Positions 1 through 64,000 of a stretch of DNA of 64,000 nucleotides are shown here, one piece after another; the stretch's first letter is position 1; every line of letters begins with the position of its first letter. The translations under genes were made by a program, and so were the position numbers. This DNA is from a virus. The stretch lies in IMG/VR virus record IMGVR_UViG_3300025875_000007, positions 1 to 64,000 of that record; one strand, 5' to 3'. The notes under the pieces were generated by a model. That model was not told the origin of the DNA. It was given only the letters and a program-made list of their open reading frames with translations, and did no database searches.

Positions 1-156
1 AGGGTTCTTGCGACCCTTGTGATGCTTGCGCTTATCGCCAGTTTCGTTTACTACACGATGGTACTGGTTCAGTTGTTCCAAACGCATGAGCCGGGCGTCA
101 CTCCTATTCAGGGGACCTGGCAAGAAGACGTCGGTGTTCAAGCATCTACAGATTAG
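1..156 (+). CDS. 3' end of an upstream gene (partial, runs off the window); hydrophobic segment
   Basis: Frame 1 is open from base 1 to TAG at 154-156. The translation ...VLATLVMLALIASFVYYTMVLVQLF... looks like a TM helix. The next gene's RBS follows directly. Confidence 0.35.
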   Translation, partial: RVLATLVMLALIASFVYYTMVLVQLFQTHEPGVTPIQGTWQEDVGVQASTD

Positions 157-164
157 AGGAAACA

Positions 165-764
165 ATGACACTGCCTTCGTTGGTAAGCTTCAGCGGTTAC
201 CGAGGGGTCGGTAGGGATACTGCTGCAGACCAGCTGGTTGCTAAGGCTCGGTTTGTGAAGTGCACTATCGACGAGCCTCTTGAGGAGGCTTTGCTCGCTA
301 TCGACCCTCTGATTCTGGATCCCTCGGGGAATTCTGTTGAGCGCTACTCTACGCTGAAGAATACCCTGGGCGACTATGCGAAGGAGGAGTACGCCGAGAT
401 CCCTCGACTTCTTGCAGTTCTCAAGACCTACTTCGGTCCTCAGGTTCTTGGTGCAGAGCACTGGACTGGTTTGACATACCAGCGAATTCGTGCCATTCGT
501 GAGATTAACAAGAGTGTTGCGCTCTCTGGTGTGGTCGACCAGCAGGAGCTGGACGCAGTGCGTGAGCTTGGTGGTGTGACGGTCTGGATCAATCGACCTA
601 GCATCAAGGTGCGGGTTGGTGACACCACCATTACCGCTGCGGATTGCGATGTCGTTGTTGAGAATGATGGAACATTCAAGGAATTTTATGCCAACATCGT
701 CGAAAGTCTGGAGGAGTGGAATGAGAAGCATCCTAAGGTTTCTGTTGAGGAAGAGGAAGACTGA
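165..764 (+). CDS. dNMP kinase-like P-loop protein
   Basis: The N-terminal SFSGYRGVGRDTAADQL resembles the glycine-rich loop of phage deoxynucleoside-monophosphate kinases, with Lys replaced by Arg. The C-terminal DVVVENDGT is typical of that family. An RBS precedes the ATG. Confidence 0.5.
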   Translation: MTLPSLVSFSGYRGVGRDTAADQLVAKARFVKCTIDEPLEEALLAIDPLILDPSGNSVERYSTLKNTLGDYAKEEYAEIPRLLAVLKTYFGPQVLGAEHWTGLTYQRIRAIREINKSVALSGVVDQQELDAVRELGGVTVWINRPSIKVRVGDTTITAADCDVVVENDGTFKEFYANIVESLEEWNEKHPKVSVEEEED

Positions 765-786
765 CAACCTCGTTCCTCTAACTCTG

Positions 787-1182
787 GTGCCCGTCGAGGT
801 ATTCGGAGAAGATGACGGTTATGGTCTCATGGACGCCGTGTCAGCCTGGAGTGACTGCAATCGGGCCGAGGGGCGCATCTACCGCGTCGAAGACTTCAGT
901 CCTGCCTACCGCCTTCCTGGAGAGTCTGTACAGGTCTGGGTTAGGCAGGAAGATGTAGAGTTCTTTCAGAAGAACTGGAGTTCAGATCCAGAGGAAATGG
1001 CCGCTACCAAAGAAAACGTGATTGAAGAGCTATTAGAGTCAATCCGCCTCACTCAGGAGTACGCACAGAACCCCGCAGTTGAGGGTTGGTCTTGGTACGA
1101 CACATACAAGAAATACCGACCCGAGGATGCTGAGCGTCTTCGGGCGTACTGGCAAAAGGGCGTCGACAACGGGACTTGGTGA
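787..1182 (+). CDS. hypothetical protein (start uncertain: GTG 787 or ATG 829; the track ORF opens at 616)
   Basis: The ORF 616..1182 overlaps the previous gene up to 764. The first in-frame starts after that stop are GTG 787 and ATG 829. Confidence 0.5.
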   Translation: MPVEVFGEDDGYGLMDAVSAWSDCNRAEGRIYRVEDFSPAYRLPGESVQVWVRQEDVEFFQKNWSSDPEEMAATKENVIEELLESIRLTQEYAQNPAVEGWSWYDTYKKYRPEDAERLRAYWQKGVDNGTW

Positions 1183-1258
1183 TGGCGGGAAATTCATTGT
1201 TGGTACCGACCCATAAGTTTATTGGGACCCATCCAGTAATTGATGGTCCATCTGTCTT

Positions 1259-1285
1259 TTGTTATGCAATGATAGATGGTAAAAT
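1259..1285 (+). promoter_or_regulatory. sigma70-like promoter candidate (TTGTTA-N15-TAAAAT, TGG immediately upstream of the -10)
   Basis: It lies in an AT-rich ~170-nt gap. TTGTTA is at 1259-1264 and the extended -10 TGG+TAAAAT at 1277-1285. An imperfect palindrome GGACCCATC/GATGGTCC sits at 1225-1249. Confidence 0.3.
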
Positions 1286-1350
1286 GTGTAATAGACACAG
1301 CTCGGATTCTGTACATCAAATCAACAACACAACCAATCAGGAGACAGACA

Positions 1351-1692
1351 ATGTGGGATAAGCGCGCAGAGCACCTCAAGACCGTTGACGGCCAGACTGT
1401 CAAGATGGTTCTGGACCAGGGACACGGTGACACGAAGCTGGTGAGCGTTCGACTGCTGGGCATTTACGGTCAGGAGTCTGACCAGCCGGGTGGTCCGGCT
1501 TGCAAGGAGTTCATCAACCGGTGGTTCGGAGATCACGGTGCAGACTCGACCGGGTCGGATCGTTGGGGCTTCATCGTGACGACCTCTCAGCTGCCTACGG
1601 GTGAGATCGTTGCGTCCATCACTGACATCACGATCTCTCACAACCTCAATGCTGAGCTGGCGGAGTTCATCCATGCAAACGGATTCAAGTAA
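1351..1692 (+). CDS. hypothetical protein with a weak staphylococcal-nuclease-like motif
   Basis: ATG 1351 is preceded by CAGGAGA. VSVRLLGIYGQESDQPGG resembles the SNase VRLxGIDxPE...QP segment, but the D/P positions are replaced. Confidence 0.5.
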   Translation: MWDKRAEHLKTVDGQTVKMVLDQGHGDTKLVSVRLLGIYGQESDQPGGPACKEFINRWFGDHGADSTGSDRWGFIVTTSQLPTGEIVASITDITISHNLNAELAEFIHANGFK

Positions 1693-1708
1693 GTATTCAT
1701 CCCGACCT

Positions 1709-1897
1709 TTGTCGGCTCGGGAAATCCAGGTTGTAACCCTTATCGCGGAGGGTAAGACCAATAAGCAAATCGGTAACGAACTAGGGTTGTCTGAATACAC
1801 AATCAAATCTCATCTGGATCGCATTGGCTCGGTCTTTGGTGCGAGAGATCGTGCCCAGATTGTGGCTATTGCGTTTCGTAAGGGTTTGCTTACTTAG
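1709..1897 (+). CDS. LuxR/FixJ-type HTH DNA-binding protein (stand-alone, ~62 aa)
   Basis: LSAREIQVVTLIAEGKTNKQIGNELGLSEYTIKSHLDRIGSVFGARDRAQIVAIAF is a near-textbook LuxR C-terminal HTH. TTG 1709 is the first start after the upstream stop; the track ORF opens at 1601. Confidence 0.75.
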   Translation: MSAREIQVVTLIAEGKTNKQIGNELGLSEYTIKSHLDRIGSVFGARDRAQIVAIAFRKGLLT

Positions 1898-1905
1898 GAG
1901 GCTGT

Positions 1906-2022
1906 ATGACTGGCACTCTATTAGACGCACCATTCTTCGAGCTAATTGGTCGTCTTGTTTGTATCTTTCTGCTTCTTTGGTTCTTATTTTGGTTTGGTCG
2001 ATACCTGGATAAGCGGGAATGA
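1906..2022 (+). CDS. small membrane peptide (38 aa)
   Basis: AGGAGG RBS then ATG 1906. [38 protein letters not shown] has one TM. Its stop overlaps the next ATG (ATGA). Confidence 0.4.
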
Positions 2023-3206
2023 TACAAGAACTATATCCCCACCAACAGAAGGCAGTTGAGGAACTTGACAACGGGAAGATCCTCTACGGGGGAACAGGAG
2101 CTGGCAAGAGTAAGACGGCTGCGGCTTATTACGTTCTACGAGAATCGCCGAAGCATGTTTACGTCATTACTACTGCAAAGAAGCGAGACAGCCTTGACTG
2201 GGAAGAGGAGTTCGCAGACTTCCACGTTTACCTCAGGGATGAGGAGCTTGAAGAGGCAGGAGTACTGCGCGAGCATGGAACTCTTGCCGTGGACTCTTGG
2301 AACAATCTCTGGAAGTACAAGGACGTAAAGAATGCTTTCTTCATCTTTGATGAGCAGCGCGTTGTGGGTAGTGGAGAATGGACTAACACTTTCATACGCA
2401 TTGCTAAAGCAAATCGATGGATTCTTCTCACCGCAACCCCCGGCGACACGTGGCTTGATTACATTCCAGTCTTTGTCGCAAATGGATTCTACAAGAATCG
2501 AACCGAGTTCAAGCGAGACCACTGTATTTTCTCGTTTCATGGGAAGTACCCGAAACTCGAGAGATATCTCGCTGTCGGAAAACTCGTACGGCTAAGGAAC
2601 CAACTGCTGGTTGAGATGCCCTTCGAACGGCACACGACCAGGGTAAGTCGAGAGGTCCTTTGTAGTCACGATTCTAAGAAGATGGAACAGGTCACCAAGA
2701 AGCGGTGGCACGTCTTCGAGGAACGGCCGCTGAAGGATGCGGGTGAGCTACATGGTGTTGCGAGGAAGGTTGCTAACTCGGATGACTCTCGCTTCTTGGC
2801 AATTAGAAATCTGCTAACCGTCCATCCGAAGATGATTGTCTTCTACAACTTCGACTATGAATTGGAGATCCTGCGTGAGCTTGCCGAAGACACAATTGTC
2901 GCTGAATGGAATGGTCATAAGCATCAGCCTGTACCGGATAGCGATAGTTGGGTGTATTTGGTACAGTACGTTGCCGGAAACGAGGGTTGGAACTGTACGA
3001 CTACTGACACAATGGTGTTTTACTCCCTCACGTATTCCTATAAAGTTTGGCATCAAGCGCATGGCCGGATTGATCGACTTAATACCCCGTTTGACACAAT
3101 GTACTATTATATCCTCCGTTCAAGTTCTTGGATCGATCTAGCGATTATGAAGAGTTTGAAGCTGAAGAAGAACTTCAACGAGATTAAGGATGGGGTTAAG
3201 TGGTGA
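2019..3206 (+). CDS. SF2 (DEAD/SNF2-like) DNA helicase
   Basis: Walker [12 protein letters not shown], motif II FIFDEQR, motif [11 protein letters not shown]. Confidence 0.85.
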
Positions 3207-3403
3207 ATCCCGTTAGAGTTAAAGTCGGACCGGCCCGTTGGGGGCATCACAGCTATGTGTATGAGTCTCGGCCACTACTTGAGGATTTCGTGTACAAGTA
3301 TTGGCGACCCACCGAAAGGTGGGCGATTAGTCGAGCCTGTCGAAAGCGGAAGCAGCTCATAGCCCATATGCATCGACAGCAACATGTTAGGACTGTGATC
3401 TAA
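3200..3403 (+). CDS. hypothetical protein
   Basis: Track ORF, translationally coupled to the helicase gene. Confidence 0.45.
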
Positions 3404-3620
3404 TAATTAGAGATCGAACACGACTCGACGAACTCCTCGAATCTTGGGGTGCTGCGGCTCCATACGAAGGAACCGGACTCAACCGACTCCCTGAGATCAT
3501 GGAGATCTGTTACGAGAGAGCGCGCGTTACTGGTGTTCGTCAGAAGCTGACTTGGAATGCCCAACACAAGTCATGGTTCGTTTTCAATCTGGAAGATCAA
3601 CCACTACCCTAGGAGCAATA

Positions 3621-3941
3621 ATGACAGACAAAGTGGTTGAGTGGGACATCGATGCGAATCTTCCGATGTACACTCGAGACTACTTGAAGATGAAGACCGA
3701 GGAAGTAAAGAATAGGCCCAGGGTAATTCTCGCAGGGACTACCGAAGCGGCCGTAAACTTCTGCAGAGAGCACAATTTGCACCCGACAGATGTCACTATT
3801 GTGCGAGGAATTACCTCGATTGAGGGTCTTCGATTCCGTTACGAGGATGTCTTTCGAGTTCCGGGATGGTCCAAGAGGACCGATATTGAGGAAATTGAGG
3901 ATCGAATTCTGTCCACGCACATCATTATGTGTCCTCGGTAA
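3621..3941 (+). CDS. hypothetical protein
   Basis: ATG 3621 is preceded by TAGGAGCAATA. The upstream part of track ORF 3552.. has no RBS. Confidence 0.6.
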   Translation: MTDKVVEWDIDANLPMYTRDYLKMKTEEVKNRPRVILAGTTEAAVNFCREHNLHPTDVTIVRGITSIEGLRFRYEDVFRVPGWSKRTDIEEIEDRILSTHIIMCPR

Positions 3942-3949
3942 CTGTCAAA

Positions 3950-4215
3950 TTTGCCAAGATTTTGCCAAGATTTGAAAAACGCTTGGTAAAGATCTTGAAA
4001 AATAAGGCTTCTTTTAGGGCTCGCCACATGGTAATATATGCTGAATTGTTGATCTTGATTTCAAGATCATTGGTAAATTTGGCCACTTTTCACGCTCAGC
4101 ACATGGTCATTTGCCAAGATTATACCCTCCCACTACCTTGTAGAGTAAAAGTGAATTACCATGTGGTAATAGGTACAGAGCTGTAAGAGTTTTTGATGAC
4201 GAAAATCTTGGCAAA
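3950..4215. repeat. iteron/operator-like repeat cluster in a ~295-nt non-coding AT-rich gap
   Basis: The 11-mer TTTGCCAAGAT occurs at 3950-3960, 3961-3971 (tandem) and 4110-4120, with its reverse complement at 4205-4215. A perfect palindrome TGATCTTGA-TT-TCAAGATCA is at 4050-4069, and GATCTTGA recurs at 3990. CCACATGGTAATA at 4024-4036 is matched by CCATGTGGTAATA at 4159-4171. Confidence 0.6.
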
Positions 4216-4236
4216 TAATCTGAGGAGTCATACAAA

Positions 4237-4545
4237 ATGGATGAGCAACCAAAGCACGAAGTTGAAGACGATTCTGACGACTTCGCCAGATCGTTAATTT
4301 CTCTGGTGGATCTCGTTCAAGGCGGAGCAACATCCGACGAGGCGTTGGGCATTTCTGCTTCGTATGGGAACCACGATCTTCGACAGTACCTTGAGCCCGG
4401 CGTAAACGGGAGACCACAAGTACGAGCCTTTGGTCCAGAACTGGCCACCCCATATCAAAACTCGAGAGACTTCTGGATCGCCCAACGCCGCGCAATAGCA
4501 CATCACTTCGCAACCTATCCGGATCCTGAAAATCGTAAGGAGTGA
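4237..4545 (+). CDS. hypothetical protein
   Basis: Track ORF with a GAGGAG RBS upstream of the ATG. Confidence 0.6.
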   Translation: MDEQPKHEVEDDSDDFARSLISLVDLVQGGATSDEALGISASYGNHDLRQYLEPGVNGRPQVRAFGPELATPYQNSRDFWIAQRRAIAHHFATYPDPENRKE

Positions 4546-4551
4546 TGCAAA

Positions 4552-4812
4552 ATGGACAACCGACCGGTTCTCGTTCGAATCGTTGCGGCTTTACAATCAG
4601 CCGGTATTCGAGGCGTGCCCTTTAATTCGATTACCTTAGTGTTGGGTACATCAGCTAATGAGAGACTTACAAAGGAGCTGGAAACGCTTGCCGCCCTTAC
4701 CGAGTCGTTTCCCATAAACACGTATCAGACGTTTGTGGGACTGCCAAAGACTAGTCGAACCGATGTCGATCCAAATGCGGTTGTCATTACTTGTTCGCCT
4801 ATACACGCCTAA
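4552..4812 (+). CDS. hypothetical protein
   Basis: Track ORF with an AAGGAG RBS upstream. Confidence 0.6.
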   Translation: MDNRPVLVRIVAALQSAGIRGVPFNSITLVLGTSANERLTKELETLAALTESFPINTYQTFVGLPKTSRTDVDPNAVVITCSPIHA

Positions 4813-4821
4813 GGAGAGCAT

Positions 4822-5148
4822 ATGTTAGTGTTTTGGCTATCGCTAGTCATGGCAGCTGCTGGCTGTCTTGGTTTGTTCTTGGCAGGCAAAGGCAAGTGGC
4901 AAGGCTGGGCGATTGGTTTAGCAGTCCAATCCGTGTGGATGGTCTTTGCAATTATTACCGAAGCCTACGGTCTCATCATCACCGCCATTATGTATGCGGT
5001 TGTTTACGGCCGAAACCTAATCAAGTGGTACAAAGAACGGGATGAGTCACGGTTTGCCACCAACGCGGTTGCTTCGGGGGTATATAGTGTTAATGAACTT
5101 CGAGAAATGTTAAGGAAGTCCGATGGAGGAAACCCGAGTAATTCCTGA
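4822..5148 (+). CDS. membrane protein (about 3 TM)
   Basis: AAGGAGAG RBS. Hydrophobic stretches: FWLSLVMAAAGCLGLFLAG, WAIGLAVQSVWMVFAII, GLIITAIMYAVVY. Confidence 0.65.
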   Translation: MLVFWLSLVMAAAGCLGLFLAGKGKWQGWAIGLAVQSVWMVFAIITEAYGLIITAIMYAVVYGRNLIKWYKERDESRFATNAVASGVYSVNELREMLRKSDGGNPSNS

Positions 5149-5620
5149 CTTCCCCGAGTATGGCGTCGCAAAAACCGGTGTCGTGTACAACCTATCAACC
5201 GAGAAGGTTCGGAAACCGTCTCTTACAAGAGAGGGCGCAGCTAAGATCACACTCTTTCGAGGAGGCAAGCCATACACACGATCTCTACCAAAGATTGTGG
5301 CCGATGTTTGGTTGTGGAATGATTTCGACCCACAAATCTTCGACACCCCGATTCATCTCGACAACGATCTATCAAACAACCATGTAGACAACCTGGCTTG
5401 GCGTCCTCGATGGTTCGCAGTCAAGTACCAACGACAGTACTGGAATGAAGAGTACCGTTACTCAAAGACTGTGGTCGAGGACATCAAGACAGGCGAGATT
5501 TACAAGAGTATTATGGACGCTTGTCAAAAGTACGGCTATCTCTACCTGGATGTGCTGAAGTCCTGTACGAAAGGAGACGAGGTTTACCCAACATGGAGGA
5601 AATTCCGGTTTCTGACCTAA
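5123..5620 (+). CDS. HNH homing endonuclease (NUMOD4-like N-terminus)
   Basis: IPDFPEYGVAKTGVVYN is NUMOD4-like. HLDNDLSNNHVDNLAW is an HNH_3-type core. Confidence 0.8.
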   Translation: MEETRVIPDFPEYGVAKTGVVYNLSTEKVRKPSLTREGAAKITLFRGGKPYTRSLPKIVADVWLWNDFDPQIFDTPIHLDNDLSNNHVDNLAWRPRWFAVKYQRQYWNEEYRYSKTVVEDIKTGEIYKSIMDACQKYGYLYLDVLKSCTKGDEVYPTWRKFRFLT

Positions 5621-5631
5621 CATGGTAATAG

Positions 5632-5659
5632 TTCGCGTACAATACGTGGCCTATAATAG
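5632..5659 (+). promoter_or_regulatory. phage promoter-motif copy (TTCGCG-N14-TATAAT)
   Basis: TTCGCG at 5632-5637, a 14-nt spacer, TATAAT at 5652-5657. It lies upstream of the nuclease/RNAP gene string. Confidence 0.5.
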
Positions 5660-5717
5660 AAGGGGTGAGGGTTTGCTTCTTGTTTTTGCCTGATTTTTCG
5701 ACGAAAGGGAGACTCTA

Positions 5718-6059
5718 ATGCGACGAAAGTTAGAGTCTCCCTTTCAATCTCGCTGGATTAAAAGGCTTGAGGCCGAATTTCCAGGCTGTATCATACTCAA
5801 ACTTGATGCCAACTATCGACAGGGCATTCCTGATCTCCTTATGCTCTGGGAGATTTATTGGGCTACGTTTGAAGTTAAGAAGACCCGACCGACGAAAGAA
5901 AGCGACTTCGAGCCAAATCAGGAATGGTACATAGCAAAGATGGACTCAATGTCGTTCTCTGCGTGCGTCTACCCCGAGAACGAAGAGGAGATCGTAGATG
6001 CGCTTCAACGACAATTCAAAACTCGCAGGGCAGCACTCGTTTCTAAGCGCAAGCAGTAG
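5718..6059 (+). CDS. VRR-NUC / PD-(D/E)XK nuclease
   Basis: GIPDLLML...ATFEVKK fits the PD...(D/E)xK pattern at VRR-NUC size. Confidence 0.65.
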   Translation: MRRKLESPFQSRWIKRLEAEFPGCIILKLDANYRQGIPDLLMLWEIYWATFEVKKTRPTKESDFEPNQEWYIAKMDSMSFSACVYPENEEEIVDALQRQFKTRRAALVSKRKQ

Positions 6060-6558
6060 CTCTTGGGTAAATTACGACGACGAGAAGCTTGATCGTGTTT
6101 ATCTGAGTCGACAGGCTGCAAAGCGTGGTACGGACTTTCACGATCTCGCCCAGCGATGCATCACGCTCAACCAAAGACTTCCTGAGTTCCCAGTTACGAC
6201 TATGGGGCTCTATGTTAACGATGCCATCGGCTTTCGGATGAAGCCTGAGGTTACCCTCTTTTATTCGATTAACGCATTCTGTACAACAGATTGCATTTCG
6301 TTTCGAAAGAACATGCTCCGGATTCACGACCTGAAGATGGGGCTTGGGCACACCTCAGAGCGTCAGCTTGAAGTTTATGCGGCTTACTTCTGTCTCGAGT
6401 ACGGTGTTCGTCCATTCGACATCGAGACCGAACTTCGGATTTATCAGAACAACGAGGCACGGATCTATGAAGCCGATCCTGTGACCATCTCTCTCATTAT
6501 GCAAAAGATCGTTGCGTTCGACAGGCGTATCAATCAGCTTAGGGAGGACTCTGAGTGA
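5998..6558 (+). CDS. PD-(D/E)XK exonuclease (Cas4/RecB-like phage exonuclease)
   Basis: The N-terminal HSFLSASSSSW matches the S(A/P)SSxxRW-type opening of phage exonucleases. IHDLKMG is the D-x-K motif and QLEVYAAY the QhxxY motif. ATG 5998 is the only start upstream of the first motif, which gives a 62-nt overlap. Confidence 0.6.
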   Translation: MRFNDNSKLAGQHSFLSASSSSWVNYDDEKLDRVYLSRQAAKRGTDFHDLAQRCITLNQRLPEFPVTTMGLYVNDAIGFRMKPEVTLFYSINAFCTTDCISFRKNMLRIHDLKMGLGHTSERQLEVYAAYFCLEYGVRPFDIETELRIYQNNEARIYEADPVTISLIMQKIVAFDRRINQLREDSE

Positions 6559-9287
6559 TTTTCCAGTATGAGGATTACATATCGCACTACGGAACTCCTC
6601 GGAAGTCTGGACGATACCCTTGGGGCTCCGGTACGAAAGATGAGAAGATCTATGAGGGAAGTTTTCTAGACATCACGTCTAAGATGGAACGTGATGGCAT
6701 GAAGCCCCTCGAGATCGCAAAAGGGTTCGGTATCACGACGACCCAGCTTCGTGCTCGCAAGACCATCGAGAGCAACGAGCGAAAGAATCAGAAGTTTGCA
6801 GATGTCAAGAAGCTCCATGACAAGCAAATGGGCCCTTCTGCGATTGGTAAGCAGTTAGGTCTTTCTGAGTCTTCTGTTCGCTCTGTGATTGCTTCGATGA
6901 ACAAGGAGCAAAAGGCGAACATCCATACCGTCGCCAAGATTCTTAAAGACGAAGTGGATGAGAAGAAGTACGTTCAGATTGGTACTGGTGTTGAGCATCT
7001 TCCCGTCATGGGCAACATTTCAGCAAACCGTCTGAAGAATGCTGTCGGTATTCTCGAAGAGGATGGCTACACAGTCCATTCTGTACAGGTGGACCAGATT
7101 GGCACTCCTGGACAAAAGACTACCGTTAAGGTTCTTACTCCTCCCGGAACGACGTATCGGGATGTGGACAACAACAAAGAACAAATTCGTCTTCCTGGTA
7201 AGTGGACCGATGATGGTGGCGACACTTTCCACGGTCCCAAGCCTCCTTTGAACATTGACCCTAAGCGGGTTGCGGTTCGATACAAGGAGCAAGGTGGTGA
7301 CGAGGCTGACGGTGTCATCTTTGTTCGTCCTGGCAAAGAAGACATCGCCATTGGCGGAAAGAACTATGCACAGGTTCGTATCGCTGTTGGTGGTACGCAC
7401 TATCTTAAGGGTATGGCCGTTTACAAAGACGACCTGCCTGATGGCGTAGATCTTCTGTTCAATACGAACAAGAGCGATACAGGCAACAAGCTCGACGCCA
7501 TGAAGAAGCAGGAGAAAGATCCGACTACCGCAACAAGGCGGAATCCAGACGGAACGCCCGATTTGGATTCTGCAAAGATTAATGAGACGAATCCCTTCGG
7601 ATCTCAGATTCGTCGGCAGATTCTTGATCTAGAAGGTAAGAAGGCCGTCTCGGCTATGAACCTTCTGGATGAAGAGGGAACTTGGTCTGACTGGAACAAG
7701 TCTCTTTCTTCTCAGGTTCTGTCTAAGCAGTCTCCTGTTCTGGCTAAGCAGCAGCTTGATGTCAAACGTCAGCGTATGAGGGAAGACCTTGACGAGATCA
7801 AGTCTCTGACCAACCCCGTTGTTCGTAAGCACCTTCTTGAGGCCTTTGCTGATGGTGCTGATTCTTCGGCAGTACACCTTGACGCTGCGCACATTCCTCG
7901 TCAGTCAACGCACGTTCTGCTTCCGGTTAAGAGTCTTAAGGCTAGTGAGGTTTACGCACCAAATTACGATGATGGCGAAACGGTTGTTCTGATTCGCTTT
8001 CCTCATGGTGGCAAGTTCGAAATTCCGGAACTCACGGTAAACAACAAGAATCGTGAAGCCATCAAGATGATGGGTAAGCGGCCTCCGGATGCTGTTGGTA
8101 TCAACTCCAAGGTTGCAGAACGACTTTCTGGTGCGGACTTTGATGGGGACACTGTTCTTGTCATTCCGAATAGTCCTAACAACCCTCGTCGTATTCGTAA
8201 CGAGGCAGCACTTAAGTCTTTGCAGGGATTCGATCCTAAGTCATACAAGCTTCCTGATGATGCACCAAAGATGTCTTCGAAGACTAAGGGCATTGAGATG
8301 GGTAAGGTTTCTAACCTTATCACTGACATGACGATTAAGGGTGCCAGCAACGAAGAGCTTGCTCGAGCTGTAAAGCACTCTATGGTAGTCATTGATGCTG
8401 AAAAGCACCATCTCGATTACAACAAGTCTTTTAGAGACCACGCCATTGGGGCTTTGAACGAACGATACATGAATGGGCCTAAGGGTGGAGCTTCGACTCT
8501 GATCTCAAGGGCTACGTCTATGGATCGTGGCGTTGACAAGATGGTTCCTCGTAAGGCATCTGAAGGCGGTCCTATCGATCCTAAGACGGGTCGTAAGATG
8601 CTAGTTCCTGATACCTATCTTACTCGTGATGGTGTTACTATCACTAAGAAGATGGACATTGAAAAGTTAGCGAATACTAATGACGCTTTCTCTTTGGTGT
8701 CTAAGGAACGTACTAAGATCGAGGAAGTTTACGCCGAGCATTCTAATGCTCTTAAAGAGTTTGCTAATGAGGCTCGTAGAGAGGTGTACGCATACAAGCC
8801 TCCTAGAGTAGACCTCAATGCTAAGAAGGTTTATAAGACTGAGGTTGCTAGCCTTGTGTCTAAGCTCAATGTTGCACGAGCTAATAAGCCTTTGGAGAGG
8901 CAGGCTCAACTCTTTGCCAATGCTGTGGTGGCTAAGCAGAAAGAAGCTGATCCCACCATGGATAGGGCTAGGCTTAAGAAGATTGAGGCCCAAGCATTAG
9001 CAACTGCTCGTGCTAGGGTACAGGCTAACAAGCACAAGATTGTACCTACTGATGAAGAGTGGGCCGCCATCCAGGCAAGGGCGGTTACACCTAACCAGCT
9101 TCAGCAGATGCTGTCTAATGCTGACCTAGATGCAGTGCGTACACTTGCTACACCTCGTGCTAGAACGGCTCTATCTCCTGCTAAGATAGCCCGTATCAAT
9201 AGCATGGCTGCACGAGGATTCAATCAGGCTGACATTGCTACTGCTTTGGGCCTATCCCCAGCAGTGGTTAGGGAAGTATTCAACTGA
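6555..9287 (+). CDS. candidate single-subunit two-barrel RNA polymerase (YonO-like) with fused HTH domains
   Basis: aa 279-304, GGTHYLKGMAVYKDDLPDGVDLLFNT, resembles the beta DPBB motif GRHGNKG...DMP..G..DIVLNP. aa 478-537, VLIRFPHGG...AVGINSKVAERLSGADFDGDTVLV, resembles the beta-prime NRAPTLHR...NADFDGDQMAV (ADFDGD at nt 8133-8150). HTH-like segments sit at aa ~50-70, ~92-115 and ~884-906. Confidence 0.6.
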   Translation: MIFQYEDYISHYGTPRKSGRYPWGSGTKDEKIYEGSFLDITSKMERDGMKPLEIAKGFGITTTQLRARKTIESNERKNQKFADVKKLHDKQMGPSAIGKQLGLSESSVRSVIASMNKEQKANIHTVAKILKDEVDEKKYVQIGTGVEHLPVMGNISANRLKNAVGILEEDGYTVHSVQVDQIGTPGQKTTVKVLTPPGTTYRDVDNNKEQIRLPGKWTDDGGDTFHGPKPPLNIDPKRVAVRYKEQGGDEADGVIFVRPGKEDIAIGGKNYAQVRIAVGGTHYLKGMAVYKDDLPDGVDLLFNTNKSDTGNKLDAMKKQEKDPTTATRRNPDGTPDLDSAKINETNPFGSQIRRQILDLEGKKAVSAMNLLDEEGTWSDWNKSLSSQVLSKQSPVLAKQQLDVKRQRMREDLDEIKSLTNPVVRKHLLEAFADGADSSAVHLDAAHIPRQSTHVLLPVKSLKASEVYAPNYDDGETVVLIRFPHGGKFEIPELTVNNKNREAIKMMGKRPPDAVGINSKVAERLSGADFDGDTVLVIPNSPNNPRRIRNEAALKSLQGFDPKSYKLPDDAPKMSSKTKGIEMGKVSNLITDMTIKGASNEELARAVKHSMVVIDAEKHHLDYNKSFRDHAIGALNERYMNGPKGGASTLISRATSMDRGVDKMVPRKASEGGPIDPKTGRKMLVPDTYLTRDGVTITKKMDIEKLANTNDAFSLVSKERTKIEEVYAEHSNALKEFANEARREVYAYKPPRVDLNAKKVYKTEVASLVSKLNVARANKPLERQAQLFANAVVAKQKEADPTMDRARLKKIEAQALATARARVQANKHKIVPTDEEWAAIQARAVTPNQLQQMLSNADLDAVRTLATPRARTALSPAKIARINSMAARGFNQADIATALGLSPAVVREVFN

Positions 9288-9583
9288 TGGAAGGAAGGGT
9301 AATGGCTGATACAGTAATTGAGCAAATGCTTAGCACAGTAGACAACCCATTCAATCCATTCCATCAGTTCAAAGAATGGCATCAATGGGATACACATGCT
9401 GGGTACCACACACTGGGTTACCTAGCCCGCATTGCAGTGGTATCGCCTGATCTGTCAGAGGCTGACTACAATCGTATCGTTGATGATGCAATGGAAGAGA
9501 TTGTAGCAGAGAACCTATATGGTGTGCACTGCAGGGTGACACCACTGACCAAGACACCACTGATGACACAGGCTGCAGCATAG
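9287..9583 (+). CDS. conserved phage protein of unknown function
   Basis: Track ORF coupled to the upstream stop; alternative ATG at 9302 after GGAAGG. I recall the DNPFNPFHQFKEW motif from other Gram-positive phage proteins. Confidence 0.6.
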   Translation: MEGRVMADTVIEQMLSTVDNPFNPFHQFKEWHQWDTHAGYHTLGYLARIAVVSPDLSEADYNRIVDDAMEEIVAENLYGVHCRVTPLTKTPLMTQAAA

Positions 9584-9590
9584 ACACCCC

Positions 9591-9842
9591 CATGCTGTAG
9601 CATGGCATGGCACGCCATGCATAGCACCACCCTTGCTGCCTACCAACCGATGCATACATTGGTCGGTTGGTAGGCAGTCAAGTATTCCTCACACAATTAT
9701 TCATGATGTCGCAATAGACGACGCAATTAATTATGAATAGTTGTGTGAGGAATACATGGCCTCTCGCCGTTTGCAACTTAACGGACACATCGGACATATG
9801 AGATAGGGGGGGGAGGGGGGTCTTCGCAAACCCACCCCCCTC
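9591..9842. repeat. cluster of five inverted repeats/hairpins in a non-coding gap
   Basis: CATGCT-GT-AGCATG at 9591-9604. GCATGGC-AC-GCCATGC at 9605-9620. 15-bp stem CTGCCTACCAACCGA/TCGGTTGGTAGGCAG at 9636-9677. 23-nt arms (22/23) at 9682-9704 and 9733-9755. G-run/C-run hairpin GAGGGGGG/CCCCCCTC at 9813-9842. Confidence 0.6.
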
Positions 9843-9935
9843 TTCCATCGCTGCCCTCCTATATTTTCCCCCGGCGGGAATTTTCGTGGGAGGTTTTCAT
9901 GATCATCTTCGGCGGGGTGCCTCAGGAGACAACCC

Positions 9936-10100
9936 ATGGACAAGCACTACCTAGCCCATCTACTTGAGATGTATCCCGTCGAGCACTTCCGAAGTCGCCT
10001 GAGTGAAGTCGTGGCCGTCTCGGATGCTAAGAAGCTCGGGGCCCGAAAGCAGTATGAGAAGAACAGGCAACGGAGGAGCCGCGACAGTGAGCATCGCTGA
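9936..10100 (+). CDS. small basic protein (54 aa), hypothetical
   Basis: ATG 9936 to TGA 10098-10100: MDKHYLAHLLEMYPVEHFRSRLSEVVAVSDAKKLGARKQYEKNRQRRSRDSEHR. It is below the track size cutoff. Confidence 0.35.
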   Translation: MDKHYLAHLLEMYPVEHFRSRLSEVVAVSDAKKLGARKQYEKNRQRRSRDSEHR

Positions 10101-10551
10101 TCCAGTTAGAGTAGAAGCGTTGCATAAGTCTGGTCTCTTACGTCATGACTTAGGTAAGCGCCTTGACATCCTGTGCGAAACCGCAACCGAGCTTGTAGGA
10201 TGTCCTGTCTCCTACATCAACCTTCTTGACAAAGAGCAGCAGTACACTGTTGGTAGCTATCCACCAAGGGTTCGCAAAAGCAGCAAGGTAGAAACTACCG
10301 GTTGTGAAGAAGTGATCGCTTCAAAGAATGTCGTCAACGTACCAGACACTCGTTTGCATCCTGTAATGTGTATGCGAGAGTTCGTGACCGTTGCGGGTAT
10401 GTTGGCCTACCTCGGTGTTCCAGTTCTTTATGGAAAGCAAGTGGTTGGATCGTTCTGTGCGTTGGACTATGAGCCACGCGAATGGGCGTTCTGGCAAGTC
10501 GAGGCTCTTAAGGGTCTCGCAAGTTTAACATCAGCCGCCGCGCTGAGATAG
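10087..10551 (+). CDS. stand-alone GAF-domain protein
   Basis: DPVRVEALHKSGLL...LDILCETATELVGCPVSYINLLDKEQQYTVGS...VPDTRLHP...YLGVPVLYGKQVVGSFCALDYEPREW follows the bacterial GAF pattern. GTG 10087 lies 9 nt after GGAGGA; the track ORF opens at 10003. Confidence 0.7.
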   Translation: MSIADPVRVEALHKSGLLRHDLGKRLDILCETATELVGCPVSYINLLDKEQQYTVGSYPPRVRKSSKVETTGCEEVIASKNVVNVPDTRLHPVMCMREFVTVAGMLAYLGVPVLYGKQVVGSFCALDYEPREWAFWQVEALKGLASLTSAAALR

Positions 10552-10572
10552 TCTAACGAACGGAGGCATTTC

Positions 10573-10962
10573 ATGCAGCATCTCCCCCTCATCAAGTTTG
10601 CATTTGTCGCTGCGGAAACTGCCCCTGCTACAGGGATGGGCTTCGATGCGATTGGTCCTTTTGTCAACGTCGGCATCGTCGGCATTATCCTGCTGTGTCT
10701 AGTCTTCAAGAAGTTCTTCGTCCCCGAGTGGGTACTTAAGGATGCAGAGGCCCGCCACCAAAGAGAGCGAGAAGAGAAAGACACTCGCCATGCACAAGAG
10801 ATGGCGGCTAAAGACGCCGACATCACTGAGCTTAAGAAGATGGTGGCAGACGGAGCAAAGCAACTTAACGACCAGGTCATCCCGGCCTTCACTCGGAGCA
10901 TTGACGTTAACCGGGAGTATGTAGAGCTTCTTCGGACTCGACGCTTACCACACGAGGGGTGA
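10573..10962 (+). CDS. membrane protein (1 TM + coiled coil), lysis-module-type
   Basis: TM VNVGIVGIILLCLVF followed by FVPEWVLKDAEARH...QVIPAFTRS. I recall this pattern from actinophage lysis-cassette membrane proteins. Confidence 0.55.
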   Translation: MQHLPLIKFAFVAAETAPATGMGFDAIGPFVNVGIVGIILLCLVFKKFFVPEWVLKDAEARHQREREEKDTRHAQEMAAKDADITELKKMVADGAKQLNDQVIPAFTRSIDVNREYVELLRTRRLPHEG

Positions 10963-10967
10963 ACGTC

Positions 10968-11138
10968 ATGAGTCAAGATCCGGAAGTAATGCGGCTCGCT
11001 GCCACAACAGCTCGAGCCTATGCAGTAGCTGAGCGCCTCGTTAATGAGCTTGACAAAACAGTCACCACATTGCAGTCGTTCATGAGAGATAAACCGCCAG
11101 TGTTCGAACCGTACCCCAAGGAAGGAGGAGCCGCATGA
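10968..11138 (+). CDS. small hypothetical protein (56 aa)
   Basis: ATG 10968; the stop overlaps the next ATG (ATGA at 11135). It is below the track cutoff. Confidence 0.4.
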   Translation: MSQDPEVMRLAATTARAYAVAERLVNELDKTVTTLQSFMRDKPPVFEPYPKEGGAA

Positions 11139-11698
11139 GCAGTGATGACCGAAACATGGAAGATCGCGTCACATCGCTAGAGCGGTTCGCGGAAGCAGTT
11201 ACGATTCGACAGGATGGCGAAGACCAACTCCAAGAGGGTGTTAGTCGCCTGTCTGACGAGACGAGCGCATTAACGTTGCTTTTGACTAAGGTCGACAGTC
11301 AGCAGCAACAGTTATCTGCGATCGATCGACGCACCGAGTTGGTAGAGGAAACTGCGGTTAGTCGTGATGAGCTGATTAACGCCCACGACGAGCAAGAGCA
11401 GCTTGCTCTTGATTTCCGCAAGCAGACATTAAAGCGTATCTATCTAACCGGAATGTCCATTGGACTTATCCTGTTTACTGGTATCGGTACTTTCCTGTGG
11501 GTGGACGACAAGAATACTAAAGCCACTTACAAACTCTGCATGGAGCGGAATGAAGAGGGCGACATCCTCCACGACATTCTGGTTGGACTGACTAAGGATG
11601 TTCCGCCGGAGGCACAGCAGCGGGAAGACATTATGGTCATTCGAGAAGGCATTCAGCGACTCGAAGATAAGATCGTAGATTGCGAGGCTATTTTTTAA
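11135..11698 (+). CDS. coiled-coil protein with a TM segment
   Basis: GGAGGAG RBS. A long heptad-like N-terminal half, then TM IYLTGMSIGLILFTGIGTFLWV. Confidence 0.6.
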   Translation: MSSDDRNMEDRVTSLERFAEAVTIRQDGEDQLQEGVSRLSDETSALTLLLTKVDSQQQQLSAIDRRTELVEETAVSRDELINAHDEQEQLALDFRKQTLKRIYLTGMSIGLILFTGIGTFLWVDDKNTKATYKLCMERNEEGDILHDILVGLTKDVPPEAQQREDIMVIREGIQRLEDKIVDCEAIF

Positions 11699-12045
11699 TG
11701 GACTTTGTCGATTTGTTCAAGTGGCTTGTCATCGGAAACGGTGTGGTCTTAGCCGTTCAGGCCCTTCGAGTGGTTTCTGTCTATAGTAGCGTCTACTCGC
11801 TTAGTCCGAAAGACTGGCGGAAGCAGCTTCCTCTGCACGTTTGGTTGATGGCGCTGTCATTCTTTATCTACGTCGCCACCAGTAGTGTCTACCTTGCCAT
11901 TCGACAGGACCAGGAGCTTGTTCGAGTTCTGGCCTATGGTCTTGCTGGAGCTATTGCGCAGTACGGGCTCTGGAATGTTCTCAAGTACGATAGGCGACGC
12001 TACAGCAAGGTCACGAACTTTCAGGATCCGTACATCGAGCCGTAG
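11698..12045 (+). CDS. membrane protein (3 TM), holin-like topology
   Basis: The ATG overlaps the upstream TAA. Three hydrophobic helices. It sits directly upstream of a lysin candidate. Confidence 0.5.
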   Translation: MDFVDLFKWLVIGNGVVLAVQALRVVSVYSSVYSLSPKDWRKQLPLHVWLMALSFFIYVATSSVYLAIRQDQELVRVLAYGLAGAIAQYGLWNVLKYDRRRYSKVTNFQDPYIEP

Positions 12046-12057
12046 GGAGGAGGACGA

Positions 12058-12744
12058 ATGTCCGACCTTGATATTGAGATCGTAAACCAGAAGTATCCTC
12101 AGCTTGGACGCATCAAGGTTCACGATCCAGCGTCTAAGGGTTTCCCTATGTTAGCCACAGTCAACAGGGATCTGTGGAAGACCAAGCTAAACAGGATCTA
12201 TGATCCGCGCACCAACCCGAATCAGTGTCACGGCGAGTGCACAGGTTGCGCAAACGCAATGATGCTGAATTCGGCAGGCAACCGAGTGACCGGTCAAGTT
12301 CTAGGCATGGACTATGCCCACAAGGTATATTCCGATGCCAGCGCCAACGACCCCTTCGAGGGAGCGTGGCCTCCTACCGATACGGGTTCTTCGGGTATTG
12401 CTGCAGCAAAGGCTGCCCAGAAGTTCGGTATGGGTGGAGAGTATCGCTGGATCTTCGGCGGAGCTGACGGAGTAATCGAGGCCGTTATGAGCGGTCGAGT
12501 CGTTAGCGCTGGTACCTGGTGGCACGAGGGTATGATGGAGCGCGACGACAAACTCTTCATTCATCCGACCGGCCCTCGGGTTGGTGGACACCAGTTTGTT
12601 ATCCGTGGGTACAACAAGCCCATGGACGCTGCTGTTATTCGTTGTTGGTGGGGCGGGTTCCGGGATGCTTATCTTCTGCGACCGGTTCTAGACGATCTTC
12701 TTCGCGCTGGTGGAGACGCCCACGTTCAGGATAGGAAATTCTAA
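12058..12744 (+). CDS. putative papain-like cysteine peptidase (endolysin candidate)
   Basis: GGAGGAGGA RBS. NPNQCHGECTGCANAMMLNS gives the Q...C nucleophile context and GGHQFVIRGYN a downstream His. Its position is in the lysis block. Confidence 0.4.
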   Translation: MSDLDIEIVNQKYPQLGRIKVHDPASKGFPMLATVNRDLWKTKLNRIYDPRTNPNQCHGECTGCANAMMLNSAGNRVTGQVLGMDYAHKVYSDASANDPFEGAWPPTDTGSSGIAAAKAAQKFGMGGEYRWIFGGADGVIEAVMSGRVVSAGTWWHEGMMERDDKLFIHPTGPRVGGHQFVIRGYNKPMDAAVIRCWWGGFRDAYLLRPVLDDLLRAGGDAHVQDRKF

Positions 12745-13214
12745 TGACTGAGTCTTCGCTTCTTTCAACCCTGCAGCATTCTCGTCGAGTGGACGAGCTT
12801 CTTCTTCAGCTGGTCATTGATATTCAGGGACGAATCACAAAGCATGACCAGTCGAAGATGGAAGATCCAGAGCTTGAGACTTTCGACAAGTTCAGCCCAA
12901 GGCTGAAGACCAGTACGTACGGCTCGGAGGAGTACAAGGGCTTTCTTCGGGAGATGAAGCCAGCTCTTGACCATCACTATGCGAACAACCGTCACCACCC
13001 CGAGCATTTTCCTAACGGTGTAGACGGCATGACGCTGGTGGATCTCGTTGAGATGCTGGCGGACTGGAAGGCAGCAACAGAGCGTCACGACGATGGAGAT
13101 CTCGAGAAGTCTTTCGAGATTCAGCAAGAGCGCTTTGGTATTTCGGAGCAGTTAGTCTCAATCCTTCGGAACACGGCAAAGGAAGCGGGCTGGCTAGCTA
13201 AGAAAAGTGTGTAG
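12744..13214 (+). CDS. HD-like metal-dependent hydrolase family protein (function unknown)
   Basis: Motifs KHDQSKM ... HHYANNRHHPEHF ... DLVEMLADW. Confidence 0.4.
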   Translation: MTESSLLSTLQHSRRVDELLLQLVIDIQGRITKHDQSKMEDPELETFDKFSPRLKTSTYGSEEYKGFLREMKPALDHHYANNRHHPEHFPNGVDGMTLVDLVEMLADWKAATERHDDGDLEKSFEIQQERFGISEQLVSILRNTAKEAGWLAKKSV

Positions 13215-13240
13215 GAACTCACCAGAAGGGAGTATAAACC

Positions 13241-13597
13241 GTGGCCACACGCCAAACAAATCATCCGAACGCTAGTAGAACTGCCCGGCGACCGGCCACA
13301 ACTCCCGAGGCTCGTGAGCATCAACTCATCTCGGCGGCGGTTGATCTAGCCGCCAAGCAGATTGCCGACGGAACAGCCTCGTCTCAGGTTATTACGCACT
13401 TTCTAAAGCAGGGCTCCATATCTGAGCAGCTGGCGCAAGAGAAAGCCCGACAGGATATTCGCCTGGCCGAGGCAAAGATCGAAGCGATGGCCTCAGCTAA
13501 GCGAGTCGAAGAGATGTACGGCGAAGCTCTTGCCGCTATGCGTGCTTATGGTGGCCACGAGCCCCTTCCTCAGCCGGAGTTCGACTATGACGATTAA
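13241..13597 (+). CDS. hypothetical helical protein (weak small-terminase-like candidate)
   Basis: GTG after GGGAG. The segment SSQVITHFLKQGSISEQLAQEKARQDIRLAEAKIEAM reminds me of small terminase subunits of Gram-positive phages. It is adjacent to an HNH gene. Confidence 0.5.
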   Translation: MATRQTNHPNASRTARRPATTPEAREHQLISAAVDLAAKQIADGTASSQVITHFLKQGSISEQLAQEKARQDIRLAEAKIEAMASAKRVEEMYGEALAAMRAYGGHEPLPQPEFDYDD

Positions 13598-14000
13598 AAC
13601 ATATACAGAGCTCGACGAGCTAGACACCTTTGAGGAGCGCTTTCGATATTTGGCGCTTCATGGAGATGTTGGTCGATCAACCTTTGGTTTTGATCGTCAT
13701 ATTAACCAACAATTCTACACCTCAAGACAGTGGCGTCAGATTCGACACCACGTCATTGCTCGAGATCTAGGTTGTGATCTCGGGGTTCATGGATACGATA
13801 TTCACGGACAGCTGTTGATCCATCATATCAATCCGCTAAGGCCCGAGGACATTGTCCATGCCAATCCGGATATTCTGGATCCTGAATTCTTGATTACTAC
13901 AACTCAAAGAACGCACAACGCCATTCACTTTGGTGACGAGAGACAACTTCCCCGGCCTCTCGCCTCAAGGCGACCTGGCGACACAACACCCTGGAAATAA
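13587..14000 (+). CDS. HNH endonuclease
   Basis: RQWRQIRHHVIARDLGCDLG...LIHHINPL...THNAIH. ATG 13587 overlaps the upstream stop; the track ORF opens at 13530. Confidence 0.8.
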   Translation: MTIKTYTELDELDTFEERFRYLALHGDVGRSTFGFDRHINQQFYTSRQWRQIRHHVIARDLGCDLGVHGYDIHGQLLIHHINPLRPEDIVHANPDILDPEFLITTTQRTHNAIHFGDERQLPRPLASRRPGDTTPWK

Positions 14001-14009
14001 GGAGAGAAC

Positions 14010-14543
14010 ATGGCTACGAAGGACACTGACAAGGACGCTCCGAAGGTTTCCGAGGAGTCCAAGCCTACCGAGGATTCCCCGGTTACTGAGGACACCCAGG
14101 TCGTTACTCCTGAGGCTCCCACGGTCGAGGAGACCCCGAAGGGTCTTCAGGACCTGGAGAACGTTAACGCTTCAGATGTTCCGAACCCCGACACCGAGGA
14201 CGTTCTTAAGGCTCATGACCAGAACGTTGCCAGGGCTACGGCACAGGATGCTCCCGCTATGGGTGTGCCGATGGGTGCTGTGAACGAGGCAGAGCCGACG
14301 GCGACGGAGAACCGTTTCTCGGGTCTTTACCCGAACAACACCTACCCGCTGGTTGATGGTGCGCTCGACGAGGTTCAGGAGAAGCGTAAGCAGGCTCGCG
14401 ATGAGGGTGCTCGTACTCGTCGTGTTTCTGATGACGCCACTCCGAGGGCTCCTCACCCGCCGCTCGCGGAGAAGTTCACGACGAACGACCATGCGGTTCC
14501 TCGCGCTGAGGCTGAGGCCGAGGCTGAGGACGTCGTCGCATAA
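14010..14543 (+). CDS. acidic Pro/Glu/Thr-rich protein, hypothetical
   Basis: Track ORF with an AAGGAGAGA RBS. Confidence 0.6.
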   Translation: MATKDTDKDAPKVSEESKPTEDSPVTEDTQVVTPEAPTVEETPKGLQDLENVNASDVPNPDTEDVLKAHDQNVARATAQDAPAMGVPMGAVNEAEPTATENRFSGLYPNNTYPLVDGALDEVQEKRKQARDEGARTRRVSDDATPRAPHPPLAEKFTTNDHAVPRAEAEAEAEDVVA

Positions 14544-14579
14544 TAGGTAGTACTCGGAAACTTCTAATAGGAGAAGACT

Positions 14580-14789
14580 ATGTCTAAGAAGTCTGAAGAG
14601 CGACCTCGCGAGAGTGCCCCTCCCGCCAGCGGACCTGTCTCTGCAGTTCCCACCCCCGATGTTCCAACTGCGGCTGCGCCTGTCTCGGCAGCTCCCACCC
14701 CGGATGTTATGGCTGAGCCGAAGAACACTCAGTCTAAGTCTAAGTCTACGTCTAAGTCGACGTCTAAGACTAAGTCTGATTCCGACTGA
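14580..14789 (+). CDS. low-complexity protein (PV/PT repeats plus (S/T)KS repeats)
   Basis: AGGAGAAGA RBS. APVSA(V/A)PTPDV is duplicated. The tail is SKSKSTSKSTSKTKSDSD. Confidence 0.5.
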   Translation: MSKKSEERPRESAPPASGPVSAVPTPDVPTAAAPVSAAPTPDVMAEPKNTQSKSKSTSKSTSKTKSDSD

Positions 14790-14811
14790 CGTTTTACCAA
14801 AGGAGATATCC

Positions 14812-14934
14812 ATGAGCGACAATGATCTTATTACACCAATTTATGATGAGCTCAATGAGGATAATCGAGCGGAGCCGCTTGACGCGGAGGTTCAGCATCT
14901 GGCAACCCCACAAGAGGTAGGTGACGAAGAATGA
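14812..14934 (+). CDS. small acidic protein (40 aa)
   Basis: AAAGGAGA RBS then ATG 14812. The upstream part of track ORF 14614.. is a frame shadow. Confidence 0.4.
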   Translation: MSDNDLITPIYDELNEDNRAEPLDAEVQHLATPQEVGDEE

Positions 14935-15833
14935 CAGGAATTGCAGGATTCGTTACTCGTGCAGCTGCTGGCCTCCGCGCTCCTAAATCAATTAGTCGAA
15001 AGATCACGCCCCAGCATGGTGGGGTTGCGCCGCACTATGGTGGTCCGCGTCAGCCTGCTGCTTCTTCTGGTGCAGATCATGCATCGTGTATCAGCACATG
15101 GCGTAACTGGCAAAAGTATCACATGGACACACACGGTTGGGCCGACATTGCCTACACCGGTGGTTTCTGTAATCATGGCTATGCATTCGCGGGGCGAGGC
15201 GCTGGTGTTCGTACTGCAGCTAACGGAACCAACACCGGCAACCAGAACTTCTATGCCGTGGTTTGGATCGGAGGCGAGGGTCAGGAGCCCACGAAGGAGG
15301 CTATTGACGCTCTAGATTGGTGGGTTAGCGAGCTTCGTAAGTCCGGAGCAGGAACGGCGGTCAAGCCACATCGATGGTTTAAGTCGACAGGGTGTCCTGG
15401 TGATCCCCTTGTAGGCTATGCTTCCAGTCGAGATGGTAAGGCCGTCCCCACAACTGCCATTACTCCGCCTACTCCTCCAGCTCCTCCAGGAGTTGATCGA
15501 GAGAAGACTAAGCAGATTCAAACCCTGCTAAAGCTGACGGCGGATGGTCTTTGGGGTAACGACACCGAAAAGCGTGCCGACCTCATGGTCAAGGCCAGCC
15601 GAGCTATCGTTGGATACCCAGTCAAGACTCCGGCTGCGTATGACATCGCTAGTGTTCAGTACGTCGTCGGTTCAAAGACCGACGGCATCTGGGGACCTAA
15701 ATCTCGTGCCGCACTCATCGAGTGGGTGAAGAAGATGCAGCGGGTTCTTGCACAAACAGCCGATGGTTCTTGGGGCCCCCGGACTGATCACGCGTTCAAC
15801 GTAGTTCGTCAAGCAAACAAAGGCCGGTTCTAG
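14931..15833 (+). CDS. N-acetylmuramoyl-L-alanine amidase (PGRP/Amidase_2) with PG-binding repeats; endolysin
   Basis: GWADIAYTGGFCNHG and STGCPGDPL are amidase_2 motifs. The C-terminal repeats ADGLWGNDT, TDGIWGPKS and ADGSWGPRT resemble PG_binding_1. Confidence 0.8.
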   Translation: MTGIAGFVTRAAAGLRAPKSISRKITPQHGGVAPHYGGPRQPAASSGADHASCISTWRNWQKYHMDTHGWADIAYTGGFCNHGYAFAGRGAGVRTAANGTNTGNQNFYAVVWIGGEGQEPTKEAIDALDWWVSELRKSGAGTAVKPHRWFKSTGCPGDPLVGYASSRDGKAVPTTAITPPTPPAPPGVDREKTKQIQTLLKLTADGLWGNDTEKRADLMVKASRAIVGYPVKTPAAYDIASVQYVVGSKTDGIWGPKSRAALIEWVKKMQRVLAQTADGSWGPRTDHAFNVVRQANKGRF

Positions 15834-15855
15834 TTGTCAAAATGGGAGGTGACTC

Positions 15856-16479
15856 GTGAGCGATAGTATTCTAATCAGTACCAAGAAGGCTCTGGACGTT
15901 CCAGAAAACTATGATGTCTTCGACCAAAACATCATTATGCACATCAACAGCGTGTTCTCAACTCTGTCTCAGCTTGGTATTGGTCCCGAAGAGGGATTTG
16001 AGATTGAGGATGACACTTCACTGTGGAGTCACTTCCTTGGCGGCAACGCAAAGTTCAACTTTGTAAAGACTTACATGTTCCTGCAAGTCAAGTTGCTCTT
16101 TGATCCTCCTGGTACATCGTTTCTTCAAGATTCAATCAAGGAGAAGATCAAAGAACTTGAGTATCGAATTGTTACCGAGGTAGAAACGCGTTCAACAAGA
16201 ATTAAGAGCGCGTTTAAGAGAATTAGTGCGAACCGTGGTGACGAACTTCGAGTTCATGTCGCAAATCCTGCAGGAAAAACTTATATCGATGATGCGGGAT
16301 CATACGAGGCGGTCTTTGTGCCATTGGGTGGGACGCGGGAAAGAAGCGCTAGTCTTGACACATCAAACAAGGCTAGAGGTGTTTTGTATCTAATGGTCAA
16401 TGTTGAAGACGGCACGTATACAGTTCGCAGGTTAAGTCCTAGGCGTACTATTCTCGTACTCGAGGTGAATGCAGAATGA
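15856..16479 (+). CDS. hypothetical structural-module protein (N-terminus resembles gp6-type head-tail connector)
   Basis: GTG after [40 protein letters not shown] resembles connector N-termini. Confidence 0.5.
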
Positions 16480-17771
16480 GTGGGTTTTTAGAACCACAGG
16501 TGGAAGTGTCGATTGACGGTCAGGAAGGACCTCCGGGGCCCATGGGACCACCAGGTCCTGCCGGGCCTCCCGGTTCTGATGGACCTCCTGGTCCTACTGG
16601 AGCAGATTCAACGATTCCAGGTCCACAAGGTCCACAAGGTCCTAGTGGGCCTCCTGGTCCTGAGGGTCTTGAGGGCGCGCCGGGACCCACGGGTGCCGAT
16701 TCAACCGTTCCGGGCCCTGCCGGTCCGGAAGGCCCCGAGGGTCCTCCAGGTCCTGCTGGTGCTGATTCAACTGTTCCGGGTCCCGCTGGTCCGGAAGGTC
16801 CTGAGGGTCCTGCCGGTCCCGAAGGTCCTACAGGTCCTGCTGGTGCTGACTCAACTGTTCCGGGTCCTGCTGGTCCAACGGGTCCCGAAGGTCCTGCAGG
16901 TCCTGCTGGTGCTGACTCAACGGTTCCGGGTCCTGTTGGTCCAACGGGTCCCGAAGGTCCTGAGGGTCCTGTCGGTCCTGAGGGTCCGGAAGGTCCTCCC
17001 GGACCTGCTGGTGCTGACTCAACTGTTCCGGGTCCTCCTGGTCCCGAAGGTCCGGAGGGCCCCAAAGGAGACACGGGAGATACAGGTCCTCAGGGTCCTC
17101 CCGGTCCTGCGGGAGAAGATGGTACGGGCGGTTCTTCTGGTTACCCCATGGTGGGTGGTTTTAGCGCTCGTGGTCCTGGCGATATTTCTATTGACGCCTG
17201 GGGTCCGATGGCTATGCTTTCAAAGAGCAGCTCTAGCCAGGCGGGAGGACTAGACCAAGGAGGCGCTTTTCTACAGATTGGAAGTGGAACTTCCACTGGA
17301 ACGGCGGTGCAGTATCAAATCAATACCGCCATTGCTCGTCGAGACGCAATGAGTCATTTGACTTTTCGGTTTACACTTGAACAGCTTGTTGCGCAGCGCT
17401 TTGTTCTTGGATTTATGTCTGACTTTTCCGTATCCGTTCTGACTGGTACCTATGCGATTCTTGAGTTCGACACAAACAATAGTGACACCACGTTTAAGTT
17501 CGTTAGCGCTATTACTGGTTCACGTACGGTGGTTGATACATTAGTCTCTCCTGGTCCAGGTAGTATTTTAGATTTAGACATCGAACTTCTTTCGAATGGA
17601 ACAAAGATGTCTCTTACAGATCTATCTGGTGCTGTTTTGGCTACCCATACCTTTGCCGATGCAGAAAGCGTTCCCCCAACCACTCCGCTTGAGATGGGTA
17701 TTGGTATCTTAAATCGGGAGGCCGCAGCCAAGGTGCTCAAGATGTACCGAGGCGTTTTGCGCCATCGATAA
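16476..17771 (+). CDS. collagen-like (Gly-X-Y) repeat protein with a globular C-terminal domain
   Basis: About 200 aa of uninterrupted GPxGPx triplets, punctuated six times by GADST(V/I)PGP, then a ~210-aa non-repetitive domain. Confidence 0.85.
16524..17130 (+). repeat. tandem coding repeats (collagen triplets; GADSTVPGP-containing units)
   Basis: GCTGA(T/C)TCAAC(T/G)GTTCCGGGTCC recurs about every 60-100 nt. Both other frames stay open, which produces shadow ORFs 16513..17253 and 16520..17074(-). Confidence 0.8.
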
Positions 17772-17810
17772 ACAGATCGACTCTAAGACTAGCAGAAAGG
17801 AAGGAGGGTT

Positions 17811-18353
17811 ATGGCCTTTGTAGATGACTTTTTAGAGCATTACGGCACCAAAGGTATGAAGTGGGGCGTTCGAAAGAAGAGTAAGCCTCGTCCAGCTTTC
17901 ATGCCGCCCGTTAAGTCTGGTTCTGGGAAGCCAAAATGGCAGTCGCCTCCGGCTAAAAAGGTTGCTACACCAACACCTTCGGCTCCGAGAAAGGTAAAGC
18001 CAACCCTTTTACCTTTCCAAAAAAAGAAGACGCCAAAGGTTCTCTCCGAGGAAGCGCAGCAGTTCCGCGATATTCGAGCAAAGGCTAAGCGTGATGGTGT
18101 TTCGGCACTGTCCAACAAGGAGCTTGAGCTGATCAATAAGCGCCTCGAGTTGCAGTCGAAGTACAATAAGGCGTTTCCCAAGAAGAAGAATCCTTTTGTG
18201 GAAGTGGCCATCGATGGAATTCTTTCCGACTACGGAACCAAAACCGTTGTTAAATTGGTAAAGGACAAGAACCCCGTGATGGGCCTTGCCGTCGAAGCGG
18301 CGCTGGAGCTCAACAAGCAATCCCGTAAGGGTAACTCGTCTAAGAACAAGTAG
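17811..18353 (+). CDS. Lys-rich protein with N-terminal HYGxxGMKWG motif
   Basis: MAFVDDFLEHYGTKGMKWGVRKKSKPRP. GGAAGGAGGG RBS. Confidence 0.7.
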   Translation: MAFVDDFLEHYGTKGMKWGVRKKSKPRPAFMPPVKSGSGKPKWQSPPAKKVATPTPSAPRKVKPTLLPFQKKKTPKVLSEEAQQFRDIRAKAKRDGVSALSNKELELINKRLELQSKYNKAFPKKKNPFVEVAIDGILSDYGTKTVVKLVKDKNPVMGLAVEAALELNKQSRKGNSSKNK

Positions 18354-18362
18354 GAGGATCGC

Positions 18363-18827
18363 ATGGATGTTTCAGACGCACCTGCTAGTCAGGGAATTAT
18401 GATTGCGTTCCTCCCGACGAATGCTGAATGGTGTAGCATGGAGCTTCCGCATATGACGCTCGTCTATGCGGGAACTACCGATAAGCGAACCCCAAGTGAT
18501 TTCAGCGCACTTGCGAAGGACGCATCAACAGTAGCTATGCTGTTTAGGCCTTTTGTTCTTCCTGTTATGGATCTCGCTGTTTTCGGCGAAGAGGATAAGG
18601 TCGATGTTCTGCGATTTCGTCTAACGCCAGAGCTGCTGGCGGCTAGACGTATTGTCGAAAAGTGGAACATGAGCCAACATTCGTTCAGGCCACATGCAAC
18701 AATTGGTCCAGCACAAACACATGTAGATGTTCGAGATTTTCCTCGAATGGTTCGCTTCGACCGACTCATGGTTGGTTGGGGCAACGAACATTTGACGTTT
18801 AATCTGAACAATAGATACGAGGATTGA
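18363..18827 (+). CDS. 2H phosphoesterase superfamily protein (LigT-like / Acb1-like)
   Basis: Two H-x-T motifs at the expected spacing: PHMTLVY and RPHATIGP. 154 aa. Confidence 0.65.
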   Translation: MDVSDAPASQGIMIAFLPTNAEWCSMELPHMTLVYAGTTDKRTPSDFSALAKDASTVAMLFRPFVLPVMDLAVFGEEDKVDVLRFRLTPELLAARRIVEKWNMSQHSFRPHATIGPAQTHVDVRDFPRMVRFDRLMVGWGNEHLTFNLNNRYED

Positions 18828-18841
18828 AGGGAGGGTTGGCG

Positions 18842-20590
18842 ATGGGTTTATCTAATACCGCAGTACCAAGATATTACGGTGAGTTTCGAGATGCAGTTCT
18901 AGATGGCGAGATTCCTGTAAATCGGGAAATCGCACTAGAGATGAATCGTATTGATGCACTCATCGCCAACCCGAACATCTATTACGACGACATGGCAGTG
19001 GAAGGTTTCATTCTCTATTGTGAGAAAGAACTTACCCTGACTGATGGAGGTGATCTGAATCTGCTCCCCTCATTCAAGGTGTGGGCGGAGCAAATCTTTG
19101 GCTGGTACTACTTCGTTGAGCGAAGTGTGTATGAGCCAGACCCAGACAACCGAGGCGGACGCTACGTCACCAAGACGATCCGAAAGCGTCTGACCACCAA
19201 GCAGTACTTGATTGTGGCTCGTGGAGCCGCCAAGTCCATGTATGCCGCTTGCATTCAGGCATACTACTTGAATGTTGATACAGACACCACGCACCAAATT
19301 ACAACTGCGCCAACCATGAAGCAGGCCGACGAGGTTATGTCGCCGTTTCGAACTGCGATTGTTCGTGCTCGAGGTCCTCTCTTCAAGTTCCTCACTGAGG
19401 GCTCGATGCAGAATACAACGGGCTCTAAGGCGATGCGTGTGAAGCTCGCATCGACAAAGAAGGGTATCGAGAACTTCCTTACGGGATCGATTCTCGAGAT
19501 CCGACCGATGGCAATCAACAAACTTCAGGGACTCCGTCCCAAAGTGTCCACAATCGATGAGTGGCTTTCGGGCGACCTTCGTGAGGATGTCGTTGGTGCG
19601 GTCGAACAGGGCGCGTCGAAGCTTGACGATTACCTTATTGTGGCTATCAGTTCCGAGGGTACTGTCCGTAACGGATCTGGTGACACAATCAAGATGGAGT
19701 TGGCTGACATCCTCAAGGGTGACTATCTTGCTCCTCATATTTCGATCTGGCACTACAAGCTTGATGAGCTGGAAGAAGTAAACGAGCCCGAGACATGGTT
19801 GAAGGCCAACCCCAATTTGGGAAAGACCGTCACTTACGAGACGTATCATTTGGATGTTGAGCGAGCTGAGAAGGCTCCTGCATCACGTAACGATATTCTC
19901 GCTAAGCGATTCGGTATTCCTATGGAGGGGTACACATACTTCTTCACGTACGAGGAGACTCTCCCCGACGAGCGCAAGCGAAGCTTCTGGAACATGCCTT
20001 GTTCTTTGGGTGCTGACCTTTCTCAGGGTGATGACTTCTGTGCATTCACTTTCCTGTTCCCGCTCTCTCGTGGAGCATTTGGCGTTAAGACTCGCAGCTA
20101 TATCACCTCTCTAACGTTAATGAAGCTACCGGGTGCTATGCGAGCAAAGTATGAAGAGTTTATCCGAGAGGGTAGCCTTCACGTTCTTGAAGGCACCATC
20201 CTTGACATGATGGATGTGTATGACGATCTCGATCGTTATATTCAGCATGAAAATTGGGATGTGCGAACCTTCGGATTTGACCCATACAACGCCAAGGAAT
20301 TTGTTGCACGTTGGGAAACCGAGAACGGCCCCTTTGGCATCGAGAAGGTTATTCAGGGAGCTCGGACGGAATCAGTTCCTCTGGGCGAGCTTAAGATTCT
20401 TGCCTCGGAAGGGCTGCTTCTCTTCGACCAGTCGTTGATGCAGTTTGCTATGGGTAACGCCATCACGCTTGAAGACACAAACGGTAACCGAAAGCTTCTT
20501 AAGAAGCGACAAGACGAGAAGATTGATAATGTGGCGGCCCTTATGGATGCCTACATTGCATGGAAGGCCAACAAGGAGGCGTTTGAGTAA
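18842..20590 (+). CDS. terminase large subunit
   Basis: Size and position upstream of the portal. P-loop-like VARGAAKS. ATG 18842 follows AAGGGAGGG; the track ORF opens at TTG 18824. Confidence 0.85.
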   Translation: MGLSNTAVPRYYGEFRDAVLDGEIPVNREIALEMNRIDALIANPNIYYDDMAVEGFILYCEKELTLTDGGDLNLLPSFKVWAEQIFGWYYFVERSVYEPDPDNRGGRYVTKTIRKRLTTKQYLIVARGAAKSMYAACIQAYYLNVDTDTTHQITTAPTMKQADEVMSPFRTAIVRARGPLFKFLTEGSMQNTTGSKAMRVKLASTKKGIENFLTGSILEIRPMAINKLQGLRPKVSTIDEWLSGDLREDVVGAVEQGASKLDDYLIVAISSEGTVRNGSGDTIKMELADILKGDYLAPHISIWHYKLDELEEVNEPETWLKANPNLGKTVTYETYHLDVERAEKAPASRNDILAKRFGIPMEGYTYFFTYEETLPDERKRSFWNMPCSLGADLSQGDDFCAFTFLFPLSRGAFGVKTRSYITSLTLMKLPGAMRAKYEEFIREGSLHVLEGTILDMMDVYDDLDRYIQHENWDVRTFGFDPYNAKEFVARWETENGPFGIEKVIQGARTESVPLGELKILASEGLLLFDQSLMQFAMGNAITLEDTNGNRKLLKKRQDEKIDNVAALMDAYIAWKANKEAFE

Positions 20591-21144
20591 TGATACTCAA
20601 TGAAACCAAACCGCCTCTGGCGGAGGCTGTGGACCTGGCACACTACGGAGTGCCAGGCATGAAGTGGGGGCGTCGTAAGGGTCGTTCGTCTAACGACGAG
20701 GACTATGACGATATGCTTGAGCAGGAGAGACACGAACGCAACAAGCGAATTGTTGCTGGAAGCGCTCTTGCTGCCGTTGGCGCGGTTGCTACGGTAGCCG
20801 TTCTACATAAGACCGGCGTTGTTAAAATCAATCCCGATCTCATTGCTAAGGGCAAGGAAGCCGCAGCTAAGCTTCGCGAGTCATCTGAGAAAGAGACAAC
20901 TCGCGGTAAGATTCCGTTCAACGCGGCTGCTGACGCATATAAAAAGTCTCGTGAACGGTACAAAGATTCTGACTTTGCAAAGCGTACGTTCGAGCCCGAT
21001 CGTGCTAACCCTCTTTGGCGCGTTGATAAAACAAAGACTCCGTTAGCTACCAGTCTTGCCGACGTGCTTTTGGGTAGAGGTGTTCACACGATTCACACAT
21101 TAAACAACGACGTTTGGGCCACTCCAGTCGGCAGAAAGAGGTGA
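20590..21144 (+). CDS. protein with HYGxxGMKWG motif and one TM
   Basis: LAHYGVPGMKWGRRKGRSSN. TM IVAGSALAAVGAVATVAVL. It lies between terminase and portal. Confidence 0.7.
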   Translation: MILNETKPPLAEAVDLAHYGVPGMKWGRRKGRSSNDEDYDDMLEQERHERNKRIVAGSALAAVGAVATVAVLHKTGVVKINPDLIAKGKEAAAKLRESSEKETTRGKIPFNAAADAYKKSRERYKDSDFAKRTFEPDRANPLWRVDKTKTPLATSLADVLLGRGVHTIHTLNNDVWATPVGRKR

Positions 21145-21147
21145 CGT

Positions 21148-22506
21148 ATGGCAGTACTAGGTACTCTTAGGCACGCCTGGAATGCGTTCCTCGACCAGCC
21201 GGGTCCAGATCCAGTTCGTGGTAACGCGCTGTCGAATTCGAGCTTTGGCATGGCGAGCTATTCGACCCGCCCTGATCGCAGCCCTCGCAATATGTCAAAT
21301 GAGCGATCTCTCGTCTCATCGATTTACACTCGCTTGGGTATCGATGTCGCGTCTATCGAAATGCGGCATGTTCGACTGGATGATAACGGCCGGTTCGCTG
21401 AGGAAATTGACAGTGGACTCAATAACTGTCTCAAGCTCGAGGCGAACATCGACCAGGCCGCCAGTCATTTCGTGCAGGATATTGCAAACACCCTCTTCAA
21501 CGAAGGTATTACTTGTCTTGTTCCGGTAGACACGGATCTGGATCCGTCAGAGTCTTCCGGATTCAACATCAAGACTATTCGTGTGGGCACGGTTGTTCAG
21601 TGGTTCCCTCGCAAGGTTCGGGTCAGTCTTTACAACGACCAAACGGGCCGACGTGAGGAGCTGACGCTAGATAAGAGTTTCGTTTCGATTATTGAGAATC
21701 CGTTCTATGCGGTGATGAACGAGCCGAACTCCACTCTTCAGCGTCTGATCCGGAAGCTCAATATTCTGGACGCCATTGACGAGCAATCTGGTTCTGGAAA
21801 GCTCGACATCATTATCCAGCTGCCGTACGTCGTTAAGTCTGAGGCACGCAAGCAGCAGGCAGAGCAGCGTCGTACGGACATTGAGGTTCAACTCAAGAGC
21901 AGCAAGTATGGTGTGGCTTACACCGATGGCACCGAGAAGATCACGCAGCTTAACCGACCGGTTGAGAATAACCTGCTCGCACAGGTTCAGTATCTGACTG
22001 AGATGCTATATTCTCAGCTCGGTCTGACCAAGGACCTTATTGATGGTAAGGCCACCGAAGAGGTCATGCTCAACTATTACAACCGTACAGTCGAGCCGAT
22101 TGTTCGGGCGATTGTTGAGGGTATGCGTCGATCCTTCCTGACAAAGACCGCTCGTTCTCAGAAGCAGTCTATTCTATATTTCCGTGATCCATTCAAGCTG
22201 GTGCCGGTTGGTAATCTGGCTGAGATTGCGGATAAGCTTGCTCGTAACGAGGTTCTTTCCTCTAACGAGATTCGTGGACTGCTCGGCTTCAAGCCGTCGT
22301 CGGAGCCAAAGGCCGATCAGCTGATCAACGCCAACATGCCGGTGAGTATGACTGGTGTTGGTGGGGCTACTGCTGAGGTTGTCGAGGGCGAGGTTGTTCC
22401 TACTGCTGCCATTGAAGCTGCACCTGCTCCTGAGCCCGCTCCTGATCCTGAGCTCGAAAGTCTTGAACTTGAACTGGAAGGCCTGGAATTGGAGTTGGAG
22501 CAATGA
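21148..22506 (+). CDS. portal protein
   Basis: 452 aa and immediately after the terminase region. Acidic (ELE)n C-terminus. Confidence 0.75.
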   Translation: MAVLGTLRHAWNAFLDQPGPDPVRGNALSNSSFGMASYSTRPDRSPRNMSNERSLVSSIYTRLGIDVASIEMRHVRLDDNGRFAEEIDSGLNNCLKLEANIDQAASHFVQDIANTLFNEGITCLVPVDTDLDPSESSGFNIKTIRVGTVVQWFPRKVRVSLYNDQTGRREELTLDKSFVSIIENPFYAVMNEPNSTLQRLIRKLNILDAIDEQSGSGKLDIIIQLPYVVKSEARKQQAEQRRTDIEVQLKSSKYGVAYTDGTEKITQLNRPVENNLLAQVQYLTEMLYSQLGLTKDLIDGKATEEVMLNYYNRTVEPIVRAIVEGMRRSFLTKTARSQKQSILYFRDPFKLVPVGNLAEIADKLARNEVLSSNEIRGLLGFKPSSEPKADQLINANMPVSMTGVGGATAEVVEGEVVPTAAIEAAPAPEPAPDPELESLELELEGLELELEQ

Positions 22507-23129
22507 GAACGGTAGACGAGTTTCTAACAGACGTTCTTCAGCACGAGTACGACCCGGTTAAGGCTCGCGAGTACTACCTTCGTACTCGAAAGCTTAAGGG
22601 ACGTAAGCGTAAGCGAGTTGAAGAGGACGAAGTTCCTATGAAGTCGCGTACCGGCGCAAAGCTGGTTGACTTCGATGGAGCTAACGGTGGGCGCGCCGTG
22701 TATGAGGACGGCAGCACCTATGATGGTGACGGATGGGATTCCGATACCAAGGGCAAGGGGCGCGGTTTAGATCGCTCCGAGCGATTCAGTAATGTGCAAA
22801 AGGGCATTGACTCTGTTCGAGCCAGTGTGCTTAAGAACATTAAGGATCCTGCCAAGCAAAAGGCTCGGTTGGCTCAGCTTGATGACCTTCAGCGTCGAAC
22901 CAACGCAGCGAAGGCGAAGGCTATTACAACTCGGAAGCCGACCGCTAAGGAAAGTTCCGATGCTCGTGCAGCGGTAAATAAGACTCAAGCCGCCATCAAT
23001 AAGCTTCGTGCTGGCGCAAAAAATTTCAAGAATGAAGCCGCTAGGAACGCGTACTTGGACAAGGTTGATGACATGCAGGAACGTCTCAACAAGACAAAGA
23101 CGCGACTTAAGATGAAGGCTGGGTCTTAA
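22503..23129 (+). CDS. K/R/A-rich helical protein (scaffold or internal-protein candidate), paralog A
   Basis: Its N-terminus DEFLTDVLQHEYDPVKAREYYLRTRKLKGRKRK is shared with the next gene. Confidence 0.65.
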   Translation: MRTVDEFLTDVLQHEYDPVKAREYYLRTRKLKGRKRKRVEEDEVPMKSRTGAKLVDFDGANGGRAVYEDGSTYDGDGWDSDTKGKGRGLDRSERFSNVQKGIDSVRASVLKNIKDPAKQKARLAQLDDLQRRTNAAKAKAITTRKPTAKESSDARAAVNKTQAAINKLRAGAKNFKNEAARNAYLDKVDDMQERLNKTKTRLKMKAGS

Positions 23130-23169
23130 TGCCGAAATACCTACTCGCGACCGAAAGGGGTCTGCGCAG

Positions 23170-23637
23170 ATGACAGACGTCGGAGAGTTCATCGACGATT
23201 TCCTACAGCATGACTACGACCCTGTTAAGGCTCGCGAGTACTACCTTCGTACTCGGAAGCTGAAGGGTCGTGCGGTCAAGAAGGTCAAGCAGCTTGCTGA
23301 CAAGGCCTGGGAGACCGATAAGGAGTACAGCGCAAAGGTCAATAAGGCTGCCGGGCAGCTGAACAGGGATCGAGCCCTGGCTAAGGCTGCTCGTAAAGAG
23401 CGTCTTGCTATGCAGCAGCGCAGGATCGATCAGGCCCGCGCAAAGGCACGCAAGGTCAAGGACCCGAAGAAGCGAGGTCTTGTCGAGAGGAAGCTTGATG
23501 CTCTCGAAAAGCGCCTTAAGAGTGGCTTCGGCAATGCCAAGCTCAGTCGGTCTAAGTCCAAGCCTCTTGGTGACATCAAGCTTGGAAAGCCCAAGAACCC
23601 CTTCGCGGGCGCCAAGCTTAGTCGGACTAAGTCATGA
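23170..23637 (+). CDS. K/R/A-rich helical protein, paralog B
   Basis: N-terminus GEFIDDFLQHDYDPVKAREYYLRTRKLKGRAVKK. A 32-nt DNA stretch is identical to paralog A. Confidence 0.65.
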   Translation: MTDVGEFIDDFLQHDYDPVKAREYYLRTRKLKGRAVKKVKQLADKAWETDKEYSAKVNKAAGQLNRDRALAKAARKERLAMQQRRIDQARAKARKVKDPKKRGLVERKLDALEKRLKSGFGNAKLSRSKSKPLGDIKLGKPKNPFAGAKLSRTKS

Positions 23638-23699
23638 CGAATACGTCCCGCTCCGTCGGAGCATGGGTTATCACCAACAAGTAGGAAGGAACAGCCAAA

Positions 23700-25760
23700 A
23701 TGGAAGCTGATTTCAGCGGTTACGCCACAAAGGCTGGCCTCAAGTGCTCCGACGGTCGGACCATCACTGCCGAGGCATTCAAGCACATGGACGGCATGAC
23801 CGTCCCGCTTGTTTGGCAGCATGGTCACGACAAGCCGGATAACATTCTGGGCCACGCAATTCTTGAGGCTCGCTCTGATGGGATGTACGCCTACGGTTTC
23901 TTCAATGGGACCACGCAGGGCCAGAACTCTGCTCTTCTGGTGCAGCACGGCGACATCAAGAACCTTTCGATTTACGCCAACCAGCTCAAGGAGACCCTGG
24001 TTCAGGGTAGCAAGAATGTCATTCACGGTGTGATCCGTGAGGTCAGTCTTGTTCTGTCTGGTGCCAATCCTGGTGCACTGATTGACCAGGTCCGGATCGC
24101 TCACAGCAGCGACCCGGATGACATCGAGGTTCTCGAGGACGCTGCTATTATCTTCACGGATGCTGAGCTTCAGCACTCTGATGAGGGTGACGACAGCGAG
24201 AACTCCGACGAGAACAACGATGACGACGATGACGAGGGCGACCTTGACCAGCTCGAGGCTGAGCTGGATGAGGTTGAGGCTGAGGTCGGTACGCCCGACG
24301 TCGCGCACGCCGAGTCTGACGATGATGAGGAGAAGACTGTCCAGGACATCTACGACTCGATGACCGAAGAGCAGCAGGCCGTCGTTCACATGATGGTTGG
24401 GGCAGCCCTCGAGGCCGCCGATGTTGAGCACAGCAACACCGACAGTGACACCAACACAGCAGACAACACTGACGAGGGTAACCTCAGCCACCAGGAAGGT
24501 ACGGACAACATGGGTAACGTTTTCGACCAGGGCAAGAGCAAGGCCTCCGAGGGCATCGTGCTTTCACACTCGGACGTCAAGGAGATCGTCGACAACGCCA
24601 AGGAGCTCGGCTCCTTCAAGTCGGCAATTGAGAGCTACGCGCTCTCGCACGGCATCGAGAACATCGAGCTGCTGTTCCCGGACGCCCAGCTGACGGGTGG
24701 GATGAACGTCCTGCAGCGTCGCACCGAGTGGGTCGCGCAGGTCATGGACGCGGTCAAGAAGTCCCCGTTCTCGCGCATCAAGAGCATTGGCGCGGACATC
24801 ACGGCCGACGAGGCTCGTGCGCGTGGTTACGTTCGTGGTAACCTGAAGAAGGAGGAGATCATCAAGCTCCTCCGTCGCGTTACGACCCCGACCACGATCT
24901 ACAAGAAGCAGAAGCTCGACCGCGATGACATCGTGGACATCACCGAGCTGGACGTCGTTGCTTGGCTCAAGGCCGAGATGCGCGTCATGCTCGAGGAGGA
25001 GCTGGCCACCGCTCTGCTCATCGGTGACAGCCGCGAGCCCGACGACCTCGACAAGATCGACGAGGAGAAGCTTCGTCCGATCGCGTACGACAACGAGGTC
25101 TACGCCCACCCGGTTACTCTGCCGTCGAACACCACGGCCGACGCGCTGGTCGAGTCCGTTCTGCGGGCTCGTAAGCACTACAAGGGCACGGGTCAGCCCA
25201 CGTTCTACACCACGGATGACATCCTCACGGACATGATCCTGGTCAAGGACAAGATGGACCGTCGTCTGTACAAGACGGAGGAGGAGCTGGCTGCGGCGAT
25301 GCGCGTTGCGCGTATCGTGGTTGTCGAGACCATGGAGCGCGCTCCGGACGTCCTCGGCATCATGGTCAACCTCGCGGACTACACCCTGGGTGCGGACCGT
25401 GGCGGCGCCATCTCGATGTTCGAGGACTTCGACATCGACTACAACCAGCAGAAGTACCTCATCGAGACGCGTGTCTCGGGTGCCCTGACCAAGTTCAAGG
25501 CTGCTGTCGTCATCAAGCGTACCTCTGGTACGACTGTTGTCGCGACCGCTCCCGCCTACAACGAGGCCACGGACACCATCACGATCCCGTCCGTCACCGG
25601 CGTCGTGTACTACGACGTCACCGACGCGGGCAACGAGGTTGTTGTTCCTGCCGGTCCGCTCGTCATCACCCGCACCACGGACATCGAGGCTCGTCCGTCG
25701 GCCGGTTACTCGTTCGCCCACAACACGGACAACGACTGGACGTACGCGTACGTCGCCTAG
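23700..25760 (+). CDS. prohead protease / major capsid protein fusion (HK97-type)
   Basis: The N-terminal VPLVWQHGHDKPDNILGH ... EVSLVLSGANPGA matches the prohead serine protease pattern. A ~100-aa D/E-rich linker follows, then a ~400-aa capsid-sized domain. Confidence 0.75.
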   Translation: MEADFSGYATKAGLKCSDGRTITAEAFKHMDGMTVPLVWQHGHDKPDNILGHAILEARSDGMYAYGFFNGTTQGQNSALLVQHGDIKNLSIYANQLKETLVQGSKNVIHGVIREVSLVLSGANPGALIDQVRIAHSSDPDDIEVLEDAAIIFTDAELQHSDEGDDSENSDENNDDDDDEGDLDQLEAELDEVEAEVGTPDVAHAESDDDEEKTVQDIYDSMTEEQQAVVHMMVGAALEAADVEHSNTDSDTNTADNTDEGNLSHQEGTDNMGNVFDQGKSKASEGIVLSHSDVKEIVDNAKELGSFKSAIESYALSHGIENIELLFPDAQLTGGMNVLQRRTEWVAQVMDAVKKSPFSRIKSIGADITADEARARGYVRGNLKKEEIIKLLRRVTTPTTIYKKQKLDRDDIVDITELDVVAWLKAEMRVMLEEELATALLIGDSREPDDLDKIDEEKLRPIAYDNEVYAHPVTLPSNTTADALVESVLRARKHYKGTGQPTFYTTDDILTDMILVKDKMDRRLYKTEEELAAAMRVARIVVVETMERAPDVLGIMVNLADYTLGADRGGAISMFEDFDIDYNQQKYLIETRVSGALTKFKAAVVIKRTSGTTVVATAPAYNEATDTITIPSVTGVVYYDVTDAGNEVVVPAGPLVITRTTDIEARPSAGYSFAHNTDNDWTYAYVA

Positions 25761-25775
25761 TAGGCAGGATAGCTC

Positions 25776-26117
25776 ATGGCAAAGTTCTACGGCAGGGTTG
25801 GCTACGGCATGTCGGTGGAGAAAGCGCCGGGCGTGTGGAAGGATGTCATCTCCGAGCAAGTGTATTACGGAGATGTAGTTCGCAACTCACGCGGTCTTCG
25901 TGATGGTAGTACAATCAACGATGACTTGACCGTCGGTAACTCCATTAGCATTGTCGCGGACGCTTACGCTCATAAACACTTCTTTGCCATTCGCTATGTT
26001 GAATGGGCGGGGACTCTGTGGGAAGTCGATGACGTTACCGTACAGAGTCCCCGCCTCCTTCTCCGGCTAGGAGGTGTATACAATGGGCCTAAGGCTCCAA
26101 CTCCAAGCACTCCTTGA
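25776..26117 (+). CDS. head-tail joining protein candidate
   Basis: MAKFYGRVGYG...PGVWKDVISEQVYYGDVVRNSR resembles proteins found between capsid and tail genes of Gram-positive siphophages. Confidence 0.55.
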   Translation: MAKFYGRVGYGMSVEKAPGVWKDVISEQVYYGDVVRNSRGLRDGSTINDDLTVGNSISIVADAYAHKHFFAIRYVEWAGTLWEVDDVTVQSPRLLLRLGGVYNGPKAPTPSTP

Positions 26118-26388
26118 GCTTCTGCTTGGAAGTGAGGCTGTATATTTCGAGCCGCCCAACAGTACGGAAATGGTATACCCCTGTATTGTATACAATAGGG
26201 ATTCCACAGATACCGGGCACGCTAATAATAAACCCTATCGGTTTACCAAGCGTTATCAGGTAACGGTTATCGACGAGGATCCTGATACCACCATTCCGGA
26301 TCGGGTTGCTGAGTTGTCCATGTGTACACATGACAGGTCGTTCGTGGTGAACAATCTCAACCATTACGTCTTTAGCTTATACTTCTGA
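26074..26388 (+). CDS. head-tail joining / tail completion protein candidate
   Basis: VYFEPPNSTEMVYPCIVYNRDSTDT...RYQVTVIDEDPD is a typical pattern. The start is ambiguous (26074 or 26083). Confidence 0.55.
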   Translation: MYTMGLRLQLQALLELLLGSEAVYFEPPNSTEMVYPCIVYNRDSTDTGHANNKPYRFTKRYQVTVIDEDPDTTIPDRVAELSMCTHDRSFVVNNLNHYVFSLYF

Positions 26389-26399
26389 AGGGAAGTAAC

Positions 26400-27059
26400 A
26401 TGCCAGCTCTTGAGTGGGACAAGGTCGGTGAGCGGTTCTTCGAGACCGGTGTCGACCGTGGTGTCCTCTACATTCCGACGGACGCGGGTGTTTACAGCAC
26501 CGGTGTCGCTTGGAACGGTCTCACGGCCGTTACCGAGACCCCGTCGGGTGCTGAGTCCAACCCTCAGTACGCCGACAACATCAAGTACCTCAACCTGATC
26601 TCCGCTGAGGAGTTCGGCGCTACGGTTGAGGCGTTCACGTACCCCGCTGAGTTCGCGCAGTTCGATGGTGCTGTTGTCGTTGGCACCGGCGTGACCATCG
26701 GTCAGCAGAACCGACGTGTCTTCGGTCTTTCGTACCGGACTCGCGTTGGTAACGACCTGCTGGGTACGGACCTCGGGTACAAGCTCCACCTGGTTTACGG
26801 TTGCCAGGCGGCTCCTTCTGAGCGTGGTTATGCCACGATCAACGACAGCCCGGAGGCTCTTGCCTTCAGCTGGGAGCTGACGACCACTCCGGTGGCCGTT
26901 GCGGGTCTGAAGCCGACCTCGCTGATCACGGTCGACAGCACCAAGGTTGCCGCTGGCGCCCTGGCTACGCTGGAGGCTGCTCTCTGGGGCGACGGTGCAC
27001 ACCTTCCGCTCCCGGACGAGGTCATCGGCATGTTCGGTGGCGCTCCGGCGACGCCGTAG
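26400..27059 (+). CDS. major tail protein
   Basis: MPALEWDKVGERFFETGVDRGVLYIP...GVAWNGLTAVTETPSGAE is a characteristic major tail N-terminus. Confidence 0.8.
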   Translation: MPALEWDKVGERFFETGVDRGVLYIPTDAGVYSTGVAWNGLTAVTETPSGAESNPQYADNIKYLNLISAEEFGATVEAFTYPAEFAQFDGAVVVGTGVTIGQQNRRVFGLSYRTRVGNDLLGTDLGYKLHLVYGCQAAPSERGYATINDSPEALAFSWELTTTPVAVAGLKPTSLITVDSTKVAAGALATLEAALWGDGAHLPLPDEVIGMFGGAPATP

Positions 27060-27098
27060 TTCACAGTAGTTAAATCTTGAGATAAAGGAGGCCAGAGA

Positions 27099-27644
27099 GT
27101 GCTCACGATTATGGTACCGATTGGTGAAGAGTCTTACAACGAGAAGACTCGGGAATTCATCAACTCGGAAGAATTTGAATTACAGCTTGAGCACTCTCTG
27201 GTCTCCCTCTCAAAATGGGAGTCTTTCTGGGAGAAACCCTTCCTTGGGTCCAGTGAGAAATCCTTCGACGAAATCTTGGGGTACATCAAGGACATGACCT
27301 TGACCCCCAATGTTCCTCCGGAGGTTTACCAGAAGCTCTCAAAAGCAAATTATGCTGACATCAATAAGCATTTAAACGCAAAGATGACGGCAACGTGGTT
27401 TACGGAAGACAAAAGACCATCTAGAACTGGTGAAGCAGTCACCGCCGAGCTTATCTACTATTGGATGGTTGCTTTACAAATCCCTTTTGAGTGTCAACAC
27501 TGGCACCTGAATCGTCTTCTGACACTTGTTAAGGTGTGCAGCAAGAAGAACGCTCCGCCTAAGAAGATGGGTCGAAGAGAAGCCGCTATGCAACAACGGC
27601 AGCTTAACGAGCAGAGGTTGGCCAAATACGGCACTAAGGGATAA
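27099..27644 (+). CDS. tail assembly chaperone candidate
   Basis: Position between the major tail and tape measure genes. GTG after AAAGGAGG. Confidence 0.5.
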   Translation: MLTIMVPIGEESYNEKTREFINSEEFELQLEHSLVSLSKWESFWEKPFLGSSEKSFDEILGYIKDMTLTPNVPPEVYQKLSKANYADINKHLNAKMTATWFTEDKRPSRTGEAVTAELIYYWMVALQIPFECQHWHLNRLLTLVKVCSKKNAPPKKMGRREAAMQQRQLNEQRLAKYGTKG

Positions 27645-27656
27645 TCGGGAGTAGTC

Positions 27657-28034
27657 GTGATTAGAATTGAATCGAAGGGTTCCTTCCTCAAGACGGAAGC
27701 ATTCCTTAAGAGGAACCACACTTCTAATGTTCGACGAATCCTAGAGAAGTACGGTCAGCAGGGCGTAGTCGCCCTTACTAATGCTACTCCTCGAAGGACA
27801 GGTCTAACTGCCGGTTCTTGGGATTACAAAATTATGACGACACAAAAAGGCCTTTCGCTTACCTGGGTAAACACCAACGTGGAGTCCGGATTTCCCGTAG
27901 CCGCTATGATACAGTACGGCTATACCACGGGAACAGGCGGATATGTCGCAGGTCAAGACTATATTAACCCGGCTCTTCGACCGATATTTGATCGAATGTC
28001 TGCTGAGATCAGGAGGGAGGTGAACAATGGCTAA
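27657..28034 (+). CDS. tail-module protein (HK97 gp10-like pattern)
   Basis: ATPRRTGLTAGSW ... IQYGYTTG resembles the gp10 family aP..TG.L ... EfGT pattern. Confidence 0.45.
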   Translation: MIRIESKGSFLKTEAFLKRNHTSNVRRILEKYGQQGVVALTNATPRRTGLTAGSWDYKIMTTQKGLSLTWVNTNVESGFPVAAMIQYGYTTGTGGYVAGQDYINPALRPIFDRMSAEIRREVNNG

Positions 28035-31000
28035 TGTTGACAATCATGTTGTAAAGGCGGTATTCGACAATGCCGCGTTCAAGAAAGGTACAGAGGGCGC
28101 GCTAAGGTCGCTTGAACTTCTCAAGGCTGGCATTAGTAATATTTCTGCGTCAGCCAGTAAGCTTAGTTCAATCAATATTAAGACCAACGCAAATAGCCTG
28201 CAGCCACTTAGTCAAGGCGTCGATGCTTTGGTTACGAAATTTTCAACGTTACAGGTAGCCGGTGTAACAGCCATTTCAAATATTTCAAACAAGGCTGTAA
28301 ACGCAGGCTTGGAGATGACCAAGTCTCTTACCATTGCGCCGATCTCTGGTGGTCTGGGCGAGTACGAGAAGAAGATCGGCTCTATTCAGACGGTTCTTGC
28401 AAACACGGCGGCTGCCGGAACGACCCTTGAAGAGGTCTCCGCTGCTCTTACCGACTTGAACCATTACTCCGATCAGACCATCTATAACTTCGGTGAGATG
28501 GCCAAGAACATTGGTACGTTCACCGCAGCGGGTGTCGATCTCGAGACGGCTACGGGTTCAATTAAGGGTATTGCCAACCTTGCGGCTCTTTCTGGTTCAA
28601 GCTCGGAGCAAGCCTCCGGAGCTATGTATCAGCTTTCGCAGGCGATCTCGTCTGGTAAAGTCAGTCTTATGGACTGGAACTCGGTAGTCAATGCCGGTAT
28701 GGGTGGTTCGGTTTTCCAGCGAGCTCTTGCCGAGACTGCTGTGGCCATGGGAAAGATGGAATCGAGCGCGCTTGCGCTTGATGGTCCCATGAAGAACGTT
28801 AAGATCAACGGTCAGTCTTTCCGAGACTCTATCTCGGCTGAGAATGGTCCTTCTTGGCTTACGTCTGACGTTCTTACCACCGCACTTCAGAACTTTACCG
28901 GTGACATGACCGAGGCTCAGCTCGTGGCGCAGGGCTTTAGTTCGGCCCAGGCTAAGGCCATCATGGATCAAGCCGCAATGGCTAGTGACGCGGCAACCAA
29001 GGTTAAGACTGCCTCTCAGCTTATGAGCACTCTCAAGGAGGGCGCCGAGTCTGGTTGGGCAGAGACCTGGGAACTCATTATTGGTGACTTCAACACTGCC
29101 CCTAAGGTCTTCACAAATATCAGCAAGACTATCGGTGGCATTATTGGTGGCGCTGCAGACTCGCGCAACAAGATGCTCGCCGCATGGGCTGAAGCTGGCG
29201 GACGGGATGATATTCTTCGAGGTTTTGCTTGGTCTTGGCGGGCCTTGCTGTCTGTTGTTAGGCCGGTCATTGAGGCGTTTCGGGATATTTTTCCGGCAAC
29301 AACTGGGCAGCGACTTGCCGAGCTTTCCAAGCAATTCCATACCTTCGCTCAGGGCTTAGTTCTGGGCGAGGAAAACATGGAAAACCTCCGGAGGACTTTC
29401 CGAGGAATCTTTGCTGTTGTTGGCATCGTTATGCAGGTCTTCAAGGGCGTTACCTCAGCCATATTTAGTCTTTTCTCCACAAGCCAAAGTGCGGGTGGCG
29501 GATTCCTTGCCTTTACGGCCATCATTGGTGACTTCCTTTACGGTCTCTCTAGGATCCTCACGTACAAGGATCCGATCGGGAAGTTCTTCGACGTTCTTGT
29601 TTCGCCGCTAACTCTGATCAAGCCGCTCATTAATCTTGTTGTAGATTTGGCTCAGGCAATCTCGGCCCTCTTCTCTGGCAACATCGGCTTCGATGAATTC
29701 TTCGGTAAGATCAGGGATTCGTTTGGCACATTCGGCGATTCCTTTGCTGCCATTGGCGATAAGATCGCTTCCTTCTTCGCTTCGATTGGTAGCGTTGTTG
29801 GTGGTGTCGCCACGAAGGCTGGCGGAACGTTCATTAGCGCATTGACCAAGCCGTTTAAGCCTCTTATGGGTCTTGTGATTAATCTTGGTCAAGCGTTTTC
29901 ATTGTTGTTCCGAGGTGACATTGGTGTCGACCAGTTCTTAAACAGCATTAAGCTCTCCTTCACCTTCTTTGGTTCTTCGCTTGACATTATCAAAGACAGG
30001 GTGCAGGAGTTCTTCGCTGGGATTGGCGACGCCTTTGACAGCTTTGCCACCTACCTGCAGAACAAGGCTAAAGAGCTTGCTGACGGTGGAAACCGAGTGG
30101 GCGCGGGTATCGTTGCTGGCCTGGGCGAAGTTGTACAGTTCTTCAGGGACTTCGCTACCAGGGTCACTGGCATCGTCGTCGGTCTTGTTACAGGGTTGAG
30201 CGCTGCTTCTCTAAACGCTGCCGGTTTCTTCAGCGATATCGGTGGTAGTGGCTTTGAGAAGTTTAAGAGCGTTCTAACGTCGGTCGTTGAAAAGATTACC
30301 GAGTTCCGCGAGAGTTTGAATATTTCAGACAATCTAGGTAAGGTTAATTCCGCTGCAGGCGCAACAGCCTCCGGGGGAGTTTCTGCTTTATCAAAGATGA
30401 TGACTATTGCTGGTGCAATCTGGTCGGGCATTAGTGGTATGTTCACTGGTCTTGGAAATCTTATTGGCCCGTTCCTTTCAGAGGTGGGCCAGTTCTTCAC
30501 GAATATAACTGACAAAATCGGTGACTACATCGGTACGATGGACAACCAAGAGCTGATTGGTGCAATCAACTCGGGTGTTCTTGTGCTGCTGTACGTGGCT
30601 TTCAAGCGCTTTATTGGTAACATGAATGGCACCCTTGGCTCATTCAAGGACATGGCTGACAACATCGGTGGAACCTTTGGTGCGCTTCAATCAAGCCTTA
30701 AGTCACTTACGGGTGCGGTTGTAGCAAGCACGGTTCTGCAGATTGCCATTGCGGTTGGTGTTCTAATTGGTGCCTTGTTCCTTCTGGCTAAGATTGATCC
30801 AGGAGCACTGAAGCAAGCACTTATTACACTAGCCGCTTTGTTCGCTCAAATGGCCGCTATGATGTTCACTCTGTCTAAGATTGATACCTCTAAGCTGGGC
30901 GCTATCGGCCTTTCCATGATTGCGGTCGCTACCGCCATTCTTATTCTTTCGTCGGCTTTGAAGCGACTCGGTGAGCTTGATCGAGAAGTTCTTATTCAGG

Positions 31001-32961
31001 GTGGAATTGCTGTCGCATCGCTTCTGGCCGCCATGGCTGGCTTTGCATACTTAGCAACGTTCGCTCCTGGAATTGTTGGCGCATCCGTTGCCATGGTTAT
31101 CATGGCTGGCGCACTCACGCTTCTAGCCGGAGTGATCGTTCTCTACTCGAAGATCCCATTCGAGACGATGATTCAGGGTCTTGCTGGCATGGCTGCAGTA
31201 ATGGTTGTGCTCGGTCTTTCACTGAAGGTGTTCCCCAAGACCGCTGCTGCAAGTGCTTTGGGTATTCTTATCATTGCTAACGCTCTGGTTCTTCTGGTTC
31301 CTGCGCTTGCGCTCTTGGGAACTCTACCCATTGACAATCTTGTTCAGGGTCTTCTGGCGATTGCGGGAATGATGCTTATTATGGCGGTGGCATCGAAGGC
31401 GATGACGGGTTCAATTCTTGGAGCAGCCGCCCTGATGATCATGGCGCAGGCGCTTATGGTTCTTGTTCCCGTTCTGGCACTACTGGGTGCTCTTCCGCTG
31501 GACGTTCTCGGCAAGGGACTTCTTGGTATCGCAGCCATCATGGCAATCTTTGTGGTCGGTATGTACGCCCTCACTCCCGTCATTGTGGTGTTGGGTCTCT
31601 TTGCAACCTCGCTGTTGATCGTGGGTGGCGCAATTGTTCTGGCCGCAACTGGATTCTATATCTTCGTCAAGGCCTTAGCTGGACTTCTACTTATTGGTGC
31701 AGCTGGCTTTGCTGTAATTACAGCAGGTGTTGCATCGCTTCTGGCTCTGCTACCGTTGCTTGCACAGCAGGCAGGTTATGCGTTTGTCACATTCGTTAAG
31801 GTTATTCGTGACTCCGCGCCTAAGCTGATCGAAGCCGCCGGGCATATTATTGAGACGTTTGCAGCTGAGATTGCTCGACGAGTTCCAGCTATTGCGGGTC
31901 ATGGCTTAGACATGATCATCGGTATTCTGAAGGCGATTAGAAGTCGCATCGGCGAGATCACAAACGTTGTTATCGACATTGTCGTGAACTTCATCACTGC
32001 AATTCGGGAACGACTGCCAACGATCATCCAAGCTGGTATCGACTTCATTGTCTCCTTTATGGATGGACTGGCAGCAGCCGTTCGAGGTGACAGAGAGCGG
32101 ATTGGCGAATCTGGCCATGACTTGGCTCTAGCCCTGATTGAGGGTTTGGCTAGTGGTCTGAGTTCTCTTTGGGGAACTGTCCAGAAGGCTATTGGCGATC
32201 TCGGTAGAGGGATCGTAAAGCGCTTCAAGGAGTTCTTCGGTATCAATTCGCCATCAACACTCTTTGCTGGTCTGGGTAAGAACATCGTTCAGGGTCTGGC
32301 CAATGGTATTAAGGGTGCTGTTCACCTCGCTAAGGAAGCCGCGCTGAAGCTGGCCGAGAAGCTTCCTGGTTGGGTGCAGAAGGTTCTTGGCATCAAGTCT
32401 CCTTCTACGGTGTTCGCAGAGATCGGTATGTATTCTGTTAAGGGTCTTGCACAGGGCCTTGACAAGAACGCAAATATGGTTGAAGGATCTGCGACCAACG
32501 TTGGCAATGCGGCAACGCGTGCGATGAAGGAGAGTCTTATGTCGCTCGCAAATATCAATGCGGATACCATGAACGTTAATCCGACCATCACGCCAGTACT
32601 TGACTTGACGGACGTCAAGAAGGGCTCTGCGGCTATTGATGGAATGATGGGTACCGGTTCGATGAGGGTCAACGCCACGGCGACAGTTACCAAGGCTACT
32701 GACGTTTCTGACGACTACAATCGCACTCGAGCCAGCGTTGCAAACGTGTCCATGCAAGAAAGGAACGACCTTCGGGCATTGGTTGCAACCCTTTCGTCCA
32801 AGGTTTCCAAGCGCGATATCGATCCTGTTCCGCCTCGTCCGGTCGAGTTCCACATCGGCACGGTTCAGGACGGCGACAGCCTTCTGCAGCGAGCGAGAGC
32901 TACTAACAGAATGCTGAGCTTGGCTGAGGGTGGAGATTCTGCACAATTGGAGAGTATCTAA
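28027..32961 (+). CDS. tape measure protein
   Basis: 1644 aa, Ala/Gly/Ile/Leu-rich with a long central hydrophobic block, in the canonical position. Confidence 0.9.
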   Translation: MANVDNHVVKAVFDNAAFKKGTEGALRSLELLKAGISNISASASKLSSINIKTNANSLQPLSQGVDALVTKFSTLQVAGVTAISNISNKAVNAGLEMTKSLTIAPISGGLGEYEKKIGSIQTVLANTAAAGTTLEEVSAALTDLNHYSDQTIYNFGEMAKNIGTFTAAGVDLETATGSIKGIANLAALSGSSSEQASGAMYQLSQAISSGKVSLMDWNSVVNAGMGGSVFQRALAETAVAMGKMESSALALDGPMKNVKINGQSFRDSISAENGPSWLTSDVLTTALQNFTGDMTEAQLVAQGFSSAQAKAIMDQAAMASDAATKVKTASQLMSTLKEGAESGWAETWELIIGDFNTAPKVFTNISKTIGGIIGGAADSRNKMLAAWAEAGGRDDILRGFAWSWRALLSVVRPVIEAFRDIFPATTGQRLAELSKQFHTFAQGLVLGEENMENLRRTFRGIFAVVGIVMQVFKGVTSAIFSLFSTSQSAGGGFLAFTAIIGDFLYGLSRILTYKDPIGKFFDVLVSPLTLIKPLINLVVDLAQAISALFSGNIGFDEFFGKIRDSFGTFGDSFAAIGDKIASFFASIGSVVGGVATKAGGTFISALTKPFKPLMGLVINLGQAFSLLFRGDIGVDQFLNSIKLSFTFFGSSLDIIKDRVQEFFAGIGDAFDSFATYLQNKAKELADGGNRVGAGIVAGLGEVVQFFRDFATRVTGIVVGLVTGLSAASLNAAGFFSDIGGSGFEKFKSVLTSVVEKITEFRESLNISDNLGKVNSAAGATASGGVSALSKMMTIAGAIWSGISGMFTGLGNLIGPFLSEVGQFFTNITDKIGDYIGTMDNQELIGAINSGVLVLLYVAFKRFIGNMNGTLGSFKDMADNIGGTFGALQSSLKSLTGAVVASTVLQIAIAVGVLIGALFLLAKIDPGALKQALITLAALFAQMAAMMFTLSKIDTSKLGAIGLSMIAVATAILILSSALKRLGELDREVLIQGGIAVASLLAAMAGFAYLATFAPGIVGASVAMVIMAGALTLLAGVIVLYSKIPFETMIQGLAGMAAVMVVLGLSLKVFPKTAAASALGILIIANALVLLVPALALLGTLPIDNLVQGLLAIAGMMLIMAVASKAMTGSILGAAALMIMAQALMVLVPVLALLGALPLDVLGKGLLGIAAIMAIFVVGMYALTPVIVVLGLFATSLLIVGGAIVLAATGFYIFVKALAGLLLIGAAGFAVITAGVASLLALLPLLAQQAGYAFVTFVKVIRDSAPKLIEAAGHIIETFAAEIARRVPAIAGHGLDMIIGILKAIRSRIGEITNVVIDIVVNFITAIRERLPTIIQAGIDFIVSFMDGLAAAVRGDRERIGESGHDLALALIEGLASGLSSLWGTVQKAIGDLGRGIVKRFKEFFGINSPSTLFAGLGKNIVQGLANGIKGAVHLAKEAALKLAEKLPGWVQKVLGIKSPSTVFAEIGMYSVKGLAQGLDKNANMVEGSATNVGNAATRAMKESLMSLANINADTMNVNPTITPVLDLTDVKKGSAAIDGMMGTGSMRVNATATVTKATDVSDDYNRTRASVANVSMQERNDLRALVATLSSKVSKRDIDPVPPRPVEFHIGTVQDGDSLLQRARATNRMLSLAEGGDSAQLESI

Positions 32962-33398
32962 TGAGTCGATCAGTTTTGGTATCGAGAACTGAATTGGGTC
33001 TCGGAGATCTTCAGCTTTCTGAAGAGAAGCGTTTCTATCTTCCAGATGGAACATTTAATGCGGGACAGACTACTCAGTCTCGAAAAACCCACGAAAGCCC
33101 ACAAGTTAAGGGTCGGTATCCATCAAGCATCATTGAGGGTAGTCGAACTGGAAACATTTCAGTTCACGTGATTGCTACTGAGGAAACGCTGCAAGCGGAG
33201 CTTCAGTTAGTAATCGATGCGATGGAACAGTTCCGATATATGTTAACTTGGAAGTTCGATGGACTAGGTGGCGTTTGGCAGTGTGAAAAAGCTGACTGGA
33301 CCCTCGGAGAAGGCGGTGTTCTTCACGTAAAGTTTTTACAGATCCACACACAAATCGTTCATTTCACAGTCCCTCATAACAGAATTAGTGGGTTTTAA
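32961..33398 (+). CDS. minor tail protein (hypothetical)
   Basis: Track ORF coupled to the tape measure stop. Confidence 0.6.
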   Translation: MSRSVLVSRTELGLGDLQLSEEKRFYLPDGTFNAGQTTQSRKTHESPQVKGRYPSSIIEGSRTGNISVHVIATEETLQAELQLVIDAMEQFRYMLTWKFDGLGGVWQCEKADWTLGEGGVLHVKFLQIHTQIVHFTVPHNRISGF

Positions 33399-33819
33399 TA
33401 TGGCTGGTGGATATGTTAGTGATGCCTTTGCCGATATTATTGTTGAAGCTATCTTAACTTGCGACGTTACCAAAGTTCCCAAGAGTTATTTCTTTGGTCT
33501 AACTCTTGAGCTTCCTTCTGATCAAAATGGGACTGGTTTGGTGGATCCCACACCGACTGAATACGAGCGAGTTGAAGTGCTTGCCGAAAGCATTTCTTGG
33601 AAATCAGTCGGTGTGGGATCCCGTACTATGGTTACGGGATTGGATATTGTTTTTCCTCAAGCTGTAACAGATTGGGGAAATATTAAGGGCTACACTCTCC
33701 ACGATTCGTTGACGGAGGGGATGTTCTTAGGGTATGGGGCTATCGTCCCGTATATCATCTCCGCAGGATTGACGGCTCGGCTACCGGCTGGGTCTGTTGC
33801 GCTTAGACTACCTATTTAA
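33388..33819 (+). CDS. minor tail-module protein (hypothetical)
   Basis: Track ORF overlapping the upstream gene by 11 nt. Confidence 0.6.
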   Translation: MGFNMAGGYVSDAFADIIVEAILTCDVTKVPKSYFFGLTLELPSDQNGTGLVDPTPTEYERVEVLAESISWKSVGVGSRTMVTGLDIVFPQAVTDWGNIKGYTLHDSLTEGMFLGYGAIVPYIISAGLTARLPAGSVALRLPI

Positions 33820-33827
33820 GGAATTTT

Positions 33828-34226
33828 ATGCCTACATTAATTACAGACGCTGAGCGAAATGCTGACGCTGACCGTGCTGCGGAACAAATTAAGTATTTGT
33901 CTGTGCACACAGCAAGTACAGAGCTTACCGGAACAGCCGAAGCAACGGGAGGCGATCCTCCTTATGCACGGAAGCCGGTTACATTTAATGCAGCAGGCAC
34001 CGCAGGACCACTTGGTGAGACGCTTCAACCGGCTACAGTAGGTGTGGCTTGGTCTAGCCAGGCGGTGTTTGATGTTGCTGCGGGTACGTACACGCACTGG
34101 GGTGCTTGGGATACCTTAACGGGTGGGGTGTTTAAGCGTGGCAACGACCTTTCTACTGTTCAAAATCCCACGGGACAGTCGGTCTTCGCTCTGAGTATTG
34201 GCGTTGGGCCATACTCGGGTGTTTGA
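33828..34226 (+). CDS. minor tail-module protein (hypothetical)
   Basis: Track ORF. Its general pattern is similar to the preceding gene. Confidence 0.6.
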   Translation: MPTLITDAERNADADRAAEQIKYLSVHTASTELTGTAEATGGDPPYARKPVTFNAAGTAGPLGETLQPATVGVAWSSQAVFDVAAGTYTHWGAWDTLTGGVFKRGNDLSTVQNPTGQSVFALSIGVGPYSGV

Positions 34227-34238
34227 GGAGTAGCATAG

Positions 34239-36437
34239 ATGAGTTCCTCACCGGTTAATGTATCATCATCTTCATCTGTATCTACTACAGACACCGTTGT
34301 TACCGGTTTGTCGCCAGTAGAGGTTGGTTCAGTAAATGTTGTACACACCAATGTCATTGACTTTGATGTGTATTCTGGTGAAAACGGCTTAATTCATATT
34401 CCATTTGAGTTTTCTGGAATTATGAGTCCTATATTTCCACCGCCAACCCAGCCTGTTGCTCTTGAACCTTTACCTAATCCAGACACGGCCCCTGTACTAG
34501 CTAAATCTAATACCGCTAGCGGTCATTTACTTCCCGGTAAGTATCGTTATTGTTATGCAGCGTGGAGAGGTGATAAACTACAAGCAACAGCACCCTCTCC
34601 AGTTGCTGAAATTACATTAACAACTGAGAATACGACCACTTTAGCCTATCCATCAATTCCTGGAGCGGACGGCTATCATGTTTATCGAGAGCAAGAACTT
34701 CATGTGTACACACCACCTCCGCCAGACGAAGAGCCCCCGCCGAGCGACGAGCCTGTCGATGAGCCTGGCGACCCGATCGTGACGGGTAACTGGGTGGATC
34801 GACCGGACCTTCCATTCGATGTTCCGGTCACATCCATTATGCGGTCTTCCACAAAGAAGTATTGGGCGCATTACTTCTTCACGTTCCCAGTTGCGTTCAC
34901 CTCAAATCAGGATAGCCCCACAGCTCCAGACGTAGATACTAGGCTTTATGCTGACGGTTCGCCGTACTCTACAGCAAACCAGTGGCATCGGTGGAATCCT
35001 CCATCTTATGGTTCGTATGCTGCTTACGGCGGCGAGGTTCGGGATCGTCCCGAATTCATGCGTCCGAAGCGACCTAAGGTCGAGTCGCCCACAAAGCCCG
35101 GTAAGATGCTAGATTTCCGAGTGCAGGATAAGATCACTGAAATTCGTCAGGCACAGGCAGCTGGTATTGATGGATTTACCCCCGACTGGCTCGACGTTCC
35201 TAAGACTGCTAAAGAGTATGACCTCAGCATCAAATCGTCTGATGGTGGAGCACCACATCGATGGCGGCAGATTATCGAGCTTTATGAGGCGTGTGCTGAG
35301 GTCAACAGGCAGGATGGACCGGGATCGTTTTATCTGGTTCCTATGCCTGATGGAACAACGCAGGCTACCTTAAACGCAACCAACTTGGCTAAGGCGATTC
35401 TGTACCTTCAGAAAAACTATCCTGGTGTGCATTACTTTAGGAATGGTAAATTAGTATTATCGCCATACTATCCTGAAAAGGCTCCGGATAAAACAGGTAC
35501 GGGTACGGTCCCCCTTAATTTCTGGAAGAGTGTCATCTCCACAATTAAGTCTGGCGGATATAGCACTTATTTCCTCCCTTGCTATCAAAACACATGGACT
35601 GCTGCAGCCCAGCAGCCAATGTTCAGGGGTATCACTAGTGGTATTTCTCAATGGGGAGATCGATCTCCTGCGCAATGTCGAGGTGAGAACTCTCGGAACC
35701 GCCTCATGCATCAGGTCATCAAGCGAGACTATCCCGGAAATGAATTTATGTGTCCGGTTGCTTTCCAGGACTTCCGTCCAAACCAGAAGAATTATTTCGA
35801 GAGCGACCATGCCGAGACGCTTCATGAATCATGGAAGACGGCAATCGGAGTTCCTGGAAGTACCAAGTACATTCCCGCACAGATGGTTCAGGTTCCGACC
35901 TGGAATGACTATGCTGAAGGTGCATATATTGCCCCAACGTATGCTCATGGTTGGGTCTTCCTAGATTTGTCTCTGTGGTATGCTATTCGTTGGAAGACCG
36001 GAAGCTATCCTAAGATTAACAAGGATGCTATCTATCTGACGCATCGAGTTCAGCCTACGGATAGTGACACTTCGACAACGATGAATTATACTGGTCCGCA
36101 GACAGCTTTTATGAAGAAGCGTTCTGATGGTATGACTGATCAAAACACCGTTAGTGTTGTTTGTTTCTTCAAAGCGGCAGATAATACGGTCATCTTTGAT
36201 ATTGGTGGTCGAACAGTAACTCGAACTGGAATTGGTTCGGGTCGGCAGGTTGTAAAAGTTCCGCTGCTGCCTATCGGCACGGGTCTTGTCAGCGTTAAGG
36301 CAATTCGGAACGGTTCGGAGATTGCTCGAGTTAGCTCCGCAGAGCGACGACGAGTCAAGACGACCAGGGTTGCTCAGGATCTTGGTTACTACGGCGCTAA
36401 GTCTTTACCGAATGCAAAAGTCAAGACGAGCGTTTAA
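34239..36437 (+). CDS. minor tail protein; possible glycoside-hydrolase/depolymerase domain
   Basis: FN3-like segment GKYRYCYAAW...GADGYHVYRE, a Pro-rich linker, and AAGIDGFTPDW that is reminiscent of GH71-type glycosidases (weak). Confidence 0.6.
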   Translation: MSSSPVNVSSSSSVSTTDTVVTGLSPVEVGSVNVVHTNVIDFDVYSGENGLIHIPFEFSGIMSPIFPPPTQPVALEPLPNPDTAPVLAKSNTASGHLLPGKYRYCYAAWRGDKLQATAPSPVAEITLTTENTTTLAYPSIPGADGYHVYREQELHVYTPPPPDEEPPPSDEPVDEPGDPIVTGNWVDRPDLPFDVPVTSIMRSSTKKYWAHYFFTFPVAFTSNQDSPTAPDVDTRLYADGSPYSTANQWHRWNPPSYGSYAAYGGEVRDRPEFMRPKRPKVESPTKPGKMLDFRVQDKITEIRQAQAAGIDGFTPDWLDVPKTAKEYDLSIKSSDGGAPHRWRQIIELYEACAEVNRQDGPGSFYLVPMPDGTTQATLNATNLAKAILYLQKNYPGVHYFRNGKLVLSPYYPEKAPDKTGTGTVPLNFWKSVISTIKSGGYSTYFLPCYQNTWTAAAQQPMFRGITSGISQWGDRSPAQCRGENSRNRLMHQVIKRDYPGNEFMCPVAFQDFRPNQKNYFESDHAETLHESWKTAIGVPGSTKYIPAQMVQVPTWNDYAEGAYIAPTYAHGWVFLDLSLWYAIRWKTGSYPKINKDAIYLTHRVQPTDSDTSTTMNYTGPQTAFMKKRSDGMTDQNTVSVVCFFKAADNTVIFDIGGRTVTRTGIGSGRQVVKVPLLPIGTGLVSVKAIRNGSEIARVSSAERRRVKTTRVAQDLGYYGAKSLPNAKVKTSV

Positions 36438-36440
36438 GTA

Positions 36441-36491
36441 ATTCAGAAGGAGGGTCTTCATATCTAAAAAGTGAAGACCCTCCTTCTGAAT
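36441..36491 (+). terminator. strong 20-bp hairpin (terminator candidate) inside the tail module
   Basis: ATTCAGAAGGAGGGTCTTCA (36441-36460) pairs perfectly with TGAAGACCCTCCTTCTGAAT (36472-36491) across an 11-nt loop, directly after the stop at 36437. Confidence 0.65.
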
Positions 36492-36543
36492 AATATTTAC
36501 TATGCCCATCACAACGTTCGGTAAAGTTTAGAGAGGTTCTATA

Positions 36544-39138
36544 GTGGAACTTATTGAAGTTACATATGCGTATGAAGGATCATTAGTTACCTCTGTAGAT
36601 ACGGGTATTTCGCCATTAGCTTATGAAGCTGATGGGTCTCAGATCAACCCTTATACCAATGTTGCATATCCGGTGGGCACCCTTCTAATTAATGATGAAA
36701 ATGGTATTCCCAGGATTTCGCAGATACCCTATTTGGCTGATGGTTCTCAACTTAACCCGCACACGGATGAACCATATCCAGTAGGTACCCTCTTAGTAAA
36801 TGATGTGTATGGGATTCCTCAAATAGTCTTTATGGCTGATGGTTCTCAAATTGATCCCACCACAAATGCTCCATATCCAGTGGGAACTTTGTTGGTAACT
36901 GACCTATACGGAGTACCTTATCCGGTCGGTTCTAATAAATTGGCTGGACCAATTATAACTGAAAACTCCACACAAACATGGGCTATTAATACGCAACCCC
37001 TCCGTAGAGAGTCTTTGATTTTTGATAGGCCTACAAAATTTGGACGATTTAAGCAGCCGATTGACTGGGCCCCCACTAATATAATTAGTGCGGACTGGGG
37101 TGTAATTCAAATTATTATCGACGGTATAGATGTTACATATTTCAGAGGGGTGCCTGCTGAAATGGGGCCTTGGTCGAGTAACGAGCCCAATGGAGATGCT
37201 GCGGCATCTATTTTCTTCTCTCAGATATCCTGGTGGGAGCGACCGGCCCACAACGACCTTACTTGGACACGACCTGGATCAGACGTCACTGTCCAGTTAG
37301 TTCGACCCGACGGCAGCACTAAGGTTCTCTTCGAGGGTATTCTTGTAGCGCATAAGTACTCGGGACAAGGTGTCGGAGTAAGCTACGATATTCTTGGCGT
37401 TCTATATCAAGCAGATCACACGCCTTATATTCAAGAGCTTTATAAGAAGAAGCGGGATATTGGTACAGCAATTGCCGATATTATGGACGGTACCGTTTCG
37501 CGTCACTTTGGTTTATGTAACCGCCCGGTAACGGGGATTATTACCGATATTCGTGGCTCGGGCGGCGGTCGTCTTACCCAAGGCGTGCAAGATATTCTTA
37601 GCACCGCGTGGACAGCCGATATTCACAACCAGTGGACGATTACTAATGAAGAGGGCCGCAAGCCCGTCATTAAGCTTAAGGATCGAGACACCCATCACTG
37701 GACTATGGCGATGGGTCATCCGGGCTTAGAGCTCGACATCACTAACGACACTCAAAATATTGTCAGTATGATTTGGGGTAGTGGAACCGGTCCCGAGGGC
37801 GACTCCTGGTTCAATGCTAAATATCCAGGAATTCGAATCGAAGAGGCTCCTGCATATCCTCAAGCTGCTGGTTCTACATTCACGGCGGGCGATGGTTCTA
37901 CCGGGTTCGATGAGTTCGCTGATGAGATGCGAACTCGGGGTTACACGATGTACTCGGGCGATACCTACGACCCTCGAGATGTGGATGAGGTAAAGGATGC
38001 TCAGCGTCGAGCGGGCATTCAGGTTGACGGTGTGGTTGGAGCTCAAACTTGGAATGCGTTATTTGGTGTTGGCGGAAATCACGTCAGTCTTAAAGGTGCT
38101 CATATCGCTCCAATCGCGGCGGTTACCGATAACATGGAGTTCCTCTATAGAGTTGATGGTTCTATAATCGGTCCTAACCCTGCCTACGATCGGAGTCGAC
38201 TTGCGATTGGTCGACTTATTGAGTACGGAGAGGTCAGTAAGGCTCAAGGTAGAGCGTTTGCTAACCGAGAGATTCAGCCTGCCCGAGAGTATGATCCTCA
38301 GTGGGTTGGTTCAGCGACGATCAACATGGATCCTGAGGAAGGATCTCGTTGGGAAATGCGAGCCGGACAAAATCTCTTTGTGAAGTATTTTCATCCTCCT
38401 CTGATGCAACTTGCTGAGGGCGTGGATGGGTTGCTGTTGCACATGAGTCAGGTCTCCGTTACACCGGGTGGTAGTGTCACAGCTCAGTTGTCATATTTGG
38501 CCCACGATATGACTACGCTATCTGCTCTTATGAAGCGCAACAAGAGCACGATTGATCCGGCTCGACGTACCAATCAGAATAGTCGTTCGTCCAAGGTGCA
38601 TCAGGACCGAATTATTCCATGGGATTCCGAAGCCGGTGGCGGTAAAATCCCCGTGCATAACTTGCAGGGAGGATTGTGGACCACCTTCCCAATCCCTGCT
38701 GGTGAATTGGGCACGATCAATAAAACAATGTATGTTTGCGCTACAACTTTGAGTTCTTCAGTTATTAATACTGCATTTCTTGCAGATGGAAGTTTGCCCG
38801 GAGGAAAGCGATTCTGTGTGGCAGTTTTCAATAAACCAGTCACCGCCAACTGGCTTGCTTCCGTGGTTGGAAATCCTCTTACAGCAGATGACATTTGGTC
38901 GAAGAAGGCTCCTCAGCTAGAAGCGGCGGGTTTAATCCAGGCCTTTGGAACTACCGGCCAAGCGGCTGGTTATTGGCCAGGACAGGAAACAAAGACCGAT
39001 CCTATAACAGGAAAGATGCTTGATGGCGCAACTTGGCCATGGGAATCTAAGTCGGCTCCATATCTGTTTATTGCTGAATTCTGCGAAGCTTCTACCAAAA
39101 TAGCAGGACTATTGCGGAATGCTCCCTTTGGAACCTAG
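36544..39138 (+). CDS. minor tail (tip) protein with N-terminal repeats and a PG_binding_1-like motif
   Basis: Three ~35-aa repeats ADGSQ(I/L)(N/D)P.T..(A/P)YPVGTLL(I/V).D..G(I/V)P (nt ~36628-36915). DAQRRAGIQVDGVVGAQTWNALF lies at ~37990-38070. Confidence 0.7.
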   Translation: MELIEVTYAYEGSLVTSVDTGISPLAYEADGSQINPYTNVAYPVGTLLINDENGIPRISQIPYLADGSQLNPHTDEPYPVGTLLVNDVYGIPQIVFMADGSQIDPTTNAPYPVGTLLVTDLYGVPYPVGSNKLAGPIITENSTQTWAINTQPLRRESLIFDRPTKFGRFKQPIDWAPTNIISADWGVIQIIIDGIDVTYFRGVPAEMGPWSSNEPNGDAAASIFFSQISWWERPAHNDLTWTRPGSDVTVQLVRPDGSTKVLFEGILVAHKYSGQGVGVSYDILGVLYQADHTPYIQELYKKKRDIGTAIADIMDGTVSRHFGLCNRPVTGIITDIRGSGGGRLTQGVQDILSTAWTADIHNQWTITNEEGRKPVIKLKDRDTHHWTMAMGHPGLELDITNDTQNIVSMIWGSGTGPEGDSWFNAKYPGIRIEEAPAYPQAAGSTFTAGDGSTGFDEFADEMRTRGYTMYSGDTYDPRDVDEVKDAQRRAGIQVDGVVGAQTWNALFGVGGNHVSLKGAHIAPIAAVTDNMEFLYRVDGSIIGPNPAYDRSRLAIGRLIEYGEVSKAQGRAFANREIQPAREYDPQWVGSATINMDPEEGSRWEMRAGQNLFVKYFHPPLMQLAEGVDGLLLHMSQVSVTPGGSVTAQLSYLAHDMTTLSALMKRNKSTIDPARRTNQNSRSSKVHQDRIIPWDSEAGGGKIPVHNLQGGLWTTFPIPAGELGTINKTMYVCATTLSSSVINTAFLADGSLPGGKRFCVAVFNKPVTANWLASVVGNPLTADDIWSKKAPQLEAAGLIQAFGTTGQAAGYWPGQETKTDPITGKMLDGATWPWESKSAPYLFIAEFCEASTKIAGLLRNAPFGT

Positions 39139-39216
39139 TGGGATTTCGGCCCTGCCCCTGCCGGATCTTCTATATATTAACTTATTTTCAAACTGCTATG
39201 GTCGGGAGGATTTCTA

Positions 39217-41100
39217 ATGGAGTGGGTCTATAACGCGTACTGGGGTACGCTCTGTGTTCATGTTGGCCCATACACAGGTGGCTCTTATCTGACCCCGCCT
39301 TCGGGACCACTTGAGTCTGGTACTGGAGAGTATTATCTTGTAGTTGCCGATCCGGCCACCGTTGAGGACCTTTCCTATGAGGGTTTTGGCGGAAGTATCT
39401 TCGCCGGTATTGGACAAGACGATTCAAAGCCCGAAGGATACTACACCTTCGACGACACCACTCCGGTTCCGGCGGGCTGGGATTTGTACATCATTTGGTA
39501 CGACGCGGGCTACAATGATCCGCCGTCTAATCCTCCGGACCCCACAACGTTATATTCTGCAGATCAAGCTGCGGGTGGTACACGAGCTGTGGGCGAGCCT
39601 CCTCCCCCGCCTCCAATTCCACCCGCTACTAATACAACCCCAGAGAAGGCTGCTGTAGCGGCCGATTTGTATCCCAATCCCGATCCTCCAACGAGAATTC
39701 ACAGCTACACCCTAGAGACCGCTGGCGTCACGTGGTGGGTTGTTCGATGCTATCCTCGTACAACCGACCCAGTTAGTGATGCATCTGGTGGCTTCACCGC
39801 CACGGTGCCCTCTGATGTTCAATTAACTGTGTGGCGAAGGAACGGATTGCCGCTGGGTGACGTCCCAGCAACCGAACCGATTGCTAGCGGGTCAGGTGCA
39901 GTTAGCGTACCCACATCTCCTGGCCAAGAGATGTACCTACTTCGAATTACGGGTAGCGGCGAGCGACGCGATGGTTTGATAATCGTTGGGCTTGGAATGA
40001 AGGTCGGACAGTATTGGGGAACGGCTGTCGATACCGACTGGCATATTGTTCCTGGCGAGCACACCGGCTGGGGACATATGTGGCCCGGCACGGAGTTCTA
40101 CGATGGATATGTCGGTTTTGTGGGTAGCTATATCGAAACTGGTTTGGTGGCGCATCAGGTTCACCGTCAGTTCGTTCACGATATCGGTCTTGATGGAACC
40201 ACTACGACTACCGATGGGACTAGTGAGCAAGCTCGCCAACTTGAGGATGGCGGCGCTAGTGTCTTTGTTCAGTCCAGTTTCGCAGAGGGTGGTTGGGGTC
40301 ACCTCGGTACTGAAGATCAAGGCTCAATTCATTATGATGACGCCACCGTTCAACATTACTGGAATATCGAGCTTGGAGCCCGTGCAGCAGACTTCATTAG
40401 GCGGGCCACCAATACTTCATGGACAGCTCCGCTAGACTGGGCCGAAATCATAGATATGCCAGCGGATTCTGAGGTCACATTTGATGATCTTAGTACTTAT
40501 CGTTGGGAAGCTGAGTATGACCTGGATTATTTTGAGTTGAATGAAAAAGTTCGACTTACTACCTATATGAAGGGTACTGGGTCTACGTATGGCGACAACC
40601 CTGTATACCATTACTGGACACGCGGTAAGATTGCCAACGATGATGGTCCGGGATATTTTGGACCTGACTCTGGGTACCACGACTTAGGTTACGTGAATGT
40701 AAGTCCAAACGCGGTTGCTTATGAAGAAAGTCACGGTCCAAACCAAATTCCACGTGGAGAACTCACGCTTCCTACGGAATATCCGCTCCGAACAGATTTG
40801 GATCGGGAAACATGGCGCGTTGCACCGAACAAGCACGCTGACGAGCGAGTAAACGAGTATGATCCTAGTCTGATTATCGGTCAGGGAATGGGTTGGGACG
40901 CCAAGTTTGTTATTCAGGTATATTTGATCTTGCGCATTCCGCGTTATCGCTTCCGGCTCTATTACATCGCTGGAAAGAAAGAAATCCCAATGCGTCAGCG
41001 CCATCGGGATGATGGACTAGCAACCGATGCTCGAGAGTTTAAAGGTCACGCTAGTTCTCAACAAGTTTCTAATCGTCGAGGCGGAAGGACATATTACTAA
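39217..41100 (+). CDS. minor tail / receptor-binding protein candidate
   Basis: 627 aa, last large gene of the tail block. GGGAGGA RBS. Confidence 0.6.
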   Translation: MEWVYNAYWGTLCVHVGPYTGGSYLTPPSGPLESGTGEYYLVVADPATVEDLSYEGFGGSIFAGIGQDDSKPEGYYTFDDTTPVPAGWDLYIIWYDAGYNDPPSNPPDPTTLYSADQAAGGTRAVGEPPPPPPIPPATNTTPEKAAVAADLYPNPDPPTRIHSYTLETAGVTWWVVRCYPRTTDPVSDASGGFTATVPSDVQLTVWRRNGLPLGDVPATEPIASGSGAVSVPTSPGQEMYLLRITGSGERRDGLIIVGLGMKVGQYWGTAVDTDWHIVPGEHTGWGHMWPGTEFYDGYVGFVGSYIETGLVAHQVHRQFVHDIGLDGTTTTTDGTSEQARQLEDGGASVFVQSSFAEGGWGHLGTEDQGSIHYDDATVQHYWNIELGARAADFIRRATNTSWTAPLDWAEIIDMPADSEVTFDDLSTYRWEAEYDLDYFELNEKVRLTTYMKGTGSTYGDNPVYHYWTRGKIANDDGPGYFGPDSGYHDLGYVNVSPNAVAYEESHGPNQIPRGELTLPTEYPLRTDLDRETWRVAPNKHADERVNEYDPSLIIGQGMGWDAKFVIQVYLILRIPRYRFRLYYIAGKKEIPMRQRHRDDGLATDAREFKGHASSQQVSNRRGGRTYY

Positions 41101-41633
41101 TGGCTCATGTAGCAAATGATGAGTACACTCCCCTTTTCAGCAATCGTGTGTACGATGTGCTGAAGTATATTGCGCTGGTCATTCTTCCCGCCGCAAGCGC
41201 TTTATATTTCGGGTTGGGTGAGATTTGGGACCTTCCCAAGGTCACCGAGGTTATCGGTACGATTTCTGTACTGGATACAGTTCTCGGTATGATTATTCGA
41301 TCCGATAACATTCGCTATCGAAATAGCGATGCTCGGTTTGACGGGAAGATTGCTGAGGTTGAGGTTAAGGGCGACAACAATTATTCGCTAGACGTCAAGG
41401 GTGATCCAGCAGAGGTTCTTGAGACTCAAGAAGAGGTTCTGCTTAAGGTCAGTCCGGAAGTGGCGCCAGTTGAGGTTGTTGAAACTCCTCCTTCGCCTAA
41501 GCCACCGCCTCGTAAGAGGGCTCCGCGTAAGAAGCCGGTGGTAGGAATTGCTCCGCCCGCTCCGGTCGAGCCTCCAGTTCCGGTGGTTTCTAAGAAAGTG
41601 ACACGCAAGGCTGCTCCGCGTAATCCTGAGTAG
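41100..41633 (+). CDS. holin (phage r1t holin family-like) with a Pro-rich tail
   Basis: FSNRVYDVLKYIALVILPAASALYFGLGEIWDLPKVTEVIGTISVLDTVLGMII matches my memory of the r1t-type holin pattern. Confidence 0.65.
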   Translation: MAHVANDEYTPLFSNRVYDVLKYIALVILPAASALYFGLGEIWDLPKVTEVIGTISVLDTVLGMIIRSDNIRYRNSDARFDGKIAEVEVKGDNNYSLDVKGDPAEVLETQEEVLLKVSPEVAPVEVVETPPSPKPPPRKRAPRKKPVVGIAPPAPVEPPVPVVSKKVTRKAAPRNPE

Positions 41634-41661
41634 GTCGCGATATTTACATCTCCTATAAAGG
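41634..41661 (+). promoter_or_regulatory. promoter-motif copy (GTCGCG-N14-TATAAA)
   Basis: TCGCG at 41635-41639, hexamer at 41654-41659, 29 nt before ATG 41688. Confidence 0.5.
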
Positions 41662-41687
41662 AAGCCCCCCTCTACGTTAGGAGAAAT

Positions 41688-41978
41688 ATGTTCAGCAAGA
41701 AGCCTTGCCCTGAAGAGACGGAGCTTAACACCGAGATCACTCGCGTGCTTGCCGTGCTTGCACGATGTGAGCCCGATTCCGACGAGTACACCAGCGCAGT
41801 CAAGAACCTCGCGACGCTGTACGCGCAGAAGGAGACCCTTCCTGTCACGCGCGTCAGCCCCGACACGTTCTGGACCGTCGTTGCCAACCTCGCCGGACTC
41901 GCTCTCGTCACGCAGTACGAGCGCGCGAACGTCCTCGGTGGTTACGCCATCAAGCTCGTCAGGCAGCTGAAGAACTGA
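41688..41978 (+). CDS. hypothetical protein (96 aa)
   Basis: Track ORF with an AGGAGA RBS. High GC3. Confidence 0.7.
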   Translation: MFSKKPCPEETELNTEITRVLAVLARCEPDSDEYTSAVKNLATLYAQKETLPVTRVSPDTFWTVVANLAGLALVTQYERANVLGGYAIKLVRQLKN

Positions 41979-42007
41979 GCAGTCCCCGCTAGACCCTTCC
42001 GAAGTCG

Positions 42008-42052
42008 GAGGGCACGCGAACCTTAAACAAGTTTGCGTGCCCTCTGATTTTC
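42008..42052 (+). terminator. intrinsic terminator
   Basis: GAGGGCACGC (42008-42017) pairs with GCGTGCCCTC (42035-42044), followed by TGATTTT. Confidence 0.7.
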
Positions 42053-42080
42053 GGTTGAATTACATATCCTCTAATTTTTG

Positions 42081-42108
42081 GTCGCGTGATATTCATCGCC
42101 TATAATGA
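42081..42108 (+). promoter_or_regulatory. promoter-motif copy
   Basis: GTCGCG-N14-TATAAT(42101-42106)-GA. Confidence 0.55.
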
Positions 42109-42137
42109 CCCGACTCCACCAATTCTAAGGAGATCCG

Positions 42138-42371
42138 ATGCACCCGACCCTCAAGGTTCTGGTGGCCATCTTCGTCACCACTCTTGCCAACCACAAGTTC
42201 TACCAGTACAAGCTTTCCATGCTCGACGACCTGCACCGCCAGGCCTCGATCAAGGAGTGCATGGAAGGGTGGACGCGCGGCTTCAAGGATGGTGAGCTGG
42301 AAGGCCGCCGGGCCATGTGGCTCGAACACCTGACCGATCCCAAGGCACCCTGGTACAAGTCCGAGTCCTAA
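42138..42371 (+). CDS. small protein (77 aa), N-terminal TM
   Basis: AAGGAGA RBS and its own motif promoter. Confidence 0.7.
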   Translation: MHPTLKVLVAIFVTTLANHKFYQYKLSMLDDLHRQASIKECMEGWTRGFKDGELEGRRAMWLEHLTDPKAPWYKSES

Positions 42372-42375
42372 GGCC

Positions 42376-42403
42376 GGAGCCCCTCACAAGGGCTCTAGTC
42401 TTT
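42376..42403 (+). terminator. conserved hairpin + TAGTCTTT module
   Basis: GAGCCC/GGGCTC stem, then TAGTCTTT at 42396-42403. Confidence 0.5.
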
Positions 42404-42429
42404 CGCGAGATATTCACGCCCTATAATGA
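42402..42429 (+). promoter_or_regulatory. promoter-motif copy
   Basis: TTCGCG-N14-TATAAT(42422-42427)-GA. Confidence 0.55.
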
Positions 42430-42454
42430 CCAGCCCTCAACCTCAGGAGTTCGC

Positions 42455-42565
42455 ATGAAGCTCAAGACCGTCCTCGTCAACCTCGGCGCCTTCGCCACCG
42501 TGTTCATCGCGGCCACCAAGGCGCTCGAGTACTTCGACAAGAAGAACAAGCTCCGCAACAACTGA
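42455..42565 (+). CDS. 36-aa membrane peptide
   Basis: CAGGAG RBS. MKLKTVLVNLGAFATVFIAATKALEYFDKKNKLRNN. It shares the stop of track ORF 42317..42565. Confidence 0.55.
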   Translation: MKLKTVLVNLGAFATVFIAATKALEYFDKKNKLRNN

Positions 42566-42585
42566 CCCGAGATCCGAGACCTCTG

Positions 42586-42616
42586 AAGTCTATGTAACCC
42601 ATAGGCTTTACGTCTT
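42586..42616 (+). terminator. conserved hairpin module
   Basis: AAGTCTATG/CATAGGCTT 9-bp stem, then TACGTCTT. Confidence 0.5.
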
Positions 42617-42642
42617 CGCGGATATTACACGGACTATAACGA
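42615..42642 (+). promoter_or_regulatory. promoter-motif copy
   Basis: TTCGCG-N14-TATAAC(42635-42640)-GA. Confidence 0.5.
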
Positions 42643-42668
42643 CCCCGCTCACAACATCAGGAGTAGAC

Positions 42669-42821
42669 ATGTTCGACCTGTCGCACCCCAAGTCCGTGAC
42701 CCTCATCGTGACGGTCAACCTCGACCCCGTTCCGGGTACCTTCCACACCCAGGAGAGTGCTCAGGAGGGCGTCCAGGCCATCCTCACCTCGATGATCCCG
42801 CACTACAAGCCCGACGTCTAG
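42669..42821 (+). CDS. 50-aa protein, hypothetical
   Basis: CAGGAG RBS then ATG 42669: MFDLSHPKSVTLIVTVNLDPVPGTFHTQESAQEGVQAILTSMIPHYKPDV. It is below the track cutoff. Confidence 0.5.
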   Translation: MFDLSHPKSVTLIVTVNLDPVPGTFHTQESAQEGVQAILTSMIPHYKPDV

Positions 42822-42854
42822 ATCCACCCGATGCACGCGTAGTCACAGACCTCT

Positions 42855-42879
42855 GAAGCCCTCATGGGTTTTAAGTCTT
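42855..42879 (+). terminator. weak hairpin + TAAGTCTT module
   Basis: GAAGCCC/GGGTTTT pair with wobbles, then AAGTCTT. Confidence 0.35.
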
Positions 42880-42880
42880 A

Positions 42881-42908
42881 TTCGCGAGAAAAACAAGCCC
42901 TATAATGA
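42881..42908 (+). promoter_or_regulatory. promoter-motif copy
   Basis: TTCGCG-N14-TATAAT(42901-42906)-GA. Confidence 0.55.
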
Positions 42909-42939
42909 CCCAACCACTACAACTGTTAGGAGCCCCACC

Positions 42940-43200
42940 GTGGACCTCAGCAGCAGCGTGATCATGCCTCGAGAAGACTTCATCGAGCTCACGACATGCG
43001 CCTTCAACCAGCCCCCCACGTCGCCCGCCGAGCGCGTCGCCGTCACCCTGCAGACCACCATCATCTTCGCAGGGATCGCCGCCGCCTTCAGCGGTGCCAC
43101 GTACGTCTGGTACCGGCTCATGTCGAAGCTCGAGTCGGAGAAGACCGAGAACGAGATCACCGTCATCGACGCCCGCGCCAACAGCTACAAGCAGCAGTAG
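42940..43200 (+). CDS. small membrane protein (86 aa)
   Basis: GTG after TAGGAG. TM VAVTLQTTIIFAGIAAAFSGATYVWY. Confidence 0.65.
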   Translation: MDLSSSVIMPREDFIELTTCAFNQPPTSPAERVAVTLQTTIIFAGIAAAFSGATYVWYRLMSKLESEKTENEITVIDARANSYKQQ

Positions 43201-43215
43201 ATCAGTCAAGACCCC

Positions 43216-43249
43216 GAGTCTATGCCCACCAGCATAGGCTCTAGGTCTT
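43216..43249 (+). terminator. conserved hairpin + TAGGTCTT module (repeat family copy A)
   Basis: GAGTCTATGC/GCATAGGCTC 10-bp stem. Confidence 0.55.
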
Positions 43250-43266
43250 CAAAATAGGAGTGTTTT

Positions 43267-43440
43267 ATGGCTGCATCCTTCGTCGATCCTAAACTTGATG
43301 AGTTCATAAAGTTCTTAGAAAGCCTTTCGGAAATTCCCCTGTCTCCTTGGCAAAAAGAGCTTGCAAAGGTGGTTTTAAGCGGTAAGAAGTTCCGCATCGT
43401 CCAAGGTCGCAAGGGATCGTACATCGTGACAGACGCGTAA
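43267..43440 (+). CDS. 57-aa protein, hypothetical (AT-richer insert, no motif promoter)
   Basis: TAGGAG RBS. MAASFVDPKLDEFIKFLESLSEIPLSPWQKELAKVVLSGKKFRIVQGRKGSYIVTDA. Confidence 0.45.
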   Translation: MAASFVDPKLDEFIKFLESLSEIPLSPWQKELAKVVLSGKKFRIVQGRKGSYIVTDA

Positions 43441-43459
43441 CTTTCACGCCCTATAGTGA
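43432..43459 (+). promoter_or_regulatory. promoter-motif copy (ACGCG variant)
   Basis: ACGCG(43433-43437)-N14-TATAGT(43452-43457)-GA. Confidence 0.45.
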
Positions 43460-43494
43460 AAGACCCATCGCCATCCCGACAGAAAGAAGTCGTC

Positions 43495-43719
43495 ATGACC
43501 ATGTTCGCCAAGCTCATCACCGAAGCCACCATCGAGGAGATCACCGAGACCAACGACGGTGTGCGCCCCGCCGACGAGACCCTGAACAACAACACGTTCT
43601 ACGTCTACCCGGACGCGCACACCGACGCCCACGCGGAGATCCTCACCCGAGCCGCCTTCGGCAAGAAGTACGCCTGGCACGACGTCAACTCGACCGACAA
43701 CATCGTCGTCCCGCGCTAG
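43495..43719 (+). CDS. small acidic protein (74 aa)
   Basis: ATG 43495 within track ORF 43456... AGAAAGAAG lies upstream. Confidence 0.6.
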   Translation: MTMFAKLITEATIEEITETNDGVRPADETLNNNTFYVYPDAHTDAHAEILTRAAFGKKYAWHDVNSTDNIVVPR

Positions 43720-43732
43720 TCCTTCACCAAGG

Positions 43733-43760
43733 CTAGGCCCCCTCCAGGGGCTTTAGTCTT
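43733..43760 (+). terminator. conserved hairpin + TTAGTCTTT (part of an exact 48-nt repeat)
   Basis: GCCCC/GGGGC stem. Positions 43721-43768 are identical to 44038-44085. Confidence 0.5.
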
Positions 43761-43762
43761 TG

Positions 43763-43790
43763 CTCGCGCAAAAGACATGGACCCTAATGA
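43763..43790 (+). promoter_or_regulatory. promoter-motif copy (degenerate hexamer CCTAAT)
   Basis: CTCGCG-N14-CCTAAT-GA. Confidence 0.4.
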
Positions 43791-43815
43791 AGGACCCCGA
43801 CCCAGAAGGAGAGAC

Positions 43816-44034
43816 ATGTCCAAGCAATTCAAGCGTTCCGACGCCTGCACCAAGCTCATCGAGTCCATCTACATGATCAGCTCCGGACCAGACATCACGC
43901 CCCCAGACCTCAACCGAGGCTTCCTGGAGGCGCTGACCTGCTTCGCCGCGACCATGAGTGGCCACACGAGCGTCATCGCAGGCACCGACAGCGACGGAGA
44001 AGTCGAAGACTTCATGTTCATCTTCCGCAACTAG
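43816..44034 (+). CDS. small protein (72 aa)
   Basis: GAAGGAGAGA RBS then ATG 43816 within track ORF 43777... Confidence 0.6.
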   Translation: MSKQFKRSDACTKLIESIYMISSGPDITPPDLNRGFLEALTCFAATMSGHTSVIAGTDSDGEVEDFMFIFRN

Positions 44035-44049
44035 CACCCTTCACCAAGG

Positions 44050-44077
44050 CTAGGCCCCCTCCAGGGGCTTTAGTCTT
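44050..44077 (+). terminator. conserved hairpin + TTAGTCTTT (second copy of the 48-nt repeat)
   Basis: Identical to the copy at 43733-43760. Confidence 0.5.
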
Positions 44078-44079
44078 TG

Positions 44080-44107
44080 CTCGCGTTATATTCATCTCCT
44101 ATAGTGA
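44080..44107 (+). promoter_or_regulatory. promoter-motif copy
   Basis: CTCGCG-N14-TATAGT(44100-44105)-GA. Confidence 0.55.
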
Positions 44108-44135
44108 AGACCCCCTACCCCATCAAGGAGATCCC

Positions 44136-44372
44136 ATGCACGGACCCTACGGCTTCGAGAAGACCACCCGCACGGTGGCCGACCTCCAGGAGGACGACCG
44201 ATTTTACATCGGTGGACTCATGTACAAGGTCCTCGGCGACCCGCTCACCAATTCGGTGAACGGCGAAGTCCAGGTCCGCATGTACCCCGTGTTCGTCGAC
44301 TTCCTCCCGGACATCACCGTCATGACCCTTCCCGGCCGGAACCCGATCGAGATCCACAACCAGCCCGCGTAG
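44136..44372 (+). CDS. small protein (78 aa)
   Basis: AAGGAGA RBS. Track ORF. Confidence 0.7.
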   Translation: MHGPYGFEKTTRTVADLQEDDRFYIGGLMYKVLGDPLTNSVNGEVQVRMYPVFVDFLPDITVMTLPGRNPIEIHNQPA

Positions 44373-44384
44373 ACCCTTCGAAGG

Positions 44385-44417
44385 CTAGAGCCCCCATCAC
44401 CATGGGCTTTAGTCTTT
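44385..44417 (+). terminator. conserved hairpin + TTAGTCTTT module
   Basis: AGCCC...GGGCT stem, then TTAGTCTTT ending at 44417. Confidence 0.45.
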
Positions 44418-44456
44418 GCAAATCTAAAAAATTCCCGGGGGAGGTTTTCAGTCAAA

Positions 44457-44484
44457 GTCGCGTAAAAAACACGCACTATAATGA
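44457..44484 (+). promoter_or_regulatory. promoter-motif copy
   Basis: GTCGCG-N14-TATAAT(44477-44482)-GA. Confidence 0.55.
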
Positions 44485-44511
44485 CCCGACCCATCTGATT
44501 GGAGAGCCCCC

Positions 44512-44730
44512 ATGCTCAACAAGCTCAAGAAGTCCAACCGGTACCAGTACACCTGTCCCGACGTCATCCACTACCGCAAGAACCAGTACCGGCTCGCGAT
44601 CTACTCCAACGTGTTCGCAGTCGCTACCCAGGTCCTCTTCTGGGGTGGCCTCGTCGCGATGAGCAAGCGCCTGGACCCGAAGCCGACCCTCAAGCCCGTG
44701 GAGCCCCTCAGCCCCTCCGACGCCAGCTAG
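44512..44730 (+). CDS. small membrane protein (72 aa)
   Basis: GGAGAG RBS. TM IYSNVFAVATQVLFWGGLVAM. Confidence 0.7.
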   Translation: MLNKLKKSNRYQYTCPDVIHYRKNQYRLAIYSNVFAVATQVLFWGGLVAMSKRLDPKPTLKPVEPLSPSDAS

Positions 44731-44745
44731 TCCCGTCAAGACCCC

Positions 44746-44779
44746 GAGTCTATGCCCACAAGCATAGGCTCTAGGTCTT
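44746..44779 (+). terminator. conserved hairpin + TAGGTCTT (repeat family copy B)
   Basis: The 35-nt core 44745-44779 is identical to 45953-45987 and differs by 1 nt from 43215-43249. Confidence 0.55.
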
Positions 44780-44787
44780 ACTGAAAT

Positions 44788-44815
44788 ATCGCGACATATA
44801 CATATCCTATAGTGA
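44788..44815 (+). promoter_or_regulatory. promoter-motif copy
   Basis: ATCGCG-N14-TATAGT(44808-44813)-GA. Confidence 0.55.
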
Positions 44816-44843
44816 ACGTCCATCTCTCACGAAGGAGTTTTAT

Positions 44844-44948
44844 ATGCCACGACTCATTCAGTACGTCCTCTGGACTTGGTTCTCGTGCATCCTCATGTAC
44901 GGCGGAACCATCCTGTTCGTCTTTGCGCTCGTCAGCATCATGACCTAG
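44844..44948 (+). CDS. 34-aa membrane peptide
   Basis: GAAGGAG RBS. MPRLIQYVLWTWFSCILMYGGTILFVFALVSIMT. Confidence 0.5.
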   Translation: MPRLIQYVLWTWFSCILMYGGTILFVFALVSIMT

Positions 44949-44974
44949 CTTCTACAGATCTAGTTCAAGGCTAC

Positions 44975-44998
44975 AGCCCTACACGGGCTTTAGTCTTT
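44975..44998 (+). terminator. conserved hairpin + TTAGTCTTT module
   Basis: AGCCC-TACAC-GGGCT, then TTAGTCTTT. Confidence 0.45.
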
Positions 44999-45003
44999 CG
45001 CAA

Positions 45004-45076
45004 GGGCCTATAGCTCAATTGGCAGAGCAGCGGACTTTTAATCCGCGGGTTCAGGGTTCGAGTCCCTGTGGGCCCA
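45004..45076 (+). tRNA. tRNA-Lys (anticodon UUU)
   Basis: Cloverleaf folded by hand. Acceptor GGGCCTA/TGGGCCC, D-arm AGCTCAATTGGCAGAGC, anticodon arm GCGGA-CTTTTAA-TCCGC, T-arm CAGGG-TTCGAGT-CCCTG. Confidence 0.85.
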
Positions 45077-45144
45077 CTCGCAAGGGGAGTCGTCACTAAG
45101 ATTTACCAACATGCAGTCCCCCATGATATTCTGCATGTTGGCTG

Positions 45145-45217
45145 GTCCTCATCGTCCAGTGGCCTAGGACTCCACCCTTTCAAGGTGGCTACGCGGGTTC
45201 GAATCCCGTTGAGGGCA
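45145..45217 (+). tRNA. tRNA-Glu (anticodon UUC)
   Basis: Acceptor GTCCTCA/TGAGGGC, D-arm GTCC-AGTGGCCTA-GGAC, anticodon arm CCACC-CTTTCAA-GGTGG, T-arm GCGGG-TTCGAAT-CCCGT. Confidence 0.85.
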
Positions 45218-45250
45218 CGATACATACCAACCAAAATAGGAGCGATAATT

Positions 45251-45445
45251 ATGGTTCAGATGGTTATTCAGAGGATTTCTGATAAGAAGTTTGCTTCGCT
45301 GCGCGGTTTCATGAACCACATAACGGACGCCGAATTCTTCGACGACGAAGTACATGCATTGGAAGTCATGCAAGACTACACGAAGAGCGGTACTCCATGC
45401 GAGTTGCTTTACGTCACAATCACCATGTCAAACGTAAAGGGCTAG
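45251..45445 (+). CDS. hypothetical protein (64 aa)
   Basis: TAGGAG RBS then ATG 45251. The upstream part of track ORF 45068.. overlaps both tRNAs and is rejected. Confidence 0.55.
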   Translation: MVQMVIQRISDKKFASLRGFMNHITDAEFFDDEVHALEVMQDYTKSGTPCELLYVTITMSNVKG

Positions 45446-45449
45446 TCTC

Positions 45450-45599
45450 ATGGAATCGGTTCAAATTGTAGTCACAAGACTAACGCCATCGCCAGGAGTA
45501 ACGCTTTACTCCATTCAAAACGCAGACGGTAAGGTGACGCAGGCGGAAGCGGTGGCTATACTTCGGGCAGCTGCTGATGATATGGAAAGTCGTAAATAG
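45450..45599 (+). CDS. hypothetical protein (49 aa)
   Basis: ATG 45450: MESVQIVVTRLTPSPGVTLYSIQNADGKVTQAEAVAILRAAADDMESRK. Confidence 0.4.
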   Translation: MESVQIVVTRLTPSPGVTLYSIQNADGKVTQAEAVAILRAAADDMESRK

Positions 45600-45604
45600 G
45601 ATCA

Positions 45605-45632
45605 CTCGCGAAAAAAACACGCCCTATAACGA
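45605..45632 (+). promoter_or_regulatory. promoter-motif copy
   Basis: CTCGCG-N14-TATAAC(45625-45630)-GA. Confidence 0.5.
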
Positions 45633-45661
45633 CCCTGTTCATCCGACAGATTGGAAATGTC

Positions 45662-45925
45662 ATGACCGACACCTCCGTCACCCCCACCACCGTCCCCACC
45701 GTCCCCCCGTCCCCGACGAGCGTCCCCGTGCCGCCCGCCGAGACCGAGACGGTCGCCAAGGTCGCCGGCGTCCTCGTGCGCGCGAAGGGTGGAGCCTCCA
45801 AGCTCCTCACCCGCTTCGCCGTGCCCGTCGCCACCGGTGCCCTGACCGGCCTCCTCGTCAACGCCAAGCGCAACCGCTCGGAGAACGAGGACGACGACGT
45901 GGTGGTCGACGAGTCGAACGACTAG
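45662..45925 (+). CDS. Pro/Thr-rich small protein (87 aa) with one hydrophobic segment
   Basis: Track ORF. High GC3. Confidence 0.65.
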   Translation: MTDTSVTPTTVPTVPPSPTSVPVPPAETETVAKVAGVLVRAKGGASKLLTRFAVPVATGALTGLLVNAKRNRSENEDDDVVVDESND

Positions 45926-45953
45926 TCCCATCCGCCTCAACAGATCAGGCCTC

Positions 45954-45988
45954 GAGTCTATGCCCACAAGCATAGGCTCTAGGTCTTT
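45954..45988 (+). terminator. conserved hairpin + TAGGTCTTT (repeat family copy C)
   Basis: GAGTCTATGC/GCATAGGCTC stem. Confidence 0.55.
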
Positions 45989-45991
45989 CTG

Positions 45992-46019
45992 TTCGCGATA
46001 TTTACATCGCCCATAGTGA
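45992..46019 (+). promoter_or_regulatory. promoter-motif copy
   Basis: TTCGCG-N14-CATAGT(46012-46017)-GA. Confidence 0.5.
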
Positions 46020-46140
46020 AGAAATATCCCTTACTATGGAGTGTAAGATGAGATCACTGTGTTATGTCAATAGCACCCCCGGAAGCCCTGACAAGCGGAC
46101 AAATTGTGAAACTTCTTTCCCTTTTATTTTTGGAGGAAAC

Positions 46141-46341
46141 ATGACACACGAGTATCGAGCGGCCGGAAGCATCGACCTCATGCCCCCCGCAACACTCGAA
46201 GATGTTGAAGCGTTCTGTAGAGAAGCTCGAAAGCTTGGTGTCTCTGAGAAGTCACCACTACACACAACCCGACAAGGACTAGTCGGTCCGATTGTAGGTT
46301 GGTATTTCTCAGTTCCTGTAGTACCGGCAGCTCCGCAGTAG
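46141..46341 (+). CDS. hypothetical protein (66 aa)
   Basis: TGGAGGAAAC RBS then ATG 46141. The upstream part of track ORF 46036.. is AT-rich and lacks an RBS. Confidence 0.55.
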   Translation: MTHEYRAAGSIDLMPPATLEDVEAFCREARKLGVSEKSPLHTTRQGLVGPIVGWYFSVPVVPAAPQ

Positions 46342-46369
46342 TTCGCGTAAAATACACATCCCATAGTAG
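46342..46369 (+). promoter_or_regulatory. promoter-motif copy
   Basis: TTCGCG-N14-CATAGT(46362-46367)-AG. Confidence 0.5.
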
Positions 46370-46493
46370 AGGAGTCCTGAAAAGGATCCGAGACACTAAT
46401 GTGTAGGTGAAAACCCTACCCGGAGTGGTAGCCATTAAAGATAAGGCTACTTAACGGACTGTTTTAGTTGGACAGTCACCTCCTCTATTTTTT
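46368..46493 (+). ncRNA. ~125-nt structured RNA / leader closed by a long-range stem and a U-run
   Basis: AGAGGAG (46368-46374) pairs with CTCCTCT (46480-46486), followed by ATTTTTT. Internal hairpins: GTAGCC/GGCTAC and GACTGT/ACAGTC. There is no credible ORF. Confidence 0.45.
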
Positions 46494-46515
46494 CGCCTCA
46501 ATTTAAGGGAGCTCG

Positions 46516-46719
46516 ATGGATGCACTTGCTCTAACAATCATGCAATTTTTGGACAGCGTCATTATCGTCGCTGTACTAGCGTTTGTTGTCTGGCTGGTTC
46601 TTAGCCTGACCCCGAAGCCTCGTCCCGTCTCGGGGCAAACATATCTCTACATCAAGCCGTCAGACGACGACTTCTTCGACATGATTACGGAGTTCCGCAA
46701 TGACATCCCTGGTAAGTAG
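46516..46719 (+). CDS. small membrane protein (67 aa)
   Basis: AAGGGAG RBS. TM VIIVAVLAFVVWLVLSL. Confidence 0.65.
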   Translation: MDALALTIMQFLDSVIIVAVLAFVVWLVLSLTPKPRPVSGQTYLYIKPSDDDFFDMITEFRNDIPGK

Positions 46720-47482
46720 GTTCAAGGCAATCGAGAAGCTGGCGATCGACAACTCGCCCGTTCTTCTGACCGCAATCGGTGTGGCCGGTGTCATCGGCAC
46801 TGCAATCCTGACCCACCGTGCGGCGCTCAAAACGCACCGCGTGCTCCTCGAGGTCGAGGACAACCAGCTCGCAAACAAGGAGCCATTCACGCCTCTGACT
46901 CCGAAGGAGAAGGTGAAGGCGACCTGGACGCACTACATCCCCCCGGTCGTCTCAGGCACAGCCACCATCACCGCCATCGTGCTGGCCAACCACATCAGTA
47001 CGAAGCGTGCGGCAGCCCTTGCTGTTGCGTGCACGATCTCGGAGAAGGCGTACACCGAGTACCGCGACAAGGTCGTAGAGCGATTCGGTGAAAAGGAAGA
47101 GAACCAGATCCGAAACGGTATCGCACAGGACCGGATCGATAAGGCGCCGCCCACCGAGGGCAACGTGCTCATGGTTTCTGGCGGTGATCACCTCTTCATG
47201 GAGATGTACACCGGCCGGTACTTCCGAAGCGATATCGAGACGATTCGTCGAGCCGAGAATCAGCTCAACCACAAGCTCAACACAAACGGCTACGCCACCG
47301 TGTCTGATTTCTATGACATGATCGGCCTTGCGCACACCGCCATCTCTGATGAGATTGGTTGGAACAGCGACAAGCTGATGGCTGTGGACTACCAGGCCAT
47401 CCTGAGCGAGGATGGTCAGCCGTGCGTTGCGATCAACTTCGTCACGGGTCCGGTCCGCGACTACACTCGGTTTCACGGCTAA
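46700..47482 (+). CDS. conserved phage protein with an N-terminal TM (paralog of 51245..52141)
   Basis: SPVLLTAIGVAGVIGTAILTHRAALKTH opening. C-terminal GYATVSDFYDMIGL...IGW pattern. Confidence 0.65.
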   Translation: MTSLVSRFKAIEKLAIDNSPVLLTAIGVAGVIGTAILTHRAALKTHRVLLEVEDNQLANKEPFTPLTPKEKVKATWTHYIPPVVSGTATITAIVLANHISTKRAAALAVACTISEKAYTEYRDKVVERFGEKEENQIRNGIAQDRIDKAPPTEGNVLMVSGGDHLFMEMYTGRYFRSDIETIRRAENQLNHKLNTNGYATVSDFYDMIGLAHTAISDEIGWNSDKLMAVDYQAILSEDGQPCVAINFVTGPVRDYTRFHG

Positions 47483-47534
47483 GGAACACTTCAAGCAGCT
47501 GCGCATATTCGAGCGAGGAAACGTAGTAGGCGAG

Positions 47535-47648
47535 ATGTGCGTTACTGAGGAGTGTCCTTCCTGCGGATCACGAGAGTCACGATACGCAGAGAACGATCTC
47601 ATGCAATGTGAGTACTGCCCGGCGATATTCCCGAAGCAGTTTCTGTAG
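47535..47648 (+). CDS. zinc-ribbon peptide (37 aa)
   Basis: MCVTEECPSCGSRESRYAENDLMQCEYCPAIFPKQFL has CxxC...CxxC. ATG 47535 within track ORF 47412... Confidence 0.45.
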   Translation: MCVTEECPSCGSRESRYAENDLMQCEYCPAIFPKQFL

Positions 47649-47735
47649 TACAAGGGGGTACGGCCTTAAGCGGCGTACTTAAACGACACTACTTTGTTGT
47701 GCGCCCCTCACAACCATCTCTTTAAGGAGACAAAT

Positions 47736-47924
47736 ATGCAGCCCAGCCTGTTCACCTACCAGACCTCGATCGACGAGCCGCCGCACCCCGACCCCAACGT
47801 TGTGGCACGCCTCGTGGAGGCGGAGCTGAGCGACTGCGAGTTCGGCTGCAAGATCTACCAGGACACCCGTAACTCGAACGTCCGTATCCTCGTCCACAGC
47901 GCGGTCTACGGCTGCCGCAAGTAG
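47736..47924 (+). CDS. small protein (62 aa), tandem paralog 1
   Basis: AAGGAGA RBS. LFTYQTSIDEPPHPDPNVVARLVEAELSDCEFGCKIYQD. Confidence 0.6.
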   Translation: MQPSLFTYQTSIDEPPHPDPNVVARLVEAELSDCEFGCKIYQDTRNSNVRILVHSAVYGCRK

Positions 47925-47934
47925 GAGTCTAATT

Positions 47935-48117
47935 ATGTCGGACAAGCTGTTTACGTACACGATCAGACAAGACCAGCTCGACAAGCACCCGGATCAGGCG
48001 GTTGTCAAGCGCTTGGTAGAAGCGTCTGCAAGTGACTGCACGGACGCCTGCAAGATCTACAAGGACCCTCAGACCACTTTGCGATTGCTGGTACACCGAT
48101 GCCCCCCAGCCGACTAA
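47935..48117 (+). CDS. small protein (60 aa), tandem paralog 2
   Basis: LFTYTIRQDQLDKHPDQAVVKRLVEASASDCTDACKIYKD aligns with the preceding gene. Confidence 0.6.
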   Translation: MSDKLFTYTIRQDQLDKHPDQAVVKRLVEASASDCTDACKIYKDPQTTLRLLVHRCPPAD

Positions 48118-48317
48118 CGCCCAGAAGCATTGCTGTAACATGCCGTAGATGCGGTAAATTCAAAAGGCGCGAGACAACAGTGCTCGATCGATACAATAAT
48201 CGATACTGCTTGGATTGCGCCATTGCCGTTGAACTGTGTGAGCTTTGCGGATCTACGAATCTCGACGACATATCCATGTACGGCCAACTCCACTACGACG
48301 ATTGGTGCTTAAAATAA
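48099..48317 (+). CDS. Cys-rich zinc-finger-like protein (72 aa)
   Basis: CRRCG...CLDC...CELCG give three CxxC pairs. Confidence 0.55.
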   Translation: MPPSRLTPRSIAVTCRRCGKFKRRETTVLDRYNNRYCLDCAIAVELCELCGSTNLDDISMYGQLHYDDWCLK

Positions 48318-48484
48318 TGCACAAGTTCATCAACGAGGTCCAGAAGGGCAACGTCATCATCGACGGCAGCAACCGTACTACGGTCTACAAGGTCGAGCCC
48401 TGCCCGTCTTCCAAGGGCACCAAGACTCACATCAACGGCAAGGACTGCTGGGAGAACTTCTCCGAAGTCCGAGTCCAGGACTAA
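48317..48484 (+). CDS. hypothetical protein (55 aa)
   Basis: The ATG overlaps the upstream TAA. It lies within track ORF 48245... Confidence 0.45.
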   Translation: MHKFINEVQKGNVIIDGSNRTTVYKVEPCPSSKGTKTHINGKDCWENFSEVRVQD

Positions 48485-48519
48485 TCCAGTTCCACATCCA
48501 AATTTTGAAGGAGCTAAAT

Positions 48520-48831
48520 ATGGCAACCAAAGAAGAAATCGACATCTTCACGCGAGTCAGCCAAAGGATCGAGCAGCAGGACGCTAGCCCCAGCGATTTT
48601 GCGAAGCGCGCCTATATTCGGGAGCTCAACGAGGGGCTCTACGAGATTGCTCTGTATGGACCGTTCTCGGATGAAGAGGTCGGCGGGCTCCTTAACGACG
48701 CCTTCGCTGACGCCATGGCGAGCGGAGGCGCAGACATCGAGGAAGTTCGTCTCACGGACGAAGACGCCTCCAAGCACTACATCAACCCACGCGAGTTCTG
48801 GATGAGACAGCTCGCAACACTTACGGAGTGA
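48520..48831 (+). CDS. hypothetical acidic protein (103 aa)
   Basis: GAAGGAG RBS then ATG 48520. Confidence 0.6.
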   Translation: MATKEEIDIFTRVSQRIEQQDASPSDFAKRAYIRELNEGLYEIALYGPFSDEEVGGLLNDAFADAMASGGADIEEVRLTDEDASKHYINPREFWMRQLATLTE

Positions 48832-48832
48832 A

Positions 48833-49438
48833 ATGATCACGAAGACCATCACGTTCGAGGACTTCAACGGTAAGACTCTTACCGAGGAGTTCTGCTTCCA
48901 CCTCTCTGAGGACAAGGTCATTGAGATGGAGCTGAGCAAGAAGGGCGGTCTTACTGAGTACATCAAGCGGATCGTTGCCGAGGAGGACGGTGAGAAGCTG
49001 GTTGCCATCTTCAAGGACCTCCTGACAAAGACCGTCGGTAAGAAGTCTCCGGATGGTCGTAAGTTCATCCAAAACCAGGAGATCACTGACGACTTCGTTC
49101 AGACCCCTGCATATTCCAAGCTCTTTGTTGAACTGTCTACGGATGCGGGCCAGGCTGCGGCATTCATCAACGGTGTTGTTCCCGCTTCGATGCAGGCGGA
49201 GATCAAGAAGAAGCAGCAGGCTGTTACTGATCTTCCGTCTGTCGAGGGTGCTGTTGCGCTCGCGCAGGATGCTCAGGCGTCTACCCCGCTCTCGCAGCAG
49301 GACGAGTTCGAGGAGAAGATGAAGGACCCGGATTGGGTTCCGACACAGAAGGACCTACAGAACATGTCTCCGGCACAGATCGCAGCCGCCTTCCAACGCA
49401 AGCAGGCTCAGACCGAGCGAGCTCAGAGCACTCCGTAG
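48833..49438 (+). CDS. conserved phage protein (201 aa), function unknown
   Basis: Track ORF, tightly coupled to the upstream gene. Confidence 0.65.
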   Translation: MITKTITFEDFNGKTLTEEFCFHLSEDKVIEMELSKKGGLTEYIKRIVAEEDGEKLVAIFKDLLTKTVGKKSPDGRKFIQNQEITDDFVQTPAYSKLFVELSTDAGQAAAFINGVVPASMQAEIKKKQQAVTDLPSVEGAVALAQDAQASTPLSQQDEFEEKMKDPDWVPTQKDLQNMSPAQIAAAFQRKQAQTERAQSTP

Positions 49439-49466
49439 TTCGCGTAAAATACACGGGCCATAGTGA
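49439..49466 (+). promoter_or_regulatory. promoter-motif copy
   Basis: TTCGCG-N14-CATAGT(49459-49464)-GA, starting 1 nt after the upstream stop. Confidence 0.5.
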
Positions 49467-49562
49467 GACCACTCAAAAGCCCGAAAGGGATTCATAGGAG
49501 CAATACCTCTAAAGCGCGAAAGCGAATCACAGGAGCAATACCTACGTGGTCTCTATTTTTTT
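49465..49562 (+). ncRNA. ~100-nt structured RNA with two 35-nt-period direct repeats, closed by an 8-bp stem + U7
   Basis: GAGACCAC (49465-49472) pairs with GTGGTCTC (49546-49553), then TATTTTTTT. Repeat units at 49476-49508 and 49511-49543 each hold a GAAA-tetraloop hairpin plus AGGAGCAATACCT. One base pair covaries between units (CCC/GGG vs CGC/GCG). Confidence 0.55.
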
Positions 49563-49598
49563 CGACCCCTCCCACACCCACTAGTTAGGAATCCAATT

Positions 49599-49958
49599 AT
49601 GACCGAGATCCGCGAGGACGAGATCGTCGACGCCGAGATTGTCAATGGCAACGACACCAAGTCCCTGAAGAAGTTCAACCCTGGGCGTAGCGGCCTCAAG
49701 CTGATCGCTACAAGCTCGGTCCGGTTTGTGGTCTCCTCTGCGATCACGACGCTCGTCCCGGTCGAGACCAAGAAGGAGAAGCGCAAGGTCTTCGTTGCGT
49801 CCATGGTGCTCTCCGGTATGCTCAACGAGCAAGTCAAGCCGTATGTCGACCGCGAGATCGACGAGGCAATCGACTTCTGCAAGGGCGTGGTCGAGCACAT
49901 CAACAAGATGCAGCAGGCGCAGGCAGAGGCCGCCGAGTCTGACGTTCCTAACCCGTGA
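49599..49958 (+). CDS. hypothetical protein (119 aa), two moderately hydrophobic segments
   Basis: Track ORF with a TAGGAA RBS. Confidence 0.65.
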   Translation: MTEIREDEIVDAEIVNGNDTKSLKKFNPGRSGLKLIATSSVRFVVSSAITTLVPVETKKEKRKVFVASMVLSGMLNEQVKPYVDREIDEAIDFCKGVVEHINKMQQAQAEAAESDVPNP

Positions 49959-49985
49959 CAGGCTAGACATTCGGAAGAGGCACCA

Positions 49986-50624
49986 GTGGATCAGTTCCCA
50001 GGCAACAGCAAGCTGCCCGATAGGGCACGGGCTCGCGAAGAGCCCCCTAAGAAGGTAGTAGAGAGCGTCGTTCAAGGGAAGGTCACTCGACGCAAGACCC
50101 CGATTGGTCGTCGTCTGACACAGAACCTGATTGGCGGCGACGCTCAGAGCGTCTGGGGTTACATGCTCGGGGAGATCGTAATTCCCTACGCTCGTGACAT
50201 GATCTACGAGGCCTTTGCGGGCGGTCTCGAGCGAGCAATCTTCGGAACCGAGTCCGGCGGACGCAGTCGGGGACGAAGTCGAGGGGGTCGTACTGACTAT
50301 CAGTCGCCCTTCAACCGCAATCGAGGTTCTTCGCGATACGACGAGCCTCGACGTGAGATGAGTAGGCGCGGTCGGAGTATGCACAGCTTCGACGAGATTG
50401 TGCTGGACAGCCGCATCGAGGCCGAGGAAGTGCTCGATCGCCTCGAGGCCATGCTCGACAAGTACGACAGCGTCACGGTTGCCGACTTCTACGAGCTTTG
50501 TGGAGTCGAGGCAACCTACACGGATCAGAAGTACGGCTGGACGAACCTTGCTAGCGCTAAGCCCCAGCGTATTCCCGGTGGTGGGCATCTAGTGCGGATG
50601 CCCCCTCCCGAGCCCCTCGACTAA
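49986..50624 (+). CDS. conserved phage protein (212 aa), function unknown
   Basis: Track ORF. I recall the C-terminal SVTVADFYELCGVEATYTDQKYGW pattern from other phages. Confidence 0.65.
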   Translation: MDQFPGNSKLPDRARAREEPPKKVVESVVQGKVTRRKTPIGRRLTQNLIGGDAQSVWGYMLGEIVIPYARDMIYEAFAGGLERAIFGTESGGRSRGRSRGGRTDYQSPFNRNRGSSRYDEPRREMSRRGRSMHSFDEIVLDSRIEAEEVLDRLEAMLDKYDSVTVADFYELCGVEATYTDQKYGWTNLASAKPQRIPGGGHLVRMPPPEPLD

Positions 50625-50782
50625 TGCCTAGTGAGGCTGAGGAGCGCCGGGCACTTCTTGAGGCATATCCTCCTGTCTCAGACAAGAAGAAGAGCCCGTG
50701 GGTTGAAAAAGTCAATAAGATGTCGAAGGCTCAAGTGCACGCCATCTATATTCGCCTGAAGGATCAGGGTGTGATTAAGTGA
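50624..50782 (+). CDS. hypothetical protein (52 aa)
   Basis: The ATG overlaps the upstream TAA and the stop overlaps the next GTG (GTGA). Confidence 0.45.
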   Translation: MPSEAEERRALLEAYPPVSDKKKSPWVEKVNKMSKAQVHAIYIRLKDQGVIK

Positions 50783-51258
50783 GCGGATGTTCTTGTGGCA
50801 CGCCTTATCAAGAAGGTATTCACGCATCGGATAAGTGCGTGTCCAGGCCCATGCGAGATAGGGGCTGGCTTCTCGTGGCGGAGGCAGTAGCCGCTAGAGC
50901 CGACTGTCGGAGACGACAGATCGGAGCAGTAATCGTAGATAAGCACGACCGCATTGTCAGCACCGGAAGAAATGGCTCACCTCCGGGTGGGCCTTCTTGT
51001 TTGCAGGGAGAGTGTCCTCGAGGGCTCTTAACCACTGACGAGCTTCCCCCTGACAGTTCGTATGACAGCGGTATCGGCAAGTGCGTGGCTGTTCACGCAG
51101 AGGCTAACGCCATGATATTTGGCGATCCCGCTAGAATGCGGGGCGGCACGATGTACATCAGCTGTCCCGTTCCACCATGCCCGGGCTGCCAGCGCTTGAT
51201 TGACGGCATGGGTCTCAAAGTCGTATTCAATTCCAAGGAGAACAATGAGCGTCGTTAG
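50779..51258 (+). CDS. dCMP deaminase (CMP/dCMP-type zinc deaminase)
   Basis: CVAVHAEANAM and PCPGCQRLI zinc-binding motifs. Confidence 0.85.
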   Translation: MSGCSCGTPYQEGIHASDKCVSRPMRDRGWLLVAEAVAARADCRRRQIGAVIVDKHDRIVSTGRNGSPPGGPSCLQGECPRGLLTTDELPPDSSYDSGIGKCVAVHAEANAMIFGDPARMRGGTMYISCPVPPCPGCQRLIDGMGLKVVFNSKENNERR

Positions 51259-52141
51259 TATGATTACGTCAAAGGCAGGATTAACCCTTCTCAAGGGCAA
51301 GAAGCACTCTCCTGTCATCCTGTTCACCGCCGGTGTGATCGGCTTCGGTGCGACGGTCTTTCTCGCCAGCAAGGCTACGCTGGAGCTGGGTGATCTCCTG
51401 GACAAGCACGAGAAGGAGCTGAACGACGCCCGCGACCTCCACGAGGTCAACCGGCTGCAGGACAGCAAGAAGGCCGATCGCGAGCACAAGAAGGTTTCTA
51501 CGGCGATCAAGCTGGTCTTCGTTCGGGACCTCGCGATTCTTTACGGTCCGGCAGTCGGCGTCGGCATCTTGTCTGTGGGTGCACTCACCGGTTCACACAT
51601 CATCATGAACCGTCGGTACACCAGCGTCGTCGCTGCTTACGCAACCCTCGACCGGTCCTTCAGGGAGTACCGCAGCCGGGTTGTGGAGGAGTACGGCGTC
51701 GAGACGGACAAGAAGTTCGTCAACGGAACCACCACTCGCGAGATCGTGTCTGATGACGGCAAGCAGGTCATGACCGTCGAGGAGGCTGCTGGTCTGTCGC
51801 CTTACGCAGCGCTCTTCGCTAAGGACACGACCTTCGACTGGTCGCCGCAGCCCGACTACAACCTGCACTTCCTTCGGGCGCAGCAGCAGATCGCGAATGA
51901 CATCCTGAATTCCAAGGGTTACATCTTCCTGAATGATGTTCGCAAGTCCCTTGGTCTTCCGCTTGTCCCGGAGGGTCAGGCCGTGGGTTGGTTCAAGGAC
52001 AACCCGCGTTCCAAGCACGACAACTGCGTTAGCTTCGGGATCTTCGACAACCCGAATGCGTTCAACGACTTCATGGCGGGCAAGGAAGGCGCTATCTGGC
52101 TGGACTTCAACGTCGACGGCGTTATCTACGATCTTATCTAA
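51245..52141 (+). CDS. conserved phage protein with an N-terminal TM (paralog of 46700..47482)
   Basis: AAGGAGA RBS then ATG 51245. SPVILFTAGVIGFGATVFLASKATLE opening. Confidence 0.65.
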   Translation: MSVVSMITSKAGLTLLKGKKHSPVILFTAGVIGFGATVFLASKATLELGDLLDKHEKELNDARDLHEVNRLQDSKKADREHKKVSTAIKLVFVRDLAILYGPAVGVGILSVGALTGSHIIMNRRYTSVVAAYATLDRSFREYRSRVVEEYGVETDKKFVNGTTTREIVSDDGKQVMTVEEAAGLSPYAALFAKDTTFDWSPQPDYNLHFLRAQQQIANDILNSKGYIFLNDVRKSLGLPLVPEGQAVGWFKDNPRSKHDNCVSFGIFDNPNAFNDFMAGKEGAIWLDFNVDGVIYDLI

Positions 52142-52156
52142 GGAATATTCTTAAAT

Positions 52157-52498
52157 ATGGACACCAAAGAGCTTACCGACAAGATCGCATATCTTCAGGG
52201 AACTGTTGACGATCTGTCCAATTTTCACCAGCAGGACTTTACGTACTTCTCACAGTGGCTGCGAGAGCTGGACACCAAGGTCAACGGATTTCAGAACACG
52301 CTTGTCAAGTTTGAGAAGACGGGTCAGTTCAATGCCCAGATCTCAGACGTGGTCAAGTCTGCGGTTCAGTCCGTTCCACTTGTTCAGGGACGAAACGTTT
52401 CAAAGTTGAAGATTGCGCTTGCTGCTGGTGCCGGTGTCTACATCGGGATCAAGGTCAACCAGGTTTACCAGACCCGTCAGTCGAAGAAGGAGCAGTAG
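52157..52498 (+). CDS. coiled-coil protein with a C-terminal TM
   Basis: Track ORF. LKIALAAGAGVYIGIKV near the C-terminus. Confidence 0.6.
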   Translation: MDTKELTDKIAYLQGTVDDLSNFHQQDFTYFSQWLRELDTKVNGFQNTLVKFEKTGQFNAQISDVVKSAVQSVPLVQGRNVSKLKIALAAGAGVYIGIKVNQVYQTRQSKKEQ

Positions 52499-52500
52499 GT

Positions 52501-53445
52501 ATGGCCAAGAAGGAAATCATCAATACCGACAATATCACCCTTCGTGTCGGCGAGGGCGCAGCAGACATGCTTGACACCGCGATCGAGCAGACCTCCGAGG
52601 CGATCGAGATTGCTGAGAAGGCTCTCGATCACGCTGAGCACGCTGTCGAGCGGGTTGTCACCGTCACGAGGCACAACCCGTGGATCATCGCTGGCGCATT
52701 CCTGGTCGGCGCTGGTCTCGGTGGGTTCATCGCGTACAAGATCGCCGAGAAGCGTCTGGCTGCCAAGTTCGACGCAGAGCTGAGCGAGCAGATTGCGGCC
52801 GCTAAGGCCTATCGGTCTCGGGTGGCCAAGGAGGGCGAGTTCGAGACGCCCGAGGGTGCTGTCAGCGCTCTGGTCCCTGACGAGGTCCAGGAGGCGGTGC
52901 GGTCGTATCAGGGTCGTCCTTCGGCGAGGCAGCCGCAGGTCCCGTACGACAAGCCCGAGAAGGTCGATCCTCGTCCTCCGGTGAACATCGTGGCTGAGAA
53001 CGTTGAGGTCACGGAGAACGTCACTGTAGTGGCGAAGGGCGATCCTCGTGACTGGGACTACAACGCCGAGGTGGCTGACCGGGAGCTCAACCCTGAGATC
53101 CCGTACACCATCTCGTTCGAGGAGTTCAACGAGAACAATGTGGGTCATGAGCAGACGACCATGACCTACTACGCGCAGGATCGGACGCTTGCTGACTCTC
53201 AGGATGGCATCGTCGACAACATCAACCATGTGATCGGTGACGACAACCTTCGCCGATTCGGTCACGGTTCGCATGATCCGAACGTTGTGTACGTCCGCAA
53301 CGAGAAGATCGACATGGACTTCGAGATCACCCGTAGCAACGGATCGTACCAGTCTGAGGTGCTGAACATCGATCCGGAGCCCGCGAGTCTGCAGCACTCT
53401 CGAACCCGTCGTCCGAACCGGCGAACGTGGAGAGCAGATGAGTGA
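52501..53445 (+). CDS. conserved phage protein with a TM
   Basis: TM WIIAGAFLVGAGLGGFIAY. I recall the C-terminal PYTISFEEFNE...TYYAQDRTLAD...VYVRNEKIDMDFEI pattern from Gram-positive phages. Confidence 0.65.
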   Translation: MAKKEIINTDNITLRVGEGAADMLDTAIEQTSEAIEIAEKALDHAEHAVERVVTVTRHNPWIIAGAFLVGAGLGGFIAYKIAEKRLAAKFDAELSEQIAAAKAYRSRVAKEGEFETPEGAVSALVPDEVQEAVRSYQGRPSARQPQVPYDKPEKVDPRPPVNIVAENVEVTENVTVVAKGDPRDWDYNAEVADRELNPEIPYTISFEEFNENNVGHEQTTMTYYAQDRTLADSQDGIVDNINHVIGDDNLRRFGHGSHDPNVVYVRNEKIDMDFEITRSNGSYQSEVLNIDPEPASLQHSRTRRPNRRTWRADE

Positions 53446-53966
53446 CCAAACCCCTTGACGAACTCTATCTGAGTTGGTTATACCAGTGCGTGGCAGATCC
53501 AAACGTTGCAAATCCAGCGCACACCTTCTGGAATTTGCTACAGCACTTGTTCACCAAAGAGTACGTCTGGCTTGTGCCAAACGACGACAATCGTGTGGCA
53601 GATGGACGTGCACTCAGAGATGAGTTCATTGAGGACCTGGGTCTGAATAACGTGGATCCGGATTGGTTAAATCTTGGGTGTTCCATGCTCGAGATGATTA
53701 TTGCGCTATCGCGGCGGCTCTCCTTCCTAGCCGAGGGAGAGCCCCGCGATTGGTTCTGGCATCTTATTAACAACCTAGGTCTCAATATCGACGATCGGCA
53801 ACGGTTCCCACGAAGCAGGGTAGAGGAGGTGCTTGACAGACAGATATGGCGAACATATAGATCAAATGGTGCTGGAGGGCTCTTCCCTCTCAAGCGCTCC
53901 CGTCGTGACCAACGTGACGTTGAGATATGGACCCAACTCAATGCATATTTGCGGGAGAATTACTAG
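53442..53966 (+). CDS. hypothetical protein (174 aa)
   Basis: Track ORF, coupled to the upstream gene. Confidence 0.6.
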   Translation: MTKPLDELYLSWLYQCVADPNVANPAHTFWNLLQHLFTKEYVWLVPNDDNRVADGRALRDEFIEDLGLNNVDPDWLNLGCSMLEMIIALSRRLSFLAEGEPRDWFWHLINNLGLNIDDRQRFPRSRVEEVLDRQIWRTYRSNGAGGLFPLKRSRRDQRDVEIWTQLNAYLRENY

Positions 53967-53982
53967 CACGAGAGGAGGGTAG

Positions 53983-56900
53983 ATGGACTTCTATTCGATA
54001 GGCACGAAGGAAGCAAAAAATGGCGTCTTAGAGATTTTCCCAGACTTCATTGTTGGGCGATCTAAGGACCTCATGGTTCGTGCCAATTCGTTTTATGCAA
54101 TCTGGGACGAAGCAGTAAAGCTGTGGTCCACTGACGAGTACGATGTACAGCGTCTTGTGGACGATGAGCTTCGCGAATTCGCCGATAAGAAGAAGGCCGA
54201 AGGCCTCTCGTGCAACGTGAAGTATCTCCGCTCGGTTGGCTCGGGCAGTTGGTATCGATTCCGGAATTTCGTCCGACAGGTTGCCGATAACAGCCATCAA
54301 CTGGACGACAAGTTGGTTTTCGATGGTCAGGAAACAAAGAAGTCTGACTACGTCAGTAGGAAGCTTCCGTACGCACTGACCCCCGGAGACTATTCGGCCT
54401 GGGATGAACTGCTGGGGGTCCTATATTCCACAGAGGAAAGGGCCAAGATCGAATGGGCAATTGGCGCGATTATTTCGGGCGACAGCAAAAAGATCCAGAA
54501 GTTCCTGGTTCTGTACGGTCCGGCGGGAACGGGGAAGTCGACGGTTCTGGACATCATCCAGAAGCTCTTCGTTGGCTACACGACCAGTTTCGAAGCCAAA
54601 GCCCTGGGATCGAACGGGAACGCCTTCGCGACGGAGGTCTTCAAGGGGAATCCCTTGGTAGCGATCCAGCACGATGGGGATCTGAGCAAGATCGAGGACA
54701 ACACGAAGCTGAACTCGATCATCTCGCACGAAGATATGACGATGAACGAGAAGTACAAGCCGTCGTACACAGCCAGGGTGAATGCCTTTTTGTTTATGGG
54801 TACCAACCAGCCTGTGAAGATCTCGGATGCCAAATCCGGTATTATCCGTCGACTGATTGACGTTCATCCGACCGGTGTGAAGATTCCGGTCAACCACTAC
54901 CACACGCTGGTAGGTAAGGTCGACTTCGAGCTGGGTGCTATCGCCCACCACTGCCTTGAGGTCTACCGCAAGATGGGCAAGAACTACTACAACACGTATC
55001 GTCCGCTTGAGATGATGTTGCAGACCGACGTCTTCTTCAACTTCATCGAAGCCAAATACGATGTCTTCAAGTCGCAGGACGGCACAACGCTGAAGCAGGC
55101 GTACACGCTCTACAAGGAATTCTGCAGCGACACAGGTATCGAGCGTATGCTGCCGCAGTACAAGGTTCGAGAGGAGCTTCGTAACTACTTCGAGGACTTC
55201 AAGGATCGCGCAACTGTTGGTGGCGAGGTTGTTCGAAGCTACTACTCCGGATTCTCAGCACACCCCTTCAAGGCTCCGGCCAAGGAGGCGAATACGTTTT
55301 CTCTGGTTTTGGATGAGACCACGTCTATATTTGATGAGGAGTACGCAAACTGTGCAGCCCAATACGCAAACGATGCGGGAACTCCGAAGAGCGCTTGGAC
55401 TCGCGTTCGAACGCATCTCGGAGATCTTCAGACAACTGAGCAGCACTTTGTCAAGGTGCCTGAGAAGCATATCGTCATCGATTTCGATCTCAAGGATGAT
55501 GCAGGAAACAAGTCGCTCGAGCGCAATCTGGAAGCGGCCAGTGTATGGCCCCCCACGTACGCGGAAGTCAGTCAGGGTGGAGGAGGCGTCCACCTACACT
55601 ACAACTATGAGGGCGATGTCGCCGAGTTAAGTCCCGTATATTCTGACGGCATTGAAGTCAAGGTCTACACGGGAAATGCTTCTCTTCGACGCAGGCTGTC
55701 CAAGTGCAACGCTGTCCCCGTTGCGACGCTAAATTCCGGTCTTCCGAAGAAGGAGAAGCCGAAGGTGCTACATCCAAAGGTTCTCTCTAGCGAGAAGAGT
55801 CTTCGTGACTTGATTGCTCGAAATCTGCGGAAGGAAATCCATCAGGGAACCAAGCCCTCGATCGACTTCATCCACAAGATTCTCGAGGACGCGTACAATA
55901 GCGATCTTCGCTATGACGTCACAGACCTCCAGCCGAAGATTATGGCTTTCGCAGCCGGTAGCAGCAATAAGGCTATGGAGTCTCTGAAGATCGTTCAGAA
56001 GATGAAGTTCACATCTGCAGATAAGGAAATGCTCCTTTCTGATGCTGCTAAAGTTGCCGTTCTCTCGAACAACGCTGGAGCTAAGGACGACCGCTTGGTC
56101 TTCTTCGATGTTGAGGTGTACCCGAACCTCTTCATCGTGTGCTGGAAGTACCAGGGTAGCGACACAGTCGTTCGAATGGTCAATCCCAGTGCACAGGAGA
56201 TTGAGCGTCTCTTCGTCTACAAGCTGGTTGGCTTTAACAACCGGAAATACGACAACCATATTCTTTACGCTCGGTACATGGGCTACTCCAACGAGCAGTT
56301 GTTCAGTCTTTCGCAAAAGATGGTCGTCGAGAACAACAAGAACGCAACCTTCGGCGAGGCCTACAACCTATCCTACTGCGATATTTGGGACTTCAGTTCC
56401 GTCAAGGAGAGTCTCAAGAAGTTCGAGATCATGCTTGGACTCAAGCACATGGAGATGGATATTCCTTGGGATCAGCCCGTTCCCGAGGAGTTGTGGCCGA
56501 AGGTCATCGAGTACTGTGTGAACGATGTGATCGCCACAGAGGCAGTATTCGAGGCTCGGAAGGGTGACTTCACCGCTCGTCAGATTCTGGCGGCGCTTAG
56601 TGGTCTGTCGATCAATGACAGCACCCCGAAGCACACCGCTAAGATCATTTTCGGTGGCGATCGGAACCCGCAGCAAAGCTTCGTCTACACCGATCTGAGT
56701 CGTGACTTCCCCGGATACACGCACAGCTTCGGTAAGTCTCAGTACCGTGACGAGGACCCGAAGGAGGGTGGCTATGTCTACGCAGAGCCAGGCATCCACA
56801 ACAACGTTGCTCTTCTTGACGTTGCCTCCATGCACCCGACCAGCCTGGTTAGACTTAATTATTTCGGACAGTACACCTCTAATTTCGAGGATCTCCTTAA

Positions 56901-57750
56901 GGCACGCCTTGCCATTAAGAACGGACGCTATGGCGAGGCACGTGAAATGCTGGGGGGTCGTCTTGCTCCCTACCTCACCGACGAAAAGGATGCTAAGGAC
57001 CTCGCGTACGCTCTGAAGATTGTCATCAACATCGTCTACGGTCTGACCTCGGCGAAGTTCGACAATCCCTTCAGGGACCCTCGCAACAAGGACAACATCG
57101 TTGCGAAGCGTGGCGCTCTCTTTATGATCGACCTGAAGCACCACGTTCAGGGTTTGGGATACACGGTCGTGCACATCAAGACCGACTCGATCAAGATTGC
57201 CGATGCGGACACGTTCATCATCGATGAGGTTTCCAAGTTCGGTGAGAAGTACGGATACGACTTCGAGCACGAGGCCACGTACGATCGTATGGCTCTCGTG
57301 AATGATGCGGTCTACATCGCTCGCAAGGCAGACTGTCTGGTCAATTGTTGGACGGCTACGGGTGCGCAGTTCATTCACCCGTACGTCTACAAGACGCTGT
57401 TTACTGGCGAAGAGGTCGAGTTCAATGACCTCTGTGAGACCAAGCAGGTCATGAAGGGATCCATCCACCTCAAGATCGGTGACGACCTTCGCTTTATCGG
57501 TCGCATCGGTCGGTTCATTCCTGTCAAGGAAGGTTCAGGTGGCGGAAGCCTGATTCGTGTCCACGAGGGCAAGGAATATGCCGTCACGGGTACTAAGGGT
57601 TTCCTTTGGAAGGAAGCCAACATGTTCGTCGAGGACGTTGATCAGATCGACATCGACTACTTCGAGAATCTGTCGGATGCTGCAGTAAGGTCCATCGAAA
57701 AGTATGGATCCTTCGAAGAGTTCATCGGAGAATACCCTAAGGAGCGGTAA
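53983..57750 (+). CDS. SF3 (D5/P4-like) helicase - AEP prim-pol - family B DNA polymerase fusion
   Basis: Walker A VLYGPAGTGKST (aa ~178). Prim-pol motifs IVIDFDLKD and GGGGVHLHY (aa ~495-555). PolB motifs: ExoI FFDVEVYPN, ExoIII YCVNDV, motif A LLDVASMHPTS, motif B KIVINIVYG, motif C IKTDSI. Confidence 0.85.
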   Translation: MDFYSIGTKEAKNGVLEIFPDFIVGRSKDLMVRANSFYAIWDEAVKLWSTDEYDVQRLVDDELREFADKKKAEGLSCNVKYLRSVGSGSWYRFRNFVRQVADNSHQLDDKLVFDGQETKKSDYVSRKLPYALTPGDYSAWDELLGVLYSTEERAKIEWAIGAIISGDSKKIQKFLVLYGPAGTGKSTVLDIIQKLFVGYTTSFEAKALGSNGNAFATEVFKGNPLVAIQHDGDLSKIEDNTKLNSIISHEDMTMNEKYKPSYTARVNAFLFMGTNQPVKISDAKSGIIRRLIDVHPTGVKIPVNHYHTLVGKVDFELGAIAHHCLEVYRKMGKNYYNTYRPLEMMLQTDVFFNFIEAKYDVFKSQDGTTLKQAYTLYKEFCSDTGIERMLPQYKVREELRNYFEDFKDRATVGGEVVRSYYSGFSAHPFKAPAKEANTFSLVLDETTSIFDEEYANCAAQYANDAGTPKSAWTRVRTHLGDLQTTEQHFVKVPEKHIVIDFDLKDDAGNKSLERNLEAASVWPPTYAEVSQGGGGVHLHYNYEGDVAELSPVYSDGIEVKVYTGNASLRRRLSKCNAVPVATLNSGLPKKEKPKVLHPKVLSSEKSLRDLIARNLRKEIHQGTKPSIDFIHKILEDAYNSDLRYDVTDLQPKIMAFAAGSSNKAMESLKIVQKMKFTSADKEMLLSDAAKVAVLSNNAGAKDDRLVFFDVEVYPNLFIVCWKYQGSDTVVRMVNPSAQEIERLFVYKLVGFNNRKYDNHILYARYMGYSNEQLFSLSQKMVVENNKNATFGEAYNLSYCDIWDFSSVKESLKKFEIMLGLKHMEMDIPWDQPVPEELWPKVIEYCVNDVIATEAVFEARKGDFTARQILAALSGLSINDSTPKHTAKIIFGGDRNPQQSFVYTDLSRDFPGYTHSFGKSQYRDEDPKEGGYVYAEPGIHNNVALLDVASMHPTSLVRLNYFGQYTSNFEDLLKARLAIKNGRYGEAREMLGGRLAPYLTDEKDAKDLAYALKIVINIVYGLTSAKFDNPFRDPRNKDNIVAKRGALFMIDLKHHVQGLGYTVVHIKTDSIKIADADTFIIDEVSKFGEKYGYDFEHEATYDRMALVNDAVYIARKADCLVNCWTATGAQFIHPYVYKTLFTGEEVEFNDLCETKQVMKGSIHLKIGDDLRFIGRIGRFIPVKEGSGGGSLIRVHEGKEYAVTGTKGFLWKEANMFVEDVDQIDIDYFENLSDAAVRSIEKYGSFEEFIGEYPKER

Positions 57751-57752
57751 AT

Positions 57753-58031
57753 ATGAAGAAGCGTGTTGTAGTTGGCGCAGTGCTAGTTGCTGGTGGAAGT
57801 TGCCTCGTTCTCAAGGGGATCCACCAGCTTCAAAACTCCAACATCGTGTTCCAAATGAAGCCCGAAGAGATCAAGCTCCCTCCGAAAGTGTTCCAGGAGC
57901 TCTCGAAGTACGCCTTCGCCATCCTTCCGTACTCTGGGTTCTGCGAGATCACGGGTTGCACCCACGAGATCCACGCGAATAACCCCGAGGGATATTCGAA
58001 GGCCATGTCCGAGCACCTCTCTACTCACTAA
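57753..58031 (+). CDS. small protein with an N-terminal signal/TM
   Basis: MKKRVVVGAVLVAGGSCLVL. Confidence 0.6.
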   Translation: MKKRVVVGAVLVAGGSCLVLKGIHQLQNSNIVFQMKPEEIKLPPKVFQELSKYAFAILPYSGFCEITGCTHEIHANNPEGYSKAMSEHLSTH

Positions 58032-58041
58032 GGCCTGAAAT

Positions 58042-58257
58042 ATGCCAGCAATCAGATATTTTGAGGTCGAAGAGACTCGAGTTGTTCGTGTTGCAGCCCA
58101 CGGTCCAGCCCAGGCAGGCATTATCGCTCAGGCAGCATTCGACCACGGACAGAACTCCGATAATGGTGTCGTAACCGGTAAGGGTCCTGTTGACGTCTGG
58201 GGAAACACCATGACAAGAATCAGGACTGTCAGCATTAACGTCGAGGAGGAGCGCTGA
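58042..58257 (+). CDS. hypothetical protein (71 aa)
   Basis: Track ORF. Its stop overlaps the thyX start. Confidence 0.55.
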   Translation: MPAIRYFEVEETRVVRVAAHGPAQAGIIAQAAFDHGQNSDNGVVTGKGPVDVWGNTMTRIRTVSINVEEER

Positions 58258-59027
58258 TGACCGACTTATTTGTGCCCGCTACGGTCACAGCAATCGGTAT
58301 TACCCAGGCATTGCCGGGGTTTAACGAGGTGCAAAATCAGACCGGATGGCGATCGGACTATCGCGAGAGCGACGCCGAGAGCATCATCGAGTTTGCCGGT
58401 CGAGGCTGCTACGAGAGTTGGGGTCGTCCGAATCCCGCGACCGCTACTGTTGCTGGATATCTCGATCACATCATGGATGTTGGTCACTTCAGTGTAATCG
58501 AGCATGGTTCGATCACCTTCTACTGTCGTGGACTGAGTCGGTCCCTGACGCATGAGCTGGTTCGTCACCGACACTTCAGCTACTCTCAATTGTCGCAGCG
58601 ATACGTGGATCCAGGAGCTGGAAAGAGCAACACGGGTCCGGTTCAGCCGCCGATCAGTGTGGGCGATGATGTGGCTGAGATGATTCTCCAAGAGGCGTGG
58701 GAGGATGCAAATATCCACTACGAGAAGCTGGTGGATCACTTCAAGATGAAGAACCCGAATGCCACTCGTAAGGAGTGGCGTCAGGCGGCTCGAGCAGTCC
58801 TTCCAAATATGACTGAGACTCGTCTGGTTTTGACCGGTAACTTCCGGGCGCTTCGTCACTACTTTGCCATGCGGTGCACCGAGGCTGCAGACGCCGAGAT
58901 CCGTCACTTCGCTTGTCTGATGTTGGACGAGTGCAAGAAGTATGCCCCTCATATCTTTGCCGACTTCGAGTTCGGCGAGCTTGAGGATGGCTCTCGAGTT
59001 GCGTCTAGCAAGTACAGCGAGGCGTAA
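58257..59027 (+). CDS. thyX: FAD-dependent thymidylate synthase ThyX
   Basis: ThyX signature RHRHFSYSQLSQRY. Size is typical. Confidence 0.9.
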   Translation: MTDLFVPATVTAIGITQALPGFNEVQNQTGWRSDYRESDAESIIEFAGRGCYESWGRPNPATATVAGYLDHIMDVGHFSVIEHGSITFYCRGLSRSLTHELVRHRHFSYSQLSQRYVDPGAGKSNTGPVQPPISVGDDVAEMILQEAWEDANIHYEKLVDHFKMKNPNATRKEWRQAARAVLPNMTETRLVLTGNFRALRHYFAMRCTEAADAEIRHFACLMLDECKKYAPHIFADFEFGELEDGSRVASSKYSEA

Positions 59028-59203
59028 TGGCGACCGAGGTCGATGTCACGGGGCGATTTGCCTGGCGCTTCAGTCTAGAAGAGCTTAAGGACTTCGTTTC
59101 TAAGGCGGAAGAGCATGGGCGCGAAGATATTGTCTGGTACGCCAGCGCTGGAGATCAACGAGAGCCTTCGGAATTGAGGCTCGAAGCTAGGAGTCTTAGA
59201 TGA
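59027..59203 (+). CDS. hypothetical protein (58 aa)
   Basis: The ATG overlaps the thyX TAA and the stop overlaps the next ATG (ATGA). Confidence 0.4.
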   Translation: MATEVDVTGRFAWRFSLEELKDFVSKAEEHGREDIVWYASAGDQREPSELRLEARSLR

Positions 59204-59451
59204 ACTGCGAAGTCTGCACGAACGAAATAAAGGCCATGTCCTTCAAGGGCACCGGCGTCTGTGGCGAAAACTGTCGAAAGGTGAGGGATAATGGCCGGGT
59301 CGAACTATCGAGAAGCGGTGGCCTTGGAGGACATCAGCCGAACGTTGAAGGAGATCTCATCAGCCTTGAAGGAGCAGAATCGCCTCCTCAAGAATCGCCT
59401 CCTCAAGAAGCGCTCGTCCCCTACCACCAAGGACCGGACGACATCGGATGA
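59200..59451 (+). CDS. Cys-rich small ORF; 3' extent doubtful
   Basis: MNCEVCTNEIKAMSFKGTGVCGENCRK looks real. Beyond ~59290 it overlaps 59291..59647 out of frame and turns low-complexity. Confidence 0.3.
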   Translation: MNCEVCTNEIKAMSFKGTGVCGENCRKVRDNGRVELSRSGGLGGHQPNVEGDLISLEGAESPPQESPPQEALVPYHQGPDDIG

Positions 59452-59647
59452 GCCCGTCGAAGAGCCGGTCGTTGAGGAAACCCCTAAGGGTCCCGCACGC
59501 AAGACCTACGGCTGGAGTATGGCCAATTCTGTCCAGCGTGACGGTGGTCTGAACATCGGAGACATCAAGATCGAGAAAGATGACTCCCACTGGTCTTGGA
59601 CTGGCGAAACCTGGGAGAGGATCGAGCTTCCCAGTGGACAAACGTGA
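59291..59647 (+). CDS. hypothetical protein (118 aa)
   Basis: Track ORF with a coiled-coil-like N-terminus. Confidence 0.55.
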   Translation: MAGSNYREAVALEDISRTLKEISSALKEQNRLLKNRLLKKRSSPTTKDRTTSDEPVEEPVVEETPKGPARKTYGWSMANSVQRDGGLNIGDIKIEKDDSHWSWTGETWERIELPSGQT

Positions 59648-59900
59648 GAAGCGCAAGGATCAGGAAGTCTTCTTAGTCATCTACAAGGGTGGCGAGAAGA
59701 TTCAAGTCGGTCACGCGATTCTGAAGGGTGACGGCAGCCTCATCGGACAGGTCTCCAAAGACGTGAGAAAAGAGATCACAGATCTCTTATTTGGAGGCCA
59801 ACTCGGTGACGTGTCCTTGAATCCCAGGACTGTCGTACCACCCGATATGTTGTATCACGACGTAATAAAGCGCATTCCCCCGAATATTCAGGAGCAATAA
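59634..59900 (+). CDS. hypothetical protein (88 aa)
   Basis: GTG 59634 within track ORF 59580... The start is uncertain. Confidence 0.5.
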   Translation: MDKREKRKDQEVFLVIYKGGEKIQVGHAILKGDGSLIGQVSKDVRKEITDLLFGGQLGDVSLNPRTVVPPDMLYHDVIKRIPPNIQEQ

Positions 59901-60412
59901 TGCCAGCACAAGTCTCAATTAATAGCTTACTCCATGAGAACGCCAGACTCATGTTCCGAAACTTCGCCGGTCGTGTCGAGCAGTACAACGACAAGGGGGC
60001 TCGAGGTTTCGTCATGTTCCTGGAGCCCGAGCGTGCCGAGGCGATGAAGGCCGAGGGTTGGAACATAAAGTACCTTCGACCTCGGGAAGAGGACGACGTT
60101 CCTCAGGCATATCTTCCGGTGGCCGTCAGTTACAAGATCCGGCCTCCGAAAATCGTGGTGATCACTTCTAAGGCTCGAACAGAGTTCGGCGAGGACGAGC
60201 TTCCGATGCTTGACTACGCGGAGATCAAGAACGCGGACATTATGCTCTCAGCTAGCAACTGGGACGTCAACGGCAATACGGGCATCAAGGCATATCTGAA
60301 GTCGGCGTTCCTTACGCTCAACGAGGACCCGTTGGAGCTGAAGTATGCCGAGGACCCTACTTTGGACCAGACTCCTGCTTTGGCTACGAGTTCGACTGCG
60401 AGTGAGGACTAA
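59900..60412 (+). CDS. conserved phage protein; possible OB-fold ssDNA-binding protein
   Basis: I recall the pattern FRNFAG...GARGFVMFL...GWNIKYL...LPVAVSY...NWDVNGNTGIKAYLKSAFLTLNEDPLELKY from replication modules of Gram-positive phages. The function is not established. Confidence 0.6.
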   Translation: MPAQVSINSLLHENARLMFRNFAGRVEQYNDKGARGFVMFLEPERAEAMKAEGWNIKYLRPREEDDVPQAYLPVAVSYKIRPPKIVVITSKARTEFGEDELPMLDYAEIKNADIMLSASNWDVNGNTGIKAYLKSAFLTLNEDPLELKYAEDPTLDQTPALATSSTASED

Positions 60413-60639
60413 TGAGGCTTCGAACCATCTGGACAATTCCAGCCATGACGGTTCGAGAACGTCTTCGCAGGACTCGTGAGTGGGCGGCTATGGAGGTGGG
60501 GGCTCGACTTCCGCTTCGTGTTCGATACTGGACGGCTATGCAGGAGATTGCTCATGCAACCCGAGACAGTAAGGACACCATGGCCACTCCTCTAGACGAG
60601 ATCCTCAAGAATCTTCGACACCCGAAGGTGATGAGCTAA
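60412..60639 (+). CDS. hypothetical protein
   Basis: Track ORF, coupled to the upstream gene. Confidence 0.55.
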   Translation: MRLRTIWTIPAMTVRERLRRTREWAAMEVGARLPLRVRYWTAMQEIAHATRDSKDTMATPLDEILKNLRHPKVMS

Positions 60640-60854
60640 TGGCTGCGGTCACGAAGATCTTGGCGGTCATGCAGAGGAGCGCCCTGAGCTACACGGCCTT
60701 CTCGAATTATATTCCGTTTGAGTTGACAGACGAGCGAGGCGTGGTTATCCGCACACTCATTATGTCTCGCAAGGACGTTAATGATCTCGGATGGCCTAAG
60801 GAGATCACGGTCACTATCGAATCCAGCAACACGCTGAATAATGGGAGAAATTGA
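60639..60854 (+). CDS. hypothetical protein
   Basis: Track ORF, coupled to the upstream gene. Confidence 0.55.
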   Translation: MAAVTKILAVMQRSALSYTAFSNYIPFELTDERGVVIRTLIMSRKDVNDLGWPKEITVTIESSNTLNNGRN

Positions 60855-61204
60855 TGCCTGGTCAGAATGAAGTCGAAAAGTACCCGCCGGGGTTCCACTC
60901 AAATGTTCGATTCGGGGATCGCGAGGAGGGTTACGATGACGGCCCTAGCGACGCTCGCATCGGCCCTCAGTTGGGCTACATGCAGGATAGCCTCTCAAAG
61001 CTGACCTCTTTGATCGAGAGTCTGGGTGAGAAGGTTTCTCCGATTCTTCTTCCGGAAGATTCGGTGAACGTGAACATGCCCATCACTGCGTCTCCTCCCC
61101 GTAAGCCAGCTAGCGAGGTCAGCAACATGATCGACGATCTCAATGGTCAGATTACTCAACTTCAGGGAATGGTTGTTCGGATTGCGGAGAGGGTGCAACT
61201 GTAA
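60851..61204 (+). CDS. hypothetical protein
   Basis: Track ORF, coupled to the upstream gene. Confidence 0.55.
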   Translation: MMPGQNEVEKYPPGFHSNVRFGDREEGYDDGPSDARIGPQLGYMQDSLSKLTSLIESLGEKVSPILLPEDSVNVNMPITASPPRKPASEVSNMIDDLNGQITQLQGMVVRIAERVQL

Positions 61205-61584
61205 TGGGACAGTCAAGGATCGTTCCAATTGCGGCGGATACCGTTGATATTCCTTCTCCGGGAATGTTCGCCTCGGCCGATTGGCGCGTTATCTCTCGAC
61301 ACGGGGAGAACTATTATCGGGCCTGTGGGGAAGTTGTGCAATCACATGAACAGGGCGGACACACCACGTGCGTCAAGCCCCTTCATCACCCCACCTGGCA
61401 GCACGAAGATTTTGAGGGTCGAATTAAGGACACCGTGGGCGTTGTTGATATCGAGTTTCAAATTCGAATGGACGCTCGAAATGTACTTAAGCGAACGGGC
61501 TTGAGTGAAGAGCAGATTTTCAACGCCCTAAATGCCCTGTCCTCCAGTGGTGTAAACCTGATTAAGGAGTCTCGTGACCACTGA
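61204..61584 (+). CDS. hypothetical protein
   Basis: Track ORF, coupled to the upstream gene. Confidence 0.55.
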   Translation: MGQSRIVPIAADTVDIPSPGMFASADWRVISRHGENYYRACGEVVQSHEQGGHTTCVKPLHHPTWQHEDFEGRIKDTVGVVDIEFQIRMDARNVLKRTGLSEEQIFNALNALSSSGVNLIKESRDH

Positions 61585-61762
61585 GCCGTCGGAGATGAAC
61601 GTTCAGGAGGAGGCCCAGGAGCTGGGTACTCTTCTCGACGAGTTCGAGCGTGTGGTGAATCTCCCTGATCCGGAGGAGAAGTTCTATCCGGTCAATCGTG
61701 CTGCTCGACGTACCGCTGAGAAGCGTAATCGAGCACTGATGAAGCGGAAGCCGCGTGGCTGA
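61574..61762 (+). CDS. hypothetical protein (62 aa)
   Basis: Track ORF with a GTG start after AAGGAG. Confidence 0.5.
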   Translation: MTTEPSEMNVQEEAQELGTLLDEFERVVNLPDPEEKFYPVNRAARRTAEKRNRALMKRKPRG

Positions 61763-61766
61763 AGCA

Positions 61767-61868
61767 ATGATCGCAGGCGCTGTCATATTCCTACTGGGAT
61801 TTGTCTGCGGCTGTGTATTCCTTGTCCTCGCAGCAAACGCCAGAAGGAATGGAGATAGGGATGGCTGA
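61767..61868 (+). CDS. 33-aa membrane peptide
   Basis: MIAGAVIFLLGFVCGCVFLVLAANARRNGDRDG. Confidence 0.35.
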   Translation: MIAGAVIFLLGFVCGCVFLVLAANARRNGDRDG

Positions 61869-62142
61869 CCTGTTCACGGCTAAACATGGCAATGGCGACG
61901 CGGTCGAAGCAAATCAGCTTAGGGCAGATAATGCTGAGGCCCTTTCTGTTTGGTGTGGCGGTGTCTTGGTCAAGGAGCATGATGCGCTAAAGCATGATGT
62001 CACCTACGCAGCCATCAACGTGCCTACGGTAGCCGGTAAGAAGCGCGCCCAAGAGGGGGATTGGATTATCAAGCGTCCAGCGGGTGACTTCTTTCCTGTT
62101 CAGGCCCATAGATTTGAGGAGCTCTTTGATCCCATCGAGTAA
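61861..62142 (+). CDS. hypothetical protein (93 aa)
   Basis: GGAGATAGGG RBS then ATG 61861 within track ORF 61801... Confidence 0.55.
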   Translation: MADLFTAKHGNGDAVEANQLRADNAEALSVWCGGVLVKEHDALKHDVTYAAINVPTVAGKKRAQEGDWIIKRPAGDFFPVQAHRFEELFDPIE

Positions 62143-62202
62143 TTGGCATTATTTACTCCTTACATATGCAGAAACCCCCTCCTGAAAGAGGAAAACAATC
62201 AA

Positions 62203-62589
62203 ATGCTAGAGACTTCGCAGTACGTCCGTAAGCCATTCAACATCGACGCCGTTCGAGTGACCGCTGAGAACATTCAGGAAGTCGCTCGGTGGGTCGACAG
62301 CGAGGTTCGCAACGACCAGCGTGACGGTCAGTACGTCAAGGTTCGCGTCCACAACCCCAGGAACGAAAAGCAGACCAAGGCCTACGTCGGCGACTGGGTG
62401 CTTTACGCCGGTACGGGCTACAAGGTCTACACCAACAAGGCGTTCCTCAAGGACTTCGATAAGGTCTCTGACGAGACAAAGATGGTCGACCCTGACGCCA
62501 AGAGGCGCAATGCAGACACCGAGGTTGTCGGTGTTATCGAGGGAGACGTCGTGGTTCCGAAGCGAGTCCCTCGAAAGAAGGCTAGCTAA
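62203..62589 (+). CDS. hypothetical protein (128 aa)
   Basis: AAGAGGAAAA RBS then ATG 62203 within track ORF 62143... Confidence 0.6.
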   Translation: MLETSQYVRKPFNIDAVRVTAENIQEVARWVDSEVRNDQRDGQYVKVRVHNPRNEKQTKAYVGDWVLYAGTGYKVYTNKAFLKDFDKVSDETKMVDPDAKRRNADTEVVGVIEGDVVVPKRVPRKKAS

Positions 62590-62809
62590 CAATGGGCCTT
62601 ACAAATATGCGAACGAGTGATATTGCAGCATTCTGTCTTGGCGGCTTCGTTGGGCTTGTGGCTGTCAAGCACGTCATTCTTTGAACTCTTCGCTAAGCTA
62701 CTGGTCTGTGCTGTAGGGGGCGCAGGTCAGGATTAGGGTGCTACGTGGGTTCTCCCGTCGAACGGAGCAGACGTACAGGCTGGTTACAAAGTCAGCCCAC
62801 CCGCCCAGC

Positions 62810-62883
62810 GGGCCCTTGGCCCAAATGGCAGAGGCAGGGGCCTTAAAAGCCCCGAGTTATGGGTTCAAGTCCCATAGGGCCCA
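62810..62883 (+). tRNA. tRNA with anticodon UAA (Leu by anticodon) but a short 5-nt variable loop
   Basis: Acceptor GGGCCCT/AGGGCCC, anticodon arm GGGGC-CTTAAAA-GCCCC, variable loop GAGTT, T-arm ATGGG-TTCAAGT-CCCAT, discriminator A. The D-stem has one mismatch. Confidence 0.7.
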
Positions 62884-62957
62884 CGAAACGCCCGGTAACG
62901 ACCCGGGGAAAGGAGATCGTCAGAGTCATGGCCTAATCCACTAATAGAGAAGAAAAT

Positions 62958-63329
62958 ATGAGTTCGGCCGAACTTTTGAAGAATGAAATTGCTACGACGT
63001 TGAGTCTGGGCTTGGGTCGAGGTGAAGACATCGATACGATCGCCGCAGATATCTTGCATGAATTGCTCGAAGCAGGAACTGAGCGAATCGAAGAAGCGTC
63101 TAGCACCTTCATCCGCCTAAGGCAAGCGATGAAAACGTACAACCCAATCCTAACCCTCTTAACAACGGAGAAACAGCATGGCGACCGACCCCAAGGACGG
63201 CGGCCCCACCACCGAGTCTCGCGAGGAGAAGCGAGTCGAGGTTTCGGAGCCTGCTCCGCCCACTCCGGCCAAGGAGACCGTCACGGAGACGACGACGGTC
63301 GAGCGCGAGAACTAGTATGGCTGGCCTGA
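62958..63329 (+). CDS. hypothetical protein; C-terminal third doubtful
   Basis: The N-terminal ~70 aa look genuine. After ~63180 the frame reads R/G-rich across a better-looking ORF in another frame. Confidence 0.4.
   Translation: MSSAELLKNEIATTLSLGLGRGEDIDTIAADILHELLEAGTERIEEASSTFIRLRQAMKTYNPILTLLTTEKQHGDRPQGRRPHHRVSRGEASRGFGACSAHSGQGDRHGDDDGRARELVWLA
63178..63315 (+). CDS. small acidic Pro/Thr/Glu-rich protein (45 aa)
   Basis: GGAGAAAC RBS then ATG 63178. High GC3. The stop is 1 nt before the next ATG. Confidence 0.4.
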   Translation: MATDPKDGGPTTESREEKRVEVSEPAPPTPAKETVTETTTVEREN

Positions 63330-63532
63330 AGGCAAGGGCTGTTCTCAAGACAAGCAGTCCGGCAAATCCTAAGGGCGGCCTGTTTCGCACTAGGTACTAC
63401 TTTCAAATTCTCGCAGCCAACGGCGAGCCGCTTTGTACTTCTGAGATGTACGTCTCTAGGAACAATGCGGTTGAAGGTATCTACGCTCTCGCAGATAGTA
63501 TGAGAGAAGTTCTCGACATCTACGAGAAGTAA
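63317..63532 (+). CDS. YegP/DUF1508-like protein
   Basis: YYFQILAANGEPLCTSEMYVSRNNAVEGIYAL matches the F.L.A.NGE.I..SE.Y.S...A..GI repeat pattern. Confidence 0.6.
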   Translation: MAGLKARAVLKTSSPANPKGGLFRTRYYFQILAANGEPLCTSEMYVSRNNAVEGIYALADSMREVLDIYEK

Positions 63533-63560
63533 TTCGCGAAAAAAACATGCGCTATGATGA
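63533..63560 (+). promoter_or_regulatory. promoter-motif copy
   Basis: TTCGCG-N14-TATGAT(63553-63558)-GA, starting 1 nt after the upstream stop. Confidence 0.5.
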
Positions 63561-63676
63561 GACCCCGTGTCGTCGCCGCCCAAATGTAAATTCAGGTGGA
63601 CATCCGATGGCACGGGGTCTCATCCAAGCCTTATGTTGCTTTCCGTTGATTAATTTCCGGACGAGACATAGGCTTT
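63559..63676 (+). ncRNA. structured 5' leader (two long hairpins) upstream of 63720
   Basis: The 11-bp stem GAGACCCCGTG (63559-63569) / CACGGGGTCTC (63611-63621) begins right after the hexamer. A second hairpin, GCCT(T)ATG...CATAGGC, lies at ~63626-63676. Confidence 0.4.
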
Positions 63677-63719
63677 CATTAATGCTCGTCAACCCATCCC
63701 AAATATAGAGGAGACTCTC

Positions 63720-63971
63720 ATGAGCACGTCCACGCTCGCCTTCGCCTTCGACCAGCCCAGCACGTGGAACGAGATGCGTGCCGCGATGTCGGACCGTTTC
63801 CGTGACAACAACGAGCGTGTCGGTCAAGCCTACTTCAACGCTCTGGTCATCGCCTGGCCCGAGGTCGCGGAGCTCGTCCGTGGCACCATGGCGGACCCGT
63901 TCTACGCCGAGGACATGAAGGACCCGCGCATGGCTCGGTTCTTCGACGTCGTCACGCCGTACTTCCTCTGA
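63720..63971 (+). CDS. hypothetical protein (83 aa)
   Basis: GAGGAGA RBS. Track ORF. High GC3. Confidence 0.65.
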   Translation: MSTSTLAFAFDQPSTWNEMRAAMSDRFRDNNERVGQAYFNALVIAWPEVAELVRGTMADPFYAEDMKDPRMARFFDVVTPYFL

Positions 63972-64000
63972 TGGGCGAGTCTACGGCACCGCCCTTGGGT

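Follow-up and report, generated by a model that had tools for sequence, protein, structure and literature searches.

The 64,000-nucleotide stretch of viral DNA analysed here (the window) contains 16 near-identical copies of a signal of about 30 bases, TCGCG-N14-TATART-GA. These copies are probably the cognate promoters of gp6555, a polymerase homologue encoded by the phage itself, with an HTH module of the protein reading the TCGCR element. No description of the motif was found in the searchable literature, and it appears to be undescribed so far.

The motif and its distribution

All 16 copies that an earlier note had listed by eye were present, and all are on the + strand (Table 1). The spacer was exactly 14 nt long at 16 of 16 sites, as had been claimed. 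Within it, a CA was invariant among the window sites and the last base was always C. TCGCG was found in 15 of the 16, the exception being site 43432 with ACGCG, and GA followed the hexamer in 13, in agreement with the earlier count. The strict pattern TCGCG-N14-YATARW gave 11 matches, compared with 0.18 expected from 100 dinucleotide shuffles. With a 45-nt position-weight matrix (PWM), which is circular because it was built from the 16 sites themselves, the sites scored 32.4-47.0 bits. The gap to the remaining sequence was very large: the best score outside the motif copies was 8.2 bits on the + strand and 8.0 bits on the - strand.

The PWM scan found no site inside genes or within the 32-kb virion block, and the claim that the virion and lysis genes at 9.6-41.6 kb are free of copies was confirmed. 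The sites precede early and replication genes of this phage and often lie directly 3' of terminator hairpins, and some stand before tRNAs or non-coding RNAs. The placement in intergenic gaps described previously needs one correction: several copies directly adjoin the stop codon of the preceding gene or share a few bases with it. At 11 copies the distance from the motif end to a start codon with a Shine-Dalgarno sequence was 27-33 nt. Longer leaders were observed at 5632 (60 nt), 46342 (148 nt), 49439 (134 nt) and 63533 (161 nt), and for site 43432 the start-codon scan called none downstream. Site 45992, formerly placed about 120 nt from the ATG at 46141, lies instead 30 nt from the ATG at 46048, which is accompanied by GGAG. 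The copy at 5632 was found ahead of the nuclease and RNAP genes, as proposed. The late block begins right after the polymerase gene, without a motif copy. A palindrome-rich region is located at 9584-9900.

Table 1. Promoter-like copies, downstream RNAs and gp6555 features in the window
Feature	Coordinates	Strand	Sequence or property	Next start codon	Context
Variant promoter-like copy	5632..5659	+	TTCGCG-N14-TATAAT-AG		Upstream of VRR-Nuc endonuclease/Cas4-like exonuclease/RNAP string; short 5'-terminal hairpin and U-run next
gp6555	6555..9287	+	910 aa; phrog_4291, E = 0		Proposed motif reader
N-terminal HTH region	6687..6899	+	aa 45-115; Pfam HTH_23 and related families		gp6555
Catalytic-loop motif ADFDGD	8133..8150	+	aa 527-532; invariant in 30 and in 8 aligned homologues		gp6555
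C-terminal HTH module	9078..9278	+	aa 842-908; Pfam HTH_38, HTH_24		gp6555
Promoter-like copy	41634..41661	+	GTCGCG-N14-TATAAA-GG	ATG 41688 (28 nt)	Begins directly 3' of the stop codon of the last tail-region ORF
Promoter-like copy	42081..42108	+		ATG 42138 (31 nt)	
Promoter-like copy	42402..42429	+		ATG 42455 (27 nt)	Upstream hairpin, then CTCTAGTCT
Promoter-like copy	42615..42642	+	Hexamer TATAAC	ATG 42669 (28 nt)	
Promoter-like copy	42881..42908	+		GTG 42940 (33 nt)	Upstream terminator-like hairpin 42854-42873
Promoter-like copy	43432..43459	+	GACGCG, hexamer TATAGT		Overlaps stop codon of upstream ORF
Promoter-like copy	43763..43790	+	Hexamer CCTAAT	ATG 43816 (27 nt)	Upstream terminator-like hairpin 43735-43753
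Promoter-like copy	44080..44107	+		ATG 44136 (30 nt)	Upstream terminator-like hairpin 44052-44070
Promoter-like copy	44457..44484	+		ATG 44512 (29 nt)	
Promoter-like copy	44788..44815	+		ATG 44844 (34-aa ORF; 30 nt)	Downstream hairpin, then tRNA-Lys and tRNA-Glu
Promoter-like copy	45605..45632	+	Hexamer TATAAC	ATG 45662 (31 nt)	
Promoter-like copy	45992..46019	+	Hexamer CATAGT	ATG 46048 (30 nt)	
Promoter-like copy	46342..46369	+	CATAGT-AG		Ahead of ~130-nt structured RNA
Structured RNA	46365..46495	+	z = -2.9; closing stem AGUAGAGGAG / CUCCUCUAUU		
Promoter-like copy	49439..49466	+	CATAGT-GA		Ahead of ~100-nt leader RNA and replication gene block
Leader RNA	49465..49566	+	Closing stem GAGACCAC / GUGGUCUC, then UAUUUUUUU		
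Promoter-like copy	63533..63560	+	Hexamer TATGAT		
Very stable 5' stem-loop	63556..63625	+	~20 contiguous pairs; z = -6.1		From hexamer position 4

The polymerase homologue and its relatives

gp6555 is a single-polypeptide two-barrel RNA polymerase homologue of the '1706 family' of YonO-like proteins. The family comprises 250 phage records and at least 8000 homologues, and its RNA polymerase activity is predicted (preprint 10.1101/842583). When an AF2 model of gp6555 (pLDDT 78) was searched with Foldseek, the best matches were QDE-1 (E = 1e-8) and RDR2, followed by the largest subunits of Pol I, II and IV and bacterial beta'. The sequence GADFDGD was invariant across the aligned homologues, and so was the recognition helix ESSVR of the N-terminal HTH. 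In homologues, the N-terminal HTH matched Sigma70_r4, r4_2 and GerE, and the C-terminal HTH matched Sigma70_r4_2 with up to 40 bits. No other candidate reader, either a sigma factor or an HTH regulator, was detected by Pfam among the 30 window ORFs tested. The polymerase alignment showed no clear covariation of the HTH recognition helices with the TCGCG, TCGCA and yCACA versions of the motif.

The window is a member of the actinophage/Lactococcus-1706 supercluster, the hallmark of which is the gp6555 protein of about 900 aa with HTH at both ends. Seven relatives carry yCGCR-N14-TATART-RR in 4-14 copies each, on the + strand only and preceding non-structural genes. Their polymerases are 41-73% identical to the window protein in the alignment (73% in the ENA relative) and their G+C content ranges from 33 to 61%. 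Their hosts span two phyla and include Arthrobacter, Rhodococcus, Gordonia, Streptomyces and Lactococcus; the seven also comprise one saliva phage and one contig from a metagenome. The TCGCG type was found in Circum (45% G+C) and the TCGCA type in ReqiPoco6 and Chikenjars. Lactococcus phage 1706 (33% G+C) has yCACA/TCGCA-N14-TATAGT-AGA. Bilo and the saliva phage D_HF5_2C have 61% and 37% G+C, respectively. Circum, Poco6, Bilo and the saliva phage likewise have a variant copy before the nuclease/RNAP string; in 1706 and DJ such a copy lies within the same right-hand block of genes.

When 50,697 phage records were searched with a 45-nt consensus, matches were obtained at 822 places in 124 records, from phages of Gordonia (55), Streptomyces (49), Arthrobacter (15), Rhodococcus (4) and Microbacterium (1). 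All five genera are among the polymerase carriers, and no other genera were matched. The motif was present in every polymerase-carrying relative examined and is therefore most likely that polymerase's own promoter; the co-occurrence is confounded by shared ancestry, and the motif could equally be read by another protein that the whole supercluster has kept.

Proposed start site and proposed enzyme for the motif

The position of the start site was approached through the RNAs that follow some copies. In the structured RNA at 46365 the closing stem starts at hexamer position 4 and a U-run stands at the end; comparable units, with the closing stem at the 5' end and a U-run, are found in the saliva phage (L006 39663) and in 1706 (L002 36458). 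The closing stem of the leader RNA at 49465 starts from the first base 3' of the hexamer. Stem-loops with the same 5' edge as that at 63556 follow the TATGAT/TATGGT variants in ReqiPoco6 (L003 41140) and Chikenjars (L004 34091). The 78 sites of the window and the seven relatives (8 genomes) were selected by PWM, so that their statistics are partly circular. Among them, the 5' edge of a long RNA stem falls on hexamer position 4 in five cases and on the first base after the hexamer in three, with a background of about 0.3 per position. The window supplies three of these cases. Because stems at positions 4-7 need those bases in the RNA, the start site would lie inside the hexamer. This implies that transcription may begin, as it does in T7, within the "TATA" box instead of 6-8 nt downstream.

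The earlier note had offered two readings, of which the dedicated promoter class for the phage RNAP is favoured by the polymerase fold, the conserved 30-nt architecture, the co-occurrence and the stem-edge start. The motif class would then be read by gp6555 and not by the host sigma-A holoenzyme. If +1 is taken as the purine at hexamer position 5, the upstream part would consist of yCGCR at -23 to -19, an A/T-rich stretch at -18 to -13 and ACA at -12 to -10 with an invariant C. The core would have C at -5 and TATA at -4 to -1, and the start region a purine at +1, T at +2 and purines at +3 and +4. One built-in HTH of gp6555, resembling sigma region 4 or the LuxR type, may dock on yCGCR, and the catalytic core would recognise and melt the ACA...C-TATA segment. 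As at T7-type promoters, the first RNA base would fall within the 'hexamer' or at its end. The small genes that follow the tail genes would each form a separate terminator-promoter-gene unit. One copy each would stand before the replication block (49439) and before a later block (63533), and the variant copy at 5632 would head the nuclease-RNAP string, with the virion and lysis genes devoid of a copy.

The polymerase gene would thus stand behind its own promoter type, so that the first enzyme molecules would have to come from elsewhere. They are probably delivered by the virion, since the polymerase homologue of 1706, orf75, is annotated as a 'structural protein'; alternatively, low-level host transcription from the TATAAT-like box could prime the system. 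This layout requires one of the two as an extra assumption, and the evidence for it is a single GenBank annotation in one distant relative.

The second reading of the earlier note, 'extended -10' host promoters with a phage-specific upstream operator, was analysed for sigma-70 features. A sigma-70 scan recovered 0 of the 16 window sites, the -35 hexamer was absent from all 16, and in all 8 genomes the best -35 match at 16-18 nt spacing equalled that of random controls. The TGn element occurred in none of the window sites and in 1 of the 78 overall; therefore, the 'extended -10' label does not apply. Conservation was strongest at positions that sigma-70 does not read: spacer base 8 is C in 78/78 sites, and the base 5' of the hexamer is C in 65/78. 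Purines occupy hexamer position 5 and the two positions that follow the hexamer in 78/78. The hexamer is TATAAT in 45 of the 78, with A2 in 76 and T6 in 74; at 3 of the 16 window sites the position 6 consensus is lost. G at position 5 was found in 11 of 12 sites in 1706 and in 4 of 4 in the relative L126.

The 14-nt spacer had also been used as an argument against a canonical promoter. TCGCG indeed cannot be a -35 element, but host RNAP survives this argument, because many actinobacterial sigma-A promoters function with the -10 element alone, often without a -35. Since, in addition, the hexamer consensus, TATAAT, is also that of the sigma-A -10 element, host RNAP could use the sites.

Host sigma-A '-10 only' promoters might accordingly drive early and middle genes, the polymerase gene among them, with yCGCR...ACA as an operator or activator site of a phage protein, possibly of the gp6555 HTH modules acting as a shut-off or switch factor. 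We consider this unlikely. It would explain expression of the polymerase gene behind a motif copy without an extra assumption, and the phage polymerase would then transcribe the motif-free late block from another promoter near 9.6-10 kb, which the palindrome-rich region could hold. YonO of SPbeta, the only characterised YonO-like enzyme, transcribes a single long late operon that has one promoter (PMC5467207); by analogy, the enzyme here would be expected to act on the late genes that directly follow its own gene. Several observations argue against host use. The 30-nt architecture is kept in the Lactococcus and saliva phages without -35 or TGn, elements that are normally needed in hosts of these types. 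Three features are foreign to sigma-70 promoters: the invariant spacer C, the C at -13 and the run of purines that follows hexamer position 4. G at position 5 is nearly fixed in 1706 and fixed in L126. Stems from hexamer positions 4-7 are impossible with a start 6-8 nt downstream, and in the DJ, CC and BI phages C is the only base that an invariant GAGACCCC offers where a sigma-type start would be expected. Moreover, an early host promoter needs no phage-encoded upstream reader at injection.

It is less probable still that two enzymes share the sites, the host sigma-A holoenzyme firing weakly at TATAAT right after injection to make the first polymerase molecules and the phage enzyme then taking over via the upstream element. 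This would account for the perfect -10-like box with phage-specific flanks and would solve the bootstrap without virion delivery. However, it demands different start bases for each enzyme, which the sequence does not require, very little host initiation is expected in Lactococcus-type hosts without -35 or TGn, and the annotation of the 1706 homologue already offers a bootstrap.

It is very improbable that the motif has a non-promoter role, whether as a 'stoperator' for a repressor, as a signal for replication or packaging, or as a 'start-associated sequence' linked to translation. Actinophages do carry oriented intergenic repeats and the conserved block continues into the ribosome-binding site in the DJ, CC and BI phages, but every copy is followed by a gene or a structured RNA, the distance to start codons is fixed at 27-33 nt, terminator hairpins often directly precede the copies, and none lies inside genes or in the virion block. 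The element is not tied to translation, because some copies precede tRNAs or non-coding RNAs; Pfam detected no repressor or other HTH regulator among the 30 window ORFs tested, and the characterised relatives are lytic.

Comparison with known systems

The Thermus siphovirus P23-45 has a virion (gp96) and a non-virion (gp64) two-barrel RNAP, each with its own conserved promoter motif (PMC10770324). It is a precedent for a siphovirus with a sigma-independent enzyme of this fold, as proposed here. Its motifs are likewise strongly conserved, present in many copies upstream of non-structural genes and restricted to relatives encoding the enzyme, and one of its two enzymes is delivered by the virion (PMC10770324). 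In contrast, its RNAPs belong to another family, and gp6555 has no TMP fusion and carries HTH modules at both ends. The P23-45 motifs are described only as AT-rich and GC-rich, not as bipartite yCGCR-N14-TATART, and were mapped by ONT-cappable-seq and ChIP-seq (PMC10770324).

Promoters of the T7/SP6 type also form a single contiguous conserved block of about 25-30 bp and occur in many copies, on one strand and all intergenic. They share an A/T-rich upstream part, specificity bases at about -12 to -10, TATA at -4 to -1 and a purine start, as numbered here on the proposed +1. The initial transcribed bases are conserved and some transcripts have 5'-terminal stem-loops. The 1706 version of the motif contains ACACTATAG, as does the SP6 promoter. 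The enzymes are unrelated, gp6555 having a two-barrel fold and not that of a Pol-A-family single-subunit RNAP, and the window motif reaches -23 with a separate CG-rich module. The resemblance would at best be convergent.

YonO is, like gp6555, a single-polypeptide two-barrel RNAP of a siphovirus-type phage (PMC5467207), and both fall into the same broad 'YonO-like' grouping (PMC2919709). It differs in having one promoter of undefined sequence for its long late operon (PMC5467207), and the yonN-yonK interval of SPbeta contained no motif-like sequence.

T4 middle promoters combine a sigma-70 -10 with a MotA box at -30 and are used with AsiA; the window motif similarly has a -10-like hexamer and a phage element centred near -29, too close for a -35. 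The box sequence differs, none of the window ORFs tested was recognisable as a homologue of MotA or AsiA, and the conserved spacer, the downstream bases and the proposed start do not fit sigma appropriation. Oriented intergenic repeats of actinobacteriophages include the cluster A stoperators and the cluster K SAS/ESAS. These short elements are 13-14-bp repressor sites or lie adjacent to the RBS and are scattered through the genome, whereas the window motif is about 30 bp long, has a TATA box and precedes genes and RNAs at a fixed distance.

Copies of the motif in the window and in related phages

All 16 copies of the motif that the earlier note had picked out by eye (TCGCG-N14-TATART-GA, each copy named by its start coordinate) were present at their coordinates on the + strand. 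The pattern TCGCG-N14-YATARW matched 11 times, where dinucleotide-preserving shuffles gave an expectation of 0.18. A 45-nt position weight matrix (PWM) made from the 16 sites themselves scored these at 32-47 bits, and the next best places in the 64 kb reached 8.2 bits on the + strand and 8.0 bits on the − strand. With the same matrix the region from 9.6 to 41.6 kb contained no copy, as had been claimed. The spacer between the 5-mer and the hexamer was 14 nt long and ended in C in 16/16 copies, and GA followed the hexamer in 13, again in agreement with the note.

A start codon with a Shine-Dalgarno sequence was found 27-33 nt past the end of 11 of the 16 copies, and longer leaders follow copies 5632, 46342, 49439 and 63533. 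Copy 45992, described as lying about 120 nt from an ATG at 46141, is in fact 30 nt from an ATG at 46048. The ORF start scan called no start codon downstream of copy 43432. Five copies are immediately preceded by a stop codon and several by terminator-like hairpins ending in TTTAGTCTTT. The + strand also carries all three tRNA genes and every window ORF with a detected family match.

The hairpin tail TTTAGTCTTT is conserved and unusual, and stands in place of a plain T-run; its counterpart in Arthrobacter phage Circum is a hairpin followed by TA(G)GTTTTTG. Possibly these hairpins are terminators of a type suited to the phage polymerase. An exact repeat of 48 nt was also seen in this part of the window.

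Coordinates of features in the window and in related phages
Feature	Genome	Position	Detail
Terminator-like hairpin	window	42854-42880	tail TTTAGTCTTT
Terminator-like hairpin	window	43735-43762	tail TTTAGTCTTT
Terminator-like hairpin	window	44052-44079	tail TTTAGTCTTT
Terminator-like hairpin	window	44393-44415	tail TTTAGTCTTT
Terminator-like hairpin	window	44975-45000	tail TTTAGTCTTT
48-nt exact repeat	window	segments starting 43721 and 44038
~130-nt RNA, stem and U-run unit	window	46365-46495	closing stem AGUAGAGGAG / CUCCUCUAUU + U-run
Leader RNA	window	49465-49566	closing stem GAGACCAC / GUGGUCUC + U-run
Stem-loop behind TATGAT/TATGGT	window	63556-63625	~20 contiguous pairs, z = -6.1
Stem-loop behind TATGAT/TATGGT	ReqiPoco6	~41160
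Stem-loop behind TATGAT/TATGGT	Chikenjars	~34110
Stem and U-run unit	window	5655-5700
Stem and U-run unit	Lactococcus 1706	~36477-36560
Stem and U-run unit	saliva phage D_HF5_2C	~39682-39730
Copy next to tRNA gene	ReqiPoco6	12669-12775
Copy next to tRNA-like sequence	Chikenjars	12505-12600
448-nt non-coding stretch	Lactococcus 1706	41635-42082	direct repeats of CTATCACGAAAAAACTTCGGGAAAACTTCGGGATT
Cellular-looking genes	ENA relative	13509-22682	PhoU_div, PHO4, TadE, VanY/SLT, MaoC, enoyl-CoA hydratase
tRNA-Lys	window	45004
DUF6353 paralogue (phrog_2152)	window	46700-47482	early small-gene region
DUF6353 paralogue (phrog_2152)	window	51200-52141	replication block
Palindrome-rich region	window	9584-9900
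Terminator-like hairpin	window	9866-9880	inside palindrome-rich region

No near-identical phage was found in INPHARED, where similarity to the window was limited to tRNAs and terminase. The architecture of the motif was found in 7/7 relatives examined, on the + strand only and always before non-structural genes. A variant copy precedes the nuclease-polymerase string in Circum, ReqiPoco6, Bilo and the saliva phage, and lies within the same right-hand gene block in 1706 and Chikenjars.

Motif copies in seven relatives
Phage	G+C	Copies	Consensus
Arthrobacter Circum	45%	9 + 1 weak PWM hit	TCGCGTAAATTACAnGSSSTATAAT
Rhodococcus ReqiPoco6	53%	14	TCGCAnAAAAAACACrCCCTATAATGAGACCC
Gordonia Chikenjars	51%	8 + 1 weak PWM hit	ReqiPoco6-type
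Streptomyces Bilo	61%	6	ReqiPoco6-type
Saliva phage D_HF5_2C	37%	9	TCGCAGAAATTACAnnnCCTATAATGAA
Lactococcus 1706	33%	12	yCACA/TCGCA-TGTTTTACATAYAC-TATAGT-AGAAAG
ENA relative, 73% polymerase identity		4	TCGCG-N14-TATAGT-GA

When 78 sites from 8 genomes were pooled, spacer base 8 was C, hexamer position 3 was T, position 5 was a purine (A 54, G 24) and both bases after the hexamer were purines in 78/78, counts that are partly circular because the sites had been chosen by PWM. The 5-mer consensus was yCGCR. When 50,697 phage records were queried with a 45-nt consensus, 822 places in 124 records matched (Gordonia 55, Streptomyces 49, Arthrobacter 15, Rhodococcus 4, Microbacterium 1); each of these genera is a polymerase-carrying one, a co-occurrence confounded by shared ancestry. 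A degenerate-motif scan of viral_contigs gave at least 118 loci. Since single hits were at about chance level by a rough estimate, only loci with multiple hits are informative, for example L024 and L031 with 9 hits each, and the scan was kept out of the statistics.

The polymerase homologue gp6555

The window protein gp6555 (910 aa, 6555-9287) matched phrog_4291, 'RNA-dependent RNA polymerase', from end to end (E = 0). With tblastn, homologues were found in 250 phage records, whose hosts or sources include Arthrobacter, Gordonia, Streptomyces, Rhodococcus, Curtobacterium, Microbacterium, Lactococcus and human-associated samples, and a large protein collection contained at least 8000. Among YonO-like proteins this is the '1706 family' (PMC2919709). 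Its polymerase is the signature gene of an actinophage/Lactococcus/Faecalibacterium supercluster, for which the DxDGD motif and terminal helix-turn-helix (HTH) modules were reported in a preprint that holds no promoter analysis (10.1101/842583).

The DxDGD catalytic loop, GADFDGD at aa 526-532, was invariant in alignments of 30 and of 8 homologues. The AlphaFold2 model (pLDDT 77.9) gave QDE-1 (E = 1.2e-8) and RDR2 as its top Foldseek matches, followed by the largest subunits of Pol I, II and IV and bacterial beta'. By this predicted fold and the GADFDGD motif, gp6555 is a two-barrel RNAP homologue. The polymerase core was seen only by the fold search, since a sequence-profile search against the PDB gave matches at the level of the HTHs only; Pfam RdRP matched weakly in homologues. 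The HTH modules of gp6555 span aa 45-115 and 842-908, and those of its homologues pass the Pfam thresholds for Sigma70_r4, r4_2 and generic HTH families. The window, Circum, ReqiPoco6, Chikenjars and Bilo have a common gene order of nuclease, exonuclease, polymerase, small gene, and lysis and virion genes.

Predicted start site and RNA structures behind the copies

A sigma-70 scan detected 0/16 window sites. At 16-18 nt the best match to a TTGACA-like −35 hexamer averaged 2.1-2.9 of 6, equal to random controls in 8/8 genomes. This agrees with the view of the earlier note that a 14-nt spacer is too short for TCGCG to act as a −35 element, and such a role was ruled out. The extended −10 promoter that the note had also considered was rejected as well, with TGn in only 1/78 sites. 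A −10 hexamer of the form TAnnnT is present (TATAAT 45/78, TATAGT 19/78, A2 76/78, T6 74/78), T6 being absent in 3 of the 16 window sites, and C directly precedes the hexamer in 65/78. Conservation of the spacer C, of C at −13 and of purines both at position 5 and just past the hexamer is unlike that of a sigma-70 site.

Of the long predicted RNA stems, five began on the 5' side at hexamer position 4 and three at the base right behind the hexamer, against a background of about 0.3 per position; three of these eight lie in the window. To form such stems, which begin at hexamer positions 4-7, the transcript would have to contain the end of the hexamer. A predicted start inside the hexamer would fit this, as in T7-like promoters, where TATA occupies −4 to −1 and +1 is a purine, and the stems point indirectly against a sigma start 6-8 nt downstream. 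The T7-like layout matches if +1 is hexamer position 5, the predicted start. In Rfam only the three tRNAs were above threshold, and no family was found for the RNAs behind copies 46342, 49439 and 63533.

A unit of promoter, closing stem and U-run recurs in the window, 1706 and the saliva phage. Its transcript is predicted to begin with AGAGGAG, AGAGAGG or AGAAG, which pairs with CUCCUCU-like bases directly ahead of the U-run, and the unit is predicted to be a short RNA or attenuator right behind the promoter. In the window and the saliva phage it stands ahead of the polymerase-containing gene block; it had no Rfam family match. Hexamer variants TATGAT/TATGGT were followed by a contiguous 5' stem-loop of 19-21 bp, starting from the hexamer G, in the window, ReqiPoco6 and Chikenjars. 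Their presence in three distant phages suggests a conserved stable 5' structure or regulatory RNA. In ReqiPoco6, 8 nt separate the end of one promoter copy from an annotated tRNA gene downstream, and in Chikenjars a putative tRNA-like sequence lies a few nt past a copy; a sigma-type start at these two copies would leave almost no leader.

Which enzyme reads the motif

The motif is retained across hosts of two phyla and from 33 to 61% G+C, and the protein common to the phages that bear it is the HTH-flanked polymerase. No sigma factor or other HTH regulator was found with Pfam among 30 window ORFs tested. The conservation across two phyla, the shared polymerase, the lack of another candidate reader among these ORFs, the pattern unlike that of sigma-70 and the RNA stems together favour the proposal of the earlier note that the copies are dedicated promoters of the phage polymerase, and on this sequence evidence they probably are its cognate promoters. 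For the further part of that proposal, we infer that yCGCR is read by an HTH module; the recognition helices of 8 polymerases from few lineages did not covary clearly with the 5-mer (TCGCG, TCGCA, yCACA).

The motif resembles the promoters of two-barrel RNAPs (P23-45, phiKZ, AR9) in that the window phage encodes a two-barrel homologue with a DxDGD loop and in that motif and enzyme co-occur in 7/7 relatives, which is confounded by shared ancestry. Unlike the Pol-A enzyme of a T7-like promoter, gp6555 has a predicted two-barrel fold, and a T7-type RNAP (Pfam RNA_pol, PF00940) was not found among the 30 window ORFs scanned. The element yCGCR is also unlike the MotA box of T4 middle promoters, (a/t)(a/t)(a/t)TGCTTtA; MotA and AsiA had no match among the window ORFs tested, which cover the small ORFs in part. 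Cluster A stoperators are 13-14-bp sites bound by the immunity repressor and found throughout the genome including late regions, whereas the window motif is a block of about 30 nt at a fixed distance to start codons and does not occur in the 32-kb virion block. In the yonN-yonK region of SPbeta, which holds the mapped YonO start site, no sequence similar to the motif was found.

A broader reading, which we regard as possible and put forward tentatively, is that the motif alone would make up the whole promoter of a single-polypeptide two-barrel RNAP of the cellular lineage that works without sigma, and that with small changes this promoter would serve in phages of both Actinobacteria and Firmicutes. 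The terminal HTH modules fused to the enzyme would be a built-in counterpart of sigma region 4 and locate the duplex promoters, and transcription would start within the TATA box. The polymerase gene itself lies behind copy 5632, so that the cognate-promoter reading as such already calls for another source of the first enzyme molecules. In the broader reading the siphovirus virion would carry the polymerase into the cell, so that the non-structural genes could run without host RNAP. Virion delivery in the 1706/gp6555 family is plausible by analogy, since orf75, the homologue in 1706, carries the annotation 'structural protein' and siphovirus P23-45 delivers a two-barrel RNAP with its virion (PMC10770324).

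The main rival reading, which is less likely, is that host sigma-A uses the TATAAT box, the upstream part being a phage operator, and that the late block, which has no copy, is left to the phage polymerase. Promoters with only a −10 element are common in Actinobacteria. For the late block there is the analogy to YonO, which transcribes from a single late promoter (PMC5467207). The RNA stems point indirectly against the downstream start of a sigma promoter. Use of the motif by both host and phage enzymes is improbable, and a non-promoter repeat very improbable; both rank below the cognate-promoter and sigma-A readings.

Promoters specific for phage polymerases are already known as a kind of element, for T7-type enzymes, N4, the multisubunit enzymes of phiKZ and AR9, and P23-45. 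To our knowledge, no promoter has been defined for the single-polypeptide two-barrel polymerases of the YonO-like/1706 family. For these the promoter, its bipartite form suggesting reading by enzyme-borne HTHs and its conservation across phyla appear to be new. No description of the motif was found in the searchable literature, also by exact motif strings; earlier papers on 1706 or ReqiPepy6/Poco6 might mention it. If the broader, tentative reading is true, the family would thereby have its first defined promoter, and Gram-positive hosts possibly a T7-like pair of enzyme and promoter. The conserved 30-nt motif makes promoter finding by an enzyme free of sigma a concrete and cheaply testable hypothesis, with a bearing on promoter recognition in minimal relatives of cellular RNAP, and culturable phages are available for Arthrobacter, Gordonia, Streptomyces, Rhodococcus and Lactococcus. 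Confirmation would improve the annotation of hundreds of SEA-PHAGES genomes, whose polymerase mostly bears the label 'helix-turn-helix DNA-binding protein', and would delimit the transcription units in arrays of small membrane-protein genes. Gram-positive bacteria might also gain an orthogonal expression system.

Several minor features were observed. The CTATCACGAAAAAACTTCGGGAAAACTTCGGGATT repeats lie upstream of orf75, the polymerase gene of 1706, and may be an origin or binding array. The cellular-looking genes downstream of the polymerase in the ENA relative may have an auxiliary role, mark a prophage junction or stem from a chimeric assembly. In the window, tRNA-Lys is preceded by a hairpin and has no motif copy of its own, and two DUF6353 paralogues occur. 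No wrap-around duplication was found within the 64 kb. The palindrome-rich region after the polymerase string contains several long inverted repeats and a G-run/C-run hairpin; its position matches the genome ends in relatives, so it possibly holds cos/packaging signals or a late promoter.

Follow-up and report, generated by a model that had tools for sequence, protein, structure and literature searches.

We found that nearly all the small genes of the array at 42.3 to 46.0 kb are followed by copies of one RNA element, a single hairpin of 31 to 42 nt in which the GTCTT tail pairs with an upstream AAGRC foot in every copy. The same element precedes the same promoter in phages of Rhodococcus, Gordonia, Arthrobacter, and Streptomyces and in many uncultured relatives, a large and widely sampled set of actinophages in which it marks where single-gene units end. 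Judging from their sequence features, the modules are probably leaky intrinsic-type terminators that also protect the mRNA 3′ end and that form, with promoters, joints resembling the PeSL units of T4-type phages.

Structure and placement of the modules

Each module consists of a GC-rich top and a basal helix, in which a U-rich 3′ strand (...YTYTA-N-GTCTT) faces an A/G-rich 5′ foot (AAGRC). An internal loop occurs in some flavors only; the fully paired copies and most relatives lack it. All ten intergenic hairpins reported in the earlier note are where it placed them, and folding gives one RNA hairpin for each (−13 to −24.5 kcal/mol; z-scores of −2.3 to −7.8 versus shuffles). The minimum-free-energy folds of all ten place the tail within the stem. 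The earlier picture, in which variable hairpins carry a sequence-specific tail, is not supported: the tail is the 3′ strand of the basal helix and covaries with the 5′ foot across phages. The stems do differ but are not unrelated, falling into three related flavors, and the common 3′ tail is found in eight modules, while two deviate (TACGTCTT at 42616 and TAAGTCTT at 42879). The puzzling “sequence-specific tail” is now a defined RNA element that can be searched with a covariance model.

About 21 copies occur in the 86.8-kb genome, 10 in the window (the whole 64,000-nucleotide stretch analyzed here) and 11 past it, at 70.4 to 80.4 kb. All are on the coding strand, 0 to 25 nt 3′ of stop codons and usually right before the next promoter, in agreement with the transcript-end-like behavior suggested previously. 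TAGTCTT occurs 21 times on both strands (6.2 expected) and TAGGTCTT 6 times (1.6 expected); the module-associated TAGTCTT copies are only the eight on the plus strand at 42.3 to 46.0 kb. The plus strand has 13 hairpins closed by RAGRC...GTCTT and the minus strand has 3, versus 0 to 4 in 30 Markov simulations. A covariance model built from the AGAC-CTC flavor of this phage (R1) gave 20 plus-strand and 2 weak minus-strand matches in this genome, with E values down to 8e−16. A loose scan for footed hairpins was over-permissive and had hardly any strand bias before filtering. Rfam covariance models matched only two tRNAs in positions 41600 to 50000 (E up to 1). The foot-tail pairing and the eleven copies outside the window had been missed in the earlier note.

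Within the array, the modules are interleaved with TCGCG-N14-TATAAT promoters (42403 to 46019, plus strand; TCGCG starts at 42403, 42616, 42882, 43433, 43764, 44081, 44458, 44789, 45606, and 45993), making putative terminator-promoter joints. All ten modules are on the plus strand. Module 1 (42370 to 42402; foot AAGGC, GC-rich top, tail GTCTT; −17.4 kcal/mol, z = −3.8; 33.2 bits with the cross-phage model R2 described below) shares bases of its foot with the TAA stop of the gene at 42138 to 42371 and is followed by a promoter from 42403. The final T of the tail of module 2 (42576 to 42616; foot GAGAC, internal loop, 11-bp top, tail TACGTCTT; R1 50.2 bits, z = −5.1) is the opening base of the next TCGCG promoter, and in module 3 (42846 to 42879; foot (C)AGAC, CTC internal loop, tail TAAGTCTT; R1 56.1 bits), the promoter starts at +3 nt. 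Modules 5 (43729 to 43760; paired throughout from foot to tail; R2 36.8 bits) and 6 (44046 to 44077) are identical in sequence and lie in the repeat 43721 to 43768 and its 48-nt duplicate 44038 to 44085, which match exactly as previously claimed, with identity ending at both borders. The 3′ end of the first repeat is the TCGCG of the next promoter, and the promoter after the second has its TCGCG at 44081. In module 7 (44381 to 44416; an uninterrupted 13- to 15-bp hairpin; z = −5.6), a conserved palindromic spacer precedes a promoter at +41 nt.

The long-stem flavor comprises module 4 (43208 to 43249; foot AAGACC, tail GGTCTT; −23.9 kcal/mol, z = −7.8), module 8 (44738 to 44779; loop CCACAA; z = −7.3; promoter start at +10 nt), which can be aligned to a module of the closest relative, and module 10 (45946 to 45987; foot (C)AGGCC, tail GGTCT(T); −24.5 kcal/mol, z = −7.0; promoter TCGCG at 45993). 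The reported 35-nt core is indeed the same at 44745 to 44779 and 45953 to 45987 and differs by one base at 43215 to 43249. Module 9 (44967 to 44997; R2 33.7 bits, z = −5.8) has a family-type loop that retains its ACAC end. The TCGCG promoter expected after the modules follows eight of the ten. The exceptions are module 4, where a ribosome site and the AT-rich gene at 43267 to 43440 come directly after 43249, and module 9, where a tRNA-Lys lies 6 nt past the tail at 44997 and no promoter intervenes.

Distribution and covariation in related phages

R1 was too lineage-specific to serve as a family model and had few matches in relatives (26.6 bits in Scap1; 80 IMG/VR loci gave 10 hits at E up to 0.1, with top scores of 40.4 and 39.1 bits); R2 was used in its place. 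The named phages examined were ReqiPoco6, ReqiPepy6, Gill, Kardesai, and Scap1. R2 found 52 sense hits and 1 antisense hit in known phages, and 79 sense hits and 0 antisense hits in the IMG/VR loci (1.59 Mb). In 23 elements from six phages, a 12-bp helix that includes the foot is paired in 89% of cells (70% in shuffles, 0/500) and carries 55 double changes (19 in shuffles, 0/500); pairing falls to 65% or less once the partner strand is slid. Among another 43 hits, all from uncultured relatives, 94% of cells are paired versus 74%, and double changes number 104 versus 31. The sense RNA is more stable than the antisense RNA in 41 of 48 elements, and G-U pairs make up 61 of 631 pairs. Sense-RNA stability and G-U pairing point to a function at the RNA level. 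A purely DNA-level repeat, such as a recombination site or a selfish palindromic element with no RNA role, would fit the exact 48-nt and 35- to 45-nt repeats flanking unrelated genes and the mosaic breakpoints of relatives at modules; it is, however, highly improbable in view of the strict orientation bias (79:0 and 52:1), the stability of only the sense RNA owing to G-U pairs, the preservation of the helix by compensatory changes, and the fixed position directly after stop codons.

Across the family, the 3′ strand is U-rich with a TTTT end and the foot is A-rich; this A-rich foot, hairpin, and U-rich strand are the classical A-tract/hairpin/U-tract layout. The tails of relatives mostly end in a plain T-run, and TCTT is the version found in this lineage; a T-run is likewise absent from one uncultured relative, L203. 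Conservation of TAGTCTT, which the earlier note had made a check on its reading, fails in the literal sense: the plus strands of ReqiPepy6, Gill, and Scap1 do not contain the motif, and homologous tails there end in ordinary T-runs. Exact-word searches of IMG/VR gave more than 118 single matches for a 14-mer of the tail, which is the chance level, and two loci for a 17-mer, of which just one (L002) is a true relative. Megablast of the region against phage records returned tRNA matches only, and a related-locus search with the 627-aa protein upstream of the holin returned no relatives. A promoter paper on Streptomyces phage phiSASD1 (PMC13722658) was set aside as uninformative here, that phage being unrelated.

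Joints with promoters and cassette exchange

The TCGCG-N14-TATAAT motif also occurs in Poco6, Pepy6, Gill, Kardesai, and Scap1. In this genome, 12 to 13 of the 21 modules have a promoter within 42 nt downstream. Modules and promoters are the only repeats within the arrays, and the flanking genes are non-paralogous. The repeated composites of stem-loop and promoter between small orphan genes are like the PeSL of T4-type phages (Arbiol et al. 2010, PMC2839356; Comeau et al. 2014, PMC4122927), in which the stem-loop has been proposed to be a terminator or attenuator. As in PeSL, the ends of indels and replacements between relatives sit in the repeated units. Between Poco6 and Pepy6, alignment starts and ends fall at modules and promoters. 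Against the closest relative, IMGVR_UViG_3300015374_000008, whose polymerase is 81% identical, the array aligns only at the modules, the promoters, the tRNA, and some gene fragments. The modules are thus seams in both alignments, as the earlier suggestion of cassette exchange had anticipated.

The joints differ from PeSL in several respects. They belong to an actinophage siphovirus lineage and not to a T4-type phage. Hairpin and promoter are separable: a rigid unit was considered and rejected, as their spacing ranges from 0 to 41 nt and each is also found alone. The promoter has no −35 box of the sigma-70 type, and its reader may be a phage polymerase; TATAAT is present, TCGCG lies just 14 nt upstream of it, and there is no TTGACA-like box at 16 to 18 nt, so that the host sigma-70 consensus that includes a −35 element, as in PeSL-type units, is not found. 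A generic promoter scan detected none of the TCGCG-type promoters. We propose that a module with its usual promoter forms a repeated joint between unrelated genes, at which homologous recombination would add, remove, or swap cassettes in a PeSL-like manner. The idea of repeated promoter-terminator joints as gene-exchange seams would thereby extend to a very different phage lineage.

Candidate roles at transcript ends

All ten window modules form the GC-rich RNA hairpin of a canonical intrinsic terminator, which is defined as also having a 7- to 9-nt U-rich tract immediately past the hairpin (PMC3993855). Like intrinsic (Rho-independent) terminators with a complementary A-tract, they combine that hairpin with a U-rich 3′ strand and a pairable A-rich 5′ flank, they lie in sense orientation just past stop codons, and the tails of sister phages end in TTTT or TTTTT. 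Unlike in such terminators, the T-run is broken (TAGTCTT or TAGGTCTT), with 4 to 7 T per 10 nt counted from the GC-rich top and a poor U-tract of 4 to 5 T in 10 in the three long-stem copies. Past the full hairpin there is no U-run; relatives have TTTT. Five of the ten are picked up by a generic terminator scan. Mycobacterial RNA polymerase requires a U-tract in vitro (PMC3993855), which counts against the terminator reading.

Read-through bears on the same question. No promoter follows 8 to 9 of the 21 modules, and a ribosome site with a start codon or a tRNA comes next; the hairpin-then-tRNA order also occurs in the closest relative. Because these modules run straight into a gene or tRNA without a promoter, they are not tight terminators, again unlike intrinsic terminators. 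Many must be read through, and therefore termination may be a minor part of their function.

Under the leaky-terminator interpretation, we propose that the top stem forms after RNA polymerase transcribes the U-rich tail and that the helix then zips downward, with the foot pulling tail bases from the weak RNA:DNA hybrid. A fraction of transcripts would be released; termination would be partial because several modules lead directly into a gene or tRNA lacking its own promoter. The freed RNA would be a hairpin paired to its end, with hardly any single-stranded 3′ end, and therefore should be shielded from 3′ exonucleases. In this lineage, an ancestral T-run probably changed to TCTT with compensating A-to-G changes in the foot, so that a poorer U-tract was accepted in exchange for a stronger clamp.

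RNase III processing hairpins separate the early genes of phage T7, and REP elements are stabilizer hairpins in Escherichia coli operons. The modules are like both in being intercistronic, in having an internal loop in some copies, and in leaving the upstream message a protective 3′ stem. They could accordingly be processing or protein-binding sites and not terminators, either cut between cistrons by a double-strand-specific or phage endoribonuclease at a two-tier hairpin, as by RNase III in T7, or blocking exonucleases as REP does. Such a role fits the seven copies with a two-tier shape and a conserved internal loop, the many modules with no promoter after them, which lie within polycistronic RNA, and the hairpin adjoining a tRNA, which implies a processed 3′ end there. 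We nevertheless consider it unlikely. The stems of 12 to 16 bp are short for RNase III and do not reach the duplex length of T7 early sites, roughly two helical turns with cleavage at an internal loop; the internal loop is not shared by the fully paired copies or most relatives. Most genes have their own promoter, and cutting would be unneeded to separate messages. The family-conserved U-rich 3′ strand suits a terminator and not a cleavage site, cleavage is not indicated, and a search for a complementary trans-RNA in the window found only the modules' own 5′ arms.

The loop raises another alternative. Among relatives, distant phages included, conservation of the loop (CTAACAC or CTAACAA) and of the closing CC/GG pairs goes well past the need of an ordinary terminator, although the loop conservation among model hits is partly circular, since the model itself selects for the loop. 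Five relatives together have 20 sense hairpins with CTAAC[AC]N loops and no antisense ones, despite variable stems. This conservation hints at a specific reader. The modules might be a dedicated stop or pause signal of the phage's own candidate single-chain two-barrel RNA polymerase (910-aa ORF, 6555 to 9287), with the enzyme or a phage partner reading the hairpin through its loop and closing pairs; we regard this as possible but doubtful. The element and one conserved promoter co-occur in four host genera, in phages that all have a polymerase homologue; the polymerase family has a catalytic DxDGD motif (bioRxiv 10.1101/842583), and the promoter has no −35 element at normal spacing. In this phage, however, the loop has mostly drifted (only about 5 of 21 copies retain ACAA or ACAC), and the modules are nonetheless retained. 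The same promoter also lies upstream of the polymerase gene (5634 here, 73859 in Poco6, and 72597 in Pepy6), which suits reading by the host polymerase unless the enzyme is injected with the DNA. No match to the element or promoter tail was obtained in Lactococcus phage 1706; Lactococcus and Faecalibacterium phages have been grouped with actinophages as carriers of polymerase homologues (bioRxiv 10.1101/842583).

A precedent for polymerase-specific ends is Thermus phage P23-45, whose virion polymerase has seven termination sites with a common 26-nt motif (PMC10770324). Like the phage studied here, with its candidate polymerase and putative end signals, P23-45 combines a two-barrel single-chain RNA polymerase with sequence-conserved transcript-end signals in its early region. 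The P23-45 signals come from mapped 3′ ends and the present ones from sequence analysis, and the two polymerases are only distant relatives. Tentatively, single-chain two-barrel phage RNA polymerases could use the footed hairpin as their cognate signal for ending transcripts, recognizing its CTAACAC-type loop and closing CC/GG pairs; a self-contained, portable set of promoter, polymerase, and terminator would then be conserved across at least four actinophage host genera. The candidate polymerase, the conserved promoter, and the conserved end signal provide three parts for studying how a minimal polymerase starts and stops.

Ahead of the array, a large near-perfect hairpin at 41999 to 42054 (plus strand, −38 kcal/mol) is followed by a T-run and aligns to the closest relative. 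It lies outside the module family and ends the lysis block as its main terminator.

Genome setting and structure of the modules

The window covers the first 64 kb of the phage genome, a single contig of 86,784 bp. All genes are carried on the plus strand, GC content is about 52%, and the large terminase has ~85% identity to its counterparts in Streptomyces and Gordonia phages. Genome bases 1-127 are identical to the last 127 (86658-86784, beyond the window), a match that stems either from a direct repeat at the termini or, if the genome is circular or permuted, from overlap in the assembly. Tiny genes form two plus-strand arrays, one at 42.1-46.4 kb, 3′ of lysis genes that include a holin (41100-41633, plus strand), and a second at 70-80 kb, beyond the window.

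The earlier note had listed ten hairpins after genes of the first array, each with a (T/C)TAG(G)TCTT(T) tail. All ten are present, and each folds as a single RNA hairpin (−13 to −24.5 kcal/mol; z-scores of −2.3 to −7.8). The exact 48-nt and 35-nt repeats that it reported were confirmed, and the end of the 48-mer coincides exactly with the TCGCG of the next promoter. The tail motif holds for most of the ten modules, but two tails deviate (TACGTCTT and TAAGTCTT). A TCGCG-N14-TATAAT promoter follows 8 of the 10 modules as described; of the other two, one runs directly into a ribosome site with its gene, and one has tRNA-Lys 6 nt downstream. The idea of a free, sequence-specific tail was not borne out: in every copy, an AAGRC (or AAGACC) "foot" further upstream pairs with the GTCTT (or GGTCTT) of the tail, which makes the module a long hairpin, with a GC-rich top on a conserved basal helix.

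Three flavours of the module can be distinguished: one with a CTC/C internal loop, one that is fully paired, and one with a long stem and a CC/TA internal loop. Of the closed foot-tail hairpins, 13 are plus-strand and 3 are minus-strand, versus 0 to 4 in simulations. A genome search with a covariance model built from one flavour returned 20 plus-strand matches, some of them missed by eye, and 2 weak minus-strand matches. In total, there are ~21 modules, all within the two arrays and 0 to 25 nt 3′ of stop codons. At E up to 1 in 41600-50000, no module matches an Rfam family. Two near-perfect large hairpins at 36443-36489 and 5703-5745 (−33.5 and −26.7 kcal/mol, respectively) are distinct from the module family; one follows a 732-aa glycosyl hydrolase-like gene, and the other comes right after the promoter at 5633.

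Conservation and selection across phages

The earlier note had tied its reading to the presence of TAGTCTT in relatives. The literal string was found nowhere on the plus strand of phages ReqiPepy6, Gill, and Scap1, which, taken strictly, would refute that reading on the note's own terms, but the element itself is conserved. The relatives share the promoter of our phage, CGC[AG]-N-TATAATGA-GACCCC, and hairpins lie upstream of it in phages of Rhodococcus, Gordonia, Arthrobacter, and Streptomyces. In these hairpins, the foot is A-rich, the stem varies, the loop is 7 nt long, and the 3′ strand is U-rich. The copy of our phage whose tail ends at 74494 is identical at ~30 of 37 positions to one copy in Streptomyces phage Scap1; the two tails differ only as TAGGTTTT versus TAGTCTTT, and the 5′ foot is altered to match. 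In the closest relative found, IMG/VR contig IMGVR_UViG_3300015374_000008 (81% identity in the candidate RNA polymerase), the tails are CTCTAGGTCTT, CTCTAAGTCTTT, and CTTTAGGTT and adjoin CGCG promoters or a tRNA.

For 23 elements from six phages, RNAalifold predicted a helix of 12 bp with the foot as part of it. In this set, 89% of cells are paired versus 70% in shuffles (0/500), and double changes number 55 versus 19 in shuffles (0/500). When the partner strand was slid, pairing fell to 65% or less. A cross-phage covariance model gave 52 sense matches and 1 antisense match in known phages and this genome, and no match in Lactococcus phage 1706. In 1.59 Mb surrounding the polymerase genes of 80 uncultured relatives, the same model gave 79 matches (E up to 0.01), all sense, at 39 loci. 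Among 43 independent matches, pairing is 94% versus 74%, and double changes number 104 versus 31. These observations show that the module structure is under selection. Because the sense RNA folds better than the antisense in 41 of 48 elements and G-U pairs make up 10% of all pairs, the constraint acts on the transcript and not on duplex DNA.

Family-wide, foot and tail covary, and only the U-rich 3′ strand ending in TTTT and the A-rich foot are constant. The conserved letters lie instead in two closing C-G pairs and in a loop of the CTAACAC or CTAACAA type, although loop conservation among the model matches is partly circular, since the model selects for the loop. Hairpins with such a loop and a stem of at least 5 bp occur 20 times in sense and 0 times in antisense orientation in five relatives. 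In our phage, the loop has largely drifted (ACAA or ACAC is kept in only ~5 copies), and the tail is unusually uniform. This uniformity is best explained by within-lineage spread of copies combined with a compensated TTTT to TCTT change. In locus L203, from an uncultured relative with a 68% identical polymerase, the CTAACAC loop is kept at 1511-1551, 1788-1828, and 5854-5894, and the tails finish with GGTCTG or GGTTTG, with a C next and no T-run, so the family does not always have a full U-run.

Predicted transcript ends and the polymerase that may read them

Each module lies on the sense strand, just 3′ of a stop codon, and runs from an A-tract through a GC-rich hairpin to a U-rich tract. This is the layout of an intrinsic terminator with an A-tract able to clamp the U-tract. 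The U-tract is imperfect (4 to 7 T in 10), and a generic terminator scan flags 5 of the 10 window modules. The actinobacterial polymerase requires a U-tract, and NusG helps at weak ones (PMC3993855). Given that 8 or 9 of 21 modules have no promoter after them but run straight into a tRNA or into a ribosome site with its start codon, the modules must be leaky. We infer that they act as partial terminators or attenuators, which would also leave a fully paired, exonuclease-resistant RNA 3′ end.

Two sites in the window display such promoterless layouts. An AT-rich 57-codon gene (43267-43440) fits exactly between the tail of module 4 (43208-43249) and the next promoter, which contains its stop codon. 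The gene has the look of a recent insertion that relies on hairpin read-through. At 44997-45218, no promoter intervenes between module 9 (44967-44997) and tRNA-Lys, and tRNA-Glu comes next. The hairpin-then-tRNA layout also occurs in the closest relative; the ReqiPoco6 tRNA has its own promoter instead.

Promoter and module could possibly be read by a polymerase of the phage itself. The 910-aa ORF at 6555-9287 is a member of a family whose annotation reads "HTH DNA-binding," but which Koert et al. (bioRxiv 10.1101/842583) proposed to be a two-barrel RNA polymerase of the YonO/crAss-like kind, carrying a DxDGD motif. The co-occurrence of promoter, element, and polymerase across host genera, the lack of a −35 box at normal spacing, and the conserved loop all point to the phage enzyme. 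There is also a precedent in Thermus phage P23-45, which has two-barrel polymerases and in which seven mapped termination sites share a conserved motif of 26 nt (PMC10770324); the YonO paper contains no termination data. Alternatively, the host RNA polymerase may read both signals: the −10 element matches TATAAT perfectly, the phage polymerase gene itself has a copy of the promoter upstream of it, and the loop is dispensable in our phage. That promoter copy (5633-5660, variant TATAATAGAAGG) comes before the genes that lead up to the candidate polymerase gene, and the same variant occurs near the right ends of ReqiPoco6 (73859) and ReqiPepy6 (72597). The element stands out because it is so widely conserved and may be linked to a phage polymerase that is itself uncharacterised.

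Modules as cassette joints

A recombination substrate, the third idea of the earlier note, is supported as a by-product. In the arrays of ReqiPoco6 and ReqiPepy6, collinear alignments start at promoter or module starts and stop just past promoters, and some whole cassettes are exclusive to one phage. Our phage and its closest relative have ~14 versus ~6 cassettes between syntenic flanks, and what their arrays have in common is little more than modules, promoters, the tRNA, and a few pieces of genes. Within our genome, the array repeats comprise modules and promoters only, and the flanking genes are non-paralogous. The module/promoter joints match the promoter-early stem-loop (PeSL) model of T4-type phages (PMC2839356, PMC4122927). 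Of the earlier interpretation, the transcript-end signal and the recombination seam stand and the free tail falls; the element belongs with known kinds, intrinsic terminators and PeSL joints, as a new variant.

The only clear paralogous pair across the arrays is 46700-47482 and genome 74516-75280 (48% amino acid identity over 257 residues). In the second array (genome 72-80 kb), many modules are followed not by a promoter but by a conserved A/T-rich stretch and a strong ribosome site (TAATTTTAAGGAG type), which together form a second kind of joint. Such joints lie at 8094-8125, 9770-9800, 10494-10520, 13688-13715, and 16365-16390 of L147, the locus covering this array. The spacer (44420-44457) between module 7 (44381-44416) and the next promoter holds an AT-flanked, palindrome-like element, CCCGGGGG, which could serve as an operator or form another hairpin. 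It occurs once each in ReqiPoco6, ReqiPepy6, and Scap1, upstream of one promoter, and the spacer region can be aligned to the closest IMG/VR relative.

Follow-up and report, generated by a model that had tools for sequence, protein, structure and literature searches.

RNA polymerase gene and repeated motif of the window

The window analyzed here is a stretch of 64,000 nucleotides of viral DNA (positions 1 to 64,000 of IMG/VR record IMGVR_UViG_3300025875_000007) whose genes are all co-directional. An ORF on its plus strand (6555-9287) encodes a 910-aa, single-polypeptide RNA polymerase of the two-barrel, QDE-1/YonO-like type with both N- and C-terminal HTH domains. The protein matches PHROG 4291 (E = 0) and contains the catalytic DxDGD loop, as GADFDGD at residues 526-532, which is invariant in 61 homologs; weak matches to PF05183 fell at the GADFDGD site in 10 of the 10 proteins scanned, and homologs match Sigma70_r4 and r4_2 above the Pfam cut-off. 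Because sequence searches of the PDB, with the single sequence as well as with a profile, returned HTH matches only, we tested the fold through AlphaFold and Foldseek. Among PDB structures the AlphaFold2 model (pLDDT 81.4) matches QDE-1 (E = 9e-9) and RDR2 best, with the largest subunits of multisubunit RNA polymerases next in rank, and as modeled the protein has the double-psi beta-barrel polymerase fold. It is the only polymerase-like protein that we found in the window; none of the ten largest ORFs (all of at least 431 aa) contains a T7-type RNA polymerase domain. The polymerase family is represented in at least 600 IMG/VR stretches, with the best 80 of about 600 polymerase loci listed, and in at least 250 sequenced phages, and its phages are 40-110-kb siphoviruses of Actinobacteria and Firmicutes.

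A motif with the consensus (TAGTCTTT)-TCGCR-N2-W4-ACA-N4-C-TATAAT-GA is repeated in the window, where there are 15 copies of TCGCG-N14-hexamer, all 15 on the plus strand. Four copies, referred to here as A to D, precede the elements described in the next section. Eleven further copies, all on the plus strand between 41635 and 46017 (TCGCG starts at 41635, 42082, 42403, 42616, 42882, 43764, 44081, 44458, 44789, 45606 and 45993, with the hexamer ending 24 nt past each of these starts), are each followed about 25 nt later by an SD and a start codon and have no long-range stem. Across 115 copies from the window and related phages, which are partly non-independent since some come from closely related phages, every position of the TATAAT hexamer has a consensus of at least 90% and position 5 is A or G throughout. 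Counting the base directly after the hexamer as +1, the bases at +1 and +2 are purines in 115 of 115 copies and T is absent from +1 to +5, while the purine share at +5 to +9 is only 34-46%. The TCGCR block lies 14 to about 20 bp upstream of the hexamer and is followed by an A/T-rich block (TAAAAT in copies A and B, TACAAT in copy D), ACA lies 5 bp upstream of the hexamer, and the conserved stretch as a whole runs from TCGCR through +4. A -35/-10 scan found a TTGACA-like hexamer at 16-18 bp in 0 of the 13 copies between 41500 and 50000, and the motif has no extended -10 TGn, T and G standing at 25% and 19% at the TGn positions. We note that TATAAT is the textbook -10 element of sigma-70/SigA promoters, to which the hexamer is correspondingly close, and that this weighs against the explanation we favor below.

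The same architecture occurs in about 12-14 copies in Lactococcus phage 1706 (33% GC), where it reads ttCGCAtgTTTTACAyayrCTATAGT followed directly by AGAAAG, as well as in IMG/VR loci of 38-54% GC and in Gordonia and Arthrobacter phages (Actinobacteria). The motif is therefore found in phages of hosts from two phyla, and the phages that have it share, as a group, the two-barrel polymerase. A megablast search for close relatives among phage genomes gave tRNA matches only, and an exact 19-mer of the motif had no match in IMG/VR.

Structured elements directly after the hexamer

Motif copy A (TAGTTCGCG-N14-CATAGT, plus strand, 46339-46367, hexamer 46362-46367) has the upstream stop codon (46339-46341) embedded in it. 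On the first base after its hexamer, the predicted 5' end of the RNA, begins the 5' arm of a closing helix, P1 (AGAGGAG, 46368-46374, plus strand), whose 3' arm, CTCCTCT (46480-46486), is followed by an A and a U-run (ATTTTTT, 46487-46493), giving a terminator-like segment on the plus strand (46480-46493). This stem (46368-46486) closes a conserved structured RNA of about 120 nt. The enclosed cargo (46375-46479, plus strand) is a conserved multi-helix RNA with hairpins at 46375-46386, 46428-46450 and 46457-46477 and the core GAGACACUAAUGUGUAGGUGA at 46390-46410, and it has GNRA loops, covariation of the RNA type and invariant loop and junction bases. The fold of element A has an energy of -42.9 kcal/mol (z = -3.9 relative to shuffled sequence). 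The first gene after it (46516-46719, plus strand) encodes a 67-aa putative membrane protein and, lacking its own promoter motif, would need read-through of P1 and its U-run; a conserved phrog_2152 gene (46700-47482) comes next.

That pairing would be conserved in related phages, as the first-pass annotation of this DNA had implied, is borne out for element A. An unbiased MAFFT alignment of six homologs is paired to 97.6% and has 16 pairs with double changes, and 0 of 500 shuffles was as good. P1 was counted on a hand-made, N-padded alignment, because MAFFT misaligned the 5' arms of type-II element A; by this count, which leans towards the structure, P1 is 100% paired in 15 homologs, and 8 of its 10 positions show compensatory changes. 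The outermost P1 pair is GC in 11 of the 15, AU in three and GU in one, so that covariation of the closing helix reaches the first base after the hexamer, and P1 closes the conserved cargo junction and covaries with the cargo. The earlier argument that the differing arms of A, B and C amount to covariation across loci is not valid as it was put, since these loci are not homologous. At one related locus (L007) the cargo is lost and P1, a small hairpin and the U-run are kept directly after the hexamer; in the homologs at loci L008, L018 and L023 the arm begins only at +3 to +6. We considered an extension of P1 into the hexamer and rejected it, as pairs between hexamer and tail never covary; the A after the 3' arm is present also where it is unable to pair with the hexamer (L007, L014-11124). 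In the DJ phages a second promoter lies downstream of the element, and gating by the element is thus not universal. A search for an alternative, antiterminator fold of element A, which was not systematic, found none.

Copies B, C and D differ in what follows them. Copy B (TTCGCG-N14-CATAGT, plus strand, 49439-49464, hexamer 49459-49464) precedes element B (49465-49562, plus strand), in which a closing helix formed by GAGACCAC (49465-49472) and GTGGTCTC (49546-49553) is followed by the U-tail TATTTTTTT. The helix, after which comes UAUUUUUUU, encloses two copies of a unit made up of a GAAA-tetraloop hairpin and AGGAGCAAUACCU; the fold has an energy of -26.5 kcal/mol (z = -3.1), and a search for homologs through the repeated AGGAGCAATACC matched unrelated coding repeats only. 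Copy C (TTCGCG-N14-TATGAT, plus strand, 63533-63558, hexamer 63553-63558) precedes element C (63559-63621, plus strand), a 22-bp near-perfect hairpin that begins on the first base after the hexamer (arms GAGACCCCGTG at 63559-63569 and CACGGGGTCTC at 63611-63621), that could be extended by 3 bp into the hexamer (GAT/ATC, 63556-63624) and that folds at -41.9 kcal/mol (z = -8.2). It has no U-run and is probably a 5'-terminal stabilizing hairpin of a 5' UTR. Copy D (plus strand, 5632-5657) lies upstream of an endonuclease-exonuclease-RNA polymerase operon and precedes element D (5658-5687, plus strand), a weak, compact hairpin of AGAAG (5658-5662) and CTTCT (5676-5680) with the U-run TGTTTTT (5681-5687). 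With Rfam 15 at the gathering score only tRNAs were matched, and relaxing the search to E <= 10 gave no credible match for elements A, B or C; miRNA and F6 matches to C, which we discarded, merely reflect a long hairpin.

The positions at which stems A, B and C had been placed, right after the hexamer, were all confirmed on the sequence, their folds are significantly better than those of shuffled sequence, and the U-runs said to follow two of the three right arms are those of A and B. For the weaker fourth case, element D, the arms and U-run are in place, but the fold is not significant (z = -0.2); its pairing is retained in four closer relatives, partly via G-U. A stable stem with an immediate U-run, as in an intrinsic terminator, is present in A and B and weak in D, and C does not qualify because it has no U-run. 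Neither A nor B is a compact hairpin with a short loop, as they enclose 105 and 73 nt, respectively, and a standard terminator scan did not report their stems.

The stems occupy a fixed position relative to the hexamer. In the window, 3 of the 15 motif copies have a perfect complement of 7 nt no more than 170 nt away, a number reached in 0.04% of shuffles (P about 4e-4). We further considered 109 credible copies of the motif, taken from the window and from related phage DNA, and defined a terminator-type stem as a 6-mer whose perfect complement lies downstream and has a U-rich tail after it. The 5' arms of such stems occur at offsets -3 to +8 with a peak at +1 (9 copies), and from +9 to +31 there is no such arm except one at +21/+22. 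This sharp limit at the hexamer end holds over about 20 independent elements, and at least 10 different cargo RNAs are closed by a stem that runs from +1 or +2 to a U-run.

Candidate start site and alternative explanations

The explanation towards which we lean, with modest assurance, is that the motif is a promoter for a phage polymerase, with transcription starting at the end of the hexamer or at most 1-2 nt from it, and that the stems clamp the ends of the resulting RNAs. The promoter would be that of the phage's own two-barrel RNA polymerase (6555-9287), which would begin RNA synthesis at the conserved purine that adjoins the hexamer, or no more than 1-2 nt away, instead of some 7 nt further on. 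In some of the promoters the first 5-10 transcribed bases, which are purine-rich (GAGAGG, GAGACC, AGAGGAG and the like), would pair with a pyrimidine-rich stretch just before a U-run; P1 would in this way clamp together the two ends of a small, structured RNA (30-130 nt) and, together with the U-run, would constitute an intrinsic-type terminator. The outcome would be a discrete, end-protected small RNA plus a gate, and we propose that the genes behind A, B and D, which have no promoter of their own, may be expressed only by read-through. Element C, without a U-run, would act as a 5' stabilizing hairpin only. Because the polymerase gene is located at the genome's far end, the model needs delivery with the virion; the homologous orf75 of phage 1706 is annotated as 'structural protein' in GenBank, and from this one annotation it appears that the polymerase is probably so delivered. 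In the literature searched we found no mapped transcript 5' ends for any member of the group. The first-pass annotation had likewise placed the start at the end of the hexamer instead of at +7, and covariation of the closing helix, confinement of the arms, the purines at +1 and +2, the lack of a -35 element and of TGn, and the presence of a phage polymerase all argue for this placement, which we nevertheless can only infer. Its interpretation as a whole is partly supported.

An alternative that we regard as unlikely is that the motif is a host SigA promoter with a start about 7 nt after the hexamer, whose own transcripts would lack the left arm and escape the terminator, the stem serving as an insulator that stops only transcripts from upstream. 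SigA promoters of actinobacteria often do without a -35 element and favor a G after the hexamer. The motif resembles a sigma-70/SigA promoter in having a perfect TATAAT and in the G that comes next, a feature of some actinobacterial promoters. Notes on Gordonia DJ phages read the motif as a sigma-70-type -10 element (PMC9671010, PMC10868162). Most 5' arms, moreover, start at +1 and span 5-8 nt, which fits a discriminator window, and on folding the closing stems of A and B are lost once the first 7 nt are taken away. It was on this last ground that a +7 start had been said to bar the stems, and the folding agrees with it; the argument fails inside the window, however, because no terminator separates any of the four promoters from its upstream gene. 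Copies A to D each adjoin the stop codon of that gene, so that read-through RNA, which carries the left arms, could also form the stems there. Several points speak against the host promoter. In 8 of 15 element-A homologs a terminator lies directly upstream of the promoter, so that the left arm cannot be carried mainly by read-through RNA, and in the tandem arrays of promoter-stem units at loci L013, L014 and L027 every transcript would end at the terminator of the next unit. Several arms extend past +7 (8 nt in B, 10 nt in L013-2394, +5 to +12 in L008 and the 22 bp of C), and P1, as noted, closes the conserved cargo junction and covaries with the cargo. The motif also differs from sigma-70/SigA promoters in that it has neither -35 nor TGn, the Lactococcus phage included, that all six bases of its hexamer and the purines at +1 and +2 hardly vary, with a pyrimidine-rich +5 to +9, that one motif serves in hosts of two phyla, and that the RNA stems need the bases directly after the hexamer.

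Other explanations keep the left arm in the RNA or dispense with RNA altogether. It is improbable that the stems serve, wherever this promoter starts, as signals for processing or stability of a long polycistronic RNA, either of the RNase III type, as in the T7 early region, or as terminators that overlap the next promoter. The co-directional genes, the copies that adjoin upstream genes, and the near-perfect 22-bp hairpin of C with its possible extension into the hexamer would all suit such a role, but the P1 helices of A and B comprise only 7-8 bp, too short for RNase III, and are followed by U-runs, many homologs have upstream terminators, and such a role leaves the abrupt limit at the hexamer end unexplained. 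A start a few bases upstream of TATAAT, with the A/T-rich block after TCGCR as the true -10-like element and the left arm transcribed, seems very improbable. The block does read TAAAAT or TACAAT in A, B and D, the conserved ACA holds a pyrimidine-purine step, and the hexamer bases are able to pair with the A and U-run; elsewhere, however, the block is degenerate (GGGAAT, CTAATT, AAAAAA, ATATTT), often without the A2 and T6 of a -10 element, whereas it is TATAAT that is conserved at every position, and the A after the 3' arm does not depend on pairing with the hexamer. Finally, the inverted repeats might act as DNA, as the first-pass annotation had offered as its alternative, in the form of an origin or of cruciforms or hairpins like the promoters of phage N4, whose virion RNA polymerase recognizes DNA hairpins, or they might be chance matches. 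We find this hardly credible despite the N4 precedent: the shuffles and the distribution of offsets exclude chance, and action as DNA does not sit with arms 40-110 nt apart, with G-U pairs that are kept and that on the opposite strand would turn into C-A mismatches, with U-runs on the plus strand only, with left arms that are purine-rich and right arms that are pyrimidine-rich, or with a cargo whose GNRA loops and covariation are those of RNA.

Relation to known systems

Taken further, and here we are tentative, TCGCR-N14-TATAAT-GA might be the previously unrecognized promoter of a widespread group of virion-delivered two-barrel polymerases with fused HTH domains (sigma-region-4-like in homologs), which would start on the base after the hexamer and transcribe early and middle genes without the host polymerase; with it would come a repertoire of end-clamped structured RNAs, one of them a riboswitch-like RNA of about 120 nt whose closing helix would be the terminator that gates the early-to-replication transition. 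If so, a large family of phage polymerases known until now only by sequence comparison would acquire a concrete promoter and start site, the enzyme being a minimal form related to cellular RNA polymerase, with DNA-binding domains built in, and the interpretation published for SEA-PHAGES genomes, in which the motif is a host sigma-70 element, would be overturned. The elements would add several new families of phage non-coding RNA, one conserved across dozens of phages, and the order of promoter, 5' arm, cargo, 3' arm and U-run is a design rule that could possibly serve as an orthogonal cassette for expression or small RNAs in Gram-positive hosts. Cultured relatives are available in Gordonia (among them phages Capybara and Vardy), Arthrobacter (phage Kardesai, whose polymerase is gp99), Streptomyces and Lactococcus.

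The polymerase is alike in being phage-encoded and in its DxDGD loop to YonO of SPbeta, the non-virion RNAP of AR9 and phiKZ, gp66 of crAss-like phages and gp96/gp64 of P23-45, several such enzymes being virion-delivered, and differs from these enzymes in its HTH domains at both ends, sigma-region-4-like in homologs. Promoters of two-barrel phage RNAPs, like the motif, have no -35 element, and they lie close to the start, as is predicted for the motif. The AR9 promoter is A(-11)ACA(-8)-6N-T(-1)R(+1) (PMC5449584); we tried its register, AACA-6N-TR, on the motif, and since the spacing does not match exactly we regard it as a loose analogy only. YonO, on the other hand, uses a single promoter for one late operon (PMC5467207) and not a multi-copy early promoter, a point against the explanation we favor.

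As for the elements, the PR'-6S RNA-tR' arrangement of phage λ, on which Q acts, is similar in that a strong promoter yields a short terminated RNA before later genes, which need read-through, and in the put sites of HK022 structured promoter-proximal RNA acts on the polymerase. The elements described here differ in that the putative terminator helix itself encloses structured RNA, and we identified no Q- or N-like factor or antiterminator structure. Element A resembles riboswitch attenuators in its covarying multi-helix core, its P1 and its U-run upstream of a gene, and differs from them in that P1 itself would be the terminator stem and begins at the predicted +1, as well as in having no Rfam match.

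Promoters of T7, T3 and SP6 resemble the motif in being long, contiguous, multi-copy and co-directional, with TATA abutting a purine-rich start. The initial sequences are purine-rich in all (GGGAGA in T7 and GAAGAG in SP6, and here GAGAGG, GAGACC and GAAGAG), and the 5' stem-loop of T7 phi10 is likewise a 5'-terminal stem formed from the first transcribed bases. The T7 polymerase is of the Pol A type, whereas the enzyme here is two-barrel and QDE-1/YonO-like with HTH domains, and so the T7-like situation proposed in the first-pass annotation describes the geometry only. The motif also has an extra upstream TCGCR block, and its start is a predicted one. The version of the motif in phage 1706 includes the 9-mer ACACTATAG, which we take to be present also in the SP6 promoter.

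Stems next to the motif and the element-A RNA

We have found that the stems which the first-pass annotation described as starting right after a TATAAT-like hexamer, and from which it argued against a sigma70-type start at +7, are all correct in sequence and coordinates when read directly from the sequence. Elements A (46368-46486; −42.9 kcal/mol, z-score −3.9), B (49465-49562; −26.5 kcal/mol, z-score −3.1) and C (63559-63621; −41.9 kcal/mol, z-score −8.2) all take the described fold, at a stability above that of shuffled controls, and the pairing of C can be extended by 3 bp more, into the hexamer. Element D (5658-5687) is weak by itself (z-score −0.2); four closer relatives, with polymerases 65-87% identical, retain it, with G-U as part of the pairing. 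Each hexamer is part of a repeated motif, TCGCG-N14-(C)TATAAT-GA; the window has 15 copies, every one on the + strand, and 12 of these crowd the small-gene region at 41.6-46.4 kb. A perfect 7-nt complement lies within 170 nt of 3 of the 15 copies, a count reached by just 0.04% of shuffles. The differing arms of A, B and C had been taken for covariation across loci, a term that does not apply because the three loci are not homologous.

Covariation is instead found among homologues of element A. In Gordonia DJ phages an unannotated gap contains a counterpart of the A promoter together with the first half of the element-A RNA, and further homologues came from IMG/VR through the conserved core GAGACAYNAATGNGNNGGTGA. 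Nearly all have the same order of hexamer, purine-rich arm at +1 (the base after the hexamer; GAGAGG, GAGAAG, GAAGAG, GAGAGAG, GAGAAGAG or GAGACCC), core, exact complementary arm and A + U-run; in three exceptions (L008, L018 and L023) the arm begins at +3 to +6. For six type-I homologues in an unbiased alignment, RNAalifold gave 35 pairs, 16 with compensatory changes, and in an independent count on the same six 97.6% of cells were paired, versus 40-48% with partners slid; none of 500 shuffles matched this pairing. The closing helix P1 is 100% paired in 15 homologues, with compensatory changes at 8 of 10 positions, the outermost pair (+1) included, in an alignment made by hand to fit the structure and hence biased towards it. 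On this strong covariation evidence, element A is a genuine structured RNA, conserved and ~120 nt long, for which Rfam has no family. In one relative the corresponding site (L007 2262) has lost the enclosed RNA, or cargo, and keeps P1, a small hairpin and the U-run.

A stem-closed design with changing cargo

In 109 credible motif copies, drawn from the window and related loci, we scanned for arms, each defined as a 6-mer whose perfect complement lies 10-170 nt downstream and precedes a U-rich tail. Such arms occur only at offsets −3 to +8, with a maximum at +1, and none lies at +9 to +31 save in one copy at +21/+22; negative offsets arise because the AAT of the hexamer pairs with the A + U-run. 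Folding revealed at least 10 distinct cargos, each closed by a stem from +1/+2 to a U-run (among them L013 922, 1439, 2071 and 2394; L016 2613; L019 10097; L027 2935 and 3278; L014 11124; L003 5312; and B in the window). At L003 5312, the position of B, GAGACC/GGUCUC is kept and the cargo is different.

The cargo of B (49479-49545) is a tandem duplication of a GNRA (GAAA) tetraloop hairpin plus AUAGGAGCAAUACCU / ACAGGAGCAAUACCU. IMG/VR yielded no homologue of it, and L013 2394 has a similar two-module layout of different sequence. Relatives carry arrays of several different units of promoter, P1, cargo, P1′ and U-run, either in tandem or with small genes in between (L013 880-2700, L027 2935-3400, L014 11124-11410). 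L013 1439 and L027 3278 are mutually homologous, show compensatory changes and differ by 7 nt in length, and thus form a second non-coding RNA family. We also note that two paralogous small ORFs (…HKTIYILGTTIVIAGFTYLIVRE… and …HKTIYIVGGVAVFTCLIVRR…) cross the motif at L013 ~1360-1470 and ~1975-2100, where the motif would double as transmembrane-segment coding sequence.

The motif and the two-barrel RNA polymerase

Each hexamer position is conserved at 90% or more. All 115 motif copies have a purine at +1 and +2, none has T at +1 to +5, and the stretch in which a sigma-70-type start would be expected, +5 to +9, is mostly pyrimidine. The motif has no TGn, and none of the 13 copies in 41500-50000 passed a −35/−10 scan. 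Lactococcus phage 1706 (33% GC) holds about a dozen copies of ttCGCAtgTTTTACAyayrCTATAGT followed by AGAAAGAAGG, one with a compact stem and U-run like D (46468) and one with AGAGGAG next after the motif (35720); the architecture recurs in loci spanning 38% to 54% GC. The motif has been reported in DJ phages and read there as a sigma-70 −10 promoter (PMC9671010, PMC10868162). Since it spans host phyla and travels with a conserved phage polymerase, it is most simply the promoter of that polymerase.

The 910-aa product of the ORF at 6555-9287 is a two-barrel RNA polymerase, with a match to PHROG 4291 ('RdRP'; E = 0) and GADFDGD at residues 526-532; its AlphaFold2 model (pLDDT 81) best matches QDE-1 (E = 9e-9) and plant RDR2, then the largest subunits of cellular RNA polymerases. 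Polymerase activity of the family was predicted earlier through HHpred in a preprint (10.1101/842583); no study of its promoters or start sites came up in the literature searched. Homologues occur in 250 phage records, from Arthrobacter, Gordonia, Streptomyces, Curtobacterium, Rhodococcus and Microbacterium phages on the actinobacterial side to Lactococcus 1706/P078/P162, Faecalibacterium phages and human-gut siphoviruses, and in at least 600 IMG/VR stretches. HTH domains lie at both termini (residues ~86-114 and ~871-905); the terminal HTH of many homologues exceeds Pfam cut-offs for Sigma70_r4 / Sigma70_r4_2, and those of the window polymerase give generic matches only (HTH_23, HTH_38). Each HTH might read one block of the bipartite motif, the TCGCR block or the hexamer. 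As the polymerase gene lies at the far right genome end and the motif would drive the early region, this reading needs the enzyme to come with the virion, the one pointer to which is the label 'structural protein' that 1706 orf75 carries in its annotation.

We note further that a hairpin and a conserved TAGTCTT(T) stand directly 5′ of TCGCG at early copies (42395-42402, 42874-42881, 43754-43763, 44071-44080), and that TAGT is fused straight to TCGCG in copies A, B and D; the conserved promoter may be at least 35 bp long, or else there may be two promoter classes.

Proposed start site and gating, and genome layout

We regard the arrangement as a phage-polymerase promoter coupled to promoter-proximal terminated RNAs; the motif-polymerase link, start-site geometry, end-clamped RNA design and element-A family are not described in the literature searched. 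Transcription would start within 1-2 nt of the hexamer end, at the purine that follows it. Leader-type copies would yield a short leader of ~25 nt bearing the Shine-Dalgarno sequence (SD); at stem-type copies the first bases would pair with the stretch preceding the U-run, giving a 5′/3′-clamped small RNA and a terminator. Element A separates the early small-gene block from the replication module, B falls within the first part of that module, and D stands before an endonuclease-exonuclease-polymerase operon leading across the probable genome end (9.6-10.0 kb) into the structural genes. No motif of their own was found for genes behind A, B or D in the window, so we read the three as gates, read-through of which would set when or how strongly the downstream genes are expressed; C lacks a U-run and would serve as a 5′ stabiliser. 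Start site, terminator activity and gating are what we infer, and as a whole this best explanation stands, in our judgement, slightly above an even chance. The stems of the first-pass annotation are confirmed, and its start-site argument has partial support.

The strongest rival is that host SigA starts at about +7, so that the promoter's own RNA would be without the left arm and the terminator would halt incoming transcripts only. Its attraction lies in the window, where motif copies A-D all adjoin the stop codon of an upstream gene with no terminator between, and read-through RNA would therefore hold the left arms too. Against this, eight homologues have an upstream terminator of their own, several arms extend past +7, units stand in tandem arrays, and P1 closes a conserved cargo junction. 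That the stems are processing sites, that a −10 lies upstream inside the A/T block, that the stems act at the DNA level, or that they are chance are weaker alternatives.

Two further arrangements concern translation starts. At three early motif copies, 7 nt just 5′ of or inside the hexamer are perfectly complementary to the SD region of the following gene (41649/41678, 44094/44126 and 46011/46033, plus 45997/46022; for example ATCTCCT / AGGAGAT), a pairing that would hide the ribosome-binding site only in read-through RNA containing the promoter sequence. About 45 nt after copy D, a perfect 16-bp hairpin (5703-5745; GAAAGGGAGACTCTAA...TTAGAGTCTCCCTTTC), kept in the relative L113, engulfs both the SD and the start codon (ATG) of the endonuclease ORF (5718-6059).

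The window belongs to a siphovirus: it encodes a portal protein, a tape-measure protein of 1644 aa and a terminase (18824-20590) whose protein sequence is ~85% identical to the terminases of Streptomyces and Gordonia DJ phages. At the DNA level it has no close match among phage records. A non-coding gap of 419 nt after the polymerase operon (9583-10003), with two long palindromes (~9633-9675, ~9680-9755) and G- and C-runs (~9805-9850), is probably the genome end (cos) region, which would make the window circularly permuted relative to virion DNA. A near-identical stretch of ~45 nt (GTTAAGGCTCGCGAGTACTACCTTCGTACTCG.AAGCT.AAGGG) occurs at 22557-22600 and 23224-23267, in each case close to the 5′ end of one of two neighbouring ORFs (22503-23129 and 23170-23637), and suggests that an N-terminal module was duplicated within the head-assembly region. 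The identical polymerase is also on an 86.8-kb ENA contig. On the 53-kb contig of a relative (L112; polymerase 72% identical) the polymerase operon is followed at 13500-22682 by bacterial-type genes (Epimerase_2, PhoU_div, PHO4, TadE, VanY/SLT, MaoC, cupredoxin, enoyl-CoA hydratase); these may mark a prophage junction or a chimeric assembly, or be auxiliary genes. The window has three tRNA genes, Lys-UUU (45004-45077), Glu-UUC (45145-45218) and Leu-UAA (62810-62884), and phage 1706 has a candidate tRNA-like sequence (L029 31090-31165) behind a ~23-nt leader after a motif copy.
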